From NCBI GenBank assembly GCA_040285745.1, contig JAUFOR010000001.1:496001-560000 (forward strand): a stretch of DNA of 64,000 bases, read 5' to 3'. This DNA comes from Barthelona sp. PCE (taxonomy: Eukaryota). Under the pieces are notes generated by a model. The model did not search any database and was not told where the DNA came from. It saw only the letters and a list, made by a program, of their open reading frames with translations. Position numbers and translations under genes: made by a program. Positions 1-64,000 of the stretch are shown here, piece after piece (position 1 is the stretch's first letter; the number at the start of each line of letters is the position of its first letter).

Positions 1-164
1 AAAAAGAATTCAAAGCTCTGTAGAAATTTAAAAAATAACAAACTAGTGTTATTTTTTATATTTAAACTTAAAATCACTGAAACATAGTATATAAAAAAAG
101 AGGTAAACAAGAAATCAAAATTTTTTCTTTTTCTCTCAAATTTATGTAAAAAAGTCATTTTTCG

Positions 165-303
165 TGTAGTTGATGGCAATCGGAATCTTGATGCACCCGA
201 AACCTAGATGACATACACTGATAGTGAGAGTTAAAGAATAATCCTAGCTAAGTTACTCGGACTCGAGTAACTGCTTTTCGATTTCTTTCCTGAATTCAAA
301 AAA
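165..303 (+). repeat. Element 1 split direct repeat A1
   Basis: Identical by eye to 6163-6301 (offset 5998). Begins tgtagttgatgg and ends gaattc plus an A-run. Contains a perfect 9-bp hairpin agttactcg-gact-cgagtaact. Confidence 0.95.
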
Positions 304-424
304 AAAAAACCCGTCAAAGATTGATATACATTGAGATTTAAATCCTTTGTTCAATGTCGGGTTATGTAAATGAGGGAATAGAATATCTAAGTTTTGAAAT
401 TTAAAAACATACTGTAAGGAGCCC

Positions 425-1053
425 TTGTTGAGGGCCAGGGACATGGTAGTCGCCACCTTTGAGACTATGTACAGCCTCAGGGACACCCCAGACCTCGGGA
501 AGCTCAAGAAATCGTTTCACTTGAGCGGCATAGTACTACCTGTCCTATTGGCATCCTGGGTGCACACTGTAGATGAAATACCGCTGCTAAACCACAATGA
601 GCCCAGCCCCAGCGGGTTTGGGACAGAGGCAGCAGCGAGGGCGGCAAAGGGGAGCAGTACGCGTTACTCCTCCTCTTTATGGGCATGCCCACAGCGGAGG
701 CCACCGCTGGGATAATAAGAAAGGCAACAGCCGACCTTATCAGGTCGCGTGCAGGAATCGCACAAAAAGCTTGGGATATGCTCTTTGAGCTTGCGATTCC
801 TCAGCTAGATCGCGTCAGACATCTAGCACAAAGTACACGTAGGAAGCCCCAGGCGGCCAGTGACTTTGACGAGGCAGTCTTTAAGGCAGTCCTCAAGCCC
901 GCGAGTAACGTCGCGGAAGTACGTGATGAGATTGTCCCAACGTTCAAGGTGAAATCTCGCGGCGTCTCCCGATATGTCGAGGAGGCGCCTGAGGAGCCTG
1001 AGGCCCCACTTTGGTCACACCACAAGGGGGCACAGACCCAGAGGCCAGGGTAA
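425..1053 (+). pseudogene. Element 1 gag-like ORF1 remnants (frameshifted ORFs 425-715 and 679-1053)
   Basis: Sits directly after repeat A1, where element 2 carries ORF1. No diagnostic motif recognised. Confidence 0.4.
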
Positions 1054-1117
1054 GGATGAATGATTTCCTTACCTCGCTGATAGCAGTCCAAGCCCGAAGG
1101 CTCCTCCAGTAATGGAA

Positions 1118-1218
1118 GAACTGCGAGAAACCCCTAAGAACCACACTTGAGAACTGTGAGAAATCCTTAAAAAACCACGTTGAAAAAACTGTGAGAAATC
1201 CGTAATAACCACTTTTGA
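1118..1218 (+). repeat. Three imperfect tandem copies of a ~33-35 bp unit (aactgtgagaaatcc.taa.aaccac..ttga)
   Basis: Units start at about 1118, 1151 and 1186. Confidence 0.8.
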
Positions 1219-2612
1219 CACTACCAGGACCAGCAGCTACCTCGGCTGTAAGTCCTCCCCGGGAATCCCGGACGTTTTAGACAGGATGGGGGTCATCCCT
1301 GACAGCTCCTCTCGGCAAAGAGCCTTGAACGAGAGCGTCAGCTTCCCCAGCAACTCCTCAAATTCTCGAAAGAGAAGACAGTATCACGCTAGTCGTCTAA
1401 AAACGGTAGTCCCAGTGGTCCTAACCCACCGCGTCCTGGAGCTGACGGTAGCCATAGGCAGTGGCTGAGTACCTGATGAAGATCATCCTACTCACCATCA
1501 TCGGCCGTGGCGTCACCCATGAAAAGTCTAGTTTCATGAGGGCCTTGAGAAAAAATCTCGGTAACCGACGCCACATCTATGGCAGATTGTACGAGGGTCA
1601 TAAACTCCCCTGTGCAACCCCCTACCAGCACCTCGACGCTATTCGTCGACCTCCCGCCCCCTCCTGATGTCCCTAAGCGCAAGCAATCCAGGAGAGTGTA
1701 GGCAGGAGAAAGTGAGATGACGAATCTCTCACTTGTAAATCCCAGTTGAGAAACTGTCCGCATCTGTTATGCCGCCACAGCACCGTGAGGCGCTAGTTGG
1801 CCCGCATAACGACACCTTTTTCTCGAAATTCGAGGTTTATTGGAGGATCAAAGGCGCAGAAAGCGTAAAGCTGAAGCACGAAAAAAAGCGTCATTATCCC
1901 CAAACTTAAGGCAGATCTAGCGGCTGCCTCCCGCGATAGGGACTTATACATGGATATAGCGCTTGTCGCATCCCTATAATCCCACATTATCGCACCAGAA
2001 CCTGTTGAGGAGTTGCCACCAACACCAACACCAACACAACCTCACATATCCCCAGTTGTAGGCCCAGTAGGACCTACCCTGAGTGCTGAGTGGTTCAAAA
2101 CCGCCTTAACGTTGCGGTGCAGAAAAATGCCAGGCCATTCTCAGCCAGCATGGATGAACCCCAGCGTGGAGCGAGTGAGACAGTAAGTATACAGGCCCCT
2201 GACCTAACTGGTTGGGCTGAGCCATCTCCGCCAGCGTCTCTTGTGGACGCTATCCCCGGCCTAAAAATACGAGAGCTAGGAATATATCTAGACAAGGCAG
2301 AGAAATTCATGGAGTATACGTTACAGACGAGCCCACATGCGCCTCGTCAAACCCGTCAACGCATCGATACTATGAAAAAATCGCAGGTTTAAGTGACGAC
2401 CATTCCACCAACCTCCAATCGATGTTGACGCACGGAATATGCGCCCATCACGTCATGAGTAATCAAAAAACGTTTCTCAAATCCGTAAAAGACCGTTTAA
2501 CGGTCCATAAGAAAACTGGTTTGAGGATGGATCGCGCATCTCCCTCCTAGTACAGGAAAAGATAGAAAAAAGCGACGCCTTTGTTAAGCTGGATCATGAC
2601 CCAGCTTGGGAA

Positions 2613-5600
2613 ATGTCGAAACCTCCTGTTGGCGTAAAAACAGCTTTTATTAAAATCGGTGTGGTGCCCAAAGGCATCGAAAAATCGGCCATTGTCGCCC
2701 TCAGCCAAGACTGGGCCAGCCGAGAAGACATTGAGGAGTACTTCGAAGATGTCTCAGTAAGTGATATAAGAATTATTACTGATTGCACCCCGATTAACGA
2801 CATGTTTAACATGTTCCCAATGGAACTGCCCAAGGTGCGGTTATTTAACCTGGTAAACCCGAACGATGATTTGTTCTCCATCGATGCATCCAACGGCTTC
2901 CATCTCATCCCCATTGCGGAAGACTTTCAAAAGTTCTTTACATTTTCCCTCAACGGTGGCTTTTACCGGTGCACAAAGTTGTGCTTCGGAGTCACGTTTG
3001 GCCCCGCTATATTCTCAGCGTTGATGAACCTAGCCCTAGCGCCTATGCGTGCTCTAGGTTACCAACTATGGGCCTACATAGACGATGTTTTCGGATGGCA
3101 ATCCCCAGATCGAAGAGGCAGATACCGTAGTGCCAGCGACGCCATGCGTCTGCTCAAGCTAATCTGTTTCTGGTTGGATATCACTATCAACAAGAAAAAA
3201 TCTGTCGAACCATGTAAGAAATTAGATGTGATAGGTTTCACCATCACATCTACCTTTGGACCGCCGGACGATCCAAATATGAAAGTGGCATTAGCACCAA
3301 GTGATGCTAATTGCCGTAAGATCGCGCTAAGGGCTCAAGAACTGGCCCACAAGCTTCATGCAAGGAAAAAAAGACTTCGTAGAACTTGCATCGAAGTGCA
3401 CGGCGTTTAGAGCTGCTAGCAGAAAGCTACATGTCTCCGCCATTACGATCAATGCCATCATACACGAAGCACTAAAGAAAAGAAGAAAGGATAAAGATGG
3501 CATTCCTGGAAAAATAACCAAGTGGCTCATGACGAGATCGCTCACGATCGGCGATCAAGACCTGAAGGAGGTCCAGCATCATGAATACGGCCAGATCGAG
3601 GCCCAGCCAAAGGCAACAGACCCTACCAGCGGGTCTCCACTTGGATTCATTGGTACAAACGAGGCACACCACCTCGCGTGTACCCTTGCGAGTTTAGCCG
3701 ATCACGATTTTCCACCACAACCCCTTCTTTCCACCAGGAAAAAGCGGGTTTTTAATAAGTGACGCTGCTGTAAGTGAAGAGAAAATAAGTATCGCAGGCA
3801 CAGCTTTCGCAACGGATGATGTTGACGAAACCTGTTTCGAACACCTGCTACTTCGCAGTGGAGGCGGCATTGATCTTGCCAAGAATGAACTCATCGATAG
3901 GCTGAATATGCTATCAGCAAAAGATAAAGCGAAAGCGATCCAGAAAACAAAACTGTCGATCGCTTATGCAGAGACGGAACCCCTGATGGCTATGCTGCAC
4001 AGCCTCGGGTCCAAGCTATCCAACGGATATCTCGTTTTAGTATTGCGATAACACTTATGTGGTAGCTGCGACGTACAAACTAACGTCGTGCAATACTGTC
4101 CCCAATGATGCTGCCCGGACCTTGGCAAGAATATTCTGCCGAGAGAAGGACCTTGTTGTGGAAGCGATTTACGTTCCCTCTGTACTTAATCACCTTTCGG
4201 ACATGGCCTCGCGTGGAGAGCCAGTCTGCTGGAAACAATCGAGGGGAACCTTCCTTCAAGAGCTCGTTCCCCCAAAGGAGATTATAATTCTAAATTCTGT
4301 CGTCCCAAGCGCTTATGAGCCGGGCCATACCAGCCCCCCTCATAGCGAGAGCAAAACAGGACAAGAGCGGCCGCTCAGTTGGCTGCATCCGGGTAATGAA
4401 CTTGTTTCGAAAAACACTCTAAAACTACTTAGTGTTTATGCCCGTATCGAGACGACAGGGACTGCCCAAGTTAATGGCACCCTTCTTAAAACTGAGAGAA
4501 GACAAAATTGATACAACACCAGTGTTTGAGGGACTGGAAGATATAATATACACAGTCCCCCGCTCTAAACCGAAGTTTGAGATAGATATGATCGGAAGAG
4601 AGAGCCACACAGTCGAACAGATGGTCCCTGCCCAGTCAGCAGCAGCGGCGTTAGAAATTATTTTACTAGCGGCCCTTAGGACCGGTGTTACTATCAGAGA
4701 AGTTACCACAACCTCTCCCATCCACACCCGTGTGGGGTATGGTATCGCAGTTCGTTCGTCCATGGAAAGAAATGTGCGAAATTACCATCAACCCGGAAAA
4801 AATTTTTCCCTGTCAAATCAAAGGCTGTACAAGCAGGAAGCTTGTGGAAGGGCGACACTGACTTCGTAAGGATAGATGTCCCCTTCATAGTGAGGAAACA
4901 TTTCAGGTTTCCAGCCGAAATAATGAGAGTAGACGAACTCCTGGCGCTGTTCTTAAGAAAAGGTTCCTTAAGCACAGCCAGGACCGCCATCAAGCGATTT
5001 AGACAGTACATTGAAGCTAATCAGAATGCAATAAGGAGGATGTATGGCTGGATAAAAAATCCAAGCCACTGCAAACTGTTAGTAGGTTTACGCATAGCTG
5101 ACCTAGTGGAGAGAGCCGAAAAGGGCGAATCGCCCGAAGGCAACACAGCCCAAATCCTGCATTACAAGAGTAGCACTCTTGATGCATAAGGATCCCTTCT
5201 AAGAAACTCTTTAAGAGTTATTAGACTGCTTACAACCGGCTGCTGGGAGGACGCCTGAGATACAGACAGGCAGTACCTCATTTCAGCTCGTACAAAGATC
5301 ATAACCGACGAAAGCGGAGCAATCCCCAAATCACACAGTTATAAATGCGCTATAAGAGCGTCTGTGGTCCAGAAGCTGCTGTTCCTCGTCCAAGAGAGAG
5401 CCCACGAGACTATCGTAGAGCCCCAAAAGGACAAAAAATTTCTCCACGAGACCAAATAAGTGCTATGGTCTCACAGGAGGTGGAACAATGCATCCTGGAC
5501 TGCCAAATACTGTCGATCCACTACATTCTCGGTTGTAGATCGGGAGAATTGAATTTTATAGAAAAACGACACCTTGAGATCACTCTTCATGAAAACAGCA

Positions 5601-6062
5601 TGGAGCAATCCCTCTCAGTGATAATCCCAAAGCGTAAAACGCATGGGAAAAGCCGAAAAGGACGTTTTGTAACAACTCCCCAAAAAATATTGGTACGAAA
5701 GTGTATTTGCGCCGTTTACTGTGCATGTACTCGAAACAAAGCGGCAGGGCACCGCGTTACTCCTCAGTAGAGGAGCAAAAGACCGGGAAGCAAAAATTCT
5801 AAAAAGGTTTAACACCGTCTTTGACGATCCAAACCTCATAGGTGCACCGCCTGGAGCGAGATTCAACCCCCACGCCATAAGAGCGGGGAGATGCCAAGAT
5901 ATTATCAAAATTCATGGTGACAAAGACACAGCCAGACAGATTGGGGGCTGGAGCGCCAATGAAACCATGAATAAGTATTACCTGGATATTCACGACCTGG
6001 AGTACGCCATGCCGGGGGAACTGTACAGTATAAACCAGATACGAGAATGGGCGGTATCTTGA
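2613..6062 (+). pseudogene. Element 1 RT-RNase H-linker-tyrosine recombinase, disrupted by frameshifts and stops
   Basis: RT motifs IGVVPK, RIITDC, FSIDASNGF, LCFGVTFGPAIF and YIDD (3075-3086). RNase H motifs SDA (3758), *YCDN (4038) and NHLSDMASRG. YR motifs LGCRSGEL, HAIRAG (5871) and GGW. All are collinear with element 2 ORF2 but spread over several frames. Confidence 0.88.
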
Positions 6063-6162
6063 TTGATCCGTACCCGTCCTGTCTAACGGTTCGTTCTGTC
6101 TGCCCTCCCAACATGCAGGCTGTCACTTCAGTAAACCATCCAAGGTGTAGGATAGAGGATAA
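6050..6162 (+). repeat. Element 1 repeat B1 (contains the YR stop codon)
   Basis: First 24 bp recur at 6575-6598 and the remaining 89 bp at 12681-12769. Confidence 0.93.
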
Positions 6163-6301
6163 TGTAGTTGATGGCAATCGGAATCTTGATGCACCCGAAA
6201 CCTAGATGACATACACTGATAGTGAGAGTTAAAGAATAATCCTAGCTAAGTTACTCGGACTCGAGTAACTGCTTTTCGATTTCTTTCCTGAATTCAAAAA
6301 A
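6163..6301 (+). repeat. Element 1 repeat A2
   Basis: Direct copy of 165-303, abutting B1. Confidence 0.95.
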
Positions 6302-6574
6302 TTAAAAAAGACAAAAAAACCAGAAAGTTAAATTTCAAGCATAAATCTTCGAAACTTTTTGTTGTTTTTCCGTGAGCTTGGAAAAAACTACTCCGCACAC
6401 ATTCTGTGCTGGATTATCCAAGAAAGTCTTTCATCATCTTCTGCATAAATTATATCCTAGTGCAGAAAGAACGCAGGTAAGTTTTATCAAGAAATTTTAC
6501 AAAAAATTTCATCATATTTTCTCAATAGCGAGACAGTTAGCCACTAATCATGGCTCTACGGGTACGTAGCGTGC

Positions 6575-6598
6575 GGCGGTATCTTGATTGATCCGTAC
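6575..6598 (+). repeat. Element 1 repeat B2, left part
   Basis: ggcggtatcttgattgatccgtac = 6050-6073. Confidence 0.9.
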
Positions 6599-6731
6599 GG
6601 TGACATACAGGCGCTAGCCTTCAGACTTTATACTTGAGGTAGTAAACAGCGGAGGGGGACGAAGCGAACCGTCATGTGTAGTAGGTGTCCGTAGGACCCG
6701 ATACGGTTTTTCTTACCTTTTTCAAAAAAAA
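6599..6731 (+). repeat. Element 2 repeat A1
   Basis: Identical to 12449-12581 (offset 5850). Ends in a ccgta/tacgg hairpin, a T-rich tract and an A-run. Confidence 0.95.
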
Positions 6732-6768
6732 TCTTACTTTAGTATTGCTGCGCAAGAAATTAATTGCA

Positions 6769-8265
6769 ATGACATACTTTAGAGCGGAAAGGCAAACGAA
6801 AGAACAAGTTGCGCGCGCTATCCAGCATAGATGCGAGACGTATATTGCGCGCCTGAGTGTCGTGGTTATGGAGACCTTGTGCAAGGTCCACGAGGCGGAT
6901 CCCGCCGGTAAAGCCCACCTGATTGAGGCTCTCCCGAGTTACGGGCGCGGCGAGTTCGCCGACGTAATGCTCTCACCGTGCGTGTTGAGCGAGGACTTCC
7001 GGGGGTGGTTACAAGCATTGGGCGAAGATGAAAGTCAACAAGGTGTTGACAAGGTCCTTCCAGCAATTTCCTTTAGCCTAGAGAGGTTTAGGGAACTTGC
7101 AAATCTTTTCGGCATGCGCCCATCCGAGTCATTAGCCAAGAATATTGAGGAGTCGGACATTAGAGGAGTCCGGGAGATGATTAGAGCTGCCGCAAATCAC
7201 TGGAAGGCAGCTCCGGCTCTCATAACGCAGGAACTGGATGCGTTCACGGCAGCAAGGAGGGAGGCTGACAAGATCGAGGGAATATCGGACGTCGACAAGA
7301 AACAGCTCATCAAGACGATTACGCAACAGGTAACGCATGCGAAGGAGCAGGCGCTGAACGAGACGCGGAAGCAGACAATGGCCGCGTGGGAAGAAGAACC
7401 ATCCGATGACGAGACCGACACCCAGCACACGTCTTCGAATGCAGGAATGAACACCGCCATGCAGATCGCAAGGGACGCTACCGCTTTGGTGAGCGAGACG
7501 ATGAAAGAGGCCAGGCAGAGTAGGATGAGAGCCACAACCTATAACGAACCTTTCGATGCGGGCATCCAACAAGACAAACTACTCAGGAAGGTCAAACACC
7601 AATGGCAAAGAGGTCTGACATACGATAAGTTTACTGCCGCCATGGACAAGTTCCTCGAGGCGGAGATAAAGCGCAACCCCACGATCTTCGCTGGCGACAT
7701 TGATCTCGGGCTCTGGAAAGTGGACGACGTCCTTCCGGACGCGTTTGTCGAGGAGGTGACGGACGACCACAAGGATAATTGGTTCCGCGAGTGGCAAATT
7801 CGTCTGAGGGACTTCAAGACGATCTACGAGGACAAGGTCGGATCCCAGTATGAACACGAGTGGCAAACCAAGCGTTTGTACTTACTGATGGAAGCCGCAG
7901 CGGAAATGGCGTTGGGAGACACTCTCCTACTAATCGGCAAGCTGTATGAGGAACGGCCACACCTCATCCCGACCTTCATCGCTGCCGTCTCTCCATATGG
8001 TCCCAGCCGGGCCAACAGGGCGTCAGGTATCTACAACGACGAACTCAACGTCGACCACGTGCCTGACAACTGGGTTGACGAGAATCGCGTGAAGCAATTC
8101 CTCACTAAGACGCTGGGAGTCGGTAGCTCCGGCATCATGGTCGAGTTTGACCCCACCGCCACCAAGAAGGCGTTCAACCATTCCACGAGAGCCCCCAAGC
8201 GCACGCACCGTCCTAAGACGCAAAAGAAGAAACAAGCGTTTAGCGCCAAAGAGGAGGAGAAGTGA
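6769..8265 (+). CDS. Element 2 ORF1, gag-like helical protein (498 aa from the first ATG)
   Basis: First ATG at 6769, just after repeat A1. Occupies the gag position. Basic C-terminus; no CCHC knuckle seen. Confidence 0.7.
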   Translation: MTYFRAERQTKEQVARAIQHRCETYIARLSVVVMETLCKVHEADPAGKAHLIEALPSYGRGEFADVMLSPCVLSEDFRGWLQALGEDESQQGVDKVLPAISFSLERFRELANLFGMRPSESLAKNIEESDIRGVREMIRAAANHWKAAPALITQELDAFTAARREADKIEGISDVDKKQLIKTITQQVTHAKEQALNETRKQTMAAWEEEPSDDETDTQHTSSNAGMNTAMQIARDATALVSETMKEARQSRMRATTYNEPFDAGIQQDKLLRKVKHQWQRGLTYDKFTAAMDKFLEAEIKRNPTIFAGDIDLGLWKVDDVLPDAFVEEVTDDHKDNWFREWQIRLRDFKTIYEDKVGSQYEHEWQTKRLYLLMEAAAEMALGDTLLLIGKLYEERPHLIPTFIAAVSPYGPSRANRASGIYNDELNVDHVPDNWVDENRVKQFLTKTLGVGSSGIMVEFDPTATKKAFNHSTRAPKRTHRPKTQKKKQAFSAKEEEK

Positions 8266-8334
8266 AATCGTTCGTCTCCCCCCGCGCGTGATAGTAAATA
8301 TCTATCTGACAAGGGTGTGGGAGACGCAAATGAT
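8263..8334 (+). promoter_or_regulatory. Candidate stop-codon readthrough signal: TGA plus 3' stem-loop
   Basis: TGA at 8263-8265. cgtctccc (8273-8280) pairs with gggagacg (8319-8326), extendable by atcgtt/aatgat. Confidence 0.55.
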
Positions 8335-11300
8335 CCCAATGCGGTCACAGCGCTCGCGGACAGGGTCGGCGAGCTCTCCATCGAGAACGTCAAATTGAAG
8401 AAGGAGATCAAGAGCCTCAAGAAGGAAATCCCTAAGAAGCAGCTCAAAGCCGCGAAGATGGAACTTCGCGCAGCTACCAAACTCGTGGAGCTCGAAGACA
8501 AAAGACTAGAAGCCATTAAAGCTCGGGAAAGGAGCACACAGAAAACAAAAGCACCTGAGGACGTTAAACGGGATAAGCCCCGTAAGGAGAAAGCACCAAC
8601 AGCTACTAGCGTGCAGAAGATGATCTCCAAGGAGATCAACAAACTCAAACACGAGGTTGTAGATGAGCGGAATAACGTCCAAATCTCAAGGAATCCGAAG
8701 GAGGTAGTCGGCACAGACACCATGCAGTGGCCGGCCGCGGCGCCACCAGTAGCTCTGCTGAAGCACCTCCCACCCGACATCTTCCAGAAGGGCGGCCCAA
8801 GTCAACGAGTACTCAAAGAGGTGGTCCTAGGGGTTACCGGAACATGGGATATCCTCGGAACAGACCAGATGAAGATCAATTCAGCCGACACGCCCACGGA
8901 ACAGTTCGTTAGGGACGCCGCGCGCGTCGCTGGCCTCAGCTGCGAAGAAATTGAGAAGACAGTCCGACTGCTCGTGACTGAGGGCGTAACGCGCGACATG
9001 GTCGTTATCGAAGGAAAGAAGCCTCGCAGGCAGGAGCCAGTACGTCACTGGTACAAAGACGACGCCGTCGAATTGAACCTGGCCGTAACCGCGCTCAAAA
9101 GTAAGGACCTGATCAAAGAGGTCCCCATCGAAGAGATCGAGGACGAACGAAGGGCATTCATTTCCATCGGCGCGGTCCCGAAGAATGCAGAACCGGACTC
9201 AAACAACATGTTCGCTCCGACGCAGAAGTTCGAATTTGACGTCACATCGCCGGACAACGAGCACAGGGTTATCGTCGACTGTACTAACACGAACTCTATG
9301 TTCGCCAACATTCCAATGGAACTCATCAAAACCCACTCTCTCGAGATTGTCATGGGTGGCAATCTCATGTATTCCGTCGACGCAAAGGATGGTTTCACGC
9401 TCATTCCACTGGACGAAGAGCTACAAAAACTGTTCTCATTTACACACGAAGGTAAGCTTTATCAATGCACTAGAATGCCGTTCGGAGTTTCATTCGGCCC
9501 GGCCATCTTCGCCCGCATGATGAACCTGGCAACGACCGCAATGCGTGCGTTGGGATTCAACATCTGGAGCTACGTCGACGACGCTTTCGGATGGGAACGA
9601 TCCCTCAGCAAAGCGAGGAACTCGATGATGCTGTTCATAATCATCGCGTCGAAACTTGGCATCAAGCTAAACTACAAAAAGTCCGTCAGTCCTTCGTACA
9701 AATTGGACATCATCGGCTACACGCTGAGCACCGACGACCAGTCTGACGGCGGCCGGCTAGTCTCAACAATTAGACCGTCGGACAAGAACATCAGAAAGAT
9801 CAAAGAGATGGCTCGCGTAATGCGAAATAGAATCGACACAGCAGAACAAATCCCTGTCAGGGACATCATGAAGCTCGATGGCAAACTTGTATCATTTGCC
9901 AACGCTTCGACGATTCTTCAGCGGGTTCACCTACAGCTACAAGCAGTACTGAAGGATCTCGACGCCCAATACGATAACGCGATATTTGACTCGAGCAGGA
10001 ACAAGGGCCTACGCCTTCTCCTACCTCTTCCACTAGCCGACGCACTCACGAGGATCGTTGAATGTAACTTTGAACCGAAGACGCTGAGCTGCGGTAGAGC
10101 TAAGGTAACATTACTGAGCGACGCCATGAAGGACCAGAAACATATAGGCATTGGAGCGAAGGCATACCCAGACGACGACCAAGAGCTCTCGTTTGAACTT
10201 CTCCACAGGATGGGAGTGAACGAGCAAGGAGCAAGAAGGATGTTGACACTTCTCGACGATCTGCCAGAACAGGAAAGAGTAGACATCGAGCAGAACACTG
10301 TCGCAACAATCGCGGAGCAGGAGATGGTACCGATCGTCGAGCTACTCAAGACTAAGGGCAGACAGCTGAGGAACACCGAAGTCGTCTGGTATTGCGACAA
10401 CACGAACGTATGCGCCGCTGTCGCGAAGGGCTACAGCAAAAACAAGGTCCTCAACAAGGGGGCCCGCATAGTGATGGAGCTGTGCGAAATGTGGGACGTG
10501 ATCGTCACACCAATCTACATCAACTCAGAACAGAATTATCTTCCAGACAGCATCTCAAGAGGAGCATCGTCGGAGTCGTGGACCAACTCTACGACATTCG
10601 TGCACGAGATTCTCCCAGCTAGGGTAATCGAGTTCAAGACATCCGTCGTCGCAAGCCTCTACGAACCTGGACACATCCCAGCACTGTACGTCCGCGGTTT
10701 CCAGCCCACAAAAGGAAAGTCCAGGAGATCAACGAAAGCCGCACATGTGACAAGACAATGTCTCGGACAAGACCTTATCTCTCTAGGCGAGTATGACCTC
10801 AAACGGAATGCGCTCAAGGTCGACAATGTTGCGAATGGGACTGCACACTGTACAGGTAAGCTCAAAATCGTCGAAGGATTCGATGACACAAGATACACCG
10901 TCCCTCTATCGAATATGGCGATCATCACGAGAGACAACGAAAGAATCGAGGCAACAGTTCCGACTTACTCCGCAGCCACAAGCTTAGAGATAGTCATTCT
11001 CAAAGTGTGCAGAACCGGCGCGGAAGTAGATGTGATCCTCCCCGGACCACTCCCGTCTTGCCCATTGTGGGCTACAATCGCACAAAAGACCATCCCATTA
11101 AGTGACGGATCCATAAAGATAAGAGTTACGAGAGAAAAGGTTCTCGGCGGCGAACCCGAGGACTACAAGCCCGCTGGAGCACGCACTCAGAACCCGGTAC
11201 AGGTACGGGGCAAATCACTATCTCTGGCAGACCTGTTCGCCATCCCACCGTCGATGGACTACGACGAAGTGCTCGAACTCTTTCTGAAAAAAGGAGCGCA

Positions 11301-12432
11301 CCAACCAACGAGGAACATGCTACATCGCTTCGGGAACTTCGTTCAAAAGGTGCACAGCACAGAAATAGTGGACGTCGCATGCCCAGGAAACGAAAAGAGA
11401 CTTGAAGAGCTGATAATCGAGTTCAGATTCAGACTCGAACAGGAAACAAAATCGAAGAGGCGTGCGAACGGCGACACCACCGAAGTATGGAGGTACACCT
11501 CAGACACGATTAACAGTTACATTTTCCACCTGCGTAAAGGACTGCTGGTTCTGAAAATGTTCATCACCGACAAGAAATCTCTCCTCACGACCGAAGAACT
11601 CGAGCAACTCGTCCAGCTTAGGGCGGCAGTAATCAGATGCACACTGAGCGAGAGCTCAGAAACACAGAAATTCGCCATCAGCACGTCAGCAATCAGATTC
11701 CTGGCGGCAAGAGAGATTGAAGAGCTTAAAGCACTGGTCCAGGAAGGTACCACGAAGAAGAAGGCCCTTCAGAAGCTAAACAAAGTAAGAAGAAGAATTG
11801 CTATGATGTCATCAATGTACAACTTAGGATGCAGAGCGGCGTCTCTTGCCGCAGTCAAGACCCACCAAATTGAAGTCTCAAAATCCGGCGATGTCACGGT
11901 AACGCTGGACAAAGTGAAGAACCAACAGGGTCGACCAACCAGCTACATGATCCCCAGAAACGTATGGGAGCTGGGCACACTGCACGACTATTTAAACGAC
12001 GCTGTGCAAAGAGCAAAAGAAGGAGGTAAAGAGTTTATTTTCTCGAACGGCGGAGAAGCCCAGAGCGTCTCGAATGCATTAAACACCATGTTCCGAGATT
12101 ACAACGAGAAAATCAAGCAATCTGACCACAAGAATGCAAGCAAATTCAGAGTATTCAAAATGACAGCCCATGGCCTTAGAGCCGGCAGGGCAAAAGAGAT
12201 AGCACAACATCCAGATGCGACTGTACGAGTATCAGCGCAAGGAATGGGTCTCTGGAAGGATGTGAAGGCGATGAACCTTGACTATCTCACGAAACCACTA
12301 TTGACGTTTGAGGAACGAGAGGTGTTGAGTCCGATGGAATTGGAAGGATGGGTTTTAGGCCACTTCCCGGACGAAACACCCTCTACACGTGAAGGCGAGC
12401 CTTCCCACGTGAGCGTTCCCCGACGTCAATAA
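8266..12432 (+). CDS. Element 2 ORF2: reverse transcriptase-RNase H-linker domain-tyrosine recombinase fusion, in frame with ORF1
   Basis: Open from 8266; first ATG at ~8458. RT motifs AVPK, RVIVDC, SVDAKDGF, MPFGVSFGP and YVDD (9571-9582). RNase H motifs LSDA, AEQE, WYCDN and NYLPDSISRG. YR motifs LGCR, KVK, HGLRAG (12169), GLW and DY. Confidence 0.92.
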   Translation, partial: NRSSPPARDSKYLSDKGVGDANDPNAVTALADRVGELSIENVKLKKEIKSLKKEIPKKQLKAAKMELRAATKLVELEDKRLEAIKARERSTQKTKAPEDVKRDKPRKEKAPTATSVQKMISKEINKLKHEVVDERNNVQISRNPKEVVGTDTMQWPAAAPPVALLKHLPPDIFQKGGPSQRVLKEVVLGVTGTWDILGTDQMKINSADTPTEQFVRDAARVAGLSCEEIEKTVRLLVTEGVTRDMVVIEGKKPRRQEPVRHWYKDDAVELNLAVTALKSKDLIKEVPIEEIEDERRAFISIGAVPKNAEPDSNNMFAPTQKFEFDVTSPDNEHRVIVDCTNTNSMFANIPMELIKTHSLEIVMGGNLMYSVDAKDGFTLIPLDEELQKLFSFTHEGKLYQCTRMPFGVSFGPAIFARMMNLATTAMRALGFNIWSYVDDAFGWERSLSKARNSMMLFIIIASKLGIKLNYKKSVSPSYKLDIIGYTLSTDDQSDGGRLVSTIRPSDKNIRKIKEMARVMRNRIDTAEQIPVRDIMKLDGKLVSFANASTILQRVHLQLQAVLKDLDAQYDNAIFDSSRNKGLRLLLPLPLADALTRIVECNFEPKTLSCGRAKVTLLSDAMKDQKHIGIGAKAYPDDDQELSFELLHRMGVNEQGARRMLTLLDDLPEQERVDIEQNTVATIAEQEMVPIVELLKTKGRQLRNTEVVWYCDNTNVCAAVAKGYSKNKVLNKGARIVMELCEMWDVIVTPIYINSEQNYLPDSISRGASSESWTNSTTFVHEILPARVIEFKTSVVASLYEPGHIPALYVRGFQPTKGKSRRSTKAAHVTRQCLGQDLISLGEYDLKRNALKVDNVANGTAHCTGKLKIVEGFDDTRYTVPLSNMAIITRDNERIEATVPTYSAATSLEIVILKVCRTGAEVDVILPGPLPSCPLWATIAQKTIPLSDGSIKIRVTREKVLGGEPEDYKPAGARTQNPVQVRGKSLSLADLFAIPPSMDYDEVLELFLKKGAHQPTRNMLHRFGNFVQKVHSTEIVDVACPGNEKRLEELIIEFRFRLEQETKSKRRANGDTTEVWRYTSDTINSYIFHLRKGLLVLKMFITDKKSLLTTEELEQLVQLRAAVIRCTLSESSETQKFAISTSAIRFLAAREIEELKALVQEGTTKKKALQKLNKVRRRIAMMSSMYNLGCRAASLAAVKTHQIEVSKSGDVTVTLDKVKNQQGRPTSYMIPRNVWELGTLHDYLNDAVQRAKEGGKEFIFSNGGEAQSVSNALNTMFRDYNEKIKQSDHKNASKFRVFKMTAHGLRAGRAKEIAQHPDATVRVSAQGMGLWKDVKAMNLDYLTKPLLTFEEREVLSPMELEGWVLGHFPDETPSTREGEPSHVSVPRRQ

Positions 12433-12680
12433 ACCTACTTCAGTATAAGGTGACATACAGGCGCTAGCCTTCAGACTTTATACTTGAGGTAGTAAACAGC
12501 GGAGGGGGACGAAGCGAACCGTCATGTGTAGTAGGTGTCCGTAGGACCCGATACGGTTTTTCTTACCTTTTTCAAAAAAAAAGGTTTTAGGCCACTTCCC
12601 GGACGAAACACCCTCTACACGTGAAGGCGAGCCTTCCCACGTGAGCGTTCCCCGACGTCAATAAACCTACTTCAGTATAA
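12351..12680 (+). repeat. Element 2 3' end: B1 (12351-12448), A2 (12449-12582), B2 (12583-12680)
   Basis: B1 and B2 are identical 98-mers; A2 matches A1 with one extra A. Confidence 0.95.
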
Positions 12681-12769
12681 CCGTCCTGTCTAACGGTTCG
12701 TTCTGTCTGCCCTCCCAACATGCAGGCTGTCACTTCAGTAAACCATCCAAGGTGTAGGATAGAGGATAA
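12681..12769 (+). repeat. Element 1 repeat B2, right part (element 1 right end)
   Basis: Identical to 6074-6162. Confidence 0.93.
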
Positions 12770-12896
12770 GCTATGTCTGCTTTTCACCGTCGCATTTTAT
12801 ATGTCAAAATTGCCCTATCTAAACCTCATTAGATGTTTAGAAATGAGTTTATAAGTTGTTATTAATAGCAATGAATAATTTCCGAATAGCAGTTCA

Positions 12897-12968
12897 TCGG
12901 GCGTCGTATAATGGCTATTATTCCGGTCTGTCGCACCGGAGACCAGGGTTCAATTCCCTGCGCTCGAG
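12897..12968 (+). tRNA. tRNA-Asp (GTC)
   Basis: Acceptor tcgggcg/cgctcga, anticodon arm ccggt-ctGTCgc-accgg, T-arm caggg-ttcaatt-ccctg, followed by a T-run. Confidence 0.93.
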
Positions 12969-13044
12969 TTTTTGCTTTTCCAAATATAATGTATGAATTA
13001 AAAAAATATTATATGTTTTCTTTTGTTCGTTTCCGTTGAAGCAC

Positions 13045-13116
13045 TCCCCTATGGCTAAGTGGTATAGCGCTGCACTCGTAATGCAGTGGTCCCCAGTTCG
13101 ATTCTGGGTGGGGGAA
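13045..13116 (+). tRNA. tRNA-Thr (CGT)
   Basis: Acceptor tccccta/tggggga, anticodon arm ctgca-ctCGTaa-tgcag, T-arm cccag-ttcgatt-ctggg, downstream T-run. Confidence 0.93.
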
Positions 13117-13681
13117 CGTCCTTTTTTTTTGCATGCGAACTGTTATGCCTCCCTACGTGTCTGTGGGGGTTCAGTAACGTGGTGGACGCGTCCGAAGGCG
13201 TCCGAAAAGGCAGCAGGCGTGTGGAAATATTTTTTTGTGTTTGTTGAATGATGGAAGCATGTGGTTGACGGAACTCATGGCAGAGTGAATCTGTGACTCA
13301 TGAATGTGCTGTCCGAATTACGTCCTTTATCGTACATTCCGGATTTCTCTTTTTTACTATTTTTTATGGGGTGGGAACTCAATTACCCGACCTCGAGCTT
13401 AGGAACTTATTCACGCCATCCAACTAGATATCTGTCAGTAAACATGCATGTATCCGAGAGAACTCAGCCCCTGTGAAGTCATCTCTTTTGTAGAACCAAA
13501 AAACTCATTTTTTATTATCATTCCATTGAGTTTAGAGTTACCTGAACTCGCGTTGTCTTAGATCTTTACGATACCCATGTTTGCATATCCAGCTGTGCTT
13601 TTGCCAATAATTCAAGAAAGATATGAATGAATTAAAAAGAAAGCAAGCTGCAAATATCTGTTTTGTGTCTTTGAAACTCCT

Positions 13682-15580
13682 TTATAAATTATGACTTATT
13701 TCAAAAAACAACACAGCTTCTTTTCGTATTTGACAATCAATATTGGACACAGGATGAAACTGGCTTTGAATCAATAGTGTAATTAAACTATGTCTGACTT
13801 GTCTGATCTTAAAACTTCTATATTCATCATCAAATGTAAGAATATCTTTAACGATATCATAACCATCCAACTGCTTATGTAAGCGCGTAATTGTACCCCT
13901 TTCTGATGATGTAAAAGCGTAATAGGGATTTTCAGTGAATTTCCACGGCAATTGCAATTGATTATGTTCTACTCCTTCCCCGTTGAATATCCACATTTTT
14001 TCTGAGGAAATGAATATATTTTCATCAATAAAAAAGTCGAGCGCTGAGAAATTAGTGATATTAAAGAAATGAAACCTTTCAAAAGTATTGTTAACATAAG
14101 TTAAAACTTCTATTCCCTGACGTTTAAAAACCAATGTCATCAGTGGATTGTACTTTGAAGGTACAACATCAGCATAATCATTTTCATCTGTGCTGTAAAA
14201 GTCAAACTGAATGTGTTTCTCTTTCATAATCATTATTCCAATACATGATGACCCACCAACCCATACGACGTTCATTGAAGGACGAATTTCATACCATGTA
14301 TTATTTGGCACAACATATCCTTCTGTACCATCAACATAAAGTATTCCGTCGTCAATATGAACAAATCTACCTGCCACGTACTCTATGTCTATGTCTATAT
14401 CTTCATTAACATCAAGCGTAATTACATCAGATTGGTAACTGCCTTCATGAGCCCAAAATGCCTTATCTTTTCGAAAAATCTGAGTTGCAATGTCTCCATA
14501 AGCATATGTCTTTGCTGCAAATAGATCTTTGGTTCCTTCACTCGTGGAACCATGTATCACAACACTGGGGTCTTGAGTACCAAACATGACAAATGAGACT
14601 ACAAACTGTGAAGAATAAAAATTGGGAAAGAGAAGTGGGGCACCGCTTAAACTCTTGCTGAGAAAGCTGTTAAGTGGGATACAGTACCCGTCTACAGAAT
14701 ACTCTATCGTGAAAGGGATAAGTTTATCGTCAACCATTCCAAATAGTGTATTATTTAAATATATAAACTTGCGGAACTGAAAAATTGACATATTCAACAA
14801 ACATTCTGTGCCGTTTTCATTAATTCTATAAGCTTTGATTTCACCCAACTTCATAAAAACAAAAAAGTGCAAATCATCCACCAAAAAAGCTTGACTTGGA
14901 ACATCATTTTCTTCCTCGAATCTAAATTTCACATCAAGCTCCTGGACATCCACCATTCCATCCAATACTGTGATCCTATACATTTTTTTTGGTGGAGAAT
15001 AAAAATAAAAAGAAGGGTGTAAACTATTAATGATCTCGATGAAAAATCCAAATTTTGGGATTGGTATTTTCACGAGCTGAAAGGTATTGCCCACCAATAT
15101 TGGTGTTTGATAACATTCATCAACAAGAACAACAGAAACTCTCCACATTTTTGGCCTCCGAAGATATTGTCCGTCCAGCAAAATCTGCACAGTGCTACTA
15201 TGTATGTTATAAACCTTAATAGCTCTGGGTAAAAAATTGATGATATGGTGATCCATTAATCTAACTCTTCTTAAACCTTCCGTATTCGGGACTGCACATG
15301 AAAATTCCTCAGTAAAGGAGTCAACACCATTGGATACATACGTCTTTAACCGGTTCGTCTTGACTATATTCTTTTTTGAAAAAATCACATCGCTATCAGC
15401 TAGTTCAAGTTCTTTATACATAAATGGCATTTTTAATGCATGCTCAAATGCAGGAATAAGAGCAAAGTTGTGTTCTGCTGGCTTTGGAGTGAAATTATGC
15501 GGTTTAAACACTAAGTAAGAGTGTTTGAAGGTTAGTATGTCTCCATTATCAGTAAAGTTATGTTCGTTAAACCGTGGCAT
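13682..15580 (-). CDS. Hypothetical protein, member of the ~600-aa divergent beta-rich family
   Basis: Long ORF; probable ATG at 15580 (MPRFNE). C-terminal pattern shared with four other ORFs. Confidence 0.75.
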   Translation of the reverse strand: MPRFNEHNFTDNGDILTFKHSYLVFKPHNFTPKPAEHNFALIPAFEHALKMPFMYKELELADSDVIFSKKNIVKTNRLKTYVSNGVDSFTEEFSCAVPNTEGLRRVRLMDHHIINFLPRAIKVYNIHSSTVQILLDGQYLRRPKMWRVSVVLVDECYQTPILVGNTFQLVKIPIPKFGFFIEIINSLHPSFYFYSPPKKMYRITVLDGMVDVQELDVKFRFEEENDVPSQAFLVDDLHFFVFMKLGEIKAYRINENGTECLLNMSIFQFRKFIYLNNTLFGMVDDKLIPFTIEYSVDGYCIPLNSFLSKSLSGAPLLFPNFYSSQFVVSFVMFGTQDPSVVIHGSTSEGTKDLFAAKTYAYGDIATQIFRKDKAFWAHEGSYQSDVITLDVNEDIDIDIEYVAGRFVHIDDGILYVDGTEGYVVPNNTWYEIRPSMNVVWVGGSSCIGIMIMKEKHIQFDFYSTDENDYADVVPSKYNPLMTLVFKRQGIEVLTYVNNTFERFHFFNITNFSALDFFIDENIFISSEKMWIFNGEGVEHNQLQLPWKFTENPYYAFTSSERGTITRLHKQLDGYDIVKDILTFDDEYRSFKIRQVRHSLITLLIQSQFHPVSNIDCQIRKEAVLFFEISHNL

Positions 15581-15966
15581 CCCTCTTAAAAAAAAAATCC
15601 TCCTTAATAAATGATATGAATGCCCGTAAAAAGTTAAAAACAATTTTGAAAAGCTTATAAAGTGTTATATTGTGGCTGTTTGATGTTTAACAAGTTCTAT
15701 TATGATGTTCAATTACTCTCCATTCACATAAATTTACATTGTTCTACAGCAATCGTTTTATGGGTGATTGCATTTTCAGGTATGCAATGCTTTTGTTTAG
15801 TAGAATGTTTCTGAAGGTGCTCGAAACGCGATTCTATAAGAATACCTACGATTAAAAGTAAATTATGCCTAATGAAAAAACAAGCGGTCGTATTCTTAAA
15901 TTGAAGGTAAGACTGAAAAAAACTTTGTATTCAGAAAACACACCCACAGTTATCAGGTATACCATG

Positions 15967-17844
15967 TTAATACACATTGCCAAAGTCCAAAACGGTGAAA
16001 GGGAGTGAGTGCAAATCAGTGAAAGAACAGCCAGCCAACCAGTCAGTCAGCAAGAATTTCTTTGTGGATTTTTGGATTGCTTCGCTTTCATAGCAAAGGA
16101 ATTCTCTGAATACAACATCAAAAGATTCGATATCCAGATCCAAAACTGTAACTTTATGTTCACTATAATCAAAAAGACGATGGCAAACTGGACCTCGCTT
16201 AAATGACTCAACGCACTGTACCTGACCATTTTCGACACTATAAATACCCTCATCGAAAACTATAGTGGTTGGTGAGACAAAAAATTTAAAGACACCGGCT
16301 TCAGAACAGTCAATTTTTAAATCACCAACTTGAAGCTCAGAATTTGCCTTATTCATAATCATTTCCACGTTAAACGGGTTCGGGTGCATTCTCTTGGGAA
16401 AGGTGCGCTCATTCTGCCATTCACCATTCCGTTTTTTCAGTAAAAAATGATTTTCAGAGTTCTCAATTAACATAAGTGTTGGATAATACCAGACCAACTT
16501 TGGTTGCAAGATGAGGTCAGTGGCGAACAGCAGCCTCGTTTCTCCGTCTTTATGTTGAAAAACTTGACAGCAGTCCGGCTCCCATTCGTTTTTCATTGCA
16601 AAAAAGACAATCTCGGTTTCGGTCGCTTTTCCAATAATGACATCCTGCTTTGTTACATACGGCACATCCATACTGTCAGATATGTTGATGTACGTGTTCA
16701 ACTCTTGGGTCAAAGCATATTGCCGACCAACAGCAGCCCCTATCGCTGGAACCGTCTTACAAAGCATTGCGAATGGCTTGTTGCTGCGATGGTAGCACAC
16801 ATCATCGCTCAAATGCAGTCCTATTAGATGGCGATCGGAGTGCATAAAAAAAACATTGTTTGATAGAAACATCTTTGAGGACAGGAAGTCGCTTCTCAAA
16901 ACAGCCTCTGTTGCTGCTGTGTCGGGGGCGGGATATGTCGTAACATTGCCGGGGTGGTATTTATAAAAGTATGTAGAAGAAATGCAATCAAAGCTTCTTG
17001 AGAAATTAAAATTCTGAGGAAAGAAATACTCGTTCTCACTAATGTTTGTATCAATAACTCTTAAACCTCCATTGTCGACATATAACATTTGTATTTTCCC
17101 TCCGATTTCACACTGGATAAGAAGTATATGTTCACGTACATCTAATATCCAAAACGTTACAGATGTCAGCATCATGCACTCTTGGAGCTCAGGAAACGCA
17201 GCTATCAGGTCAAACGTAGCCAACTCACCATCTTCAACATATAAAACGACTGGAAAAAGAGATAAATGATTCATGTATGTAATCGCATTAGTACAGGGAC
17301 ATACGTGGAGGTTGTGATTGATCTGGGTGATAGTTGCGCCATCCCATCCCTTGACAACACCATCATGTGTGATAAAGAAGTTGGATGTACAGCATTGAAC
17401 TGCTTGATTGCAGAGCTTCTCACCCATTAATATTTCATCGTTTTGGAGCACAAATCTAACTGTTTCGTGGGGAAAAACACACAGCCCCTCAGTTGGATCA
17501 AAGAAATAAACTTTTAACAAACCTGTAATTGGGAATTTTTGCTTGCTGTGAAACTCAAGATGTTTAGATGCATTCTGCCTGAAAAATATAACAGTATTAA
17601 AGTTTATGATGCAGTAAAAGATGTTTTTTGACCTCAAACACTGCTGAATCTCTGCATATTTAGCAATTTCAGGGATATATAATCTGGTACCTTTGTTTTC
17701 ATCAACTAATAAGCTTCTTCCGACAATTTTGTTCCCTTTTTCAACATCTAAAAATCGGTTGACAATGAAGCCCGTTTTCGTGCGAACAACATGCGTATCA
17801 TTCAGCCCAGACGCCATTGTATACTCCTGCCTCGTGCGTGGCAT
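15967..17844 (-). CDS. Hypothetical protein, ~600-aa divergent beta-rich family
   Basis: 625-aa ORF with an NPF...FFVS...LTDWL C-terminal pattern. Confidence 0.75.
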   Translation of the reverse strand: MPRTRQEYTMASGLNDTHVVRTKTGFIVNRFLDVEKGNKIVGRSLLVDENKGTRLYIPEIAKYAEIQQCLRSKNIFYCIINFNTVIFFRQNASKHLEFHSKQKFPITGLLKVYFFDPTEGLCVFPHETVRFVLQNDEILMGEKLCNQAVQCCTSNFFITHDGVVKGWDGATITQINHNLHVCPCTNAITYMNHLSLFPVVLYVEDGELATFDLIAAFPELQECMMLTSVTFWILDVREHILLIQCEIGGKIQMLYVDNGGLRVIDTNISENEYFFPQNFNFSRSFDCISSTYFYKYHPGNVTTYPAPDTAATEAVLRSDFLSSKMFLSNNVFFMHSDRHLIGLHLSDDVCYHRSNKPFAMLCKTVPAIGAAVGRQYALTQELNTYINISDSMDVPYVTKQDVIIGKATETEIVFFAMKNEWEPDCCQVFQHKDGETRLLFATDLILQPKLVWYYPTLMLIENSENHFLLKKRNGEWQNERTFPKRMHPNPFNVEMIMNKANSELQVGDLKIDCSEAGVFKFFVSPTTIVFDEGIYSVENGQVQCVESFKRGPVCHRLFDYSEHKVTVLDLDIESFDVVFREFLCYESEAIQKSTKKFLLTDWLAGCSFTDLHSLPFTVLDFGNVY

Positions 17845-17899
17845 GTCAAATAGGTGAAAAGGAATAAAAAGTTTTTACAACCCAAATTACAAAAAGTCT

Positions 17900-19471
17900 T
17901 TACTTACGTGGTCTTAACATATCAGCAATCGTCCTCTGTTTCTTTTTTGTTGCTTTAGAATTGGATTGTCGACGTCTAGGTTGCGCAAGACAACCGTCAA
18001 TGTGCGAATTGATCTCTCTATTTGACATACACATCAACGACTTGCTGCATATCGGGCAGCACTTCTCGGCGGGCAACTCCTTCTTTGCGGTACCATCAGC
18101 CCATCTATCGAGAGTCTGTATAGCATTTGCAAGAGCTGACAATTTGATGAAGCGGACTCCGAGAAGACGTAAGGATGGTTTTCCCAAATCTTTGTGCAAT
18201 GCATCGAAAAGCTCGTGGGCGACCTTGACAAGTACATCTTTGTTATGCAGATAACCATTGAACGAATGACTTCGCTCCTTGACCTCGAACTCTATAGTTT
18301 TCATCTTAACTGCAATACCCCCACACGAGTATCCTTGTTTTGTGAGCCGCTTGAAGGCCGAATGAAAGACTTCCTCAAGTGTTTGATGAAGATCAGCACC
18401 TGTACCCACTCTTGATCCAAACCCAAAGGTTACCTCTTTCCCGACAGACTTTGCATCTCCTTCTCCATACCGCATTTCCCTGTTGTACCCGCCGACAGAT
18501 ATAGCAACCATGCGGGCGGCTGTCTTATCAGGAAATAATTGAAACAAAATGTATCGCTTCTCAAATAAATGTCTGGTTGTGGTAACCCCGATACTCTCCA
18601 GCATATGTGCCTGTGATGGCCCGATGCCAAAGACCTTGCGGACGTTCATTTTGTAGAACCAGTCTTGGAATGAATCAGCGCAAACTGAAAAAAAACCATT
18701 TGGTTTACGGAAATCACTCGCCATCTTTGCTTGTATGGGTGTAGGCGCAATCCCAACTGAAACAGTCAGCTTGAACTCTTCCAAAATAGCAGCCTTAACC
18801 TGCATCGCAAATGTCTCTGCTTCTTCCAACGTACCTTCAAACAATACACCGGCTTCATCGTGAAAATATCCTATATCCTCGTATATAGGGAATCGCTCCT
18901 TGATAAACGCCAGTATTTTATCCGACATGTCTCGGTAATGGGAGTGATCTAATGCCACAACATGCAAACTCGGACACAAAGTTCTGGCTATGTGTTCGGC
19001 CATTCCTGCAGTAATACCGTACCGCCTTGCCTCATAACTAGAAGCAGAGCACAGTCCACGCCCAACAACCAGCGGTCTCCCCTTCAGTTCTGGATGCCTT
19101 AATAACTCTAAATTTACGTAATAACAATCCATATCAAAGTAAACATGATGATTCTTCATACTCAACGATTCCTGCGCTGCTGTGGTGATCATGTCAACCT
19201 GGTTGACGACTTCTAAGGGAAGCTTTTTTTCCAAAATGGAGTTATATCTGTCGATCAGACCTTCAGCCGCCTCACTTCTTCTTCTATCAATTCTGTTCTT
19301 ATGGTTTGCGAATTTTGACCCAGCGGAGGCTTTCTGTATGACTTGGGCCACTCTATTATGATTCTTAAGGCCTGATTTGGAGCTTGTAAACATTCCACTG
19401 TTTTTAGGAACAGAAACAGGGCTTGCTGGAAAATTTGCATTCACAGGTACATCCCGTGTTGCATTATTCAT
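17900..19471 (-). CDS. POLK: Y-family DNA polymerase kappa (DinB-like)
   Basis: FDMDCYY, SYEARRYG, DEA, AKMASDFRKPNG and LRLLGVR motifs. C-terminal UBZ (CPIC...HIDGC) and PIP-like QRTIADML. Probable ATG at 19471. Confidence 0.88.
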   Translation of the reverse strand: MNNATRDVPVNANFPASPVSVPKNSGMFTSSKSGLKNHNRVAQVIQKASAGSKFANHKNRIDRRRSEAAEGLIDRYNSILEKKLPLEVVNQVDMITTAAQESLSMKNHHVYFDMDCYYVNLELLRHPELKGRPLVVGRGLCSASSYEARRYGITAGMAEHIARTLCPSLHVVALDHSHYRDMSDKILAFIKERFPIYEDIGYFHDEAGVLFEGTLEEAETFAMQVKAAILEEFKLTVSVGIAPTPIQAKMASDFRKPNGFFSVCADSFQDWFYKMNVRKVFGIGPSQAHMLESIGVTTTRHLFEKRYILFQLFPDKTAARMVAISVGGYNREMRYGEGDAKSVGKEVTFGFGSRVGTGADLHQTLEEVFHSAFKRLTKQGYSCGGIAVKMKTIEFEVKERSHSFNGYLHNKDVLVKVAHELFDALHKDLGKPSLRLLGVRFIKLSALANAIQTLDRWADGTAKKELPAEKCCPICSKSLMCMSNREINSHIDGCLAQPRRRQSNSKATKKKQRTIADMLRPRK

Positions 19472-19680
19472 TATTTCATGAAGTATGCCCTGATTTAAAT
19501 GTGAAGAAAGCTGAAAATTTTTAAACAGGATCTCTTTGTTTGTTTGTACCTGTTGAAGTGTTGTTTGAAATGCAAGCTGAAGGGTTGACGCATGTAACAA
19601 GCTGTTGAGCGTTGCAAAATACACATATTGAAAGAAGGTTGCGCTTTTTTATTTATTTAACCAGCACAGTTAGAAAAAAC

Positions 19681-21423
19681 CTAATGATCAAATTCGTTTC
19701 CTTCCCCAACTATAACATACTCAGCATCACGAAGAAATCTCCTGATATCAATATGTGATGTTTCAAGCGACACTGAATTAGCATCATCTAAAGTTAGCTC
19801 TACAATTGAAAGTTGGAAATTATTAACTGTCAAATCAACAAAGACTGCCCTGTTTTTCTCACAATGACTGAGATGCAGAAGTTCTATATCAACTTCAACT
19901 GTTTTGCTGAGGTCATTCTCAAAAACATGTAAACAACGAGCATCCAGATCAAAAAGACAGCACTCATTCAGCCATACAGTGTTTCTCACTCCTTTCACAG
20001 TAAGTGGTATGGAGCTGTTGTCGTTGGAGTAAACAATAGCGCATTGGTCATTCGATGTTTCAACTGCAATCATTTCTTGTCTGTAAGGGTTAGCAACGGC
20101 AACTTCATAAGTCGCACGCATGTTATGCAATTCCACATTTCCTGTATTTGCTGATATGGTGGCAATTATATTGTTTTCAAAAACAATTGTTATCATGCTA
20201 TCTGAGACATGTTGGTTCTCAATACAGCCCTCAACTGCAACAGACCCGTTCACAATAAGCGCGTCCACTGGGTCATAAGAGGAAGAAATGGTTAAGTTCT
20301 CTGATGCCCAAATGAAAGAATCGCTGGGGCCAATAGACGATGTTGTAACCTCCCCATTGCACACGGTGAGCGAGTTTGTGCTGTTTCTTACTGCAGAAAA
20401 GGAGTTTGGCGTCACCCATCTCAAGTCCCAGTTATCTTCGACCAGAGCCACTCTGTTTCCAACTATATCAATAGCCAGCCACGGAGCTGTATCTAAAGTC
20501 ACCCAGCGGCACCCCTCCTTCCCAAGAACAAAAGAAATACCGATATTGCACGGATGAAGGCAGCATTTGCTCAGGACAGGTGCGTTCTTCCAATTTTCCT
20601 CCACAGGGAGCATTGTATATATGCCCTGGCCAGCTGCAATATGCGTGACAGAACCAGGAGTAAAGTATTTCCATGTTGATGGAAAAGTAATTGAAGTACG
20701 CTCTTTTTCTTCGATAACGGCAATCGTTGGCTGTCCATACATAATGAGCTTGTTGTCTGTGTCCAACGTAGACGCGACTATTTGATTAAGCTGATTTCTA
20801 AATGTTGCCTCCATAATGTTCCTACGTTCATTCACAAGAAAAAAGTATTTGTGTGAAATAAGGATCTGCAGCTCCCCATTTAGAACACCACATGTTTTCC
20901 AATAAGGCTTCTTGATCGATATATTCAAATCATTAAACACCAGATTGGCAAGATCAAAAGCATACACTGAATTTTTAATACCTTGTGTTTTATGAGCAAT
21001 GAGAATGTTGTCATGCGTGTATATACAGTTGACAATGTTATATCTGGGGTACTCCCCAATAACTTGATGGCTATCAACATCAAGCATCTCAACGCCTGAA
21101 TCAACTTTGTACATGATATACTTATGCCCTATGAAGTGGACGTCCGTGCCAGCGAGTCTTCGGTTGAGTGTGACTTCGCGGTCTATGATAAATGATTTGG
21201 TTGAATGATCAAAAACATAGTATGAAATATTGGGCCCCTTTTTTTGAGCGTACAAATGATTAAGAGATCTGTACATGCATTTCTGCAGACTAGAAATATC
21301 CATTTCTGCAGGAATAAGTTCCAGACTAAACATCTGAGCATTTAAGAATAATTCTTTAGTTTTTGCCCTTACTTCAAACAGGATATCCTGTTCACCCCCA
21401 ACAAAATTAACAGATGGCTTCAT
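19681..21423 (-). CDS. Hypothetical protein, ~600-aa divergent beta-rich family
   Basis: 580-aa ORF; ANPY...IRRFLRDAEY. Confidence 0.75.
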   Translation of the reverse strand: MKPSVNFVGGEQDILFEVRAKTKELFLNAQMFSLELIPAEMDISSLQKCMYRSLNHLYAQKKGPNISYYVFDHSTKSFIIDREVTLNRRLAGTDVHFIGHKYIMYKVDSGVEMLDVDSHQVIGEYPRYNIVNCIYTHDNILIAHKTQGIKNSVYAFDLANLVFNDLNISIKKPYWKTCGVLNGELQILISHKYFFLVNERRNIMEATFRNQLNQIVASTLDTDNKLIMYGQPTIAVIEEKERTSITFPSTWKYFTPGSVTHIAAGQGIYTMLPVEENWKNAPVLSKCCLHPCNIGISFVLGKEGCRWVTLDTAPWLAIDIVGNRVALVEDNWDLRWVTPNSFSAVRNSTNSLTVCNGEVTTSSIGPSDSFIWASENLTISSSYDPVDALIVNGSVAVEGCIENQHVSDSMITIVFENNIIATISANTGNVELHNMRATYEVAVANPYRQEMIAVETSNDQCAIVYSNDNSSIPLTVKGVRNTVWLNECCLFDLDARCLHVFENDLSKTVEVDIELLHLSHCEKNRAVFVDLTVNNFQLSIVELTLDDANSVSLETSHIDIRRFLRDAEYVIVGEGNEFDH

Positions 21424-21601
21424 AAATAATGTCTAAAAACAGAATAGAAGGAGGATAAATGATATTGCAGATAGAATGGCACATGTTCATGTTACAACAA
21501 AAGTTCCAGTTTCAGGGGATTGTACCCACAAAAATATCATTTTAAGGAGCTTTGTGAATTGTATAGTGTTTTTGGATTTTATACCATTCTTGTTGGGAAA
21601 C

Positions 21602-23563
21602 ATGCCTATAAAGCGGCAAAATGAAGGAATTTCGTTCTGTATGAGTCTTCCCCATGTGCAAATATTAGTAGAAAAGAGCTTTCTTTCTCTTATAGACTTT
21701 TCCACATCTTCAAACAGGGATAAAGATTTTTTAGAGGGTTCAACAGAGATTTTCTTTGAAAAACTGGGAAGAGTTGACATGCACATCCGCACTGCAGGTT
21801 TTTTGGATCCTGATATTTTATCTATCTGCGAGTATTCTGAAGATCAATATCATCTGAGATTAATTCGTATAGGCGACAAGGAGTTACATCATGTTGCACA
21901 CCACAAGTTTAATGTACCCTTCAGTTCAGAAGATGGATTTCTGGATTCGCCGATTGTGGCTGTATCAGAGGACACAGTAGTTTTCACCTGGTTCAGACAG
22001 CATGCGAGCTACACGTACTTCTTTAATGTCATTACTGAAGAAGTTGAGCGAATTGACAGGAAGAATTTGGTTTTTTGTAACTCTTCATACGCTCTCACAA
22101 ATAATGCTTTTTGTATTCAAAATAATAAGACCATGCTGCTCAACCTAAAGTCACACGCCGTAAACCCTGTTCCAATAGATCTGATTCCATTATGCATAAG
22201 TGCTGTTAACGTGGAGCTTGTCATGTGCGTTAATCAGAAGACATCTTTTTTGATTGATGGAAGCGGCAGCATAATGGACGTCCACAGGTATATCAAATGG
22301 GAAGACCTTTCTGGGCATGACATACATTCATTCCTGGTTCAACATCTTTCTCCATATGAGGGATGTTTTTATTTCTTCGGCAAGAGGATAACGTTGGTGA
22401 TGCAGTGGGAGAACGATAGTGAGGCGAATGTCACTCTCACATCCAATGTTGTTGACCAAATGCATATTCTTGAAAGAAGAGAAGAAGTGGATTTTTTGCA
22501 GAAAAATTTTAGTTTTTCTTTCAATTTTACACAGCGTGAGACGCCTGTGTTTGGGCTTATAAATGGAGCTTGGGGTTGGTTTATGCCCAGAGTAGAGCAA
22601 AATGTGTTGGCATTTATTGGTGATCTGAACGATTTTTCTGTTCACATGGGACAGATCCTATACGATACGCAGAAGCATGCAATCGCTCTAGACATAGAAA
22701 ACGAAAAGATACGGCTCATATCGTACGAAAGCCCGTTCAAATGCGAAAAGATGGATTGTAATTTGAATCTTTTGCTTAATAGGCGTGTAGCTGCGGGTTA
22801 TGATACAGGCAAGCATCGGTTTTACCAGGTCAAGTGCAATGAAGATGGTGCATTGGAGAGGTATACTGTTTTTGAAGAGATTGTAGGATATTTTCTTCGA
22901 AGTCACAAGGAAGATGGTTCAACTATTCATATATCCGATGGTCTTGATTCTATAATCGTTAACCGAGGGGATCCCATTGGCATAAGGCCGGGTTCCTATG
23001 CTATATGGCTTGATGATAGCGAGATGATAGCAATCATTGATGATAACGAGCATATCAGTATAATGAGGGTTGTAGATCGCTCTCGGTTAGAACTTGTGCA
23101 CCATATTGAGGAAAGCTTTGGAATCACAGCAGGTAAAGTATGTCCATGGAATGAAGATGTTATGAATTTAAGCAATCATTTTTCATCATGCGTATATAAC
23201 TTGCTAACGGGTGAGAAATGGGATATAAAGCCTGTTGAGTTTTTCATTAACGACCGTGTTGTCATCACTCGTAATGGGAAGATCATCCAGTTATCGGATA
23301 GTGGTGTTACAAGGGTAATTGGTGACGCGAGATCGATGATTGACATAAATAGATTCAGCATACAACGGTGCTATATTTCTGAGGAGAACGAAGTTTGTTA
23401 TTACCATTACAGCGAAGACACACAACAACTGGAACAGTTTAAGATTTGGTTGAGAACGATGGAGGGGAATTTGTTTGATGATTTTGTTTTTTTGGGGAAA
23501 GATTGCTATTCAGTGGATGAGTTTTTTACTTTTTCGGGAATACTTATGTTGTCAGTTGAGTAA
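21602..23563 (+). CDS. Hypothetical protein, ~600-aa divergent beta-rich family
   Basis: Long ORF (track start 21476; probable ATG at 21602, MPIKRQ). VCPW...FFIND...SVDEFF. Confidence 0.72.
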   Translation: MPIKRQNEGISFCMSLPHVQILVEKSFLSLIDFSTSSNRDKDFLEGSTEIFFEKLGRVDMHIRTAGFLDPDILSICEYSEDQYHLRLIRIGDKELHHVAHHKFNVPFSSEDGFLDSPIVAVSEDTVVFTWFRQHASYTYFFNVITEEVERIDRKNLVFCNSSYALTNNAFCIQNNKTMLLNLKSHAVNPVPIDLIPLCISAVNVELVMCVNQKTSFLIDGSGSIMDVHRYIKWEDLSGHDIHSFLVQHLSPYEGCFYFFGKRITLVMQWENDSEANVTLTSNVVDQMHILERREEVDFLQKNFSFSFNFTQRETPVFGLINGAWGWFMPRVEQNVLAFIGDLNDFSVHMGQILYDTQKHAIALDIENEKIRLISYESPFKCEKMDCNLNLLLNRRVAAGYDTGKHRFYQVKCNEDGALERYTVFEEIVGYFLRSHKEDGSTIHISDGLDSIIVNRGDPIGIRPGSYAIWLDDSEMIAIIDDNEHISIMRVVDRSRLELVHHIEESFGITAGKVCPWNEDVMNLSNHFSSCVYNLLTGEKWDIKPVEFFINDRVVITRNGKIIQLSDSGVTRVIGDARSMIDINRFSIQRCYISEENEVCYYHYSEDTQQLEQFKIWLRTMEGNLFDDFVFLGKDCYSVDEFFTFSGILMLSVE

Positions 23564-23854
23564 ATAGTTGAGTATATTAAGAAAACTAGACAACATGACT
23601 TCACGGTTACTGAGTGTTTTCTTTACATTAAATCATTTTTTGCAGCTGTAAAGATGCTTCTTTACTTTGTTGAGGAATTTGAACAGTTATAACTCAGATG
23701 AGGGGAAAAATGCTTCCAGTGAAATACAGGTTGTACCAAAAGAGCTTTTTTCTCATTTAAGGCAGTGATTAAGGTGTGTAAATATATATTATCCATTCGT
23801 ACAGTTGATAAAAATTTACAATTGTGTGTATTGTCATTCTTCAGCTTTTTTACA

Positions 23855-25330
23855 ATGCAAGATTTTTATTACGATGCATACAGCTATTTTTTCGATGATA
23901 TGGGGACTAAAGATAGTGAATCCGGACCTAGAACTAGCAAATTCTTACATATTTCCAGATCAGAAGTTCTACAGCTCTTTGATTCCATCAAAGATGCAAT
24001 GTTACCCTATGCAGACTCTTTAGATGAGCTCAAGGGAACGTTTATTGCACGATACACATATTTCCTACACGATTCTCCACGTAGTGAATTCATTAAGGAT
24101 TGGAAACTCTTTTGTGATTGTTACAAGGAGTTTGTTAACGCAGATCACATTGATCTCCCAGAGGGCATCACCATCAAGTCACACACAAAGGCCAGGAAGA
24201 TAACTATTTCACTGGATTCTGAACCTGAGAATAATAATATTGAAGAAGTGAAACCTGAAGAACTAGAGCCGGTTGAGATGGAGTCGGTCAGATATCCAAC
24301 CCCAGAACCAGCTCCAAAGGAGCAGACAATGCGAAAGCGAAGGGTAAGCGACCGCGAATGCGAACAGATGAGGGAAGGCTTGCCTTTCAAACACACATAT
24401 CGTCTTAATGAGAAAGTTCGTTTTCTACACAACAACACCATCAAGACAGGAAAGGTCGTTGAGGTATGCGATCAATCGTTACGTATTTCTGTGAGAAACA
24501 AGGTCTTTGACAAAGACCATCTTAGTTGCTTACCGTTTCAGTCTGTTGACGAGGATAGGCTGGTTGTTATCGGCGGCACTACGCTTATGAATCCTTTTCC
24601 GAAGGAGCTGAACAAATTCTGGTTTAAACGGTATTTTTTTTTCAAACGCTGGGATTTTGGCATTCAAGTTGATAAAACAGGTATGTATTCCGTCACTGCG
24701 GAGGACTGTGCTGTGTGCGTGAGCAGGATATGTCGCGTAATTGGTTACAACCGGGCTATCGACTGTTTTGCTGGTTCAGGGCAGAACTCAATTCAATTTG
24801 CACTAATGAAGATGAAAACTGTTGGTGTAGAGCTAGACTTCCTCAGATACAAGTGTGCTGTCCACAACGCAAAGATATATGAGGCCAAATGCCAACTGAG
24901 ATGGGGAAACACATTTGAAATTGTACCAACCTTAAAGATAAACAGCAAGACGATCATGCACATCGCCCCACCATGGGGAGGCGTCGGGTATTCGCGCGTT
25001 GATTTCACGTTGAACGATTTCGATTGTGACATAGAGCCGCTTATGGACATTGCGTTTGAGAATGGAGCTGGTGTGTTGTTGCAGGTTCCTCGTAGTTTTA
25101 CACTTGAAGGATATCCCATCCCGGACGGTTACACGCTGAAGGAGCAGATATTCTTCCTCGAGTCTAAAGTTTATGTTAAGTATTTTTGGATTCTTCCTGT
25201 TAAGAAGATGAAAAAGGCTCAGATTCGTACAGAACAGTTGCAATGTCCCACGAAGGACGACATCGATGTCCTTAACGCAGTGTTGCAGTTCGAGGGTGTT
25301 GAATCAGACACTACATGTGCCCTTTTATAG
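23855..25330 (+). CDS. TGS1: Trimethylguanosine synthase-like RNA cap methyltransferase
   Basis: GMYSVT, IDCFAGSGQNSIQFA and APPWGG motifs of TGS1 in the C-terminal half. ATG at 23855. Confidence 0.85.
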   Translation: MQDFYYDAYSYFFDDMGTKDSESGPRTSKFLHISRSEVLQLFDSIKDAMLPYADSLDELKGTFIARYTYFLHDSPRSEFIKDWKLFCDCYKEFVNADHIDLPEGITIKSHTKARKITISLDSEPENNNIEEVKPEELEPVEMESVRYPTPEPAPKEQTMRKRRVSDRECEQMREGLPFKHTYRLNEKVRFLHNNTIKTGKVVEVCDQSLRISVRNKVFDKDHLSCLPFQSVDEDRLVVIGGTTLMNPFPKELNKFWFKRYFFFKRWDFGIQVDKTGMYSVTAEDCAVCVSRICRVIGYNRAIDCFAGSGQNSIQFALMKMKTVGVELDFLRYKCAVHNAKIYEAKCQLRWGNTFEIVPTLKINSKTIMHIAPPWGGVGYSRVDFTLNDFDCDIEPLMDIAFENGAGVLLQVPRSFTLEGYPIPDGYTLKEQIFFLESKVYVKYFWILPVKKMKKAQIRTEQLQCPTKDDIDVLNAVLQFEGVESDTTCALL

Positions 25331-25507
25331 GTTGACAAATAAAAGCATCATTTTTGGCTCATTGTTTTTTTTTGTGTTTGCGAATGTGATATTTGCTTGG
25401 TAAGTTTATTTTTGAATCCCATACAAGCAAAATTTGTGGATGAAACTGTGTTTTCAGAAATTTTTCTGTTTTTTACTTCAATCTCCTTTTCTTCCTGGAA
25501 CTCATCA

Positions 25508-28500
25508 ATGAACTTGAGAATTTCAGATGCATTAGGGCAAAAGGTGCTGGGGCGGGGACCGATAGACTATCATTGGTCACCCAGAATGAATTATGCAGCC
25601 GTAAACTGTATGGGATCGAAGGTTCTGATCATTGACATCAACCTCAATGTTGTCGCATCCATCCGCCTCTCTAAAACACTCCTCTCGATTAAATGGAGCA
25701 ATAAGAGCGAGGCTGTCGCCATTGTTGATGAAGGCGCCACAACAGTAACTATAGTTGATATATTTAACAATCGCAAGATATACACGGTCAACACCCAGTT
25801 TAATTCGAGAGAAGTTGTTTCTTGTTTAGCTTGGAATAGGCATGGAGTTCTTGCAATTTGCGGTAACAAAGGTTCTGTATTTTTACATAATTTCGCTCTG
25901 AAACAGAACCAACTGTGTCCCAACGCCTCTACTAAGGGCATCCTAGAGGCCCAGTGGACGATAATAGAAGAGGAAGATTTCATAGTGATGATTGCACAAG
26001 ACGACAGCATTGTTGTTGTCGATCAATCTTGTGCAATCAGCAAGGTGTTCCCAGTGGGCACAGGTATGCGGCATCTTCGTGTTGTACGTACGCAACGTGC
26101 ATCTCTCGGCGAAACCACATGCTGCTGTATTCTCGATGATGGCGAGTTATTCCTGCTTAATTTACAGGGGACTAACGAGGCCCCATGGGAGCTCTCTTTC
26201 AGGGAGGCGTACGGCAGGCTTGTCTCATTCTGCTGGTTTGGAAATTCGTATTTATGTTTGAATTTCTCAAAAGGTTATGTTTCAATACTGTCAACCCATG
26301 AAGCAGAGGTCACGTCGGAGATCGCAGCACACCAGCTTGCAAAGACTGCAGCGAAGCAGGTATCATATTCTGAACGTGACGGTCTGCTGTGCGTGGCATA
26401 TAAGGAGAAGTATTTTTTTTTAAATACAAAAAAAAACTATCAAGTTTTTGCTGTTAATGATATCAGATCGTTCCGCACAGCCCTGAAGCAGCTCAAATCT
26501 AAGGATGCACTGCACAGGCAGATCGGGCCGAAGATTAACTTCTGGAGAACTGAGTTCCAGCAGGACGGAAAGTTCTTCACTGTTTCAAACAGCGATGGTA
26601 TGCTTGTTCTATTCACCAACAGAAGCTTTTCTCTCATTGCCAATTATTCATCATATTGGGCCCATCTAGTTACACAGAATCAGGTTAGAATTGTGAACTT
26701 GAGTATGTTGGAGGCTGATTCGCTCATTCCCAATCACACATTCCTTAAGATCCCGGACCACGAGTTCCCAGATGACGAGATTGCTAAAGAAAGCGTTATT
26801 GTTACACTTTCACACGAACCAACTATGATGGCTATGTCCGAGACGTTGCTGGTCACTTATAACAACGGACGTATCTTTGCATACATGCTGGATTTGTACA
26901 GCAGGAGCGAAGAGCAGGAGATCAACATGGTCATCGATAGAGAGGTGGTTGGAAATATTAAGAGTATACATGCGTACAACGATTGGGTTGGTGTTGTTAT
27001 GGTCGACTCCATCTTGTTGCTGAATGTCACAAACGAGGATGAGATATGGATTCCGGATATGGAAACTGGCGCTTCAATGTCTGAAGTTGTGTACTTTGAG
27101 TTTCAAGCGGGTATTGCGCTTTATGTAACGAAAACTGGATTTTTGTGTATGTACGCCCTCGAATCACGACTTCCCGTGGTCGAGTACCAGCACACGACTG
27201 GTATCAGATTGGCTGCGTTCAGGGACACACTAGGGTGTATATTCATTGACGAAGACGATAAACTTCATATGTTTGATGGACTCACATCGAACGTGACCAA
27301 CTCAGGCATTGTACCTTCCTCTGTCTCCCGTCTTTTTGTTGATAGTTATTTCCCTCAGCTTATAGCATTGTATTCCTCTAAAGATGCTGTTATATATCCG
27401 TATTTGTTCTCCCGCAATACCGTCACCAACGATCCTTTAATCTCCTTACACGAAACCAGAGTGATTGATGCTGACGAGATTACCAACTCGCTTTTGGATG
27501 TGCATACAGAAATATTCAGTGATGTAGCAAAGGCAATTTGGATGGAGGAGCCCGTAGAGGAGAAGATCCCTAATACACCCATTATGCTGTGTGGCTCCCG
27601 TTTTTACTTCTTACACGGTTCCAGGATTGTTTCCTTTAGCCATCCCGCATTTGACGGTGTTTTCGACATTATTAACCAGAGAGAGCCGCTTGAATCGATG
27701 CTTTTGACGCGAAGAAACGTCGGAGTACTCGATCAACAGTGGTTGGACGTACAATTCATGAAGTTACTGAACCTGAACTTTTTTAACTATGCGTTTGAGC
27801 TTTTAAGTTTTTATTCAGCACTAGTTGAAGAGAGCTGGTTCGATAAGCACCTCAAAAACGATTACGAATTCGAATACGTCAAGGATGAGCTGAAGCAGAA
27901 AGTGCGTTACTTCTATTTCTTGTTCGCTCTTCGCTGTCTGTTTTGTTTGGAGCTCAGGGACGCCCTAGTCGCGTTCACCATCATCGGTAACGCTTCTTTG
28001 GTGCAGCATTTGTCTGCAATCGACAATGTAGTGTCCGACTATCATCTTCTGAGAGGGTATGTATTTTGTTTGTTTAGTGAGCTCAGTTTGGGCCAGCAGG
28101 CGTTTATTTCGAGCAGCTGTCCGATGGAGGCACTAAATATGAGAATTGATATATGCGATTACAAGGCTGCAATAACACTGGCTAAATCCTTAAATCCTGA
28201 TTGGCTCCCATTCCTCAATAGAGAGTTAGCGCTCACGCTTGAGTTCGACGGTAAGTATCGCGAGGCTGCACAGTGCTACAAGCAGGGCCTCGACGCTCAG
28301 GCGACAGAGGAGGAGCGCAAGAACGTTCGTAGAGGAGAGATTAGATGCAATCTTCGGATTGGTAACTTGCATAAGTACGACGAGATCCTAGCGATGAAGG
28401 ATCCAGGTCTAAACGAGCAGTGTGGTCAGATCCTCGAGGATATGAGCCAGCACAAGGACGCTGCTACTTTTTATGTTCACACACAGAACAACCATTGCAT

Positions 28501-30034
28501 TAAGCGTGCTCTCGACATCCTACTGGAATATGGTGAGGTTGATCTCATCCGTGATCTGAATTTGTTCCAACGTTTCCCATCGTTTTTAACATCTATTTCC
28601 ATCGTAAACAAATACTGTGATCTTTTAATTGAGAAGAAGCAGTACCAGGCTGCGTACGATGCTTATTCGCTCATCAACGATTATGGCAAAATGGTTTCGT
28701 TACTCTTTAATGTTTTTAATCGTCCCGAAAGCGCATTCGAGTTAGTTCAGGCATCTCAGGACTTCGAAGCTGCCCGTACTGCAATTGAGTACTACCGCCG
28801 CAACTCTGACTATGAGAAAGCTATCATCTTCATGCTAATGGTGCGTCAGAAGTCGGAAGCGTTTGAGTTGGCAAAGACTCACGGGCTAATCGATATTTTT
28901 GTTGAGAACTTGTCTGAAGATCTGTCCCGCGAGGAGTATCTTGCCCTCGCTGAGCACTTTAAGTCGCAAGATAAGATAGTTGAGTGTGCAATGTTCACAA
29001 GGAAGGCTGGTGAGTATTTCTCAGCTCTCAGCATGTATCTTGCCAATGATATGGTCCCAGAGGCTATTGAGTTAGTTGCAGAAGTTGAAAACGAGTTCCT
29101 AACAAAGCAACTGTATGCATACTTGATTGGAAAGGAGGATGGTCAGCTCAAGAATCCAACTCACCTCTTCCACTTCTATTTGGCCCTGAATGACATCAAG
29201 TCCGCATTAGGTATGGCGACAAAGATATCTTCACACGGCCTGAGGAACGGAAACCCTCATCACTCGAAGGAGATTCTTGTGAGCTGCGTTTTGGCCTTGA
29301 ACCGTGCAAAGAATCAGACTTCCATTCCGGTAAGCATTTTCAACCAGCTCTTCTTTGTACATTTCACTTCGTGCATCGAGACAATTGAAACATTGCAGCA
29401 GATGGAAGACATGTCGAGCGTTCTCAAGAAGAGACTCGAGTTTGCTCTCGTTGTTGCCTGGCTTTCTTTTGTTGAGCACGAATCGTTCCACTTATTACCC
29501 GTCGTCGCTCAGCTCCGAGCAATGATCGAGACAGCAACCGTTTGTAATTCGATAGGTCTCAAGGAAGAGGCTTTTGAGTATGGTACCAAGGTACTGAATC
29601 ACCCAAGCCATAGCGAGCTCACACAGGCGGATATGACATCAGCTGCGCGTATTGTTCGTCGAGGAAGACGAAAGGGAAAGATCACGTTACCACCGCAGTT
29701 CTGCCCCTTCTGTAAGGCACAAAATGTTGCGTTCGCCACTGAATGTCACTCTTGTCTCTCATATATACCAAGATCGCTGGTTACAGGCTCCATAATTGGA
29801 TTTGAGGGCGTTAAGGTGTGCCCTCACTGTAACTGCGCAGGTGAAGCAGTGTTTATGGATCGAATGCTCATGCGAGAAGCCGCTTGTCCATTGTGTTCGG
29901 AGGATCTAAAGCCATCCGAGGCTCTGGACCTACAGGGAGAGGAGCTTGAGGAACACTTTACGAGGATATATGGTATTGTTGAGGAAGCAGAATTCTTTGA
30001 TGACTTTGACGATGAATTCGACGACGATTTTTAA
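25508..30034 (+). CDS. IFT144: Intraflagellar transport protein 144 (WDR19)
   Basis: N-terminal WD40 with LSFREAYGRLVSFCWFGNSYLCLNFSKG, resembling WDR19. TPR-like middle region and C-terminal CPFC/CHSC/CPHC/CPLC zinc motifs. Confidence 0.85.
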   Translation: MNLRISDALGQKVLGRGPIDYHWSPRMNYAAVNCMGSKVLIIDINLNVVASIRLSKTLLSIKWSNKSEAVAIVDEGATTVTIVDIFNNRKIYTVNTQFNSREVVSCLAWNRHGVLAICGNKGSVFLHNFALKQNQLCPNASTKGILEAQWTIIEEEDFIVMIAQDDSIVVVDQSCAISKVFPVGTGMRHLRVVRTQRASLGETTCCCILDDGELFLLNLQGTNEAPWELSFREAYGRLVSFCWFGNSYLCLNFSKGYVSILSTHEAEVTSEIAAHQLAKTAAKQVSYSERDGLLCVAYKEKYFFLNTKKNYQVFAVNDIRSFRTALKQLKSKDALHRQIGPKINFWRTEFQQDGKFFTVSNSDGMLVLFTNRSFSLIANYSSYWAHLVTQNQVRIVNLSMLEADSLIPNHTFLKIPDHEFPDDEIAKESVIVTLSHEPTMMAMSETLLVTYNNGRIFAYMLDLYSRSEEQEINMVIDREVVGNIKSIHAYNDWVGVVMVDSILLLNVTNEDEIWIPDMETGASMSEVVYFEFQAGIALYVTKTGFLCMYALESRLPVVEYQHTTGIRLAAFRDTLGCIFIDEDDKLHMFDGLTSNVTNSGIVPSSVSRLFVDSYFPQLIALYSSKDAVIYPYLFSRNTVTNDPLISLHETRVIDADEITNSLLDVHTEIFSDVAKAIWMEEPVEEKIPNTPIMLCGSRFYFLHGSRIVSFSHPAFDGVFDIINQREPLESMLLTRRNVGVLDQQWLDVQFMKLLNLNFFNYAFELLSFYSALVEESWFDKHLKNDYEFEYVKDELKQKVRYFYFLFALRCLFCLELRDALVAFTIIGNASLVQHLSAIDNVVSDYHLLRGYVFCLFSELSLGQQAFISSSCPMEALNMRIDICDYKAAITLAKSLNPDWLPFLNRELALTLEFDGKYREAAQCYKQGLDAQATEEERKNVRRGEIRCNLRIGNLHKYDEILAMKDPGLNEQCGQILEDMSQHKDAATFYVHTQNNHCIKRALDILLEYGEVDLIRDLNLFQRFPSFLTSISIVNKYCDLLIEKKQYQAAYDAYSLINDYGKMVSLLFNVFNRPESAFELVQASQDFEAARTAIEYYRRNSDYEKAIIFMLMVRQKSEAFELAKTHGLIDIFVENLSEDLSREEYLALAEHFKSQDKIVECAMFTRKAGEYFSALSMYLANDMVPEAIELVAEVENEFLTKQLYAYLIGKEDGQLKNPTHLFHFYLALNDIKSALGMATKISSHGLRNGNPHHSKEILVSCVLALNRAKNQTSIPVSIFNQLFFVHFTSCIETIETLQQMEDMSSVLKKRLEFALVVAWLSFVEHESFHLLPVVAQLRAMIETATVCNSIGLKEEAFEYGTKVLNHPSHSELTQADMTSAARIVRRGRRKGKITLPPQFCPFCKAQNVAFATECHSCLSYIPRSLVTGSIIGFEGVKVCPHCNCAGEAVFMDRMLMREAACPLCSEDLKPSEALDLQGEELEEHFTRIYGIVEEAEFFDDFDDEFDDDF

Positions 30035-30053
30035 TCTTATGATTGTAAATTTA

Positions 30054-30914
30054 CTATCTCTTACCAAATAACTGGGTATAGTACCACGTGTTGTCTTCAC
30101 AATAGGCTGATATCGAACATAAGTTATAATCTCCAACCATGTTCCTACGATGACCTGGAGACTTGATCCATCCATCTACAGCTGCTCTGCTAGGGTCGTC
30201 AAGGCCAGAGCAGAAAAATACGTTCTCTGCAAAACCCATACAACCGGGTGGGAACTTCTGGGTACGCTCTTGGAAATTTTTATGAGATATTGCCTTTTCC
30301 TTTGCCTGAAATATACTGTGCTCCATACCAGCATCAAACATTGTCTGATTCCACTTACAGGGTGGTAGATTCTGCGTTGCTCTGAACTCGTTTGTGTATT
30401 TAAGAGCATCCTTTCCCATCTTAATAATGTGCTGTGGCTGCATACTTTCATTACTCTTTTCCACAAATGCTTGTCCTTCACGTGATCTTTGCTCCATGTT
30501 ACTGAGTGTCAGTATGGGCTTGGGTCCCTTAGAGCGCTGCTTGTTCTTCATATTGTTTCTATACTGGCGAACCTGAGATGTTGGCGAATCGACTTTTCGT
30601 CTTCGCGGCTGTTTTTTCTGTTGTTCAGCCTTTTGACGCCGAGATTCAATGATCTCCTGGAGCTGTTGCTCCATTCGAGCCTGTGCATCAGCTTCAGTCT
30701 CCTTTCCAGCCTTGTAGCTATAACTGGTTTGATAAGCTGTTTCAACCGATGTTCTTGATTTTCCTGATGCGTAATGGACTGTTTTTGTAGTTGTAGTGGT
30801 TGTGACAGTCATACCATCCTTAGTTTCTGTTTCAATCTCGGTTTTTACGTCTTCGTTGATGATTTGATCGTTTTCATCATTTTTGCCCACATGAATTACC
30901 TGATCTGAGCCCAT
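30054..30914 (-). CDS. CAP/SCP domain protein
   Basis: TNEFR...EHS...ISH...AENV...AVDGWIKSPGHRRNM...YYTQLF. Confidence 0.88.
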   Translation of the reverse strand: MGSDQVIHVGKNDENDQIINEDVKTEIETETKDGMTVTTTTTTKTVHYASGKSRTSVETAYQTSYSYKAGKETEADAQARMEQQLQEIIESRRQKAEQQKKQPRRRKVDSPTSQVRQYRNNMKNKQRSKGPKPILTLSNMEQRSREGQAFVEKSNESMQPQHIIKMGKDALKYTNEFRATQNLPPCKWNQTMFDAGMEHSIFQAKEKAISHKNFQERTQKFPPGCMGFAENVFFCSGLDDPSRAAVDGWIKSPGHRRNMVGDYNLCSISAYCEDNTWYYTQLFGKR

Positions 30915-31127
30915 ATCTCCGATTTATACAAAATTTAGATGTGAAAAGAGGAGTAAAAGTGTTTCAATTTATGGAGGCCCAACCATCATGTAGGGCCTAT
31001 AACACACAGAAGTAGAACCCATGCTGATCTATACAGGGGTTGGGACCATGTCAGGAGGTCAATGTGATATGTGTGAGTGTTACAGCTTTCTTAACTTCTA
31101 TCACACTTTGCTGCTAAATCATACACT

Positions 31128-32195
31128 ATGAGCTCTGATGATCGATATTCAAGGCTGACTGCGCTTGCGAAAATGGGCATTGTACCTAACTACGAAGAGA
31201 TTCGTGAAAAGACAGTTTTACTTGTTGGTGTCGGTGGTATTGGTTCCACAGCCGCCGAAATGCTCACCAGGTGCGGCGTGGGTAAGCTTATTATGTACGA
31301 CTACGATACAGTTGAGCTTTCTAACATGAATCGACTTTTTTTCCGTCCCAACCAGGCTGGTATGTCCAAGGTTGATGCAGCGCATGAGACTCTGCGTGAG
31401 ATCAACGATGACGTCGTATTTGTGACAAGACACCACAACATTTCAGTCGGTGAAGGTTATATTCAGATGACGGAGGATATCGCCAGGGGTGGTCTGCAGA
31501 ATCAGCAAATCGACCTGTTGTTGTGCTGCGTTGACAACTACCAGGCACGTATTGCCATAAACAGGGCGTGTATCGCGTTGAATCAAGTATGGTATGAGTC
31601 GGGTGTTTCTGAAAGCGCAGTATCCGGTCACATCTCCCTCGTTCTCCCGGGTGTACTGCCGTGCTTTGAGTGCGCCCCGCCGCTCATGGTCGTTGAGGGT
31701 ACTGAAGCGAAGCGCGAAGGCGTTTGTGCAGCGTCTTTATCCACTACAATGGGAATTGTTGCTGGTTTATTAGTTCAAAACTCCTTAAAACTCCTTCTAA
31801 CATTCGGTTCTGTGTCGCGCTATCTCGGATATAACGCTTTGCTCGATTTCTTCCCAATGATAGACATGGAGCGCAACCCAGGTTGTAATGCTTGTTCATC
31901 ATGTGTCTCAGAGCATAAGAGCTGGGATGACTGGGTTGCTGCAAACCACAACCCCCTGGCCGAGCAGAAGGCCGCAGAAGAGAAGGAAAGAACAAAGATT
32001 CAACAAGACAAAATGGCTGAAGAGTTCGGCATCGAGATCATGGAAGATGACGTGGGGGGATCCCTTGCAGTCGAGAACAAGACAGATGGCGTGCAGTACT
32101 CGTTTGTGGCACCAAATGAAGATGATATTGAGAAAGTTCACATTGATGCATCACTTGATGAGCTCGACGCTGAGTTGGCTGGCCTACAACTCTAG
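31128..32195 (+). CDS. UBA5: UFM1-activating enzyme (E1)
   Basis: [28 protein letters not shown] and the catalytic REGVCAASL motif. Confidence 0.93.
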
Positions 32196-32233
32196 TGCAT
32201 TAAAATAAACTGAGATTTACATTATACAAGCTA

Positions 32234-33404
32234 CTAGCGAGCAGACTGACCGAAGGCATCGAAGAATGATGGGTCTACTGCAGTCTTTGCAACAACCTCA
32301 TTATTAACCTTCTGGGTGGTCTTAAACATATCGTCCTGCTCCTTGAGTGTGTTCTGAAGTTTTCTCTTCTCATCTAAAAGCTGACGCTTCCTCAAACGAT
32401 CCATTTTAGTCAGCTCGTTTCTGATACGCTGTTCCTCCTGCGCATGTCTTGCCTCGACATTTCTCTCTGCTTCATCACGCTGTCTCTTCTCCTCAATTTG
32501 ACGCAATTGAACCTGTCTGATTTCATTGAGGTTCTCCTTGCTGAAACCCTTGAACTCGTATGTTACATAGCGATTGTTTTCGTTCAACTGGCGCGACGCA
32601 TCCTCCATGAAGAAGGGAGATGTGTTGATGGCTTCCAGCTCCTGTTTCTTTTGTAAGTCAGATTGGCGCTTTTCCTCGGCCTCCTTATACTTACGCATGT
32701 CAGCAAGAGATGCGTTCTCGTTAAGAACGTTGTTGAGGGCTTCCTTCTGAAGGGAGTTGAACGTTCCTGTGAGTCTTTTCATCTGTTCGTCAAGAGAAAG
32801 AACAAAAGCATCGTAGTTGGCGTTTTGAATACGTTCGGCTTCAGCCTTTGCATTCTTAATGGCAATCTGCTCCTCGCACCACTGCTTCTGCTGTTCGCGT
32901 TGAAGTGCCTCACGCTCTGCTTTACCACGATCTTCACCAGCGAAAATCTGCATGGAAGCAGGACCGAGTTCAGATTCGGGCAATGGCTTCTCCTTCTTGA
33001 GAGCCTCGGGATCGTACAAGTCATAATCGAGTCTGTTCTCCTTCTTCTGATCTTGCATTCTGAAATTTTCAAGTTCAGCGTTGACCCTCCTTCTTTCACG
33101 GTCTATGTCGCGCTGGATCTTGAGGATCTTCTGCTCATTGCTGAGTAATAATTCGTCTAATGCACGATCTTCCATAGCTTCCTTTGCTTCCCTCTGTTTT
33201 CTTTCCTCGACTTGTTGTTGAAGGAAATCGACATCAAGCTAAACGTAAGTGACCCACTTTGCTATTATATGGTAAACATACACCGATTTGCCTAGTTTTG
33301 TCATCCAAAATTCGTTGACGACGTTCTTCAAGCAGTCTGCGACGGTTTGCGATGACCGCCTCTGCCTTTTTTTCCAATTCAATCTGGATTTGTGCACCGT
33401 TCAT
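32234..33404 (-). CDS. RIB43A: RIB43A-like ciliary microtubule inner protein; two exons (33404-33282 and 33238-32234)
   Basis: Splicing out 33239-33281 joins ...RRQRILDDKTRQIG to LDVDFLQQQVEERK..., the RIB43A N-terminal motif. Also DYDLYDP..LKKEKP, GPASMQIFAGED, EFKG and FFDAFGQSAR. Confidence 0.88.
33239..33281 (-). other. 43-nt spliceosomal intron, phase 0
   Basis: Minus strand reads GTATGTTTACC...CACTTACGTTTAG. Removal restores the frame (41 + 21 codons up to the ORF-track Met). Confidence 0.88.
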
Positions 33405-33459
33405 GAGGAAATGAGGTTTAAAAATAGAAACATTGAATTCGTTTTTATTCTCTTAATCC

Positions 33460-34431
33460 ATGTCTACAGATCTCTTTTACCGGGATCAGCACTGTTCTTA
33501 CGTGCGTGAATGTGCGGAAGATAAAGGATCATTGGGATATATTATGACTGCACACATGAAGATGGCTGGTGTTTACTGGGGTGTGTGTACTCTTGAGTTG
33601 CTGAAAACAGAGAATTTCAACTCGGAAGAGCTTGTTTTGTTTATTCAATCATGTTATAATGAAGATGGTGGTTTTGCAGGGACAACAGGGTTAGATAGCC
33701 ACATTTTGTACACACTGTATGCGTTACAGGTGCTTCTTATGATCGGAAGACTCGATATTGTCGATGTAGAACGTACAGTAGGTTATTTGTCCAACTTGCA
33801 CCAGGATGACGGTAGTTTTTCTGGTGATAATTTCGGAGAGATCGACAGCAGATTCTGCTACTGCGGAGTATATGCACTGGCGATCCTTAAGCGATTGGAC
33901 GCAATTAATACTGAGGCGACTGTGGAATATCTCATTCAGTGCAGTAACAGAGATGGCGGATTCGGGTCAATACCATCAGCAGAGTCCCACGGGGGATATA
34001 TCTTCACAGCGGTTGCGTGCCTGGCCATCCTAGATCGACTGGATAAACTTGATCACAGACTCGTCGAATGGCTAATTTGCAGACAGACTGAGACAGGAGG
34101 ATTCCAGGGTAGGCCGGAGAAGTTGCCGGACGTGTGCTACAGCTGGTGGATCATGTCTGCTGTGAAAACTCTCGACGTCCTTGAGTACATTGATGCAGAA
34201 AAGCTGAAGGGTTTCATTCTTCAGGCGCAATACGAGGGTGGTGGTATATCCGACCGCCCTGGCGACCACGTTGACATGTTCCACACCTTCTTTGGCATTG
34301 CAGGTCTGTCGTTGTTGGGAGAGTGTGAACTTGAACCAATAAGTAGTATATACGCTATCCCTCAACGTTTTTCTGAAGCGCATGGTCTTCCTGTTCCAAC
34401 AAGGGAGTTTACAATTCACCACGGAGTTTAG
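33460..34431 (+). CDS. RABGGTB: Rab geranylgeranyltransferase beta subunit
   Basis: Prenyltransferase repeats: HMKMAGVYWG, DSHILYT, GEIDSRF, ESHGG, GRPEKLPDVCYSWW and DMFHTFFGIAGLSL. Confidence 0.93.
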   Translation: MSTDLFYRDQHCSYVRECAEDKGSLGYIMTAHMKMAGVYWGVCTLELLKTENFNSEELVLFIQSCYNEDGGFAGTTGLDSHILYTLYALQVLLMIGRLDIVDVERTVGYLSNLHQDDGSFSGDNFGEIDSRFCYCGVYALAILKRLDAINTEATVEYLIQCSNRDGGFGSIPSAESHGGYIFTAVACLAILDRLDKLDHRLVEWLICRQTETGGFQGRPEKLPDVCYSWWIMSAVKTLDVLEYIDAEKLKGFILQAQYEGGGISDRPGDHVDMFHTFFGIAGLSLLGECELEPISSIYAIPQRFSEAHGLPVPTREFTIHHGV

Positions 34432-35773
34432 CAAGCTCAATATTCATCTTTGATACCAACAATTCATACCCATTTCTTTCTTGAGTAACAGAAGCAAGTT
34501 GTTCTCTCATTTTTCTGATCTCCGATTCGAGTTGCTGCACCCTTACAGGAGTCTGAGCTTGGATCTGACGTGCACTCTGGAGAACAGCAAGTAAAATTTC
34601 TGACGAGTCATCGCACTCTGTCTTAACATCTGAGAGTTTCTTACGATGTATATCAATGGTGCTTTTGAGGGCGGACAGCTCCTCACGCAATAAAACATTC
34701 TTACTTTCTTCCTTCAGCACAGTTTCTTCAGCATTCTTCAATTGAGACACCAAGTGTTCATTTCTCTCTTTCAACTCATTTCTTTCCATTTCCAAGGCAG
34801 GGACACGCTTCAGCATCTCGTCTAACTGGGCCATACGCTCTAAACACTCTTCCAATCCATCAACTAATCTCCCAAATTCTTCACGGCTTGTTTTCAGCTT
34901 ACTTTCATAATCATCAACTTGTTGCCTGCTTTGTATCTTTAGGTTATTATATTTGCTCACAGCATGGTCGTATTTGACCCTCATATCTTCTGATTCTTCT
35001 TTTATCCTCTTATTAGCTTTATCTATCTCATTAATATGTCTAGAAATATCTATATTAGATTGTTTTTCTTCATTTCTAGCCTTCAGGACCTCGTTTTCAT
35101 TGGTTAAATCCTGTATCATATCAAGAGCATCCTGAAGTTCATCATTTTCCTTATATCGTTCACCGACTTGTCTTGCTACCGAATACATCTTGACAATGGC
35201 GTCAATAAGGCGTATAAACGGGGCGGAAAACGTCTTTGCCTCTTTGAATTCAACTGACATGAGCTGATTCAACAAGGCTTTTCTTTTTTTAATCTCATCA
35301 CTATCTTCAGTAAAGAAAAGATCGTCATCGTCCTCTTCATCATCATCAATGGGCTCGGGCGGGAGGAAAGCGTTCTCGTTAATTGAAATAGACCCTAAAA
35401 CAATCTCTTGTAAATCACTAACAAGGGTTGTGACTGGATTCTGTGATATTTGGGTTTCAATAGCAGATTCAGAGGTCGAAAACTGGCGGTGGAGTTCGAG
35501 ATCGGTCGGTGTGAAGTCTGAATTGAGTGGAGTGAGACGGAATGTCTTTGAAAATTGTTCTGTCTTGCTTTCAACGTATTGAATGATATTCTCAATCTGT
35601 AAAGCATAAACATCCCCAAGAGACTGATTTGCAGAGATGATGCTTGCAAACGCACAAGTTTTCTCCATTAAACTGTTTGTTAATTCCTGAATTGCATCAA
35701 TCATTGCTGTTTTGCCTTCATTGACAGCGTTAGATCGCGCCAACTGCTGTTCTAAAACAGTTTTGCTCACCAT
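34409..35773 (-). CDS. Coiled-coil hypothetical protein
   Basis: 454-aa ORF with a heptad-rich C-terminal half; overlaps the RABGGTB 3' end by 23 bp. Confidence 0.75.
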   Translation of the reverse strand: MVSKTVLEQQLARSNAVNEGKTAMIDAIQELTNSLMEKTCAFASIISANQSLGDVYALQIENIIQYVESKTEQFSKTFRLTPLNSDFTPTDLELHRQFSTSESAIETQISQNPVTTLVSDLQEIVLGSISINENAFLPPEPIDDDEEDDDDLFFTEDSDEIKKRKALLNQLMSVEFKEAKTFSAPFIRLIDAIVKMYSVARQVGERYKENDELQDALDMIQDLTNENEVLKARNEEKQSNIDISRHINEIDKANKRIKEESEDMRVKYDHAVSKYNNLKIQSRQQVDDYESKLKTSREEFGRLVDGLEECLERMAQLDEMLKRVPALEMERNELKERNEHLVSQLKNAEETVLKEESKNVLLREELSALKSTIDIHRKKLSDVKTECDDSSEILLAVLQSARQIQAQTPVRVQQLESEIRKMREQLASVTQERNGYELLVSKMNIELAKLRGEL

Positions 35774-36213
35774 TTATAGGAAGCGGGTGGACGGAAGCGG
35801 GTGAAAAATGAATAACATAATTGTTTTTAATAGTAGATTCTCTGGGTAATCAATGGCGTGTAAAATATGTATAGGCGTGTAAAATTAGCATTTCATCCAT
35901 AAAATACATGGTGAAAAAAAGTTTGGTTGAAGCAGGCGTAATTGTTGGAGCAACTGTTTCAAATTTTGAGAATTTATGTGGTTAATTACTCGAAACTTTT
36001 CCTTAATCCATAATTTATTGGCCGAACACTGTACATTGAATAGATTCATTACTGATTCCTCCAAGTGGGATTCAGGTTATTGAATACCCATATTCGGATG
36101 CTCACTGTAAAATGAAATCTTTCATCGCTATTATTTGAACATATACCGTGCTTACATAATTCTTTTCCTTTTTTCATAATTTAATGTCCTGGACATGAAA
36201 GACCTTATAAGTA

Positions 36214-37962
36214 ATGAATAGCTCAATGTCCACATCCAAGCTGTCAAGCGTGGCTAACTTGAGAATGGATTCTAACGATGATTCTGAACTGGTTGTCAGC
36301 TCACAGATTGCTGACTTTTTTGATACAGTTGCTCACGGTTACACGATGGATGGGAAGAAGGTACCTGATTGGGTATCTGCACTTGCACGTGATTATTTTG
36401 AAATTTTACCACATTCAACAGATAAGCGATCGTTATATTCCACAATGAATGATCTAGTCCAGCTTTCTATGCAGAATAACCACCTGGAACTAGATTTTTC
36501 CGTCATTAATAATTTGTTCGAAGATGAGCGAAGCACTACTGCAATGAACCGCATAAAGAGAAAGATATCAAGCCTACAAGGATCGTTTGATCACATCAAC
36601 AAGCAGATGCTGACGATCAACCACAATGTACAATTGAAGAGGCAACGCATAAAGAGGTTGGATGTTGCAAAGGCTGTATTGAAGAATCGCACAAACAGCA
36701 GATGGTCCCCCATCGCAAAATCCATCTCTTCAAAAAGCTTTAATAAGATTTTAGGGAAGGAGACGACTCAAAAACGGTTGATACACTCTCAACTGTTTCG
36801 ATATTGCAGGAATTCGGACTTGGCGTTTGTGCAACGTGTTATGACGGAAATATCAACCATATCAGGGCTTAAGGACTACATGGGGAACAGCATATTCCAC
36901 ATTATTGCAGAAACTGGTTCAGTTGAGGTTTACAAATTTTTTCAGAAACGCTTTAAGTTCTATGAGCTCGAAAGAGGAATGATCAACGCCAGGAACTATG
37001 AGAGGAAGCTCCCCCTACACGTAGCAATCGAAAACAGACACGTACAGTTGTGCGAATATCTCATGGCCGACACACTCAATTTGAATGCGGTGGATGGGAG
37101 CAATACAACGTTTTTAATGTGTGCTGTCGGTTCCAACATGCCCACGATTGTCGAGGCGTTGCTCATCAGAGGTGTAGACATGACGAAACAGGACAGCGAG
37201 GGTAACACAGCGCTACATCACGCTGTTATCTTTCAGGTGCCTGATATGATTGAGTTATTGATAGGAGAGAAGGTGTGCAAGATACAGTACCTAAACAAAC
37301 AGGGATATGACGTGCTTCATCTGGCGGTCCTGAACAAGAGTTACAATATGTGCGAGATGCTTCTAAAATTCGGGCTAGATGTTAATGGACATACGTCAAC
37401 CGGTGCTACAGCGTTGCATCTCGCGACACGCGGTGGCAGCACGCGTATAGTGCGCCTCTTACTGAGCTATGGAGCAAACGTCAACCTTGTTGACAACTTC
37501 GGTTGGTCTGTCTTGCATGAGGCGGCTGCGAGCTCTAAGAGTAACAGAAAGGTTGTCAAGCGATTGTTGGATGCGGGCGCAGTCGTCACACACTTTGACC
37601 GGTTTTCTCATTCGGCTTACGAGATCAGCAACGCCAACACAATTAGAAAGTGTTTGCTCGACGCAACTTTGGAGGAAAGTGCCAATATTCGTGGCATCAA
37701 GGAGAAATTGGAAAGGAAAAAGACACAGAGGAGGAACCATGGAAGTAATATGCAAAAAGTCATAATGAGTAATGTGTTTACCGAGTTTCAAGAAGATTTT
37801 GGAATTGCTCACTCGACCTTTGTATCTCCCTCTGGTTCCATGTCTAACTTAAACGTTGACCTCGTCTTAGCCTCACCAAAGGTACCCGAAATGACAGAAA
37901 ATATGGAAAAAACGGCCGACAAACGTCCATTTACACCTACAACTTTACCAGAGCTACTGTAA
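36214..37962 (+). CDS. Ankyrin repeat protein
   Basis: Multiple G.T(A/P)LH.A...LL..GA.VN repeats. Confidence 0.9.
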   Translation: MNSSMSTSKLSSVANLRMDSNDDSELVVSSQIADFFDTVAHGYTMDGKKVPDWVSALARDYFEILPHSTDKRSLYSTMNDLVQLSMQNNHLELDFSVINNLFEDERSTTAMNRIKRKISSLQGSFDHINKQMLTINHNVQLKRQRIKRLDVAKAVLKNRTNSRWSPIAKSISSKSFNKILGKETTQKRLIHSQLFRYCRNSDLAFVQRVMTEISTISGLKDYMGNSIFHIIAETGSVEVYKFFQKRFKFYELERGMINARNYERKLPLHVAIENRHVQLCEYLMADTLNLNAVDGSNTTFLMCAVGSNMPTIVEALLIRGVDMTKQDSEGNTALHHAVIFQVPDMIELLIGEKVCKIQYLNKQGYDVLHLAVLNKSYNMCEMLLKFGLDVNGHTSTGATALHLATRGGSTRIVRLLLSYGANVNLVDNFGWSVLHEAAASSKSNRKVVKRLLDAGAVVTHFDRFSHSAYEISNANTIRKCLLDATLEESANIRGIKEKLERKKTQRRNHGSNMQKVIMSNVFTEFQEDFGIAHSTFVSPSGSMSNLNVDLVLASPKVPEMTENMEKTADKRPFTPTTLPELL

Positions 37963-38031
37963 TCAAATCTCCGCTTCTCTATTGTAAATACAGCATTGCG
38001 TAATGTTTATTGCTAACTGTAGAGTGACTGA

Positions 38032-38823
38032 CTAGCAGAGGGAGTTGAGGGAGAGAATATTGATGTACTTAATGGCCCACTCTTCAAATTTACGTGAAGC
38101 AGGCTTGTAATCAACATCAACAATACGAACGATGGGCTCCTCACCCTCGTTCCAACTTACAAAAACTGAAAGATCACAGAACGTTCTGAAAGCCATGAAG
38201 CGAAGAATTTGCATGACATGAGCTGGCATGTTATCGATGTCTAAATCATTAAGGAGCTGCTTCTCTTCGTTAGATAGGGCGTTGTACCTGTCGCGGGCCT
38301 CGATAGGGGTCCATCCGGTGAATGTGCTGTGTTGAGCGTAAACAATAGCTGGGATAACAGAAGAATGGAAAAGAGTGTCTGCAACACATGAAGTATCAAA
38401 GTCAAATTCATCAGTGCTCACTCCACCCTTGAAGAATCGCAAATTGTTTTGGGGTTGATAGCGAAGATTGGTAAGTGATTCTTCAATGCCAGCTATTGTA
38501 TTTGAGGCAAAAACAAAAGGATCATAGTTTGTGACAGCGTTGATCTTGCCCTTGGCGAGCTTGCTAATTTGTTGTAACTGGAAAAGGGATTTCTTATTGC
38601 CACGCTCCTTGACAATGTGGATGAGAGCCTTGGGCTTTAACTCTACTGCGTTCTCGTAATTGGCAATGTAGTCAGGCATGGTGATGCTATTATCTTCGAC
38701 GCTGACTTCCCAATCATCGAAAAAACGAGGAAGAAAATGATACATAACGACTTCATCGAAGAACTTCTTTTGGATGGAGACAACGGGTCTCTTGTCGTCG
38801 AAAACTTTGGTGAAACTGGACAT
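38032..38823 (-). CDS. IPK1: Inositol-pentakisphosphate 2-kinase-like
   Basis: VELKPK, YDP..FAS, QNNLRFF, TFCDLSV and VDVDYKP match the IPK1 motif series. Confidence 0.75.
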   Translation of the reverse strand: MSSFTKVFDDKRPVVSIQKKFFDEVVMYHFLPRFFDDWEVSVEDNSITMPDYIANYENAVELKPKALIHIVKERGNKKSLFQLQQISKLAKGKINAVTNYDPFVFASNTIAGIEESLTNLRYQPQNNLRFFKGGVSTDEFDFDTSCVADTLFHSSVIPAIVYAQHSTFTGWTPIEARDRYNALSNEEKQLLNDLDIDNMPAHVMQILRFMAFRTFCDLSVFVSWNEGEEPIVRIVDVDYKPASRKFEEWAIKYINILSLNSLC

Positions 38824-39017
38824 ATTGTGTGATAGGGGAGGAAAAAACTTTACATCTGTGTAGTTTCATAATTGATACCTCCGTGTTCACAACCCCGATA
38901 ATAGGTGATTTTGAAGGCTTAAATGTATGCAGGAACCATAAACAAGCAAACAAAACACTTTTTCACTGAATCACAAATTTTACTCATAAAATAAGGTTAA
39001 ATAGGTATTTAAACTAC

Positions 39018-40814
39018 CTATTCGTTAAGACACAAGTCCTCTAACTGAACAATGAACCATTCAGCTTCATCTATTCCTGCTGAAAAAAGATCATACTCAA
39101 CTGCAGTAGTTTTCTCAAATTTTCTTGTTTCCACATTGAGCTTAGAATTATAAATCTTAAACTTACCATTATCCATAGTTCCAACAGAAGAAAGACACAT
39201 ACGCTCATAAGAAGTGGCGAATTGTGTTGGAATTGGATTCCAAGGTACTTGGTATAAAAATTGCCAACCATCATCACATATGACAAATAATTTTCCACTC
39301 AGAAATATTAGTGTTTCAGAAATAAAACACACTGAATCTTGGAAACTAAAGGGTTCTCTTTGTATTTTTACCACTGAATCGTTATGAATTTCATCCAAAA
39401 CAGGCAACTCAATCATATAAACTGATTCTTCACCGTATCCCAAGAATATAGTACTGCTGTACGGATTGGCTTCTAGTGAGTACATCCCTCCTTCGTGAGG
39501 AATTGAATGAATCAGAGCGAAGGTATTAGATAAAATATAGAAATGGTTTCTTCCTAAAAGAATAAATCGATCACCTTGCTTGACTGCACAGTTCATCACA
39601 TCCAAGCCCGTGAGCCTGTGTTGTGAATCGTGAGTCTTAATTACTAGATCGTCGCCGCACTTCAAAAACAAGTAAAGTTCTCCTTCATGCTCACATGAGA
39701 AGTAATCATCGAAATCTATATCACACACCCATTTCGGTCTATCTCGCGGGTAGAATACTGTGTGAAGCTTGTTCCTCTTAAAAAAAATTGCTGAATGTGA
39801 TTTTGGGAGGGGGGCAAAAAAAGTGAATTTTGGGAGTGTGAACTTTGGATAAACAATGAATTTGCCTCTGGCGACGTCATAGTATACCGTGCTGTCAGTT
39901 ATTGATAGTAGAGGGAACCCACGCGAGAAAGAAATTATTGCATTAGTTGAGCAGCTAGTCATAATGTTTTCAACCGCTTCTATGTCATATTTCACGACTT
40001 TTCCCTTCTTCACTGCGAACAACGGCGTGTCAATGGGCTGGAACGGATTTAATTTCCTTGAGTGTGATAAAAACTGACTCTTTTTGAATCGTTGATTGAC
40101 CATTACACGCGTTTTGTTGTGCAAGTCATAAAAAGAACAGCCCTTATCATGTAAAAGCCCAATGAAGTGCCGGTCGTCATGAGAAAATGAGAATGCACCG
40201 TTCGCATACGAGTCGCATGCGCTTTCCATTTCGTAATGTTCCATTCTACCATCTGTCCGCAGTAAAGTAATTGTGGTTGGGGTGCGGATGAGTTGGGTGT
40301 CACTGAAGAGATCACCAAAGCAAATTTGTGTTATATTATTGTTGAAGGTGCTCAAGCAAAAATTCATGTCGATGAAAGTCATGGTCTCCCTATCTAAATA
40401 TGATAATGAGTCTTCACAGGAGACAATCAGCGTGCTGTTCGTTCTTGTTTGATTCAGAATTCTTGTTTTGTTTAGGGTTTGAGTTGTAGCATTGTGCAGA
40501 TCAACTAGGTTCGTTTTTCGGTTCTCAGTGTTGGTAAATGCAACGTACCGCCTGTCTATGACATGTATCGTTCGAATACGTCCATATTCCCATGGACATT
40601 CTGATATTTCATGTAAAATTAGGCTCTGATCCTCTACTACGTAAAACTGTAATTTAATCTTATCTGTTGTGGTGTCTACACTGACATGTACAAGTTCAGA
40701 TGTATGATAACACATCTGAAGAGGATACACATGCCAATTCAGGTCACAATGACTGAAAGAAAACGAAGTAGGCCCATTAAAGCTATCGTTCTTGAATAGA
40801 ACTTCGTCTAACAT
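39018..40814 (-). CDS. Hypothetical protein, ~600-aa divergent beta-rich family
   Basis: 598-aa ORF; ANPY...CFISETLIF...YDLF...AEWFIV. Confidence 0.75.
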   Translation of the reverse strand: MLDEVLFKNDSFNGPTSFSFSHCDLNWHVYPLQMCYHTSELVHVSVDTTTDKIKLQFYVVEDQSLILHEISECPWEYGRIRTIHVIDRRYVAFTNTENRKTNLVDLHNATTQTLNKTRILNQTRTNSTLIVSCEDSLSYLDRETMTFIDMNFCLSTFNNNITQICFGDLFSDTQLIRTPTTITLLRTDGRMEHYEMESACDSYANGAFSFSHDDRHFIGLLHDKGCSFYDLHNKTRVMVNQRFKKSQFLSHSRKLNPFQPIDTPLFAVKKGKVVKYDIEAVENIMTSCSTNAIISFSRGFPLLSITDSTVYYDVARGKFIVYPKFTLPKFTFFAPLPKSHSAIFFKRNKLHTVFYPRDRPKWVCDIDFDDYFSCEHEGELYLFLKCGDDLVIKTHDSQHRLTGLDVMNCAVKQGDRFILLGRNHFYILSNTFALIHSIPHEGGMYSLEANPYSSTIFLGYGEESVYMIELPVLDEIHNDSVVKIQREPFSFQDSVCFISETLIFLSGKLFVICDDGWQFLYQVPWNPIPTQFATSYERMCLSSVGTMDNGKFKIYNSKLNVETRKFEKTTAVEYDLFSAGIDEAEWFIVQLEDLCLNE

Positions 40815-40997
40815 GGTGTATCTTTCTGAATAAAGAGAAAAATGCGAAGTAAGGAATGATCCATGCTTGTATTCACGGATGTTTTAGATTGTGGGTTTGA
40901 TTCAAAACGGAGCATTGTATCGTGTTGTGACCAATGAAATGATCATACATAAACACTCTTTACAATACTATCTGAATTATTTCCTTTTTGGGCAATT

Positions 40998-41849
40998 TTA
41001 TTCAATTTTCGTTCGCTTCATAAGTTCAGGGTTGCTTGATACCATGTCATACAAATCAAGATGCATTTTGGGAGTTTCTATGAGCATTAAATTACTGATG
41101 TGAAGGTTCAGCGTCAGTCTCAGTGAAATACTCTGATCTAACAGAGCAATAGCCTGCTCTTTCTGAGCAGCAAGAGTGTTTTTCATCTTTTCTGTATCAG
41201 TAAGACATGAATTCAAACGATTCATAACTTCATTGTCATTATCGATGTCGTCAGACAAAATTGCGTCAATCTCTGCAAGGAAGTCCTTGAACTCAGAGTC
41301 TAACTTCTCTTGATCTTGATCTTCATCAGGAAAAACGGTTGTTTTTTCAGTTTTCTGAATTTTCATTGGTATTTCAGTTGAACTTGCAATGTTCTTAGTT
41401 TTCAGCTGAGTTGCCCACGACAGGGGCTTGTTAAGGAAGTTTAGAGGCATGGGTTTTAATGTTTTAATATTAAAACTCTCATTAGTGTTTTTTGTTACAA
41501 CATTCATAGGTTTTGGAAGATCGGCCAGGAGCTTCGGGGAAGCAAATTGGATCTTGGACTTGGGTGCTGATTTCATGGGGATGACTGGAGGAATTGTAGG
41601 AGTTGAAAGCTCGAGCTTTTTTGGGGTGACAAACATTTCATTGTTGATTTCAGTAGTTTTCTTATTTGGAGGGATGTAATCGGATGTATCGGATGAGTTA
41701 AGGGTACTACTTATGCTTTGAAAGTCAAAAGATTCTGGAAAACTGGATGTAGGAGTGTTTGAACGATTCATATCAAAACTAAACGATGCAAAGCCTTCAG
41801 TTGACTCTTTCTGGGTCTCATTTGCGTCTACGTTAAGGTTAAAATCCAT
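40998..41849 (-). CDS. Hypothetical Ser/Pro-rich protein with C-terminal coiled coil
   Basis: 283-aa ATG-started ORF filling the gap between genes. Confidence 0.65.
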   Translation of the reverse strand: MDFNLNVDANETQKESTEGFASFSFDMNRSNTPTSSFPESFDFQSISSTLNSSDTSDYIPPNKKTTEINNEMFVTPKKLELSTPTIPPVIPMKSAPKSKIQFASPKLLADLPKPMNVVTKNTNESFNIKTLKPMPLNFLNKPLSWATQLKTKNIASSTEIPMKIQKTEKTTVFPDEDQDQEKLDSEFKDFLAEIDAILSDDIDNDNEVMNRLNSCLTDTEKMKNTLAAQKEQAIALLDQSISLRLTLNLHISNLMLIETPKMHLDLYDMVSSNPELMKRTKIE

Positions 41850-42280
41850 TATATAAAAAAATAAAGGGAGAAAATGTGAAGGCAGGTTTTACAAATTTTC
41901 TTGTAGATTTGTTTAAAAATGTACATATATATACGAAAATCAGGCGAATTTGGTGGATTCATGTGCAGCTACACGGTAGTATTATTTTTCAGACCACTAT
42001 TCAAAGGTGCCATATCGGTTTTGCTTCTATTAACGCTTATTTGAATTTTTACTTCAGTTATCATGTGTAAATACAGCAAAGTGCTGCTATACACACTATT
42101 CAATATCTTTAAGGATTGTTCAGTCTTGCAATTTGTTTTTTTACTTTAACAAAGTCTTTTGTACTGTATGTTGTGAAAATGAGCTTGTTGGCCTATGCGC
42201 GCTTCATATAGAGCGTGCGCGTGTGCAAAAAATGGCTTTTTAGGAATTTTTTAGAAGTTTCTTACACTTAGATTTGAAAT

Positions 42281-43618
42281 ATGCGTGAAATCGTCCACAT
42301 TCAAGCCGGCCAGTGCGGTAACCAGATCGGTGGTAAGTTCTGGGAGACCATTGCTGATGAGCATGGTGTCGATCCTACTGGTTCCTATCAGGGTCAATCC
42401 GACCTCCAATTGGAGCGTATCAACGTTTACTTCAACGAAGCTGCCGGTGGCAAGTATGTCCCCCGTGCCGTTTTAGTTGATCTTGAGCCTGGTACTATGG
42501 ATTCCATTCGTGGTAACGCTTATGGCCATCTTTTCCGTCCCGATAACTTTATCTTCGGTCAGACCGGTGCCGGTAACAACTGGGCCAAGGGTCACTATAC
42601 CGAGGGTGCTGAGCTCATTGACTCCGTCCTCGATATCGTCCGTAAGGAGGCTGAGTCTTGCGACTGCCTTCAGGGTTTCCAGATCTGTCACTCTCTCGGT
42701 GGTGGTACTGGTGCCGGTATGGGTACCCTCCTCATTGCCAAGATCCGTGAGGAGTATCCCGATCGTCAAATGTGTACTTTCTCCGTCGTTCCTTCCCCCA
42801 AGGTTTCTGATACCGTCGTTGAGCCTTATAACTGTACTCTTTCTGTTCACCAGCTTACTGAGAACTCTGAAGAGACCATGTGTATCGATAACGAAGCTCT
42901 TTACGATATTTGTTTCCGTACCCTTAAGCTCACCACCCCTACCTATGGTGACCTCAACCACCTCGTTTCCATCGTTATGTCCGGTGTTACTTGCTGTCTC
43001 CGTTTCCCCGGTCAGCTCAACTCCGATCTCCGTAAGCTCGCTGTTAACTTGGTTCCTTATCCTCGTCTTCACTTCTTCATGGTTGGTTTCGCTCCCCTCA
43101 CTTCTCGTGGTTCTTCTGCCTACCGTCAGATCACTGTTCCCGAGCTCACTTCTCAGATGTTCCACTCTGGTAACATGATGGCTGCCTCTGATCCTCGTCA
43201 CGGTCGTTACTTGACCGCTTCCGCCCTCTTCCGTGGTCGTATGTCCTCCAAGGAGGTTGATGAGCAGATGCTTAACATCCAGAACAAGAACTCTTCTTAC
43301 TTCGTTGAGTGGATTCCCAACAACATCAAGTCTTCTATTTGTGACATTCCTCCTAAGGGTCTTAAGATGGGTGTTACCTTCATTGGTAACTCCACCTGTA
43401 TCCAGGAGCTCTTCAAGCGTGTCCACGATCAGTTCACCAAGATGTTCCGTCGTAAGGCATTCCTTCACTGGTACACTGGTGAGGGTATGGACGAGATGGA
43501 GTTCACCGAGGCTGAGTCCAACATGAACGATCTTGTTGCTGAATACCAACAGTACCAGGATGCCGTTGCTGAGGAGGAAGGCGAGTACGAAGAGGAGGAA
43601 GATGACTTCGAGTACTAA
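42281..43618 (+). CDS. TUBB: Beta-tubulin
   Basis: MREI start, GGGTGAGMG motif, acidic tail, strong codon bias. Confidence 0.99.
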
Positions 43619-43681
43619 ACTTTGTGTTAAAAAACACTGTCACACTTTAATAAATTGTTTTTCACCATTTATTGCAGTTAA

Positions 43682-45592
43682 CTACTTTACAATACGGTAA
43701 ACAGCTTTTCCTGTTTGTAAAATGTGGCCTTCATAGTTCAACCGCTCAACAACATGATCAAATTCAGATTCAGCAATTCCTACACGTTTCGCCAGTTGCC
43801 AAATCTCATTACGGTTAGCTCTTCCACTTTCAATACGCTGAAGCAGTGAAAGTAACACCATTATCTTCTTTTTACGTGAGTTACGTGTTGTGTTGATCAA
43901 AATTGACTCCCAATATTTCGGTAGCTGCTCATGTGAAAATAGAGTGCATTTCATTAATGAAAGAATGTGCTTGATCATATCTTGGGTGACGCGGGTACGA
44001 GATAGTATGCGAGAGTAAGCTTGACAAAGTCGAAAAACACCTTCGATCAACCTTGGAGTTATGAGCGGTTGTCTCTTCTGTCCTACAGCGTTCAAGCATG
44101 CCCTCATACTATCTTCGACCTTGGAGAGGGAGGTATACCATGAGGTGAGCACACCAGCCGCAGCAGGATCGAAAGTAACCGGTTTCGATTCAATGGATAG
44201 GAGTCGCTGAAGATCACCCAAGACGTTTGTTGTTTTTTGAACCTTTGGGGCCATAAAGTCCGCCAAAATGACATCCACGTTGTCTTCCAATGAGGCAGCA
44301 TAATGTGCGACAATGTCAAAACGACTTATGAATGAACTTTTAATATCAAGATCCTCAATAGTAGTATCCGCGAAGCACAGCATTCCCACTCGGCAGGGGA
44401 GCACCGTGCCCGTTGGTGTGGAGACCTGCTGATACTCCATGACCGACTGTATATTGCACATTTGCTTCTTGCTGAGCAGGCGTACATTATCAATCACAAC
44501 AGTGCTTTCATCCAGAAGGGGGAGCGTTCCGGTGGTAAAAGGTGCCCTGCGCGACATTTCTGAAGGTAACATGTTTTTTTTTAATGTATCACCCGAAAGT
44601 TTCTTTATCTCTTTCAATGGAGAAATCGCTTCAACCATTCTGTTAATCACAGATTGCTGAGTCACCCCACCGAGGAAGAAATGTCCCGTATGTCGTCGCA
44701 GTGGATGACAACCCCCTATAGTCGATAACAAAAAGAGCTCTAAGATATTAGAACTAACTGGACATCCCCTGAAAACCTCTTCAACGAGGACTCCGACATC
44801 TATAGGCATTCTCCCGCCTAAGCGCATGGGAATAGTTGGGTCGACCACATACTGCCATCCCAAGACATAAGCACGAAGTTCATCCTCGTTGGGGAGAACT
44901 GCCACGAACCGTATGCGGCGGCCAGGCTTTGGTACATAGCAAACAAGCGTGACAGACAATGCTTTAACGTGATGTGCGACATCTGTAACACCGGCGTCAT
45001 AACAGAAGGAATAAGTTGCAGTTGTTGCGCTCATGTCAAATTGACGAGGGTCACACTGGTCTGCGTACCGTGAAAGGAGAGTTCCACATGGAAAGACACC
45101 ATTAGCAATGGTCCCTGTTCTAACCTCTTTTGTTTTTCCTGCTATGCAGCACAGCTCTGGTTTGTTGACATGTGACACCCTTCCATGTGATACGACAAGC
45201 CCCATTGTGTTGTTTGCTAAAATTGTTTGAATTGATGCATCAAGTTTGGCTGGTAGCATTGTAAACCAGCAATGCAGTGGTTTACGCACATCTTCTTCAA
45301 CAACAAGGTGCTTGAAGTGGATCAGGACCGCCTCATGGGCTGCCATTGTGATCATTATTATTAGTGTTGCCCAACATCCTATTGTTGAAAAAATTTTCTC
45401 AATAAGAGGATTGGAGAATAAATATGAGTAATTAACGTTGATCATGTTGTTTTCGACAAGCTCAGCATGGTGAAAAGCTTGTCGTTCTGAGAATATGTGA
45501 ATAAGCCCAATAAAAAGCTCTGTAATCTCTTCATTTGGAAGAATATGTTGTGGTTTGCTGTAGTAGTACTTAACACATGCGAATTGTGTCAT
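43682..45592 (-). CDS. Divergent MCM-family protein (MCM8-like) with degenerate ATPase motifs
   Basis: GTLPLLDESTVVID, arginine-finger SRFD, sensor-2 ITPRLIEGVFRL..A..R and a C-terminal winged helix (VVERLNYEGHILQTG). Confidence 0.7.
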   Translation of the reverse strand: MTQFACVKYYYSKPQHILPNEEITELFIGLIHIFSERQAFHHAELVENNMINVNYSYLFSNPLIEKIFSTIGCWATLIIMITMAAHEAVLIHFKHLVVEEDVRKPLHCWFTMLPAKLDASIQTILANNTMGLVVSHGRVSHVNKPELCCIAGKTKEVRTGTIANGVFPCGTLLSRYADQCDPRQFDMSATTATYSFCYDAGVTDVAHHVKALSVTLVCYVPKPGRRIRFVAVLPNEDELRAYVLGWQYVVDPTIPMRLGGRMPIDVGVLVEEVFRGCPVSSNILELFLLSTIGGCHPLRRHTGHFFLGGVTQQSVINRMVEAISPLKEIKKLSGDTLKKNMLPSEMSRRAPFTTGTLPLLDESTVVIDNVRLLSKKQMCNIQSVMEYQQVSTPTGTVLPCRVGMLCFADTTIEDLDIKSSFISRFDIVAHYAASLEDNVDVILADFMAPKVQKTTNVLGDLQRLLSIESKPVTFDPAAAGVLTSWYTSLSKVEDSMRACLNAVGQKRQPLITPRLIEGVFRLCQAYSRILSRTRVTQDMIKHILSLMKCTLFSHEQLPKYWESILINTTRNSRKKKIMVLLSLLQRIESGRANRNEIWQLAKRVGIAESEFDHVVERLNYEGHILQTGKAVYRIVK

Positions 45593-45675
45593 ATTATTGC
45601 ATCCATTTGTTTGGAAAGGGTAGTAAAAGCAAAACGAAACTTTGTTTAATTTACACTTATTACAGTAAGGATGGG

Positions 45676-46263
45676 TTAATCCATGTCATAGTAGTCGCTT
45701 TCATCATCTGTATTCATTTCAGCGACACAAGTAAAAAATAAAAGTTTAAACTTACGTCTGCTGTAAAAGAAATAGTTGAAACTCCAAATAGCATCTACCA
45801 ATGGGTCGTCTATCTCGTCAGGTTTATACGAAAAGATCTCACATTCCTCAGACATCAGCGATCTTATGATGTTCCATAGCTGCTGCGAGATGCTAGCATA
45901 CTCCGTTCCCATTGCACTACTCAGCAGACTGTTGATGTCACGGGCCACGTTCTCCCAGGAGTCGAGGTCGAACTGGTCCGGGCTCACCGTCGAAAAGTCG
46001 TAATCTGTGAAAGTTTGAGCCAGGACGGTTGTGAGATGGCTTAGTGTTGCCTCATTGTCGATGGCGCTGTTTGTGAAGGAGAGTCCTGATATATTGACGT
46101 CTCTGTATGACATCTGTTCATCCAGAGAATGACTCACTCGGTAGGAATGCGAATTTCTGGTTGAGTAATATTCCAAGCTAGTTTTGATCTTAAGATCTGA
46201 TTCTGTCACAAAGGTGAGGTCATTGGACAGCTTCAAAAGTTCCCCATTTGCTATAAACTGCAT
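45676..46263 (-). CDS. MAF1: Repressor of RNA polymerase III transcription Maf1
   Basis: TL..L...L..TF.DYDFS, CEIFSY.PD...DP and IWSFNYFFYSRRK..LLFF.C. Confidence 0.9.
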   Translation of the reverse strand: MQFIANGELLKLSNDLTFVTESDLKIKTSLEYYSTRNSHSYRVSHSLDEQMSYRDVNISGLSFTNSAIDNEATLSHLTTVLAQTFTDYDFSTVSPDQFDLDSWENVARDINSLLSSAMGTEYASISQQLWNIIRSLMSEECEIFSYKPDEIDDPLVDAIWSFNYFFYSRRKFKLLFFTCVAEMNTDDESDYYDMD

Positions 46264-46618
46264 GTTATAAAAATAAAAGTCAATTTGCTTAGGAAGGCGT
46301 TGTTTTGCTGGTATAAAAACTCAAGCGCTACAAATAACAAGCGTTACTTTGGTTTAAGACTGCAAAAAAACAGCAGAAATGTATATCAAGAAATAATTCA
46401 CTACTTCATATTTCGCATTCATTACCACTGTTGCATCCGTTGTAGCACCTTCAATCAAGCATTTCTACCTTTATTTTAACAATTAGATAATTGGTGTTTC
46501 ACAAACTGAATAATTTTTTGTTTACTGTTCTGCAATTTCGTTTCGTTCACTACAGCTTACCCATCACGTGTAACGTCAGAACATATATGAGTATAATAGA
46601 ACCCATTAATAAAGCTAC

Positions 46619-47485
46619 TTACATAAGTTCAATTCTTGGTTTAATGAAATTACCGTCTTCATCACAGTGTGGGTACTCCAGCTTTCCCTCAACCGCGTCC
46701 AGTCTTAAATTATAAATACCTTTACCCAAACGAACAATTTCACCTACACCAGTATCAATTTCGATAATTTCTGTGTCTTCAATATTAAAAAAGAAGGTAC
46801 GCATGACGTTCAAACGTGGAGGATAACACTCCAATGGTCTTTTTTGATTTTTATCTTTAATCTTAAACGCACTTAACAAAGAACCGTACATGTTCTGATT
46901 AGCTTGATTATCAATAGCAGAATACATTGTTACTTGATAGTAATCCATCTTTAGAGCACCTAAACTACTCAAAAATTCAGATTCTGCTTTGTGAAGAAAT
47001 TTTATAATTGAATTTGGGTTTTTATACTTTTTAAAATACAAATATTCATAATAATAATAATTCCAGTTTTTCCTCAACTTCTCCATCCGTACTCTAAGGA
47101 ACTTTGTTAATAAATATTTTGTTTTAAACAGATCAAGAAAGTAAATTGAAGAGAAGCTCTGTAAAAGTGTGTTATGTTCATGATTCTGGTTGTTAAATGT
47201 CTGTAAATCGAGCTGTGTTTCCTGTTCCTGAACGTATTTAGTGTATGACTTGAAGTCACGCTCAGGAAAAGGCAAGATTAATGGGTGTAACTGTTCGTAC
47301 CGTAATGAACTAGTAAAAAGCTCATACAAAGGGTGTGGTTGCGGCATTATCTGCTGACTTGACTGGCTCTCGGACGGTGTTAACTCAAAACCATGGATAT
47401 TGTGCCTAGTATCTACGTTTGATGACATATACCCATCATATGGTGTGTTTCCCGTGGATAAGGATGGAGCATCAAATGGATCCAT
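46619..47485 (-). CDS. SLD5: Probable GINS complex subunit Sld5 (GINS4)
   Basis: YEQLHPLILPF (cf. NE..SPELLPY) and LDLFKTKYLL..FLRVRMEKL (cf. ELER.K...SYLR.RL.KI). Confidence 0.6.
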   Translation of the reverse strand: MDPFDAPSLSTGNTPYDGYMSSNVDTRHNIHGFELTPSESQSSQQIMPQPHPLYELFTSSLRYEQLHPLILPFPERDFKSYTKYVQEQETQLDLQTFNNQNHEHNTLLQSFSSIYFLDLFKTKYLLTKFLRVRMEKLRKNWNYYYYEYLYFKKYKNPNSIIKFLHKAESEFLSSLGALKMDYYQVTMYSAIDNQANQNMYGSLLSAFKIKDKNQKRPLECYPPRLNVMRTFFFNIEDTEIIEIDTGVGEIVRLGKGIYNLRLDAVEGKLEYPHCDEDGNFIKPRIELM

Positions 47486-47538
47486 CGATAACTAAAGCCC
47501 CAATATGTGATAAAGTTATTAAATTCTTAAACATACAA

Positions 47539-48213
47539 ATGAGTTATGTTTCTGGAAACGGGCGTTTCAAGTTTGAGCGGAAATACAACGGGGTTAAGGT
47601 TTTCACTGCAGAGGGGACTGTTTTAAAGGAAATTGATATTGGTTATGATTATTCATACTTTTACTCATCATATGATGGACTCTCACTATTTTTCGGAATG
47701 CACTACCAGTTCATAATCGTTGGTACGATGACTGGAAAGACTATAATTGATTCAGCAGACACTAGACTTGGTGAAGAAGAAGTATATGGTATGTACATAA
47801 CGCCAGCTTTTGACCGTTTGTTAGTTGCAAACATGTGCGGTCAGATGCAATTCTATGACATTGATGTTATTGAGAAGACGTATAAGTTGATCATTGAGGA
47901 GAAAGTAGATATGGTATCGGTTCTTGTTGAGTGTGGGTATGATGATTACGCCCTGTCATTTGACGACTATAATGGGCGCCCCAGGTGCTATCTATGTAAT
48001 TTATTGGAGTGTACTGTCACCGAAATAGATTGTCCACATAATATTGACGTGTGGCAATTAGAAAATGTTGGAAAAAGTCATTTTAAAATGGTGGATCCTT
48101 CAAACAGCGAGTTTACACGTGTTTATTCATTTGATTTGGTTACTAAAAATGTGAATGTAACTTGTATTCTTGCAAAAAATTTTTACACAATTAATGAAGA
48201 TATGCTCATTTAG
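47539..48213 (+). CDS. Hypothetical beta-rich protein
   Basis: Probable ATG at 47539 (MSYVSG). Its stop overlaps the stop of the convergent transporter gene. Confidence 0.6.
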   Translation: MSYVSGNGRFKFERKYNGVKVFTAEGTVLKEIDIGYDYSYFYSSYDGLSLFFGMHYQFIIVGTMTGKTIIDSADTRLGEEEVYGMYITPAFDRLLVANMCGQMQFYDIDVIEKTYKLIIEEKVDMVSVLVECGYDDYALSFDDYNGRPRCYLCNLLECTVTEIDCPHNIDVWQLENVGKSHFKMVDPSNSEFTRVYSFDLVTKNVNVTCILAKNFYTINEDMLI

Positions 48214-49298
48214 ACTGAAGCCTCAAGTTGCTTTTCCTCGTCTTTGGTTTCCCCCGTACCTTTATGGTACTGATGGAAGCTGAACAGAAGCAGAACAAAA
48301 CCTGCTCCTTCTAACCATGTCCACTCACACAATTTCTCACCAAGTTTACCACTGACGACATAGTGGAGGAACAAGTTGAACAGGAACAGGAAGAAAGAAC
48401 GTCCACCTTCGAATAGAGTCTTGAACAATGGAGAGAAAGCAATAACAATCTTAAGACCAAAGAAGTTAAGACCGATGCAACCAATACAATAGAGAACGGT
48501 CAACAGGACGAGGATGGGGCTGTGTTTGAGCTGGGTGAGGGTGTCGATGTGATCTTCACCCAAAACAGTACCTTTTAGCATTTGTGTTATAGGGACAAAG
48601 AAGAAGAACATGAAGGCGGTTCCAAACACACCCTCACTGAAGACTACCCTCTGGGCAGTGACATCTGCACCCTTTAGCAGATAGCCTTCATAGACAACCT
48701 GTGTACCATGACCAATTTGGCTGATAAAGACTAGGAGAATGCCAACGGAGACCATAAATGTATCAGTCTTCTTACTATCTCCACCAGAACTGGATGCCAT
48801 TACTGATGAGAATCCAACGGAAGCAAGTGAAATGAATGCCATAACAACAGCTAAAAGTTGACGCCTGCTTTTACGGGGTAGACCAAGTTTTTTGTAGAGA
48901 ATAGATTCGAGAATATAAGTGAAAATAATTGAACTCCCCTTGAGAATTTGTACGATAGTTGCTGGTATTTGAAATACTAAAAGACCAATATCAGCTAAAG
49001 TTGTACTGAATAAATCCAAGAAGGCAGGGAATGCATAAGCACTGAAAGGAATTTGTTTCTTTTGCTTCTTTGGAGCGAGTAATAAAGAAAACTCCTCAGA
49101 TTTTTCAGATTTTTTTAGGAATAGTCCCATAACTGTTTGACTCATGAACATTGTCAAAGTAAAGAACCAGGGCTTATCGAAGTGTATGCCACCTGATGCA
49201 ACATACTTGAGGTTGGCACTAATTTTCATGGTTGACATTGTGATGATACCACTTATGAAAAAAAATGTTATGTATAGTGCAGTCTTATATTTGGTCAT
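48210..49298 (-). CDS. DMT-superfamily transporter (SLC35F6-like)
   Basis: ~10 hydrophobic segments; FDKPWF..L.MF, PAFLDL..T.L, QILKGS.IIF and EGVFG. Probable ATG at 49298. Confidence 0.8.
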   Translation of the reverse strand: MTKYKTALYITFFFISGIITMSTMKISANLKYVASGGIHFDKPWFFTLTMFMSQTVMGLFLKKSEKSEEFSLLLAPKKQKKQIPFSAYAFPAFLDLFSTTLADIGLLVFQIPATIVQILKGSSIIFTYILESILYKKLGLPRKSRRQLLAVVMAFISLASVGFSSVMASSSGGDSKKTDTFMVSVGILLVFISQIGHGTQVVYEGYLLKGADVTAQRVVFSEGVFGTAFMFFFFVPITQMLKGTVLGEDHIDTLTQLKHSPILVLLTVLYCIGCIGLNFFGLKIVIAFSPLFKTLFEGGRSFFLFLFNLFLHYVVSGKLGEKLCEWTWLEGAGFVLLLFSFHQYHKGTGETKDEEKQLEASV

Positions 49299-49952
49299 TT
49301 TAAAGTTTCTAGATGAGAAGGATAGAAAAGGTAAAGTAAGAAAGTTGAAATAAAATATTATTTGAGAGTCTGTCCAGACTGTCCAATTTGGTTGATTAGT
49401 TTGTCCATTTTGACCCTTGTGCTTCTCTTTCTTTTTTGAACTTTCTGTTCGGATTTTCGCACTCAATGAATGTACTTCAGTGTGTCTAGCTGCTTTAAAA
49501 TTTTGCTACAATATTTTTTGAGCAAAAACTTGTATATTTTTTAAATATGCATTTATGGGACATTAAGTTGCGTCTCTCTAGCTTGTTTTGAGCCTATAGG
49601 GTGTTCGTTCCATTCAGTCTCTAGAATCTAAACGTTTTATTCTTAATGATATTTTTTGTGTAGTTGCACAGTTTGTACAGTATTTCAATCTGCGATTGAG
49701 GTGAAAAGCTCCTCTTTACAAGAGATACAATGGTTTAATAAATGATATTTGTAAAGCTAAAGGTTTTTGATGTTTCAAAGAATTGCTGGTAACTATAGAA
49801 GATTTAAGAATCTTTTTCGAGCGCACAGCCGAATGCAGACCTTTTCAAGAAAGGATATACATCGTACGATGATTCATCGCGTTTTAGCATTTTGAACCTT
49901 GTCTCAACGCGTTTTAAGCTTTTAACACACTTAGAAGAGCCTAGACTGAAAG

Positions 49953-51383
49953 ATGGCACCAAAGAAGAATAAGAAGAACAAGAAGAAGACTAAGAAGACC
50001 GATTCCGCCGTAGAAGGAATCGATTATGAGAAGATTCTTAGTGAAAAGGAGGCACAGATCAACGATCTCACCGAGCAGCTGCTGGAGTCTGAACAACAAC
50101 GTAATTTCATGCAGTTGGGTAGAGACCGTTTGGAAAATATCGTTAACATCAAGCAGAAGGAGGTTGACAAGCACAAAGCCCTGTTGCGCGTGCGTGATCG
50201 CGAGGCAGAGGAAGCTCAGGAAGATTTTAAGACGAGACTGATGCTGTATAAGCAACACAGTCATCATCTTATGTTTGAGTATCAAAATAACCAAGCTCTT
50301 CAGAAGAAACAGCACGAGGAGGACCTGCGTCTTCAATCTGCGGAATACAGGAAGCGCGAAACCGCCCTCAAGAGCGAGATTCAGAAATTGAAGACTTTGC
50401 TCAGAGAACAACAGGTTTCTCATGATGAATCCACACGTACACTGATGCAGAACTTCGATAAGAACGTCACTGCGCTGCGTATCCAGCATCTTGAGCGTAT
50501 CCAACAGATGACGGGTAAATACGAGCAACGCCTTAACGTTCAGCGTCAAGAGCTTGAAGATCGTCTCAAGAACGAGCTGCTCGAGCTGGAGGACAGAAAG
50601 AATGAGCATATCGGTCAGCTGATGAGGCAACACGAAGAGTCGTTCATTGAGATTAAGACTTATTATAGTGATATCACGAGGAATAACCTGAGCATGATCA
50701 AGACTTTTAAGAACAAGGTTGAAGAGCAGAAGAAGCAGGAGATCATCCATGAGAAGCTTATCTTTGAACTCGCACAGGATAATAAGAGGTTGAAAGAACC
50801 ATTGGATAAATCTATGAAGGAGGTTGAAAGATTAAAGAGTAAGTTGAATACCTATGAGAAAGATAAGCAGTCGTTGAAGAATACTAAGCGTAGGTTGCAC
50901 GCATCTGAGAAATCACTTAAACAAATTGAGTGGGAATATGAGGTGTTGGAACAGCGTTTCCAGAAGTTGCAAGAGAACCGTGATCAATTGTATGATCGCT
51001 TTGAATCTCTTGTGTATGCTGTTCAACAGCGTGCCGGTGTGCAGAACATTGTTTTAACTAAGAAGTTAGAATCTTTAAAGACAGAGTTGGAGAAGAGAGA
51101 CGTGCAGTTGTCTGAGATATTACAAGTTAGTGGCATGCCTATGCCTGATCAGCACAATGACTTCAACGATGCAAATAACGTCATTACGCTCAAGAACCAG
51201 ACGATTGTAACATTAGAGAAGGAAGTAGCAACAGTTACAAAGAGATATAATGATTTTGTTAATGTTATGGAGGCTAAACTTCAAGAATATGGAATTCCTG
51301 TTGAAGAATTAGGTTTCAAGCCTGTTCTCTTGGAGTCTGTGGAACAGACTACCGCACCCGCCAATCTGGTGACAACAATGTAG
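49953..51383 (+). CDS. DRC4: Dynein regulatory complex subunit 4 (GAS8/trypanin)
   Basis: MAPKK start, RNFMQLGRD, EIKTYYSDITRNNLSMIK and YGIPVEELGFKP. Confidence 0.92.
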   Translation: MAPKKNKKNKKKTKKTDSAVEGIDYEKILSEKEAQINDLTEQLLESEQQRNFMQLGRDRLENIVNIKQKEVDKHKALLRVRDREAEEAQEDFKTRLMLYKQHSHHLMFEYQNNQALQKKQHEEDLRLQSAEYRKRETALKSEIQKLKTLLREQQVSHDESTRTLMQNFDKNVTALRIQHLERIQQMTGKYEQRLNVQRQELEDRLKNELLELEDRKNEHIGQLMRQHEESFIEIKTYYSDITRNNLSMIKTFKNKVEEQKKQEIIHEKLIFELAQDNKRLKEPLDKSMKEVERLKSKLNTYEKDKQSLKNTKRRLHASEKSLKQIEWEYEVLEQRFQKLQENRDQLYDRFESLVYAVQQRAGVQNIVLTKKLESLKTELEKRDVQLSEILQVSGMPMPDQHNDFNDANNVITLKNQTIVTLEKEVATVTKRYNDFVNVMEAKLQEYGIPVEELGFKPVLLESVEQTTAPANLVTTM

Positions 51384-51661
51384 ATGTATGTAAAATGCCA
51401 AGTTTTCTTGTTTTTCTTTGTAATTTAGTTGTTGTTTGTTGTGCATCCGGTTGAAAAAATTCACATTTCCCGTGATTCACACAGTTACTAGCCTCAAAAA
51501 TAAAGAGATTATACAGCAAGAAGATTTGTATTCTTAGGCAGAGAAATACCCAGTTTTTTTTTATACACAGGCGGGCACTGTGTCAAAAAACACCTGTAGA
51601 ACCTTGCCTAATTTGATTTAAACAACATTGCGAATTCTATTTTCTCACCTTTATCTTTGCA

Positions 51662-54600
51662 ATGAGTCTTGTTTTGAGGAAGCTAGTGCTTCACAATTTC
51701 AAGTCATACAGGGGAACGCACGAGATTGGCCCGTTTAACGATTTTACTGCGATTATTGGACCTAACGGTAGCGGAAAGAGTAATATTCTTGATGCAATAT
51801 CGTTCACATTCACGTTGAACAGCTCATACCTGCGCTGCAACAATCTTGTTGAACTTATTCACAACCCAACAGCTTTGGATGAGTCTCAAGACTTTTTTGA
51901 GGAGATTCGTTCTTGTTCTGTTGAAGCTGAACTCTTCAACAACGATACTAAGGTCGCAACGATGCTTAGCCGCACCCTGCGCCATAATGGTAACTCAACT
52001 TATGCAGTTGATGGAAAGCGTCATTCGAAGAAGGAATACGTTGATATTCTTGAATCTATGGCCATTTTCCCCACAATCAACAACTTCATTGTATTCCAGG
52101 GCCAAGTTTCAACGGTCAGTCACTTTGATCCAACCCAGCTGACAGAGATTTTTGAGAAGGTCAGCGGCAGTGGGCAGTTAAAAGAGGAGTACGACTCCCT
52201 CATGGCAGAGCAAGAGGCATTCACCATAGAGACACTCAACTATCGCAGAGAGTTCAAGGATATCGAGCAAGAAGCCCGTTATTATAAGGAGATGGAGGCA
52301 AAGAACCGTGAGATAGCAAATATCAAAGCGGAGATTGCTGACACCGTACTCACCAAGGCTGTGTTCAGCCTCGCTTTTTACAAGAATGTTATCGATTCTG
52401 CAAAGGGAGAGCTAGAAAAGGCTAGATATGATTTGGAGGTTGCGAATCAGTCGCAGCTTGATTTCTCCATGGAGATGAAGGATCTGAGCATCAGCGTAGA
52501 GACACTTGCGAAGAAGACGACAAAGAGCGCTGGTGAGATTAAGAGTCTGAAACGTATGAGGCACAGGACCGAACGTGAGTTGCAAAGATCGAAGCAGACT
52601 GTTGGGACTGTTGAGTTATCAATCAAGTCTCTTAACAGAGAGATGGAGCAGTTAGCTAGTGGTAAGAATACAGCTGAACTTGAAGTTGCGTCACTTGAAG
52701 AACTCATTGCCGCTGTTGAGACCGATATTGCTGAGCTCAAGGATCAATACAATGAGAAAGTCGGTAGTGCCAGCGCTATCTTCCAAGATGAGGCGCTCTT
52801 GAACCAATTCGATGAATTGTGTCAGGAGGCCAACATTCTATCGTTGGAGAAACGCAGGGAACTGGAGAGAAACGATGCTGTTCTCAGATCATTGCGTCAG
52901 AGCTTGATACAGACGCGTGGATCTCTTTCAGCGTTTAACGAGAAAAAGTATCGGGGCGCCATCAAACGTGATTCTATTTTGAAGGAGATGGCAACCAAGC
53001 GCACAAAGTTAACTACAGCGCATGAGGAATTGCGCGCAGCTGATTCCGCAGTCAATAACCGTACGAATACCGTTGCAGAGCTGATTTCTGAGCGAAATCG
53101 GTTAGAGTACCATAAGGACAGCATAAATCAAGAAATATCATCGCAAAAGATCAGTAAGAGCGAGTTTAATCGCCGCAGAAAACGCGTACAAACACTGGGT
53201 ATCCTCAAACGGGTATTCTCTGGAGTACGTGGCGTTCTAACGGATCTAATCACTCCCGTTAGTGAAGAATACCAACTGGCAATACAGGTTGCACTTGGAA
53301 GACACGTGAGTTCGGTTGTTGTGGACACCATTGACACTGCGCTTGCATGCGCAGCACACCTCCGTCTCAAGCGCCTGCCACCAATGACTTTCTTACCCAT
53401 CGAATCGATAGAAGACTTTGAGGCAAGCCATCATTTGTTCCACCTTACCAAATCCCTTGAGCTGATGAACGAGGATGATATGGCCTCTGCTTTCGATGGC
53501 TGTGTTCTTGCACATGAATGTTTGGAATGCGAAGAAGGAGTTGAAAAAGTTGTTCGTTTTGCCCTGAAGGATTGCATGATCTGTCCAGACATGCGCACCG
53601 CCAGGGTTGTGGCGTACGCCCGCCCACCTGACGTTGCCAACATATTCAAGGGACTCGGTATCCCCAATAAGGTGCGCACGGTAACGGTTGACGGTCGCAT
53701 GATTCAGAAATCTGGAGTCCTGTCTGTTGGTTTGGGCTCCTTCGCCGCGTCCAATAGTTTTGACGAGGAACGCCTTGTGAATCTGATGAATGATCTCACG
53801 GGTGTGGAGGCAGATATTGTGTCGGTCAGAGAACGTATCTCCAGGGTGCCTGACGAGAGCGAGGCGGCCGACGTACAGCGCAGGTGTGTTGTCAATGTGG
53901 CCAGCATTGAGGGAGAGATTCAGATGCTCTCCGACAAATGCGAGCGCGAAAACGCTGCTCTGGAGCGCTTTGACTCGGAGGTACAACGCCTCACAGACCA
54001 GATGCAGCACTGTGAATCGGAGATAAGTGCGAAGGAGGACGACCGAGTATCTCTTTTGCAGGAAATCGAAGGAATTGAGGAGGCTGTGTTTGGTCAGCTT
54101 AGCCAGACGGATGTCGATCTCGTTGAGATCAGGCGCGTCCAGCTTTCCAGGGAGGAGATCGAAAGCGAGTACAAGACGGAAATGGCCCAGCTTAATGAAA
54201 AAAGGGCTCAACACGCACAACGTCTTCAATTTGCCCGATCTGCGCTTCTTAACGCTGATGTAGCGGAGAGATTTGCACGCCGTCTCAGCAAGCGCCAGTC
54301 ACGTCTCAGACAAGCTAACTCCGACCTTGTGACGTACACGGCCGAGCTTCGCGAGCTGGATGCCAAGTTGTTGGATGAAAGCAAGATTTACAAGAGCTCT
54401 AAGCAGCGCTACAGACAGGCTCTACAGTCACTCGATAGCTTCAAACTGCATGTGACACAGAACATCACGCGCATGTCCACGCTACAACACGGTGTATGCG
54501 AGTACGAGGCTGTCATACTTGATAGTCGACTGCGTTGTTCATCCATTTTGCGCAAGATGGAGATTCCCAATACTTCTGAGGGCTTTGTGCGCTTAAGAGA

Positions 54601-55429
54601 TGATGTAGAGGATGAGGCGCTTGATCGTTTACTTGAGACAGTTGACTTTGATGATTTGCCTCGAGATCTCGTCAAATTGAGCAACGTTGGGTTCGCCCGT
54701 AGCGGAAGGTTCAAGGAAAAGGTGAGCCAGTTGTCTGAGAAGATTCATCAACTTGAAACTAAGCTAAGTGGTATGAATGCCATTTTTGACATAGACGTTA
54801 AGGTTGATGAGGTCTCAGCACGTTATAAGGAAGCAAAGCGTGTCAACACCGCCAAGCGCAAGCGTTTAAAGACTATAAGGAGTAATTTGAGGAGAGTCAG
54901 GGAGGCTCGCAGAAAACATTTTATGGATCTTTTTGAGCATGCTCGTGCCAATGTAGACAATATCTACAAGCTTCTCACGCGCAACAACACATCATCTGGC
55001 GGCTACGCGTTCCTCACAATCGATGATGACGAGACGCCCTTTGACGCCAAAGTTCGTTTCTCAGCTATGCCCCCAACGAAGAAGTACAAGGATATCTCTG
55101 CGCTTAGTGGTGGAGAACGTACTATTGCGAGCCTGGCTTTACTGTTCTCTATCCACAGTTATAGATCACCACCGTTTTTTGTTTTTGACGAAATCGATGC
55201 AGCGCTTGATGCAGCGAATGTTGAAGCTCTATCACGCTACCTTCGCTACAAGAGCAAGTTGTTCAAGGGAGACGTCACGCCACACTTTGAGGCTGACACC
55301 CCATCCCAATTGCTTGTGATCTCACTTAAGCACACTCTGTTTAGCATGGCAGACCAACTTATTGGTGTTTACAAGAAGGACGGATCCTCTCAGTCTGTTG
55401 GTTTTGATCTTACCCAATTCGATTTTTGA
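51662..55429 (+). CDS. SMC1: Cohesin subunit SMC1
   Basis: NFKSYRG..IGPF, Walker A GPNGSGKSN, hinge region, PPTKKY, LSGGERT, FDEIDAALD and ISLK. Confidence 0.92.
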   Translation: MSLVLRKLVLHNFKSYRGTHEIGPFNDFTAIIGPNGSGKSNILDAISFTFTLNSSYLRCNNLVELIHNPTALDESQDFFEEIRSCSVEAELFNNDTKVATMLSRTLRHNGNSTYAVDGKRHSKKEYVDILESMAIFPTINNFIVFQGQVSTVSHFDPTQLTEIFEKVSGSGQLKEEYDSLMAEQEAFTIETLNYRREFKDIEQEARYYKEMEAKNREIANIKAEIADTVLTKAVFSLAFYKNVIDSAKGELEKARYDLEVANQSQLDFSMEMKDLSISVETLAKKTTKSAGEIKSLKRMRHRTERELQRSKQTVGTVELSIKSLNREMEQLASGKNTAELEVASLEELIAAVETDIAELKDQYNEKVGSASAIFQDEALLNQFDELCQEANILSLEKRRELERNDAVLRSLRQSLIQTRGSLSAFNEKKYRGAIKRDSILKEMATKRTKLTTAHEELRAADSAVNNRTNTVAELISERNRLEYHKDSINQEISSQKISKSEFNRRRKRVQTLGILKRVFSGVRGVLTDLITPVSEEYQLAIQVALGRHVSSVVVDTIDTALACAAHLRLKRLPPMTFLPIESIEDFEASHHLFHLTKSLELMNEDDMASAFDGCVLAHECLECEEGVEKVVRFALKDCMICPDMRTARVVAYARPPDVANIFKGLGIPNKVRTVTVDGRMIQKSGVLSVGLGSFAASNSFDEERLVNLMNDLTGVEADIVSVRERISRVPDESEAADVQRRCVVNVASIEGEIQMLSDKCERENAALERFDSEVQRLTDQMQHCESEISAKEDDRVSLLQEIEGIEEAVFGQLSQTDVDLVEIRRVQLSREEIESEYKTEMAQLNEKRAQHAQRLQFARSALLNADVAERFARRLSKRQSRLRQANSDLVTYTAELRELDAKLLDESKIYKSSKQRYRQALQSLDSFKLHVTQNITRMSTLQHGVCEYEAVILDSRLRCSSILRKMEIPNTSEGFVRLRDDVEDEALDRLLETVDFDDLPRDLVKLSNVGFARSGRFKEKVSQLSEKIHQLETKLSGMNAIFDIDVKVDEVSARYKEAKRVNTAKRKRLKTIRSNLRRVREARRKHFMDLFEHARANVDNIYKLLTRNNTSSGGYAFLTIDDDETPFDAKVRFSAMPPTKKYKDISALSGGERTIASLALLFSIHSYRSPPFFVFDEIDAALDAANVEALSRYLRYKSKLFKGDVTPHFEADTPSQLLVISLKHTLFSMADQLIGVYKKDGSSQSVGFDLTQFDF

Positions 55430-55447
55430 TTAATAAAAAAAAATTAT

Positions 55448-56722
55448 TTACAGTTTGATGGTTGCAATGTCTATATCCATTGCCTCGACGTCAGGAATAG
55501 CCGGGGATGGTGAGGGGTTGAATGAATTGGCTTCATCATACTCCGCCGTGAGACGATCTATCAGTTTTCGAGATAAAGAGTACTTAAAACCGTGAGTTAG
55601 TATTTCATCGATCGAGTCAACTTCTGCAATACCACGTGTGAGAAAAGCAGCCATTTCAAACTGGTCCATCGCTTTGATTTCATTCTTTCTTGAGGTCAGT
55701 AAACCCAGTGACACACGATAAAACATCTTTGGACCTTCTGACAAAAGCATATCCATGAAACGAAGACAAAAAGTGAAGGGGTAGTTGTACAAAAACAAGG
55801 AGAAGTACATCGACTGCGTTGCCATCATCCAGTCACCACCACATCGCTCCATATGATCCAATAGTCCTGGGAGGAACTTACGGATGATTCCTGACTGAAC
55901 AAATGTGCTCCTGTGTATACCTGGTAGGCCCTGGAGGAAATTCAGCCTTAACATCCATGGTTCATCGTGTAGAAGTGAGAGCATACAGTAAAAAGCATCT
56001 TCTTCGCTCATATACATTAGAAAAACGCCTGTGATGAAACCCATACCTTGTACGTACCCCAAATCCAAGTCATAATTCACCACTGAATGCAACACGTTTC
56101 TCAATTGATCTATCATCATGTTGTTTCTGTCGAGAAATAGAGTATTTTTGGGGAATGTTCTTTCCAGGTCTTTAGAGATATCGTATTCAATTTTATCGGG
56201 GAGGGGTTTGTTTAAAAAGTAAAGGTACAGGTCAGGGTGACTTAACTTTTTATCTTCTACTCTAAGAAGTTTACGCCACAATTCTGCACGAAAATGATCA
56301 GGTACACATGTTCTGATGAGCTTCTTTAACCTCTTTTGATGTCTATTAGAAGCACGTCCAAGGGGATTCCAGTAAAACTTGTCGAAATTAGATAGAATTT
56401 CGTTATACTCCTTTAAATACGATAATTCTTCTTCTAATATTTCCCTGTCTCGTTCACCCATGTTCTCTTTTTCATTTAGAAGAAAACCGAAGCGATCTTG
56501 AGGTACATTCGAAAGATAATTCTCCACACTTTGTATAATAGCTTTTTCATCGTCATCATCATAGTCCACGTCCGAGTCTGTTGAAACTGATGCTTCGCTT
56601 AACTCCCCCATCTTTAACTTTAGTAGCTTTTGTGAGTCAATCTGTGATAGCCTACGCTGTGTTCGCCAAATCGCTTGTTCGCGCTCTAGATCGAGGTTTA
56701 CGCTCTTTGGAGAATACTCCAT
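55448..56722 (-). CDS. TBC-domain Rab GTPase-activating protein
   Basis: R finger ISKDLERTFP, Q finger YVQGMG and EEDAF. Confidence 0.92.
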   Translation of the reverse strand: MEYSPKSVNLDLEREQAIWRTQRRLSQIDSQKLLKLKMGELSEASVSTDSDVDYDDDDEKAIIQSVENYLSNVPQDRFGFLLNEKENMGERDREILEEELSYLKEYNEILSNFDKFYWNPLGRASNRHQKRLKKLIRTCVPDHFRAELWRKLLRVEDKKLSHPDLYLYFLNKPLPDKIEYDISKDLERTFPKNTLFLDRNNMMIDQLRNVLHSVVNYDLDLGYVQGMGFITGVFLMYMSEEDAFYCMLSLLHDEPWMLRLNFLQGLPGIHRSTFVQSGIIRKFLPGLLDHMERCGGDWMMATQSMYFSLFLYNYPFTFCLRFMDMLLSEGPKMFYRVSLGLLTSRKNEIKAMDQFEMAAFLTRGIAEVDSIDEILTHGFKYSLSRKLIDRLTAEYDEANSFNPSPSPAIPDVEAMDIDIATIKL

Positions 56723-56851
56723 TTGTTTAAAAGTCCAGTATAAAAGTGAGAAACCAACAACAAATATAGAATTGCTGCAATTGATTTTTATTTTTATAGC
56801 ACAGCATTACACCTGCTATTGCACAACACAAAGCCCTGTTTAGACATCAGA

Positions 56852-57352
56852 TCATTCCTCCTCGTCTTTATCCCCAACTAATGTGTTAATGATAGAATGC
56901 AACTGATCCTCTGAGTATGAGTCTGTTCGGCGAACCTTCCGCATGCGAATGGCAGCCATTCCGCCTATGTTCATATCCCAACCAAGCAAAAACTCAACAT
57001 TTCCTTTTTTTGTTAAGTCAGGTACATCGACACCAATTCCAAAAGCTTCAATTTCCTTGTCTTTCAACAGCTGCAGTGCCCTGGCCTTGACGGAGCCCTT
57101 TTTGCTAATGTTTTCAAGCATATCATCGTTACGCTGAAAAAACATAACGGTTAGTGCATAAATCTCATCGTATGTGTATTCTTCACGGTCAATGTGCTGT
57201 ACCTGGGTGGCAAACCACCTAGCCCTTTCAAAGACAGGATCTGGCTTGATTTTTTTTGCGTTTTTTTTTGCTTTTCTCTTGATGTTCTTTTGCATCCATC
57301 TGGCTTTTCTACTGTCCGGGTGGATAACTTTGTTGTTCTTTGGCCTGCCCAT
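56852..57352 (-). CDS. TMA16: Translation machinery-associated protein 16
   Basis: IHPDSRKA and VPDLT...NV..L..WD motifs. Confidence 0.75.
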   Translation of the reverse strand: MGRPKNNKVIHPDSRKARWMQKNIKRKAKKNAKKIKPDPVFERARWFATQVQHIDREEYTYDEIYALTVMFFQRNDDMLENISKKGSVKARALQLLKDKEIEAFGIGVDVPDLTKKGNVEFLLGWDMNIGGMAAIRMRKVRRTDSYSEDQLHSIINTLVGDKDEEE

Positions 57353-57411
57353 GTTTTCGTTCGTGCTTGAATTAGGTTAAATAAGTGCAAACAACTTTTT
57401 CTCGAGTTTCA

Positions 57412-58356
57412 ATGGGCTTTAAATTATTGCAGGTGGTCCGCTGCGGGATCGGGGAAGTTTCTGATGCACGTTTTTTGAACTCAAATGAGCTAGTTGCAGT
57501 AACGCATACCGGTGAGTGTTTTATTGTTGATTTATCTCAAAATCAAGTAATTAGACACAAAAATTTCGGCGTACCTTTGTCAGGTGTGTCATGCACAGAT
57601 GATTATATTGTAATAACATCACAGACTGGATTTTTATCTGTTTATATGACGGATTTCACAACCGTTTTTTCATATCAGTATTCTTTTTCTGCGATGAAGG
57701 CCGTGGAGGCACGCGTTGTGGGAGACCGCTTACACCTTTTGGGCCCCACTGAAACTGGAGAACAATGTATGTATTTGATTTTTAACATTGTTAGCAATAC
57801 CAAAGAAGCTGATTATATCTTGTCGTATCCACAAGATGTTACAGATGAGAACCCGTATGGGTTTGTAGTTGGTTGGAATCTGCAACCACTAGCCACTCTA
57901 CACGAAGGCGGCCAGCTTCTCATATATAATCAGCCTCATAACCGACCCGTCGCGTCTTTTAACTTCGAGGGGGTGTGCACGTGTCTTTCATATGTACCAA
58001 AATTTTCGGCTTTTGCTATCGGATTCGTCAGCGGATTTGTAACACTATTCAATGATCATCCTCTTATTAGTGTTCGTGCAGCCCCATTACCCACAAAAGA
58101 GACACATGAATCGCTTGGATTCTCCGGTGTCAACAACGTACGGAACATTGGAAGTACTTTATTTGTTAGTATTTGGGATGGTAGTTGCTTAATGATAAAA
58201 AGAGGCCGTGTGTATGATCGATTTTTACCAAAGGAACTAACTGCGTATTATGGAGAGGATGCGAGGCGCCATTCAGGCATTATTGACATTGATGTAAGTA
58301 CAAAACGGTTATTATTTGCAAGAACTGAAGGAAAAATATATATCTTGAGCTGTTAA
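57412..58356 (+). CDS. WD40-like repeat protein (possibly ASA1/GNB1L-like)
   Basis: Beta-propeller-like spacing and a VSIWDG motif. ATG at 57412. Confidence 0.6.
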   Translation: MGFKLLQVVRCGIGEVSDARFLNSNELVAVTHTGECFIVDLSQNQVIRHKNFGVPLSGVSCTDDYIVITSQTGFLSVYMTDFTTVFSYQYSFSAMKAVEARVVGDRLHLLGPTETGEQCMYLIFNIVSNTKEADYILSYPQDVTDENPYGFVVGWNLQPLATLHEGGQLLIYNQPHNRPVASFNFEGVCTCLSYVPKFSAFAIGFVSGFVTLFNDHPLISVRAAPLPTKETHESLGFSGVNNVRNIGSTLFVSIWDGSCLMIKRGRVYDRFLPKELTAYYGEDARRHSGIIDIDVSTKRLLFARTEGKIYILSC

Positions 58357-58367
58357 TATGAAGGATA

Positions 58368-58937
58368 TTATTCTTCAATGTAGCAGAGATAGATGAATTC
58401 ACTGAACGACAGACGTCCATCACTGTTTAGATCAAAAGGTCTCATCATTGCTTCAACAAAATCATCATCTACGTTTTCTCCTAACCTTACAAGGGCTCTC
58501 TTCAGTGATTTCTTTGTAATTTCCCCGTTAACATCTGTAAACATTTCAAAAACCATCTTCAAATCGCTTAAACTCGAAGAAAAAGCGTTATCTGGAATAG
58601 ATGGTAATATACTCGCAAGAAATACCTCAAATCCTGGCTGTTCCACCGCTCCAGTGGCGATGAGATGGCAGTACTTTAATACATCGTCGGAAGGAAGAGG
58701 TACGTTTCTGTTACGTAGATTCTCTACAATTTGCTCCAAGGTAAGCGGTTTACCCATGTTCTTTGACTCGCATAAGTATGCGTAAAACGATTTTAGAACC
58801 TCTATTTTGCCCGGAAGAGTACTTTCTGAACGTTGTAAATTAGAAGTGTTTTGTTTGACAGCAAATGGGTTATTTTCCTCAGGAGGAGCCTCGTTGTCTT
58901 CCAAAGGAACGTCTAATTCATTAGTTTCATCACTCAT
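58368..58937 (-). CDS. EF-hand (calmodulin/centrin-like) protein
   Basis: LKMVFEMF.DVNGEIT...L...LGE and DLNSDGRLSFSEF. Confidence 0.85.
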   Translation of the reverse strand: MSDETNELDVPLEDNEAPPEENNPFAVKQNTSNLQRSESTLPGKIEVLKSFYAYLCESKNMGKPLTLEQIVENLRNRNVPLPSDDVLKYCHLIATGAVEQPGFEVFLASILPSIPDNAFSSSLSDLKMVFEMFTDVNGEITKKSLKRALVRLGENVDDDFVEAMMRPFDLNSDGRLSFSEFIYLCYIEE

Positions 58938-59087
58938 ATGTTGAATGGCAGATTAGTTTAATTGCAAGAATTTTTCAATGTTGGAAGGACTACAAAGGTT
59001 TATTAACAGGGTTATAGTTATTCTTCCGTTCAAAAATAGAAATAACCAAAAAATTTCCAGATTTCAAAACTGATTTTTTTAATCAAT

Positions 59088-60827
59088 TTATGATGAAACT
59101 GTGATTGGCAAAAAATCATTAACATCAACTGTAACTTGCTGTGAAAGACCTGAAAAATGATCATCCAAACAGTATGATAATGCAATATTCTTTGTTGAAT
59201 TCGAAGAAAACACAATTCTTTTCACAAAAAGTGGGAAAAACTTATTTGTTTTGCTTGAAACTACTCTAAAACCATGAGATCCATCGTTTTTAAACGAAAG
59301 AAACACATAAATTGTTGTATTCTTCACTTGAATGCGATTACCTTTCTTTGCTATATCATCGTCAAACGACCAAAATAAAATTTGTGCTCTTTCCTGTTCA
59401 TCAATTTCCAAAGACATAGAATGCATGAAACAAAGCAAAGAATTATCAACATGAACAGTAGGTATATATACGTTAGTCCTCATTGAATCTTTTTCTCGAT
59501 AATTCTTAACAAAACCTCTAATCTCGTCAAAAATGATACCATCAAAGGTTATACGTTCCTGGAGTAGTAACTGAAACTTTATCCAATTGTAAGACATGTG
59601 CAAATTATACAGATCTACGTTTGCAGATGAATCCATCAATTTCATGGCCAGGCACCCCTCTGAGAACTGTAGGGGCAGAGATACGAACACTACATTACTA
59701 TTAATGCAGTCATTTATGTACTTAATATATTCTTGCAAAACATATACTTCAAACCCAACAGTTCCGGTTATAAAAACGTTCGTCTCGTCGTAGATACCGA
59801 TTTCATTAAGCCAATTGAATAACAATTTAACATTATTTCTCTGCACAGGTACAAAAACAATCTCTTGAGAAAGACTTTGCTCCGGAAGAACTAATTTTGT
59901 CGAAGCAGCACGTTCCCTCTCCTTAATAAGCTCCGGGCTTGCACTTGCCATTCTTGAAATTATAGCTTTAGGTTGAATACTGTCAAAAAATTCTGTAAAA
60001 TTCTCTTCTTCCTGTTTTTCAAAGTTAATCTCAAAACTTTCAGCGGTATGTGAAAGAAATGGTGATATTGTTCGTTCATGAAACTTTAATGCCAATTTTT
60101 CTTGCATTTCACAGAAAAAGTCAACAAAATCTATAGTGTCTTTGGAATATTCAAACAACCATATAGGAGGAGGTTGTTGTTTTGACTTTATAGCTTCCTC
60201 AAGCACGGATTTGTTAAAATTTTGGAATTCTTTCAAAATAATCTTGTGGTCTATGCTTAATTCATACTTTCTAGGGTTGTATGTAACGGTGTCGGCTTTG
60301 ATATATTCCATAAAAGAAGGTAGTAGTTCAAAAGGGATGGAAAAAATATCCAAAGTCACTTGTCCCATTTCTTTACCTACGCTGGGAGCAATAACCGATG
60401 TTGTGAGACCGTTTATAGGTTGCTCTATGATATCAACAATGGGTACATGTTTGACGGCATATCTTTTCACTTTCTTCGTTCTGTGCTTCCTTTGACGTTG
60501 GAATGTTATCCTGACTGTCTCTGAGAAGTTTTCAACAAAATGATGGTTGTATGGGAAGTAAAATAAATACTTTAAAGGAATAGACATTGCGTCACTGAAT
60601 GAAAAATCTTGTACGTCAATACGATGTGATGCACAGACCCTGTTGTGGTCGCTCAGGCTGATTCCCACCTGAAAATATGTCGACTCATCTGATAAAGGAG
60701 CTGTCAGAGTAGTACTATGCAATTGAACAACAAGAACCCTTGGATTGATATAAGAATGGTGCAAACTCTTATCATCGAGGAAGTTATGAGACTGAATTAC
60801 AGGAAATGAAGCCCCAGAACCGCTCAT
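59088..60827 (-). CDS. PACS-like (phosphofurin acidic cluster sorting) protein
   Basis: N-terminal ...F.FPYNHHF......RITFQRQRKHR...YAVKHVPIVDIIEQP resembles the PACS furin-binding region. VFITG...YVLQEY...FVSLPL....LA..L...Y.....NW resembles the PACS C-terminal domain. Confidence 0.6.
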   Translation of the reverse strand: MSGSGASFPVIQSHNFLDDKSLHHSYINPRVLVVQLHSTTLTAPLSDESTYFQVGISLSDHNRVCASHRIDVQDFSFSDAMSIPLKYLFYFPYNHHFVENFSETVRITFQRQRKHRTKKVKRYAVKHVPIVDIIEQPINGLTTSVIAPSVGKEMGQVTLDIFSIPFELLPSFMEYIKADTVTYNPRKYELSIDHKIILKEFQNFNKSVLEEAIKSKQQPPPIWLFEYSKDTIDFVDFFCEMQEKLALKFHERTISPFLSHTAESFEINFEKQEEENFTEFFDSIQPKAIISRMASASPELIKERERAASTKLVLPEQSLSQEIVFVPVQRNNVKLLFNWLNEIGIYDETNVFITGTVGFEVYVLQEYIKYINDCINSNVVFVSLPLQFSEGCLAMKLMDSSANVDLYNLHMSYNWIKFQLLLQERITFDGIIFDEIRGFVKNYREKDSMRTNVYIPTVHVDNSLLCFMHSMSLEIDEQERAQILFWSFDDDIAKKGNRIQVKNTTIYVFLSFKNDGSHGFRVVSSKTNKFFPLFVKRIVFSSNSTKNIALSYCLDDHFSGLSQQVTVDVNDFLPITVSS

Positions 60828-60859
60828 TCATGTTACTGGTATTAAAACTTTTTATAGGT

Positions 60860-61498
60860 ATGACTACTGATTTCAGTTCGCTTGCACAGCTGCACTCATA
60901 CAGTCTCGCCTCATACTGGGATGCACGTTATGTTTTATCGGATGCGCATACAGTTTTTGATTGGCTTCAACCCGCTCAAGCATTTTTTGATATTTTAAGT
61001 CCAAGTCTTGAGTCAAATGATGAGATTTTGGTTGTAGGTTGTGGTAACTCTGACCTTATACGCCTTCTTTATCAGAACAATTATTGCTTGTTAACTGCTA
61101 TAGATTTTTCAGAGGTTCTAATCCATCAACAAGTGAAAAGATACGAACAGTACCCCGAGATCGAATTTACGATGATGAATATGTGTCATATGACTTACCC
61201 CAATGGAAATTTCAACAAAATCATCGATAAAGGATCCATGGATTGTCTACTGACCAATATGTCAACTGCACCATTCGAACAGGCATTGGGCGAGGTGTAC
61301 CGTTGTCTCAAAGATGGTGGATGCTTTTTTTCCTTGAGTCATGCTTGTGAACGAGTACGATTATCTCATTTTGAAGTGTATAACTGGGACATCCGAGTTT
61401 TTCCAATCAAAAGAGTCACATCACGTGCAGTAGAGCATGTGACGGCGACCCCATTGCCAAGTACTGACTATCATTATCTATATGTCTGTGTGAAATAA
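60860..61498 (+). CDS. SAM-dependent methyltransferase (EEF1AKMT4/METTL13 N-terminal type)
   Basis: YWDARY, FDW, ILVVGCGNS, IDFS and IIDKGSMD. ATG at 60860. Confidence 0.85.
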   Translation: MTTDFSSLAQLHSYSLASYWDARYVLSDAHTVFDWLQPAQAFFDILSPSLESNDEILVVGCGNSDLIRLLYQNNYCLLTAIDFSEVLIHQQVKRYEQYPEIEFTMMNMCHMTYPNGNFNKIIDKGSMDCLLTNMSTAPFEQALGEVYRCLKDGGCFFSLSHACERVRLSHFEVYNWDIRVFPIKRVTSRAVEHVTATPLPSTDYHYLYVCVK

Positions 61499-61509
61499 CA
61501 AGATTTTGT

Positions 61510-61989
61510 TTATTGTACACTCTTTCGAACCAATTCAACAGCAATCCATTCTAGGTCATGGACTGTGTCAGCAACGAGGTTCTCTAAGTTCTCTGAACGC
61601 TCAAATACACGATTTAATAAACCTTCCATGATTGGAACTAAAGTAGGATAAACATTTTCCAATAAATACTCGGATTTCTCTTCTCCAATATCAGGAAGAA
61701 GCTTATCTAGGACTTGCCTGCACGTTGGAGTTGTGCTCTGCAATAAATCCTCTGGTTCAAAAGTACTGTGTGGGAATGGGAGATTTGGATCTATTTCTCC
61801 TTCAAGAATGACTTCAAGGACCGGTAAAGTTCTGATATAACCGGGGAATGTGAGTCTAGGGTACAAAGGATGTGTTCTAGCTATCATAATATTTCTTTTT
61901 TCTAATATTTTGAAGCCTTGTTCTGTCAAACTGGGCATAAATGCGTTAAAATCAGCAATTTGCTGTGTAAGAATACCAATCTTTGACAT
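61510..61989 (-). CDS. Degenerate NDK-like plus Dpy-30-like protein (NME5/RSP23-like?)
   Basis: GFKILEKR...YI...PV...IL pattern and a C-terminal EYL.ENVYPTL...EWIA.EL. Confidence 0.4.
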   Translation of the reverse strand: MSKIGILTQQIADFNAFMPSLTEQGFKILEKRNIMIARTHPLYPRLTFPGYIRTLPVLEVILEGEIDPNLPFPHSTFEPEDLLQSTTPTCRQVLDKLLPDIGEEKSEYLLENVYPTLVPIMEGLLNRVFERSENLENLVADTVHDLEWIAVELVRKSVQ

Positions 61990-62135
61990 TAAAATGGAAT
62001 AATATCGCAGAAAGAGGTAAAAAAAAATACGACAATCCTCTCAAAACACAAGGCTTCTAAAAAGATATTCATTTACTGTAGAACGTTAATCTCAGCCATC
62101 AACATAAACTTAATGAGAACAAGTCCATGAGACGA

Positions 62136-62501
62136 TTACATTCCTTTGCGATCGGAACGAGGTCTAAAACATCGTTCCACTGGTAATTCAGAAATAATAC
62201 CAGGGTGTAGCTTCATAAAAACACAAGCATCCTCGTCGTAAGTGCATAGATAATGTGCCAAAGATGGCTGAATTAATAAAAACTCAGAAATAATGGTGCT
62301 ACTTATGTTTTCGTTATAATACCCCAATAAAAACAACTCCTTCATCATCGAATCTGGGTCATATACTGAAAAAACAAAAAATTTATCAAAAAATGATGAA
62401 TTTTCTACATTTATATCAAATGTCTCTTCCCCAAACGTCAAAACCTGTTCAATTTCAGTCCTGAACAGATCAAGCAGTGACTTTAGCCGTTCATTTTGCA
62501 T
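62136..62501 (-). CDS. Hypothetical protein
   Basis: 121-aa ATG-started ORF filling the intergenic gap. Confidence 0.5.
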   Translation of the reverse strand: MQNERLKSLLDLFRTEIEQVLTFGEETFDINVENSSFFDKFFVFSVYDPDSMMKELFLLGYYNENISSTIISEFLLIQPSLAHYLCTYDEDACVFMKLHPGIISELPVERCFRPRSDRKGM

Positions 62502-62513
62502 GAAAAGGAATCA

Positions 62514-62786
62514 TTATTGCAAAACAGCCAAAATATCTGCAAAATCAACAAATGCATGATTTTCACCACCAAACGACAATGTATCCCGGTTAAACTTGGG
62601 TAATACTAATATATCACCCCTATCAAAAGCAACAATATTCTCATCTAAAGCAATAACCTCACCAAAACGCGGTTGTTCATCTGATTTAACAATAATATCA
62701 CTGTGAATAGGCTTATGAAGAAGCTTTACAAGCACTCTATTGAGTAGAGGCTTGATGCGAGAAGGGTTAACATCCATTTTACACAT
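62514..62786 (-). CDS. cpn10: Chaperonin 10 (Cpn10/Hsp10)
   Basis: IKPLLNRVLVK, GEVIAL, GDILVLPKF and DILAVL; typical size. Confidence 0.75.
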   Translation of the reverse strand: MCKMDVNPSRIKPLLNRVLVKLLHKPIHSDIIVKSDEQPRFGEVIALDENIVAFDRGDILVLPKFNRDTLSFGGENHAFVDFADILAVLQ

Positions 62787-62820
62787 TAAAATTTAACAAA
62801 TCGAAACTGTATCATATATA

Positions 62821-64000
62821 TCACACAGGGACTCGTATATATCTAGTTCTCTTTCGTCTAAAACAACAAAAAAACTTCAACAGAATTTTTATCATTAAAA
62901 CAGGCAAAAAAAATAAAATTCTCAACAAAGGTTTAAAACAACAACAACAGTTGCAACAGAAGCATAAAAGCAATAAACCGACAACAAAACATATGAGCAC
63001 TAAAGCAGAAGAAAATGATGTACCCAAACAGTGCTGGTAGTAACACATCGGATCCAAAAGACATGGACACACTGAGTTTCCAAAAATGACTGTACCGTTA
63101 TAGGGTTGCAACGTGGGAGCTGTCAACTCACGGTCAGTTACTGAGGCTTCAAAAAAAACTGTATCCAAAACTGTTGCACGCACGTTCAATAATACTACAT
63201 AGCACTTCACCTGTGCGAATGCCAGTCCTCCAATTTGGAAATGAGCATAAACACTTTTAATCATACCAGAATCGATTGAAAACCTTGGCATTTCCATAAA
63301 GTCTACATCACTCTCTCCAGTACAGTTATCGAGTGCTATGGAATATACTGAAGTGAATGGCCCATAGTTAAGCACCTTAAACCGCACGTCAACAACCTCT
63401 CCTGCTTCAGATTCACTATTTAATACATTAACTGCCTTAAATCGAGCAGGCGACAGATTGATAACCTGTTTCATATTGTCAGCTTTTACCTCCAGCGTTA
63501 AAACTGCAGATGGGAAATTTTCAACATCCTCAATGAATAACCCGTATTTATCCACGCTTAAGGGTCCAAAACGATCACCATGATACAAAGGAGCACTGCC
63601 ACCGGCTACACGCATCACATCCTCCTCGTGTAAATCATCTGGTTGGTTCCTTAAACATTCATTAGGGACCTTAGAACAAAATGATCCCACGGAATAAAAT
63701 CCGCTATAAGAAACACCAATCTTGTTGCATTCGTTACCGTTAAGGGAGACCATGTTATCTGGCACGATAAGCGAACGATTAGTATCGGTGTCTAACAAAA
63801 AGTATTGACCATACAACATTGGAGGAGATGTGTATGATGAAAGTGAACCATGGAGTGATAACAAAACGTCATTGCTTCGAGATATATCGGTTTTTCTGGT
63901 TGGTGACACTCTTACAACATCATTTTCCAAATCATTATAACTAACATCACACTGAACACTAAACACTCTTGTTGACCTACCAATAACAAATGCATGCCAT
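62821..64000 (-). CDS. HAP2: HAP2/GCS1 gamete fusogen, C-terminal part (5' end runs off the window)
   Basis: CNKIGVSYSGF...FCS....CL.NQ..DL...D..R...G..PLY and LTLEVKAD, an Ig-like domain, a TM helix, and a Cys-rich, polybasic tail. The frame is open to base 64000. Confidence 0.88.
   Translation of the reverse strand, partial: WHAFVIGRSTRVFSVQCDVSYNDLENDVVRVSPTRKTDISRSNDVLLSLHGSLSSYTSPPMLYGQYFLLDTDTNRSLIVPDNMVSLNGNECNKIGVSYSGFYSVGSFCSKVPNECLRNQPDDLHEEDVMRVAGGSAPLYHGDRFGPLSVDKYGLFIEDVENFPSAVLTLEVKADNMKQVINLSPARFKAVNVLNSESEAGEVVDVRFKVLNYGPFTSVYSIALDNCTGESDVDFMEMPRFSIDSGMIKSVYAHFQIGGLAFAQVKCYVVLLNVRATVLDTVFFEASVTDRELTAPTLQPYNGTVIFGNSVCPCLLDPMCYYQHCLGTSFSSALVLICFVVGLLLLCFCCNCCCCFKPLLRILFFLPVLMIKILLKFFCCFRRKRTRYIRVPV

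Follow-up and report, generated by a model that had tools for sequence, protein, structure and literature searches.

An in-frame UGA followed by a predicted hairpin separates gag from pol in an Ngaro-type retrotransposon of Barthelona sp. PCE, a candidate for programmed stop-codon bypass

In the 64,000-nt stretch of Barthelona sp. PCE DNA that we analysed (the window), a tyrosine-recombinase (YR) retrotransposon carries gag and pol in a single reading frame divided by one TGA. Programmed bypass of this gag stop is well supported because the stop appears to be shared among copies, the differences between copies are largely synonymous, coding usage resumes upstream of the first ATG of pol, and the 'intron' that public gene models place over the stop lacks host signals. 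Hairpin-stimulated UGA readthrough, which would yield Gag-Pol, is the leading mechanism, and about half of our confidence rests with it. Barthelona is a free-living anaerobic flagellate, and the barthelonids are a deep-branching metamonad lineage.

Structure and coding capacity of the element

According to its repeats, domains and insertion pattern, the element at 6599–12680 is classed as a tyrosine-recombinase retrotransposon of the Ngaro type, with split direct repeats. Zebrafish Ngaro1 is an Ngaro retrotransposon. The repeats are arranged as A1-[ORFs]-B1A2B2, A1 corresponding to A2 and B1 to B2, and the whole lies within an older relative:

165–6598, + strand: older, degenerate related element hosting the insertion (repeat and sequence comparison), with A1' at 165–309, ORF remnants at 2511–6062, B1' at 6050–6162, A2' at 6163–6309 and the start of B2' at 6575–6598
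6599–6731, + strand: A1, the split direct repeat at the 5' end of the younger element (5' UTR and presumed promoter); matches A2
12351–12448, + strand: B1, which includes the TAA and the final 27 codons of pol; 100% identical to B2 over 98 bp
12449–12581, + strand: A2; matches A1
12583–12680, + strand: B2, the 3' end of the younger element; matches B1
12681–12769, + strand: rest of the older element's B2'; identical to 6074–6162 at 89 of 89 bases

The A repeats of the younger element are 99.3% identical in a BLAST alignment of 136 bp that includes 3 flanking bases, its B repeats are 100% identical and, the TGA aside, no lesion was found over 1887 codons. Target-site duplication is absent: the flanks rejoin exactly as in a second, intact copy of the target at 6050–6162 (junction 6073/6074). 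A gag-pol junction was also sought in the older element at 165–6598 but could not be located, its sequence being too broken.

The frame that opens at ATG 6769 contains a single internal stop and is then open to the TAA at 12430–12432, giving 498 + 1 + 1388 = 1887 codons. The following features were recognized:

6769–8262, + strand: ORF1 of 498 codons, gag-like by its position and encoding an orphan protein (ORF list and translation)
8263–8265, + strand: in-frame TGA at the gag/pol boundary (sequence; skipped in five of five public gene models)
8266–12432, + strand: ORF2, pol, 1388 codons plus TAA, with its first ATG only at 8458 (ORF list and translation)
8344–8442, + strand: coiled-coil or bZIP-like stretch (Pfam bZIP_1, E = 3.6e-4, under the cut-off)
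9331–9726, + strand: reverse transcriptase (RT) domain (Pfam RVT_1, E = 1.4e-14, 54.8 bits, cut-off 29.6)
10069–10605, + strand: putative RNase H region (by-eye motif only)
11752–12207, + strand: candidate tyrosine recombinase core (Pfam Phage_integrase, E = 3.9e-4, 20.7 bits, under the cut-off of 27.1)

The RT domain and the RT remnant in the older element share 40% identity. In the candidate recombinase, an H-x-x-R motif starting at 12169 and a candidate catalytic Tyr at 12283–12285 were picked out by eye. The bZIP-like stretch reaches toward the first ATG, and heptad-like sequence goes on beyond it. Pfam returned no match in the element to rve (DDE integrase) or to a protease, and comparison of the C-terminal part with PDB sequences returned one meaningless match only. 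The putative RNase H region had no Pfam match, the RT-YR linker had none in the ESM Atlas, and an AlphaFold single-sequence model of the region was unusable (pLDDT 43). For gag ORF1, no Pfam family was found and the ESM Atlas gave no usable match. The initial annotation of this DNA had described a YR retrotransposon whose gag and pol share a frame, with no stop other than the TGA before 12430. Sequence and translation bear out this description; its RNase H label, which has no Pfam match, and its 'X' label are tentative.

Coding signal around the stop

The junction reads ...GAG AAG TGA AAT CGT TCG TCT CCC..., and the TGA at 8263–8265 alone separates gag from pol, with coding signal on either side. 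No ATG occurs in 8266–8457, and the 64 codons from the TGA to the first ATG are free of stops, an openness that has a chance of ∼5–6%. Codon usage at 8296–8457 is that of normal coding sequence (+28 nats), and the 64 codons as a whole score +22.9, against 20.7 ± 4.9 for the control. Coding resumes by 8296, ahead of the first ATG. It had been proposed that ORF2 might be translated from the ATG near 8458, and the coding usage upstream of this position argues otherwise.

Directly past the stop lies one further feature:

8266–8295, + strand: ten codons past the stop, with the least coding-like usage in the element (margin −5.3 nats)

Among the 1812 ten-codon windows of the element, a single one scores as low. 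These ten codons look either dominated by an RNA signal or untranslated.

The context of the stop is AAG-UGA-AAU, and a leaky context, such as C or CGG after UGA, is not present; an A after UGA does not belong to the classic leaky contexts. Use of TGA as a sense codon by the host was considered and rejected: of the 32 long host ORFs in the window, 3 terminate with TGA, and no long ORF there has to be read across this codon.

A predicted hairpin and the mechanism of bypass

The stem cgtctccc/gggagacg with a 7-nt spacer, reported in the initial annotation, is present as described, and the fold computed with ViennaRNA agrees with it:

8267–8334, + strand: predicted 68-nt hairpin of 22 bp, comprising an outer stem of 6 bp, a core of 8 bp, a further 3 bp and an apical 5-bp stem (ViennaRNA)

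The GC-rich core pairs 8273–8280 with 8319–8326 and starts 7 nt past the TGA. The outer stem pairs 8267–8272 with 8329–8334 and includes one G-U pair. ViennaRNA extends the core by 3 bp (8281–8283 with 8313–8315) and by the apical hairpin, and the enclosed loop of 38 nt is structured. Pair probabilities of the core were 0.67–0.75 in a 251-nt context. The minimum free energy was −27.8 kcal/mol over 83 nt (z = −2.83), with 1 of 200 dinucleotide shuffles equally stable. The first 70 nt past the stop fold at −27.0, a value equalled in 11 of the 1865 70-nt windows taken in frame along the element (top 0.6%) and in 0.22% of 6393 windows across the whole 64 kb. The predicted fold exceeds chance, yet about five local folds in the element are comparably stable. 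An Rfam search of 6000–12800 (E ≤ 1) gave no match, hence no SECIS or known recoding element. A by-eye search of the loop for a pseudoknot yielded only a 4-bp partner, and this candidate was dropped.

We infer that the bypass is translational readthrough stimulated by the hairpin. In the proposed mechanism, 6599–12680 would be an intact, recently active element whose full-length RNA has a conserved UGA between gag and pol within a single frame. Most ribosomes would stop at the UGA, giving Gag, and a minority would decode it with a near-cognate tRNA, giving a 1887-residue Gag-Pol that contains RT, a probable RNase H and the tyrosine recombinase. With the UGA in the A site, the hairpin core would sit at the mRNA entrance of the ribosome and favour readthrough, as in gammaretroviruses and alphavirus-type signals. 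The sizes of the spacer and stem fit the range of readthrough stimulators, for which Firth et al. (2011) give spacers of 7–12 nt and stems of 10–14 bp, together with one Drosophila gene that has UGA-A (PMC3159437).

Support for UGA readthrough is weakened by the codons at 8266–8295, which would suit an untranslated gap no less than an RNA signal, by about four other places in the element that fold as stably, and by the precedent of Tca2, a Ty1/copia element of Candida albicans. As described in PMC2194720, Tca2 resembles the Barthelona element in having an in-frame UGA, a predicted 3' structure and Pol made from gag-pol RNA. It differs in being an LTR element, and in the reporter assays reported there its junction gave no readthrough in S. 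cerevisiae and held a minor promoter (PMC2194720). The layout alone is therefore no proof of readthrough.

Pol might instead be produced without decoding of the UGA, through an internal promoter, a non-AUG start shortly past the stop (GTG 8317), termination-reinitiation or a ribosome hop; possible hops lead from AAG 8260–8262 to AAA 8296–8298 or to AAG 8311–8313. The minor promoter of Tca2, whose bypass was judged non-canonical (PMC2194720), points in this direction, as do the untranslated look of codons 8266–8295 and the matching Lys codons on either side of the gap, with the stop directly 3' of the take-off codon. On the other hand, none of these routes needs gag and pol to share a frame, which would then be a 1 in 3 coincidence in addition to the low chance of 64 open codons, and ATG is absent from 8266–8457. 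We consider this group of explanations unlikely.

Apparent conservation of the stop among copies

Public gene models of the element family in Barthelona sp. PCE number five, and the same 33 nt spanning the stop are cut out in every one of them. They form the only protein cluster that contains gag ORF1 and represent at least three sequence variants, all copies being at least 99% identical. Judging from these stop-skipping models, the stop appears to be common to all five annotated copies; a copy lacking it is on record in none of the five. The initial annotation had pointed to a sense codon in other copies as the sign of a mutation in a single-ORF element, and the models point to the opposite. 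Since the stop is common to five models in at least three variants, it would be older than their divergence, and the TGA is probably not a private mutation of the window copy.

Contigs from two of three sequencing runs, the third yielding none, covered parts of the element outside 8164–8480 and showed 12 differences, 10 of them synonymous (gag 3 of 4, pol 7 of 8; P = 5e-4 against a neutral 1/3). The two missense changes are variants found in other gene models. As judged from these substitutions, both ORFs are under purifying selection. The mostly synonymous differences in pol among copies suggest that pol stayed under selection in stop-carrying lineages.

Relatives from other sources were also sought. 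Against 1.84 billion representatives, gag retrieved its own cluster only; a near-length query returned nothing and a longer query only this cluster. A near-length search of protein representatives with pol likewise returned its own cluster only, and two metagenome scans and one viral scan yielded no relatives.

These data bear on a further explanation, namely that the TGA is a nonsense mutation inherited by a family that no longer moves, with an incidental hairpin. Four of the five modelled copies do contain further lesions, in the form of skipped or frame-shifted stretches, a stop-free relative that would show the ancestral state was not found, and similarly stable hairpins occur elsewhere in the element. 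What makes this explanation improbable in our view is that at least three variants carry the stop while their differences are predominantly synonymous, in pol as in the total, that the window copy is otherwise open throughout and has near-identical repeats, and that the stop coincides exactly with the gag-pol boundary and is followed, at canonical spacing, by a hairpin of the top 0.6%.

The 33-nt 'intron' of the public gene models

The segment removed in the gene models is the following:

8262–8294, + strand: 33 nt, GT...AG, removed as an 'intron' (public models)

Where the window encodes EEEK*NRSSPPARDSKYL, the models have EEE-N-KYL. The 33-nt segment has GT...AG ends, and its length is within the host range: a host intron of 43 nt was verified at 33239–33281 in the RIB43A gene, where it was found via a truncated RIB43A Pfam match. 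This intron and a probable one at 42166–42271, two host examples only, both start with GTATGT and end with CTTAC-NN-TTAG. The 33-nt candidate starts with GTGAAA, has no branch/3' motif and does not share these extended host signals.

If the segment were a real mini-intron, unspliced RNA would give Gag, spliced RNA would give in-frame Gag-Pol, and splicing efficiency would set their ratio. This possibility draws on the recurrence of the same GT...AG intron in all five models, on the very short introns of the host, on the atypical codon usage that coincides with the 33 nt, and on a length that is a multiple of 3. In addition, the annotation pipeline, as described in PMC11316075, used RNA-seq mapping, GeneMark-ET, AUGUSTUS and PASA, and RNA support for the models is possible. 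By contrast, the candidate is without the GTATGT and CTTAC-NN-TTAG signals, and further short 'introns' in these models cut conserved RT residues or bridge frameshifted stretches; model P0002, for example, skips the LDIIGY block, which is invariant in the RT comparison. The predictor thus evidently bridges lesions, and the models also fuse flanking host genes. Moreover, the 'intron' holds only the 5' arm of the hairpin, whose 3' arm belongs to the 'exon', and the AG is located within a stem; none of the five copies is on record without the intron. We therefore regard a real mini-intron as very unlikely; the 33-nt 'intron' is probably a prediction artefact.

There is, in our estimate, only a slight probability that the 33–48 nt past the gag stop go untranslated, either through a ribosome hop from the Lys codon that precedes the UGA to a matching Lys codon beyond the 5' arm of the hairpin, or through regulated removal of a non-canonical mini-intron that includes the stop. 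Phage T4 gene 60 is the precedent for a ribosome hop.

Comparison with known systems

The arrangement that we interpret as a readthrough signal resembles that of MuLV, in which gag and pol also share one frame with one stop and an RNA structure ∼8 nt downstream at the mRNA entrance (PMC3159437; PMC4178896). MuLV differs in that its stop is UAG and its structure a compact pseudoknot with a specific spacer rich in purines, whereas the Barthelona element has UGA and a long, bulged predicted hairpin. The class of element also differs: Pfam revealed neither a protease nor a DDE integrase in the Barthelona element. The arrangement also resembles the alphavirus-type 'extended 3' stem-loop', which combines UGA, a 7–12 nt spacer and a stem of 10–14 bp that is often bulged (PMC3159437). 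The alphavirus-type stems have covariation and reporter support and loops often of 100–270 nt (PMC3159437), whereas the fold described here is predicted and has a loop of 38 nt. The UGA-CGG or UGA-C context of these signals is absent from the element.

Among YR retrotransposons, the Ngaro elements of Cafeteria burkhardae share the A1-[ORFs]-B1A2B2 layout, a length of ∼6 kb and the order gag-like ORF1, RT/RH, YR, and they too insert into other mobile elements (PMC8547959). Described Ngaro elements are drawn with three separate ORFs, whereas the Barthelona element encodes RT through YR in one ORF, with gag in the same frame on the other side of a single stop. DIRS-1 and DIRS1-like elements and VIPER/TATE likewise have RT/RH, a tyrosine recombinase and a gag-like ORF1 that is an orphan. 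DIRS elements differ in their inverted terminal repeats and internal complementary region. The ORFs of DIRS-1, DIRS1-like and VIPER/TATE elements are 'frequently extensively overlapped' in different frames (PMC6681497). Two copies of the TATE element of Bodo saltans are reported to have a single-ORF form, in the description of which no stop is mentioned (PMC6681497). The view that YR retrotransposons use separate or overlapping ORFs, from which the analysis had started, agrees with the literature searched.

Significance

The passages searched in the literature, including PMC6681497, PMC3783388, PMC3266345 and PMC9210276, contain no mention of stop-codon readthrough in YR retrotransposons; the reviews of Goodwin, Poulter and Butler lay outside this scope, and an earlier description is possible. 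If our reading is correct, a conserved gag-UGA-pol arrangement with a hairpin extends retrovirus-style recoding to YR retrotransposons. To our knowledge, the Gag:Pol balance of tyrosine-recombinase retrotransposons is essentially unstudied. The element would also be a natural reporter of termination fidelity in barthelonids; some barthelonid relatives have reassigned stop codons. Were a hop or a mini-intron to operate instead, it would be a new means of setting the Gag:Pol ratio in a retroelement, and with a hop, programmed translational bypass would be seen for the first time in a nuclear eukaryotic gene. Finally, the five public models conceal the stop with a 33-nt intron that is probably spurious, and fuse host genes that lie nearby; the element family is therefore misrepresented in protein databases.

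A Ngaro-type element with gag and pol in one frame

The younger of two nested elements, a tyrosine-recombinase (YR) retrotransposon at 6599-12680, carries split direct repeats that were located by self-comparison and read base by base.

Split direct repeats of the younger element
6599-6731: A1 repeat
12351-12448: B1 repeat
12449-12581: A2 repeat
12583-12680: B2 repeat

The B copies are 100% identical and the A copies 99.3%. The element shares this arrangement, A1-[ORFs]-B1A2B2, with Ngaro elements, which it defines according to the available text of PMC8547959. It is inserted within B2 of a related element that is older. Target-site duplication is absent, and the flanks rejoin exactly to match the intact second copy of the target, with the join at 6073/6074.

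The frame opened by ATG 6769 comprises 498 codons, a single stop (TGA 8263-8265) and 1388 further codons, remaining open until TAA 12430-12432. This bears out the one-frame gag-TGA-pol layout proposed in the initial annotation. The accompanying domain order, gag-RT-RH-X-YR, stood in part. The reverse transcriptase (RT) of ORF2 was clear (Pfam RVT_1, E 1.4e-14), and the recombinase match was weak and sub-threshold (Pfam, E 3.9e-4), accompanied by an H-x-x-R motif and, further downstream, a Tyr. RNase H and 'X' were not confirmed: ORF2 yielded no Pfam match to RNase H, and a single-sequence AlphaFold model of the putative region had a pLDDT of 43. ORF1, an orphan protein, is gag-like by position only.

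An antisense ORF of 249 codons (8031-8780, minus strand) also spans the gag-pol junction; the A-richness of the sense strand (AT skew about 0.26) probably accounts for it. Among 32 long host ORFs (13682-63966), the stops are TAA in 18, TAG in 11 and TGA in 3; the base following TGA is T in all three host cases versus A in the element.

A predicted hairpin follows the stop

Seven nucleotides after the stop, 8273-8280 pairs perfectly with 8319-8326. This core helix, its spacer and its outward extension (8267-8272 with 8329-8334), all noted initially, were recovered in the sequence and the predicted fold, in which the helix also lengthens inward to give a bulged 68-nt hairpin of 22 bp (8267-8334). 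The predicted energy is −27.8 kcal/mol (z = −2.83), equalled by 1 of 200 shuffles, and the core stem has a pair probability of ∼0.74 in a 251-nt context. Among 1865 in-frame windows of the element, 11 were as stable as the 70 nt 3' of the stop, as were 0.22% of windows across the whole 64 kb. With about four further places in the element folding comparably, the hairpin is notable by position, not unique.

The stop appears to be shared by a selected family

A protein database search with this gag returned a single cluster of five members, all named Barthelona sp. PCE; no gag-only gene model was found. The five copies, spread over three contigs, comprise at least three sequence variants, and one model, P0003, equals the translation of the window except at the junction. 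There, all five read ...KEEE-N-KYLSDKG..., versus ...KEEEK*NRSSPPARDSKYLSDKG... in the window, having dropped the same 33 nt with the stop (8262-8294, GT...AG). Because the predictor would otherwise have had no reason to drop these nucleotides, each copy presumably carries the stop; as read from the gene models rather than the copies' DNA, it would be common to all five.

Contigs covering the element outside 8164-8480, an interval that includes the stop, differed from the window at 12 single bases, all transitions. Ten were synonymous (P = 5e-4 versus a neutral one third; pol alone, 7 of 8), and the two missense changes were conservative and coincided exactly with the variants of the other gene models. 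The stop-sharing variants therefore appear to have diverged under purifying selection in both pol and gag. Such selection is hard to square with a dead family and implies expression of pol in spite of the stop.

Probable bypass at the gag-pol junction

Considering all mechanisms together, it is very probable that the stop of gag is bypassed in a programmed way. Readthrough of the UGA, aided by the hairpin, would be the most economical mechanism. Only readthrough or in-frame splicing needs a shared frame. The predicted geometry, a 7-nt spacer and a bulged stem of 8 + 6 + 3 bp, lies within the range of proven signals as given in the accessible part of PMC3159437: spacers of 8 nt in MuLV and 7 nt in furoviruses, 8-12 nt with a 10-12 bp stem in alphaviruses, and UGA-A with an 8-nt spacer and 14 bp in a Drosophila gene. 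Nevertheless, we place hairpin-aided readthrough at roughly even odds, because UGA-A is not a classically leaky context, the stem is predicted, and Tca2 of Candida albicans provides a counter-case. According to the portion of PMC2194720 available, Tca2 has the same gag-UGA-pol layout and a predicted 3' structure, but its junction gave no readthrough in a yeast reporter and contained a minor promoter.

For these reasons, non-canonical routes (initiation internally or at a non-AUG codon, reinitiation, or a ribosome hop across the gap from one flanking Lys codon to the other) retain some weight, although even jointly they are unlikely. A start at the earliest in-frame ATG of pol, 8458, raised as an alternative in the initial annotation, is disfavoured: codon usage and a coiled-coil stretch crossing this ATG argue against separate initiation there. 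Codons 8296-8457 have normal usage for the element's frame (+28 nats), and the full 64 codons from the stop to the ATG score +22.9 versus 20.7 ± 4.9 for the control. The ten codons 3' of the stop (8266-8295), corresponding to the 5' arm and first loop bases of the predicted hairpin, are the least coding-like of the element (1 of 1812 windows as low); either RNA structure dictates their sequence or the stretch is untranslated.

That the 33 nt at 8262-8294 are a real intron is improbable: the public annotation was RNA-seq-guided (GeneMark-ET, AUGUSTUS and PASA, according to the text seen of PMC11316075), but the candidate starts GTGAAA and lacks the branch/3' motif of the host type, a yardstick of two host introns only, while other short 'introns' in the same five models remove conserved residues of the RT or span frame-shifted parts, and these models fuse flanking host genes. 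The 33-nt intron is probably a prediction artefact. For the RNA-seq reads of the species, the genome paper gives a mapping rate above 99%.

The two host introns, one of them probable, share GTATGT and CTTAC-NN-TTAG ends. In the RIB43A gene (minus strand), the main ORF lacks the start of the Pfam profile, matching positions 33-372; an upstream exon of 41 codons (33282-33404) matches positions 2-32. These consecutive matches support a spliceosomal intron of 43 nt (33239-33281, minus strand) that starts GTATGT and ends CTTAC-GT-TTAG. A 106-nt candidate at 42166-42271, in the 5' leader of the tubulin ORF (42281-43618), carries both end motifs and is probably an intron.

The database proteins of the element family (P0002-P0006) are chimeric. 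P0002 has an N-terminal host-gene extension and P0006 a C-terminal ABC-transporter part.

Relation to known YR retrotransposons

In this Ngaro-type element, from a metamonad that branches deeply, the junction resembles a retrovirus-style in-frame stop signal; the mechanism is one that we infer. The consulted portions of four papers (PMC6681497, PMC3783388, PMC3266345, PMC9210276) describe YR retrotransposons with three ORFs that often overlap one another in separate frames, the YR sharing the frame of RT/RH in some and not in others; the first also describes single-ORF copies in Bodo saltans. Those portions do not mention readthrough. Full-text literature searches, outside whose scope the main subscription reviews fall, turned up no YR retrotransposon described as using stop-codon readthrough, and we claim no priority. 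With its intact copy, the element offers a clean, testable case.

The older element and its neighbourhood

The older element (165-6598 and 12681-12769) shares 40% RT identity with the younger, and its coding part is broken over at least 8 frames. Its repeats are 100% identical (139/139 and 113/113 bases). One possibility is a non-autonomous copy mobilised in trans; another is indel errors in the assembly. Between its A2 and B2 repeats lie 265 bp (6310-6574) that match nothing else in the window.

Beginning 128 bp past the end of the nested elements are genes for tRNA-Asp(GTC) (12897-12968) and tRNA-Thr(CGT) (13045-13117). Neighbourhoods of tRNA genes are targeted in other compact genomes; their proximity here may reflect such targeting or coincidence. 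The surrounding host genes, flagellar genes among them, are dense and nearly intron-free.

Follow-up and report, generated by a model that had tools for sequence, protein, structure and literature searches.

YR (tyrosine recombinase) retrotransposons are the least understood order of retrotransposons, and the steps of their replication and integration are mostly models. The initial annotation of a stretch of the Barthelona sp. PCE assembly GCA_040285745.1 (64,000 nucleotides, positions 496,001 to 560,000 of contig JAUFOR010000001.1, hereafter the window) pointed to a reading frame in which reverse transcriptase (RT), RNase H (RH) and a YR appeared to be fused in one polypeptide, and proposed a distinct protist lineage of these elements. 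The locus thus raises the questions of what element carries the frame, whether the fusion is genuine, and whether it sets the element apart from known YR retrotransposons. Our literature search found no report of YR retrotransposons in metamonads, and the accessible text of the Barthelona genome paper (PMC11316075) does not mention retrotransposons.

Structure and insertion site of the element

The frame lies in an element with the layout A1-[ORFs]-B1-A2-B2 (element 2, Table 1), the split direct repeats (SDRs) of Ngaro/PAT type. Both of its repeat pairs are 100% identical, over 133/133 nucleotides for A and 98/98 for B. No inverted-repeat pair was found at positions 1-14000 of the window, and neither the inverted termini nor the internal complementary region of DIRS1-like elements are present.

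Element 2 is nested in the terminal (3') repeat of element 1, a decayed member of a second family, without duplication or loss of target sequence. When 6599-12680 was excised in silico, the B repeat of element 1 became whole again, with 113 of 113 nucleotides identical to 6050-6162; the absence of a target-site duplication is read from this one insertion (n=1). Element 1 shows 60-94% identity to the proteins P0157/P0007 and has accumulated many frame changes and stops. It had been described as showing the same domain order, and RT, RH, middle domain and YR indeed follow one another at nt 2637-5984, with a Pfam Phage_integrase match on one fragment (E=0.011), but they are split over frames 3,3,1,2,3, and the single frame is broken.

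We rejected a domesticated host gene as an explanation of element 2, since it has repeats, occurs in multiple near-identical copies and is inserted into another element. With an RT and RNase H of the LTR-retrotransposon-related type, the catalytic set of a YR, no aspartic protease and, in the one insertion, no target-site duplication, element 2 is most probably a young DIRS-order retrotransposon that is still intact, has Ngaro/PAT-type SDRs and resides in the Barthelona sp. PCE nuclear genome.

Table 1. Features of the two elements, in window coordinates.
Feature	Position	Strand	Basis or remark
Element 1, degraded copy of second family	165..6598	+	Repeats and comparison with P0157/P0007; element 2 inside its 3' repeat
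Element 1 repeat A1	165-309	+	
Element 1 repeat B1	6050-6162	+	
Element 1 repeat A2	6163-6309	+	
Element 1 repeat B2, first part	6575-6598	+	
Element 1 repeat B2, remainder	12681..12769	+	3' of nested element 2; joined to 6575-6598, 113/113 identical to 6050-6162
Element 2, probable complete YR retrotransposon, 6,082 bp	6599..12680	+	Boundaries set by split direct repeats
Element 2 repeat A1, 133 nt	6599..6731	+	Identity to A2; poly-A run at end
ORF1, 498 codons from ATG, TGA-terminated	6769..8265	+	ORF listing; ATG at 6769; annotated homologues begin at the same M
Lone in-frame TGA between ORF1 and pol frame	8263..8265	+	
Pol-YR reading frame	8266..12432	+	Open directly after TGA 8263-8265; no stop
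RT domain, ORF2 residues about 275-520	9139..9876	+	Pfam RVT_1, PDB sequence matches; YVDD at 9571-9582
RNase H domain, residues about 590-760	10084..10596	+	HMM matches, conservation; D602, E669, D694, D744
Middle domain, ~225 aa, residues about 760-985	10594..11271	+	No family match; conserved in all four Barthelona families
Putative tyrosine recombinase region	11269..12429	+	R1173 at 11833, K1201 at 11917, H1285 at 12169, R1288 at 12178, W1313 at 12253, Y1323 at 12283
Element 2 repeat B1, 98 nt	12351..12448	+	Identity to B2; overlaps final 27 pol codons
Element 2 repeat A2	12449..12581	+	133/133 identity to A1
Element 2 repeat B2	12583..12680	+	98/98 identity to B1; 3' end of element

Domains of the pol-YR frame

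The listed open reading frame of the pol region (ORF2, 8317..12432, forward strand) comprises 1371 uninterrupted codons and is already open from 8266. All the residues reported in the initial annotation, namely the YVDD of the RT, the D-E-D-D of the RNase H and the YR set, are present in this one frame. The RT is the most readily recognised domain (Pfam RVT_1, E=1.3e-14, residues 339-470, with YVDD at residues 419-422), and its sequence matches in the PDB are the RTs of caulimoviruses, foamy viruses and Ty3. The RNase H has no Pfam match within ORF2 itself. An HMM of the region, constructed from the four Barthelona families, finds the RNase H that follows the RT in 72 of 147 RT proteins from outside Barthelona at E<1e-5, the best value being 3.5e-18, and E669, D694 and D744 are invariant in the family alignment, as is D602 in all rows but one gapped gene model.

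The domain that follows the RNase H has no recognisable relatives outside its own family. The HMM search of RT proteins gave a best E of 0.39, the ESM Atlas a best score of 0.75, below the level of a lead, and a word-based homologue search with residues 760-1371 returned 1 of 8000 candidates, from the same family. A metagenome scan with the alignment of RNase H and middle domain yielded 233 pattern matches, none of them confirmed. Comparison with the methyltransferase (MT) domain of DIRS elements by hhalign gave P=0.096; as a domain without an assigned fold holds this position, a remote homology may exist. Pfam at E<=1 contained no Dam match, and the MT HMM made from RT-linked proteins found no Barthelona protein. 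Likewise, Pfam at E<=1 gave no rve family, the mark of a DDE integrase, and no protease family, and the motif D[TS]G is absent from ORF1 and from the first 300 aa of ORF2. The lack of a D(T/S)G protease motif noted initially therefore holds, but it was wrongly taken as a mark of a new lineage: absence of a protease is normal for YR retrotransposons and hence does not distinguish this one.

The C-terminal region carries the R-K-HxxR-(W/H)-Y set of tyrosine recombinases in place of a DDE integrase and is best interpreted as a YR from several similarities, each with a weak score below curated cut-offs. The residues R1173 (in LGCR), K1201, H1285-G-L-R1288, W1313 and Y1323 are invariant over the four Barthelona families, which are only 18-23% identical in this region. 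The top 17 PDB matches of a four-family profile are Cre/Tre recombinases (E=0.0019-0.06), and the Cre motifs RIAEI, TKT, HSAR and GGW, whose residues we take to be R173, K201, H289/R292 and W315, align with the catalytic residues of element 2. Further similarities were found to DIRS-type YRs that are positive in Pfam (hhalign P=0.0016; controls 0.096-0.76) and to XerC (E=0.0029). The region is not over the Pfam threshold for YRs, a PHROGs search gave no integrase match, and the word-based search with the YR profile found none of 7997 candidates outside its own family.

HMM and structure prediction of ORF2 had been suggested as a check of the fusion. The first part bore out the annotation, with profile matches for RT, RNase H and YR, but the AlphaFold models were too poor to use, with pLDDT 48 for the YR and 39 for the RNase H with the middle domain. 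In these models the order of secondary-structure elements alone agrees with RNase H and YR folds, and Foldseek with the YR model against the PDB had no match at E<=0.001, with XerH (E=0.2) and Cre (E=0.65) near the top.

Copies and related families

The fusion might have been an accident of the window copy or its assembly, an indel joining two ORFs, and such an indel unique to this copy had been named beforehand as the finding that would overturn it. We found no point in favour of this explanation, and other copies and families contradict it. Five annotated copies beside the window copy, 98-100% identical and located on 3 other contigs or sites, are continuous through RNase H, middle domain and YR. 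Three further Barthelona families with 20-38% identity keep the RT-RH-X-YR order, where X is the middle domain: the family II protein P0157 is collinear within one protein from ORF2 residue 99 to 1324, and the domain order is unchanged in families III and IV. Because the order is kept at such divergence, the fusion cannot be put down to an indel in one copy, and the accidental origin deserves practically no credence. At the DNA level, the window copy is the one for which an uninterrupted ORF is proven; the fused proteins of the other families and those from animals are gene models of an automatic annotation in which short 'introns' are used to pass over defects.

The five near-identical copies suggest that element 2 was apparently active recently. 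In the public gene models these elements go by the name of hypothetical protein, and one model is fused to an ABC transporter; such entries are in fact transposon genes and should be seen as such.

The junction between ORF1 and the pol frame

ORF1 has no Pfam family match and is called gag-like from its position only. A feature that is new here is that this gag-like ORF1 is in the frame of pol, behind a single TGA: in the frame 6685-12429 (1915 codons), the TGA at 8263-8265 is the only stop, and the first ATG of the pol frame does not come before codon 48 of ORF2 (nt 8458). Among the stops of the neighbouring host genes, TGA is the least frequent. We rejected the idea that TGA encodes an amino acid here: of 28 long host ORFs, 26 are free of TGA and terminate at TAA or TAG, and the remaining 2 end in TGA. 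The hairpin 3' of the TGA folds no better than shuffled sequences (z=-1.36; 18/200 shuffles fold equally well).

Instead of stop-codon read-through, splicing could produce Gag-Pol. The segment 8262-8294 begins with GT, finishes with AG and has a length that is a multiple of three, so that removal of this 33-nt intron would eliminate the TGA in frame, and the gene models of 5/5 annotated copies span the TGA site with exactly this junction (EEE|NKYL). However, the same models hold further short in-frame 'introns' at sites that are open in the window copy (P0001, for instance, lacks 27 aa, and stretches are absent from P0003-P0005), and therefore the predictor bridges defects. In addition, the methods as available from PMC11316075 describe AUGUSTUS trained with RNA-seq hints, with no support specific to these elements. 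We consider splicing unlikely, albeit worth keeping in mind beside read-through, and an in-frame gag/pol TGA in a genome region where TGA is a rare terminator offers a direct test case for either programmed read-through or the splicing of a micro-intron.

One polyprotein or a separate recombinase

The initial annotation contrasted the fusion with the usual placement of the YR in a separate ORF. This is indeed how the accessible parts of PMC9210276 and PMC6681497 usually describe YR retrotransposons, with separate, often overlapping ORFs for gag, RT/RH and YR, but exceptions are on record in the text available to us: same-frame cases in fungal Ngaro (PMC3783388) and, in Bodo saltans, TATE copies of 'a single ORF structure' (PMC6681497). 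Among 154 non-Barthelona proteins examined, 8 contain RT and YR within one predicted protein, including an unnamed, ENA-sourced one of 958 aa, and public databases contain fused RT-RH-(MT)-YR proteins.

The same descriptions of a YR with its own ORF would fit a scheme in which the YR of element 2 acts as a separate protein, released by internal initiation, host proteolysis or autoprocessing, so that the fusion would have no mechanistic meaning. In its favour, too, the catalytic core is preceded by a long linker of low conservation and by a helical N-terminal region. On the other hand, no protease domain was found, and the fused order persists across four families that are about 20% identical, which makes a separate YR protein improbable in our judgement.

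The covalent coupling of cDNA synthesis and integration proposed in the initial annotation is a conjecture. For the element as a whole, the general YR-retrotransposon model suggests the following cycle. The transcript would run from A1 to B2. The majority of ribosomes would halt at the TGA and yield Gag, and a minority would get past it, by read-through or by removal of the 33-nt GT..AG segment, and yield Gag-Pol-YR. RT and RNase H would then produce cDNA, with the A and B repeats permitting a complete, probably circular, copy, which the recombinase would insert by conservative recombination without target-site duplication. The nested insertion shows this lack of duplication; the remaining steps are inferred from the general model. 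Element 2 could be a tractable system: it is compact, intact and apparently active, its repeats are identical, and it has several copies at 98-100% identity. Its clean insertion without duplication has an 'empty site' kept a few kb upstream, and the host is a culturable, free-living, anaerobic flagellate with a small, gene-dense genome.

Phylogenetic position

A phmmer search against 1.84 billion representatives gave 5181 matches, two of them at E<=1e-30 and both from Barthelona; the first match outside Barthelona (E=8e-21) covers the RT only. Dam is present in 16 of the best 86 non-Barthelona RT matches of <=1000 aa, Phage_integrase in 3 and rve in none. In the RT tree, gypsy-type rows separate with support 100, and the DIRS methyltransferase domain occurs in 57 of 119 non-Barthelona, non-gypsy rows. 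The two Barthelona pairs sit on long stems (0.96, 1.13) outside the 110-row MT-bearing clade. Judged from these sequences, the lineage appears very divergent and is placed outside the MT-bearing DIRS clade. The proposal of a distinct protist lineage is thus upheld as to divergence, but not as to the fusion, which has precedents.

One could go further and regard the Barthelona families as standing apart, defined by a single-frame gag-TGA-RT-RH-X-YR and a private middle domain. Their long stems fit this, as do the restriction of matches beyond RT/RH to Barthelona proteins and the lack of sequence relatives of middle domain and YR in the searches made. However, the termini are of the classical Ngaro/PAT SDR type and gag-RT-RH-YR is the Ngaro order. 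Moreover, the tree comes from a rapid LG+G4 search with flagged long-branch joins and an SH-aLRT of only 91 for the group holding the Barthelona rows, and its rows are all unnamed database proteins. We regard a separate group as possible rather than probable. Equally tentative is the broader notion that barthelonid metamonads host an undescribed, deep-branching superfamily of YR retrotransposons with at least 4 families, in which single-frame coding and a leaky TGA might yield one unprocessed polyprotein for both reverse transcription and conservative integration.

Comparison with known systems

In gag-pol expression of the gammaretrovirus type, gag and pol lie in one frame and an in-frame stop is read through. 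Element 2 shares the single stop between same-frame gag and pol but differs in that its stop is TGA, its downstream structure is not significant and its read-through is only proposed. PAT-like and DIRS1-like elements have an RT/RH of the same broad type, and the former also share the SDRs; unlike both, element 2 lacks an MT domain and its RT falls outside the MT-bearing clade, and it has neither the inverted terminal repeats nor the internal complementary region of DIRS1-like elements. VIPER/TATE elements have the order gag, YR, RT/RH, whereas the YR of element 2 is C-terminal to RT/RH. Bodo saltans TATE, as described in the accessible text of PMC6681497, resembles element 2 in a single ORF for all coding domains, SDRs and a protist host, but its 1464 aa run in the order gag-like, YR, RT/RH, and in element 2 the YR comes last.

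A further close likeness, judged by described features, is to Ngaro-like elements. According to the available parts of PMC8547959, PMC13465315 and PMC9210276, these share with element 2 the A1-[ORFs]-B1-A2-B2 SDRs, the order gag, RT/RH, YR, and the lack of a detected MT domain after RNase H, of a protease and of a DDE integrase. Element 2 differs in having no SGNH-hydrolase ORF, a very divergent sequence with a YR below the Pfam threshold, a ~225-aa middle domain between RT-RH and YR, a gag in the pol frame behind a single TGA, and RT-RH and YR in the one ORF 8266-12432 instead of separate ORFs. Element 2 therefore belongs to a known class as a variant and does not found a class of its own; what is unusual in it is the joining of RT-RH and YR as one protein.

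Insertion of element 2 into element 1

The direct repeats of element 2 are arranged in the order A1-[ORFs]-B1-A2-B2, which sets its length at 6,082 bp, and no inverted repeats were found in window 1-14000. When the two halves of the interrupted B2 of element 1 are joined, they match its intact B1 at every position. This B2 thus rejoins exactly, so that element 2 sits in it with no base gained or lost, and B1 represents the empty-site sequence. DDE integrases make target duplications, unlike tyrosine recombinases (YR), and an insertion free of duplication is expected if a tyrosine recombinase acts by conservative recombination.

Features of the two nested elements
Feature	Window position	Strand	ORF2 residues	Remark
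Element 1	165-6598, 12681-12769			
Element 1 A repeats	165-309 and 6163-6309	+		143/145 identical
Element 1 B repeats	6050-6162; second copy split, 6575-6598 and 12681-12769	+		113/113 identical
AT-rich stretch	6310-6574			265 nt
Element 2	6599-12680			
A1	6599-6731	+		133/133 identical with A2
A2	12449-12581	+		133/133 identical with A1
B1	12351-12448	+		98/98 identical with B2
B2	12583-12680	+		98/98 identical with B1
ORF1	6685-8265			526 codons
TGA	8263-8265			
Removed in gene models	8262-8294			33 nt, GT..AG
ORF2	8317-12432	+		1371 codons
Pol N-terminal part	8317-8560		10-80	
RVT_1			339-470	E=1.3e-14 (Pfam)
YVDD			419-422	
RNase H HMM			590-760	
Middle domain			760-985	~225 aa

Element 1 belongs to a second family (60-94% protein identity to the Barthelona proteins P0157 and P0007). 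As the initial annotation had stated, its domain order is that of element 2; RT, RNase H, middle domain and YR follow one another, but the coding region is full of frame changes and stops. The coding region is decayed, yet the repeats are near-identical; the copy may have been defective and moved in trans, its repeats may have been homogenised, or the indels may stem from the assembly. The AT-rich stretch separates A2 from the start of B2 in element 1, whereas A2 and B2 of element 2 are adjacent. It has no second copy within the window; a third small insertion is one possible origin, a spacer specific to the family another.

Positions 1-12000 differ from the rest of the window in a higher G+C content (0.47-0.53) and in a strong excess of A over T. 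The remainder holds dense, long, intron-free ORFs on both strands, with WDR19/IFT144-like, SMC, tubulin, MCM8-like and ankyrin proteins among the neighbours; the window is part of a compact eukaryotic nuclear genome. Four consecutive ORFs of 574-695 codons occupy 15967-23563 with gaps of ~50-60 nt, and three of the four scanned ORFs lacking a Pfam match fall in 13682-23563. This pattern suggests a very compact genome with genes specific to the lineage.

A fused pol-YR frame behind TGA

The initial annotation had placed RT, RNase H and YR in one uninterrupted frame, and 8266-12432 indeed contains no stop and has the catalytic residues in place. ORF2 appears in the ORF listing of the window, and ORF1, gag-like by position, lies upstream in the same frame. 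Translation of 6685-12429 with TGA as X gave 1915 codons with one stop, the TGA, so that 8266-12432 is the open frame behind it; the pol stop is TAA. All five other annotated copies bridge the TGA by a removal that joins EEE to NKYL. Because bridging is needed in every one of them, the TGA stop belongs to the active element. Stop-codon read-through is the likeliest route across it, a reading we hold with even confidence. A real intron removing the TGA ranks behind read-through and seems unlikely: the 33-nt stretch begins with GT, ends with AG and is modelled out in 5/5 annotated copies, but the same gene models drop other short in-frame pieces that the window copy has intact. The predictor therefore bridges defects, and its 33-nt 'intron' is no evidence of splicing. 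Separate initiation of pol, whose first ATG does not come before codon 48, is the least likely route. A hairpin beginning 4 nt past the TGA was not significant. TGA is a rare terminator in the stretch 12800-64000, where the 28 host ORFs of at least 250 codons end in TAA (14), TAG (12) or TGA (2). The N-terminal part of pol is lysine- and glutamate-rich, gives a weak bZIP_1 match (E=0.0015, Pfam) and probably forms a coiled coil.

Domains of ORF2

RVT_1 is the only above-noise Pfam family in ORF2, and a PDB sequence search with the RT returned caulimovirus, foamy-virus and Ty3 RTs (best 6.5e-8). The RNase H HMM, built from the four Barthelona families, matched the post-RT segment of 72 of 147 non-Barthelona RT proteins (E<1e-5, best 3.5e-18), and D602, E669, D694 and D744 are present in ORF2. 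Pfam recognised RT_RNaseH in 18 and RT_RNaseH_2 in 8 of the 86 scanned non-Barthelona proteins.

In the recombinase region, R1173, K1201, H1285, R1288, W1313 and Y1323 are invariant in the four families at 18-23% identity. The 17 best PDB sequences for the four-family YR profile were Cre/Tre recombinases (E=0.0019-0.06), and the motifs RIAEI, TKT, HSAR and GGW of Cre (residues R173, K201, H289/R292 and W315) fall opposite R, K, HxxR and W of the Barthelona sequences. An hhalign comparison with the YR domains of eight RT-linked proteins, five of them Phage_integrase-positive (Pfam), aligned 143 columns at P=0.0016, the catalytic residues falling in register, against P=0.096, 0.28 and 0.76 for three controls. 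XerC matched the YR region (E=0.0029, NCBIfam), and Phage_integrase (Pfam) matched the element 1 fragment (E=0.011) and P0157 (E=0.071). These sequence scores are weak one by one, yet all agree in pointing to a tyrosine recombinase. The structural side of the check proposed initially lent no such support: AlphaFold gave poor models of the YR region (pLDDT 48) and of RNase H plus middle domain (pLDDT 39), and Foldseek with the YR model found no significant match in the PDB.

The middle domain, between RNase H and recombinase, is conserved in 4/4 Barthelona families and had no match outside the element's own families by HMM against RT proteins, in the ESM Atlas or by word-based search; the DIRS methyltransferase (MT) domain did not match it by Pfam, MT HMM or hhalign. 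The reported lack of an aspartic protease was confirmed, with no Pfam protease family and no D[TS]G in ORF1 or the first 300 aa of ORF2. It does not mark a new lineage, as passages of PMC3783388 give absence of a protease as the rule across the DIRS order.

Relatives and placement

Word-based search returned one cluster, a Barthelona sp. PCE hypothetical protein (98% identity), whose five members (1849-2533 aa, other contigs) are 98-100% identical to the window copy and each span RT, RNase H, middle domain and YR. The public annotation names these transposon genes hypothetical host proteins, and the gene model of one, P0005 (2533 aa), is fused to a downstream ABC-transporter-like protein. Exhaustive phmmer with residues 231-1371 against 1.84 billion representatives gave 5181 matches at E<=0.001, 330 at E<=1e-10 and 2 at E<=1e-30; the last two are from Barthelona, and so are P0008, P0009 and P0011, which rank shortly after them. 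The gene model P0157 (family II, 1836 aa) aligns to residues 99-1324, and P0009 and P0011 (gene models of families III and IV) keep the order and the catalytic residues. Since the gene models of families II-IV keep the order, the fusion is old within the Barthelona lineage; shared with the five copies as well, it is not an indel of one copy.

Among the 86 best non-Barthelona matches of at most 1000 aa, Pfam found RVT_1 in 86, Dam (the DIRS methyltransferase) in 16, Phage_integrase in 3 and rve in 0. P0014, P0017, P0023 and P0113, all long matches, carry rve and Integrase_H2C2 and are of gypsy type. For the RT tree (quick LG+G4 search, free of named reference elements), 131 of 161 RT-matching proteins were kept, leaving out 16 near-duplicates or cluster members and rows below 150 model positions, P0008 among them. 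A split with support 100 sets eight gypsy-type rows and one further row apart from the other 122. P0007 is the partner of the window sequence (support 100), and P0011 that of P0009 (support 99). A weak group (support 91) takes in these two pairs together with P0051, P0140 and P0153, which are MT-less and end soon after RNase H. All 57 MT-bearing rows belong to a 110-row clade (support 89) that excludes this group; the tree program flagged long-branch joins.

Element 2 thus belongs to the DIRS order as a divergent retrotransposon whose ends are of Ngaro type and whose pol and YR share one frame; its middle domain is private, and gag is followed by an in-frame TGA. Its place in the RT tree may be Ngaro-like; that it represents a new superfamily is possible but less likely than not. 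The distinct clade proposed initially is favoured by the RT position outside the MT-bearing clade, but the fusion itself has precedent. None of the papers listed by literature searches reports YR retrotransposons of metamonads, and 'retrotransposon' occurs 0 times in the Barthelona genome paper (PMC11316075). The usual layout, according to portions of PMC9210276, PMC6681497 and PMC3266345, is three ORFs (gag, RT/RH, YR), often overlapping; same-frame cases are noted for fungal Ngaro elements in PMC3783388. RT and YR share one predicted protein in 8 of 154 non-Barthelona proteins. Four named ones, automatic gene models of beetle, crinoid and springtail origin, carry an MT-type domain (Dam or PCIF1_WW) in 3/4 cases, while in P0126, an ENA-sourced predicted protein of 958 aa that lacks an MT, a SAM-like domain and a YR core (E=1.5e-25) accompany RT and RNase H. 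TATE copies with a single ORF, in another domain order, are described for Bodo saltans in a section of PMC6681497.
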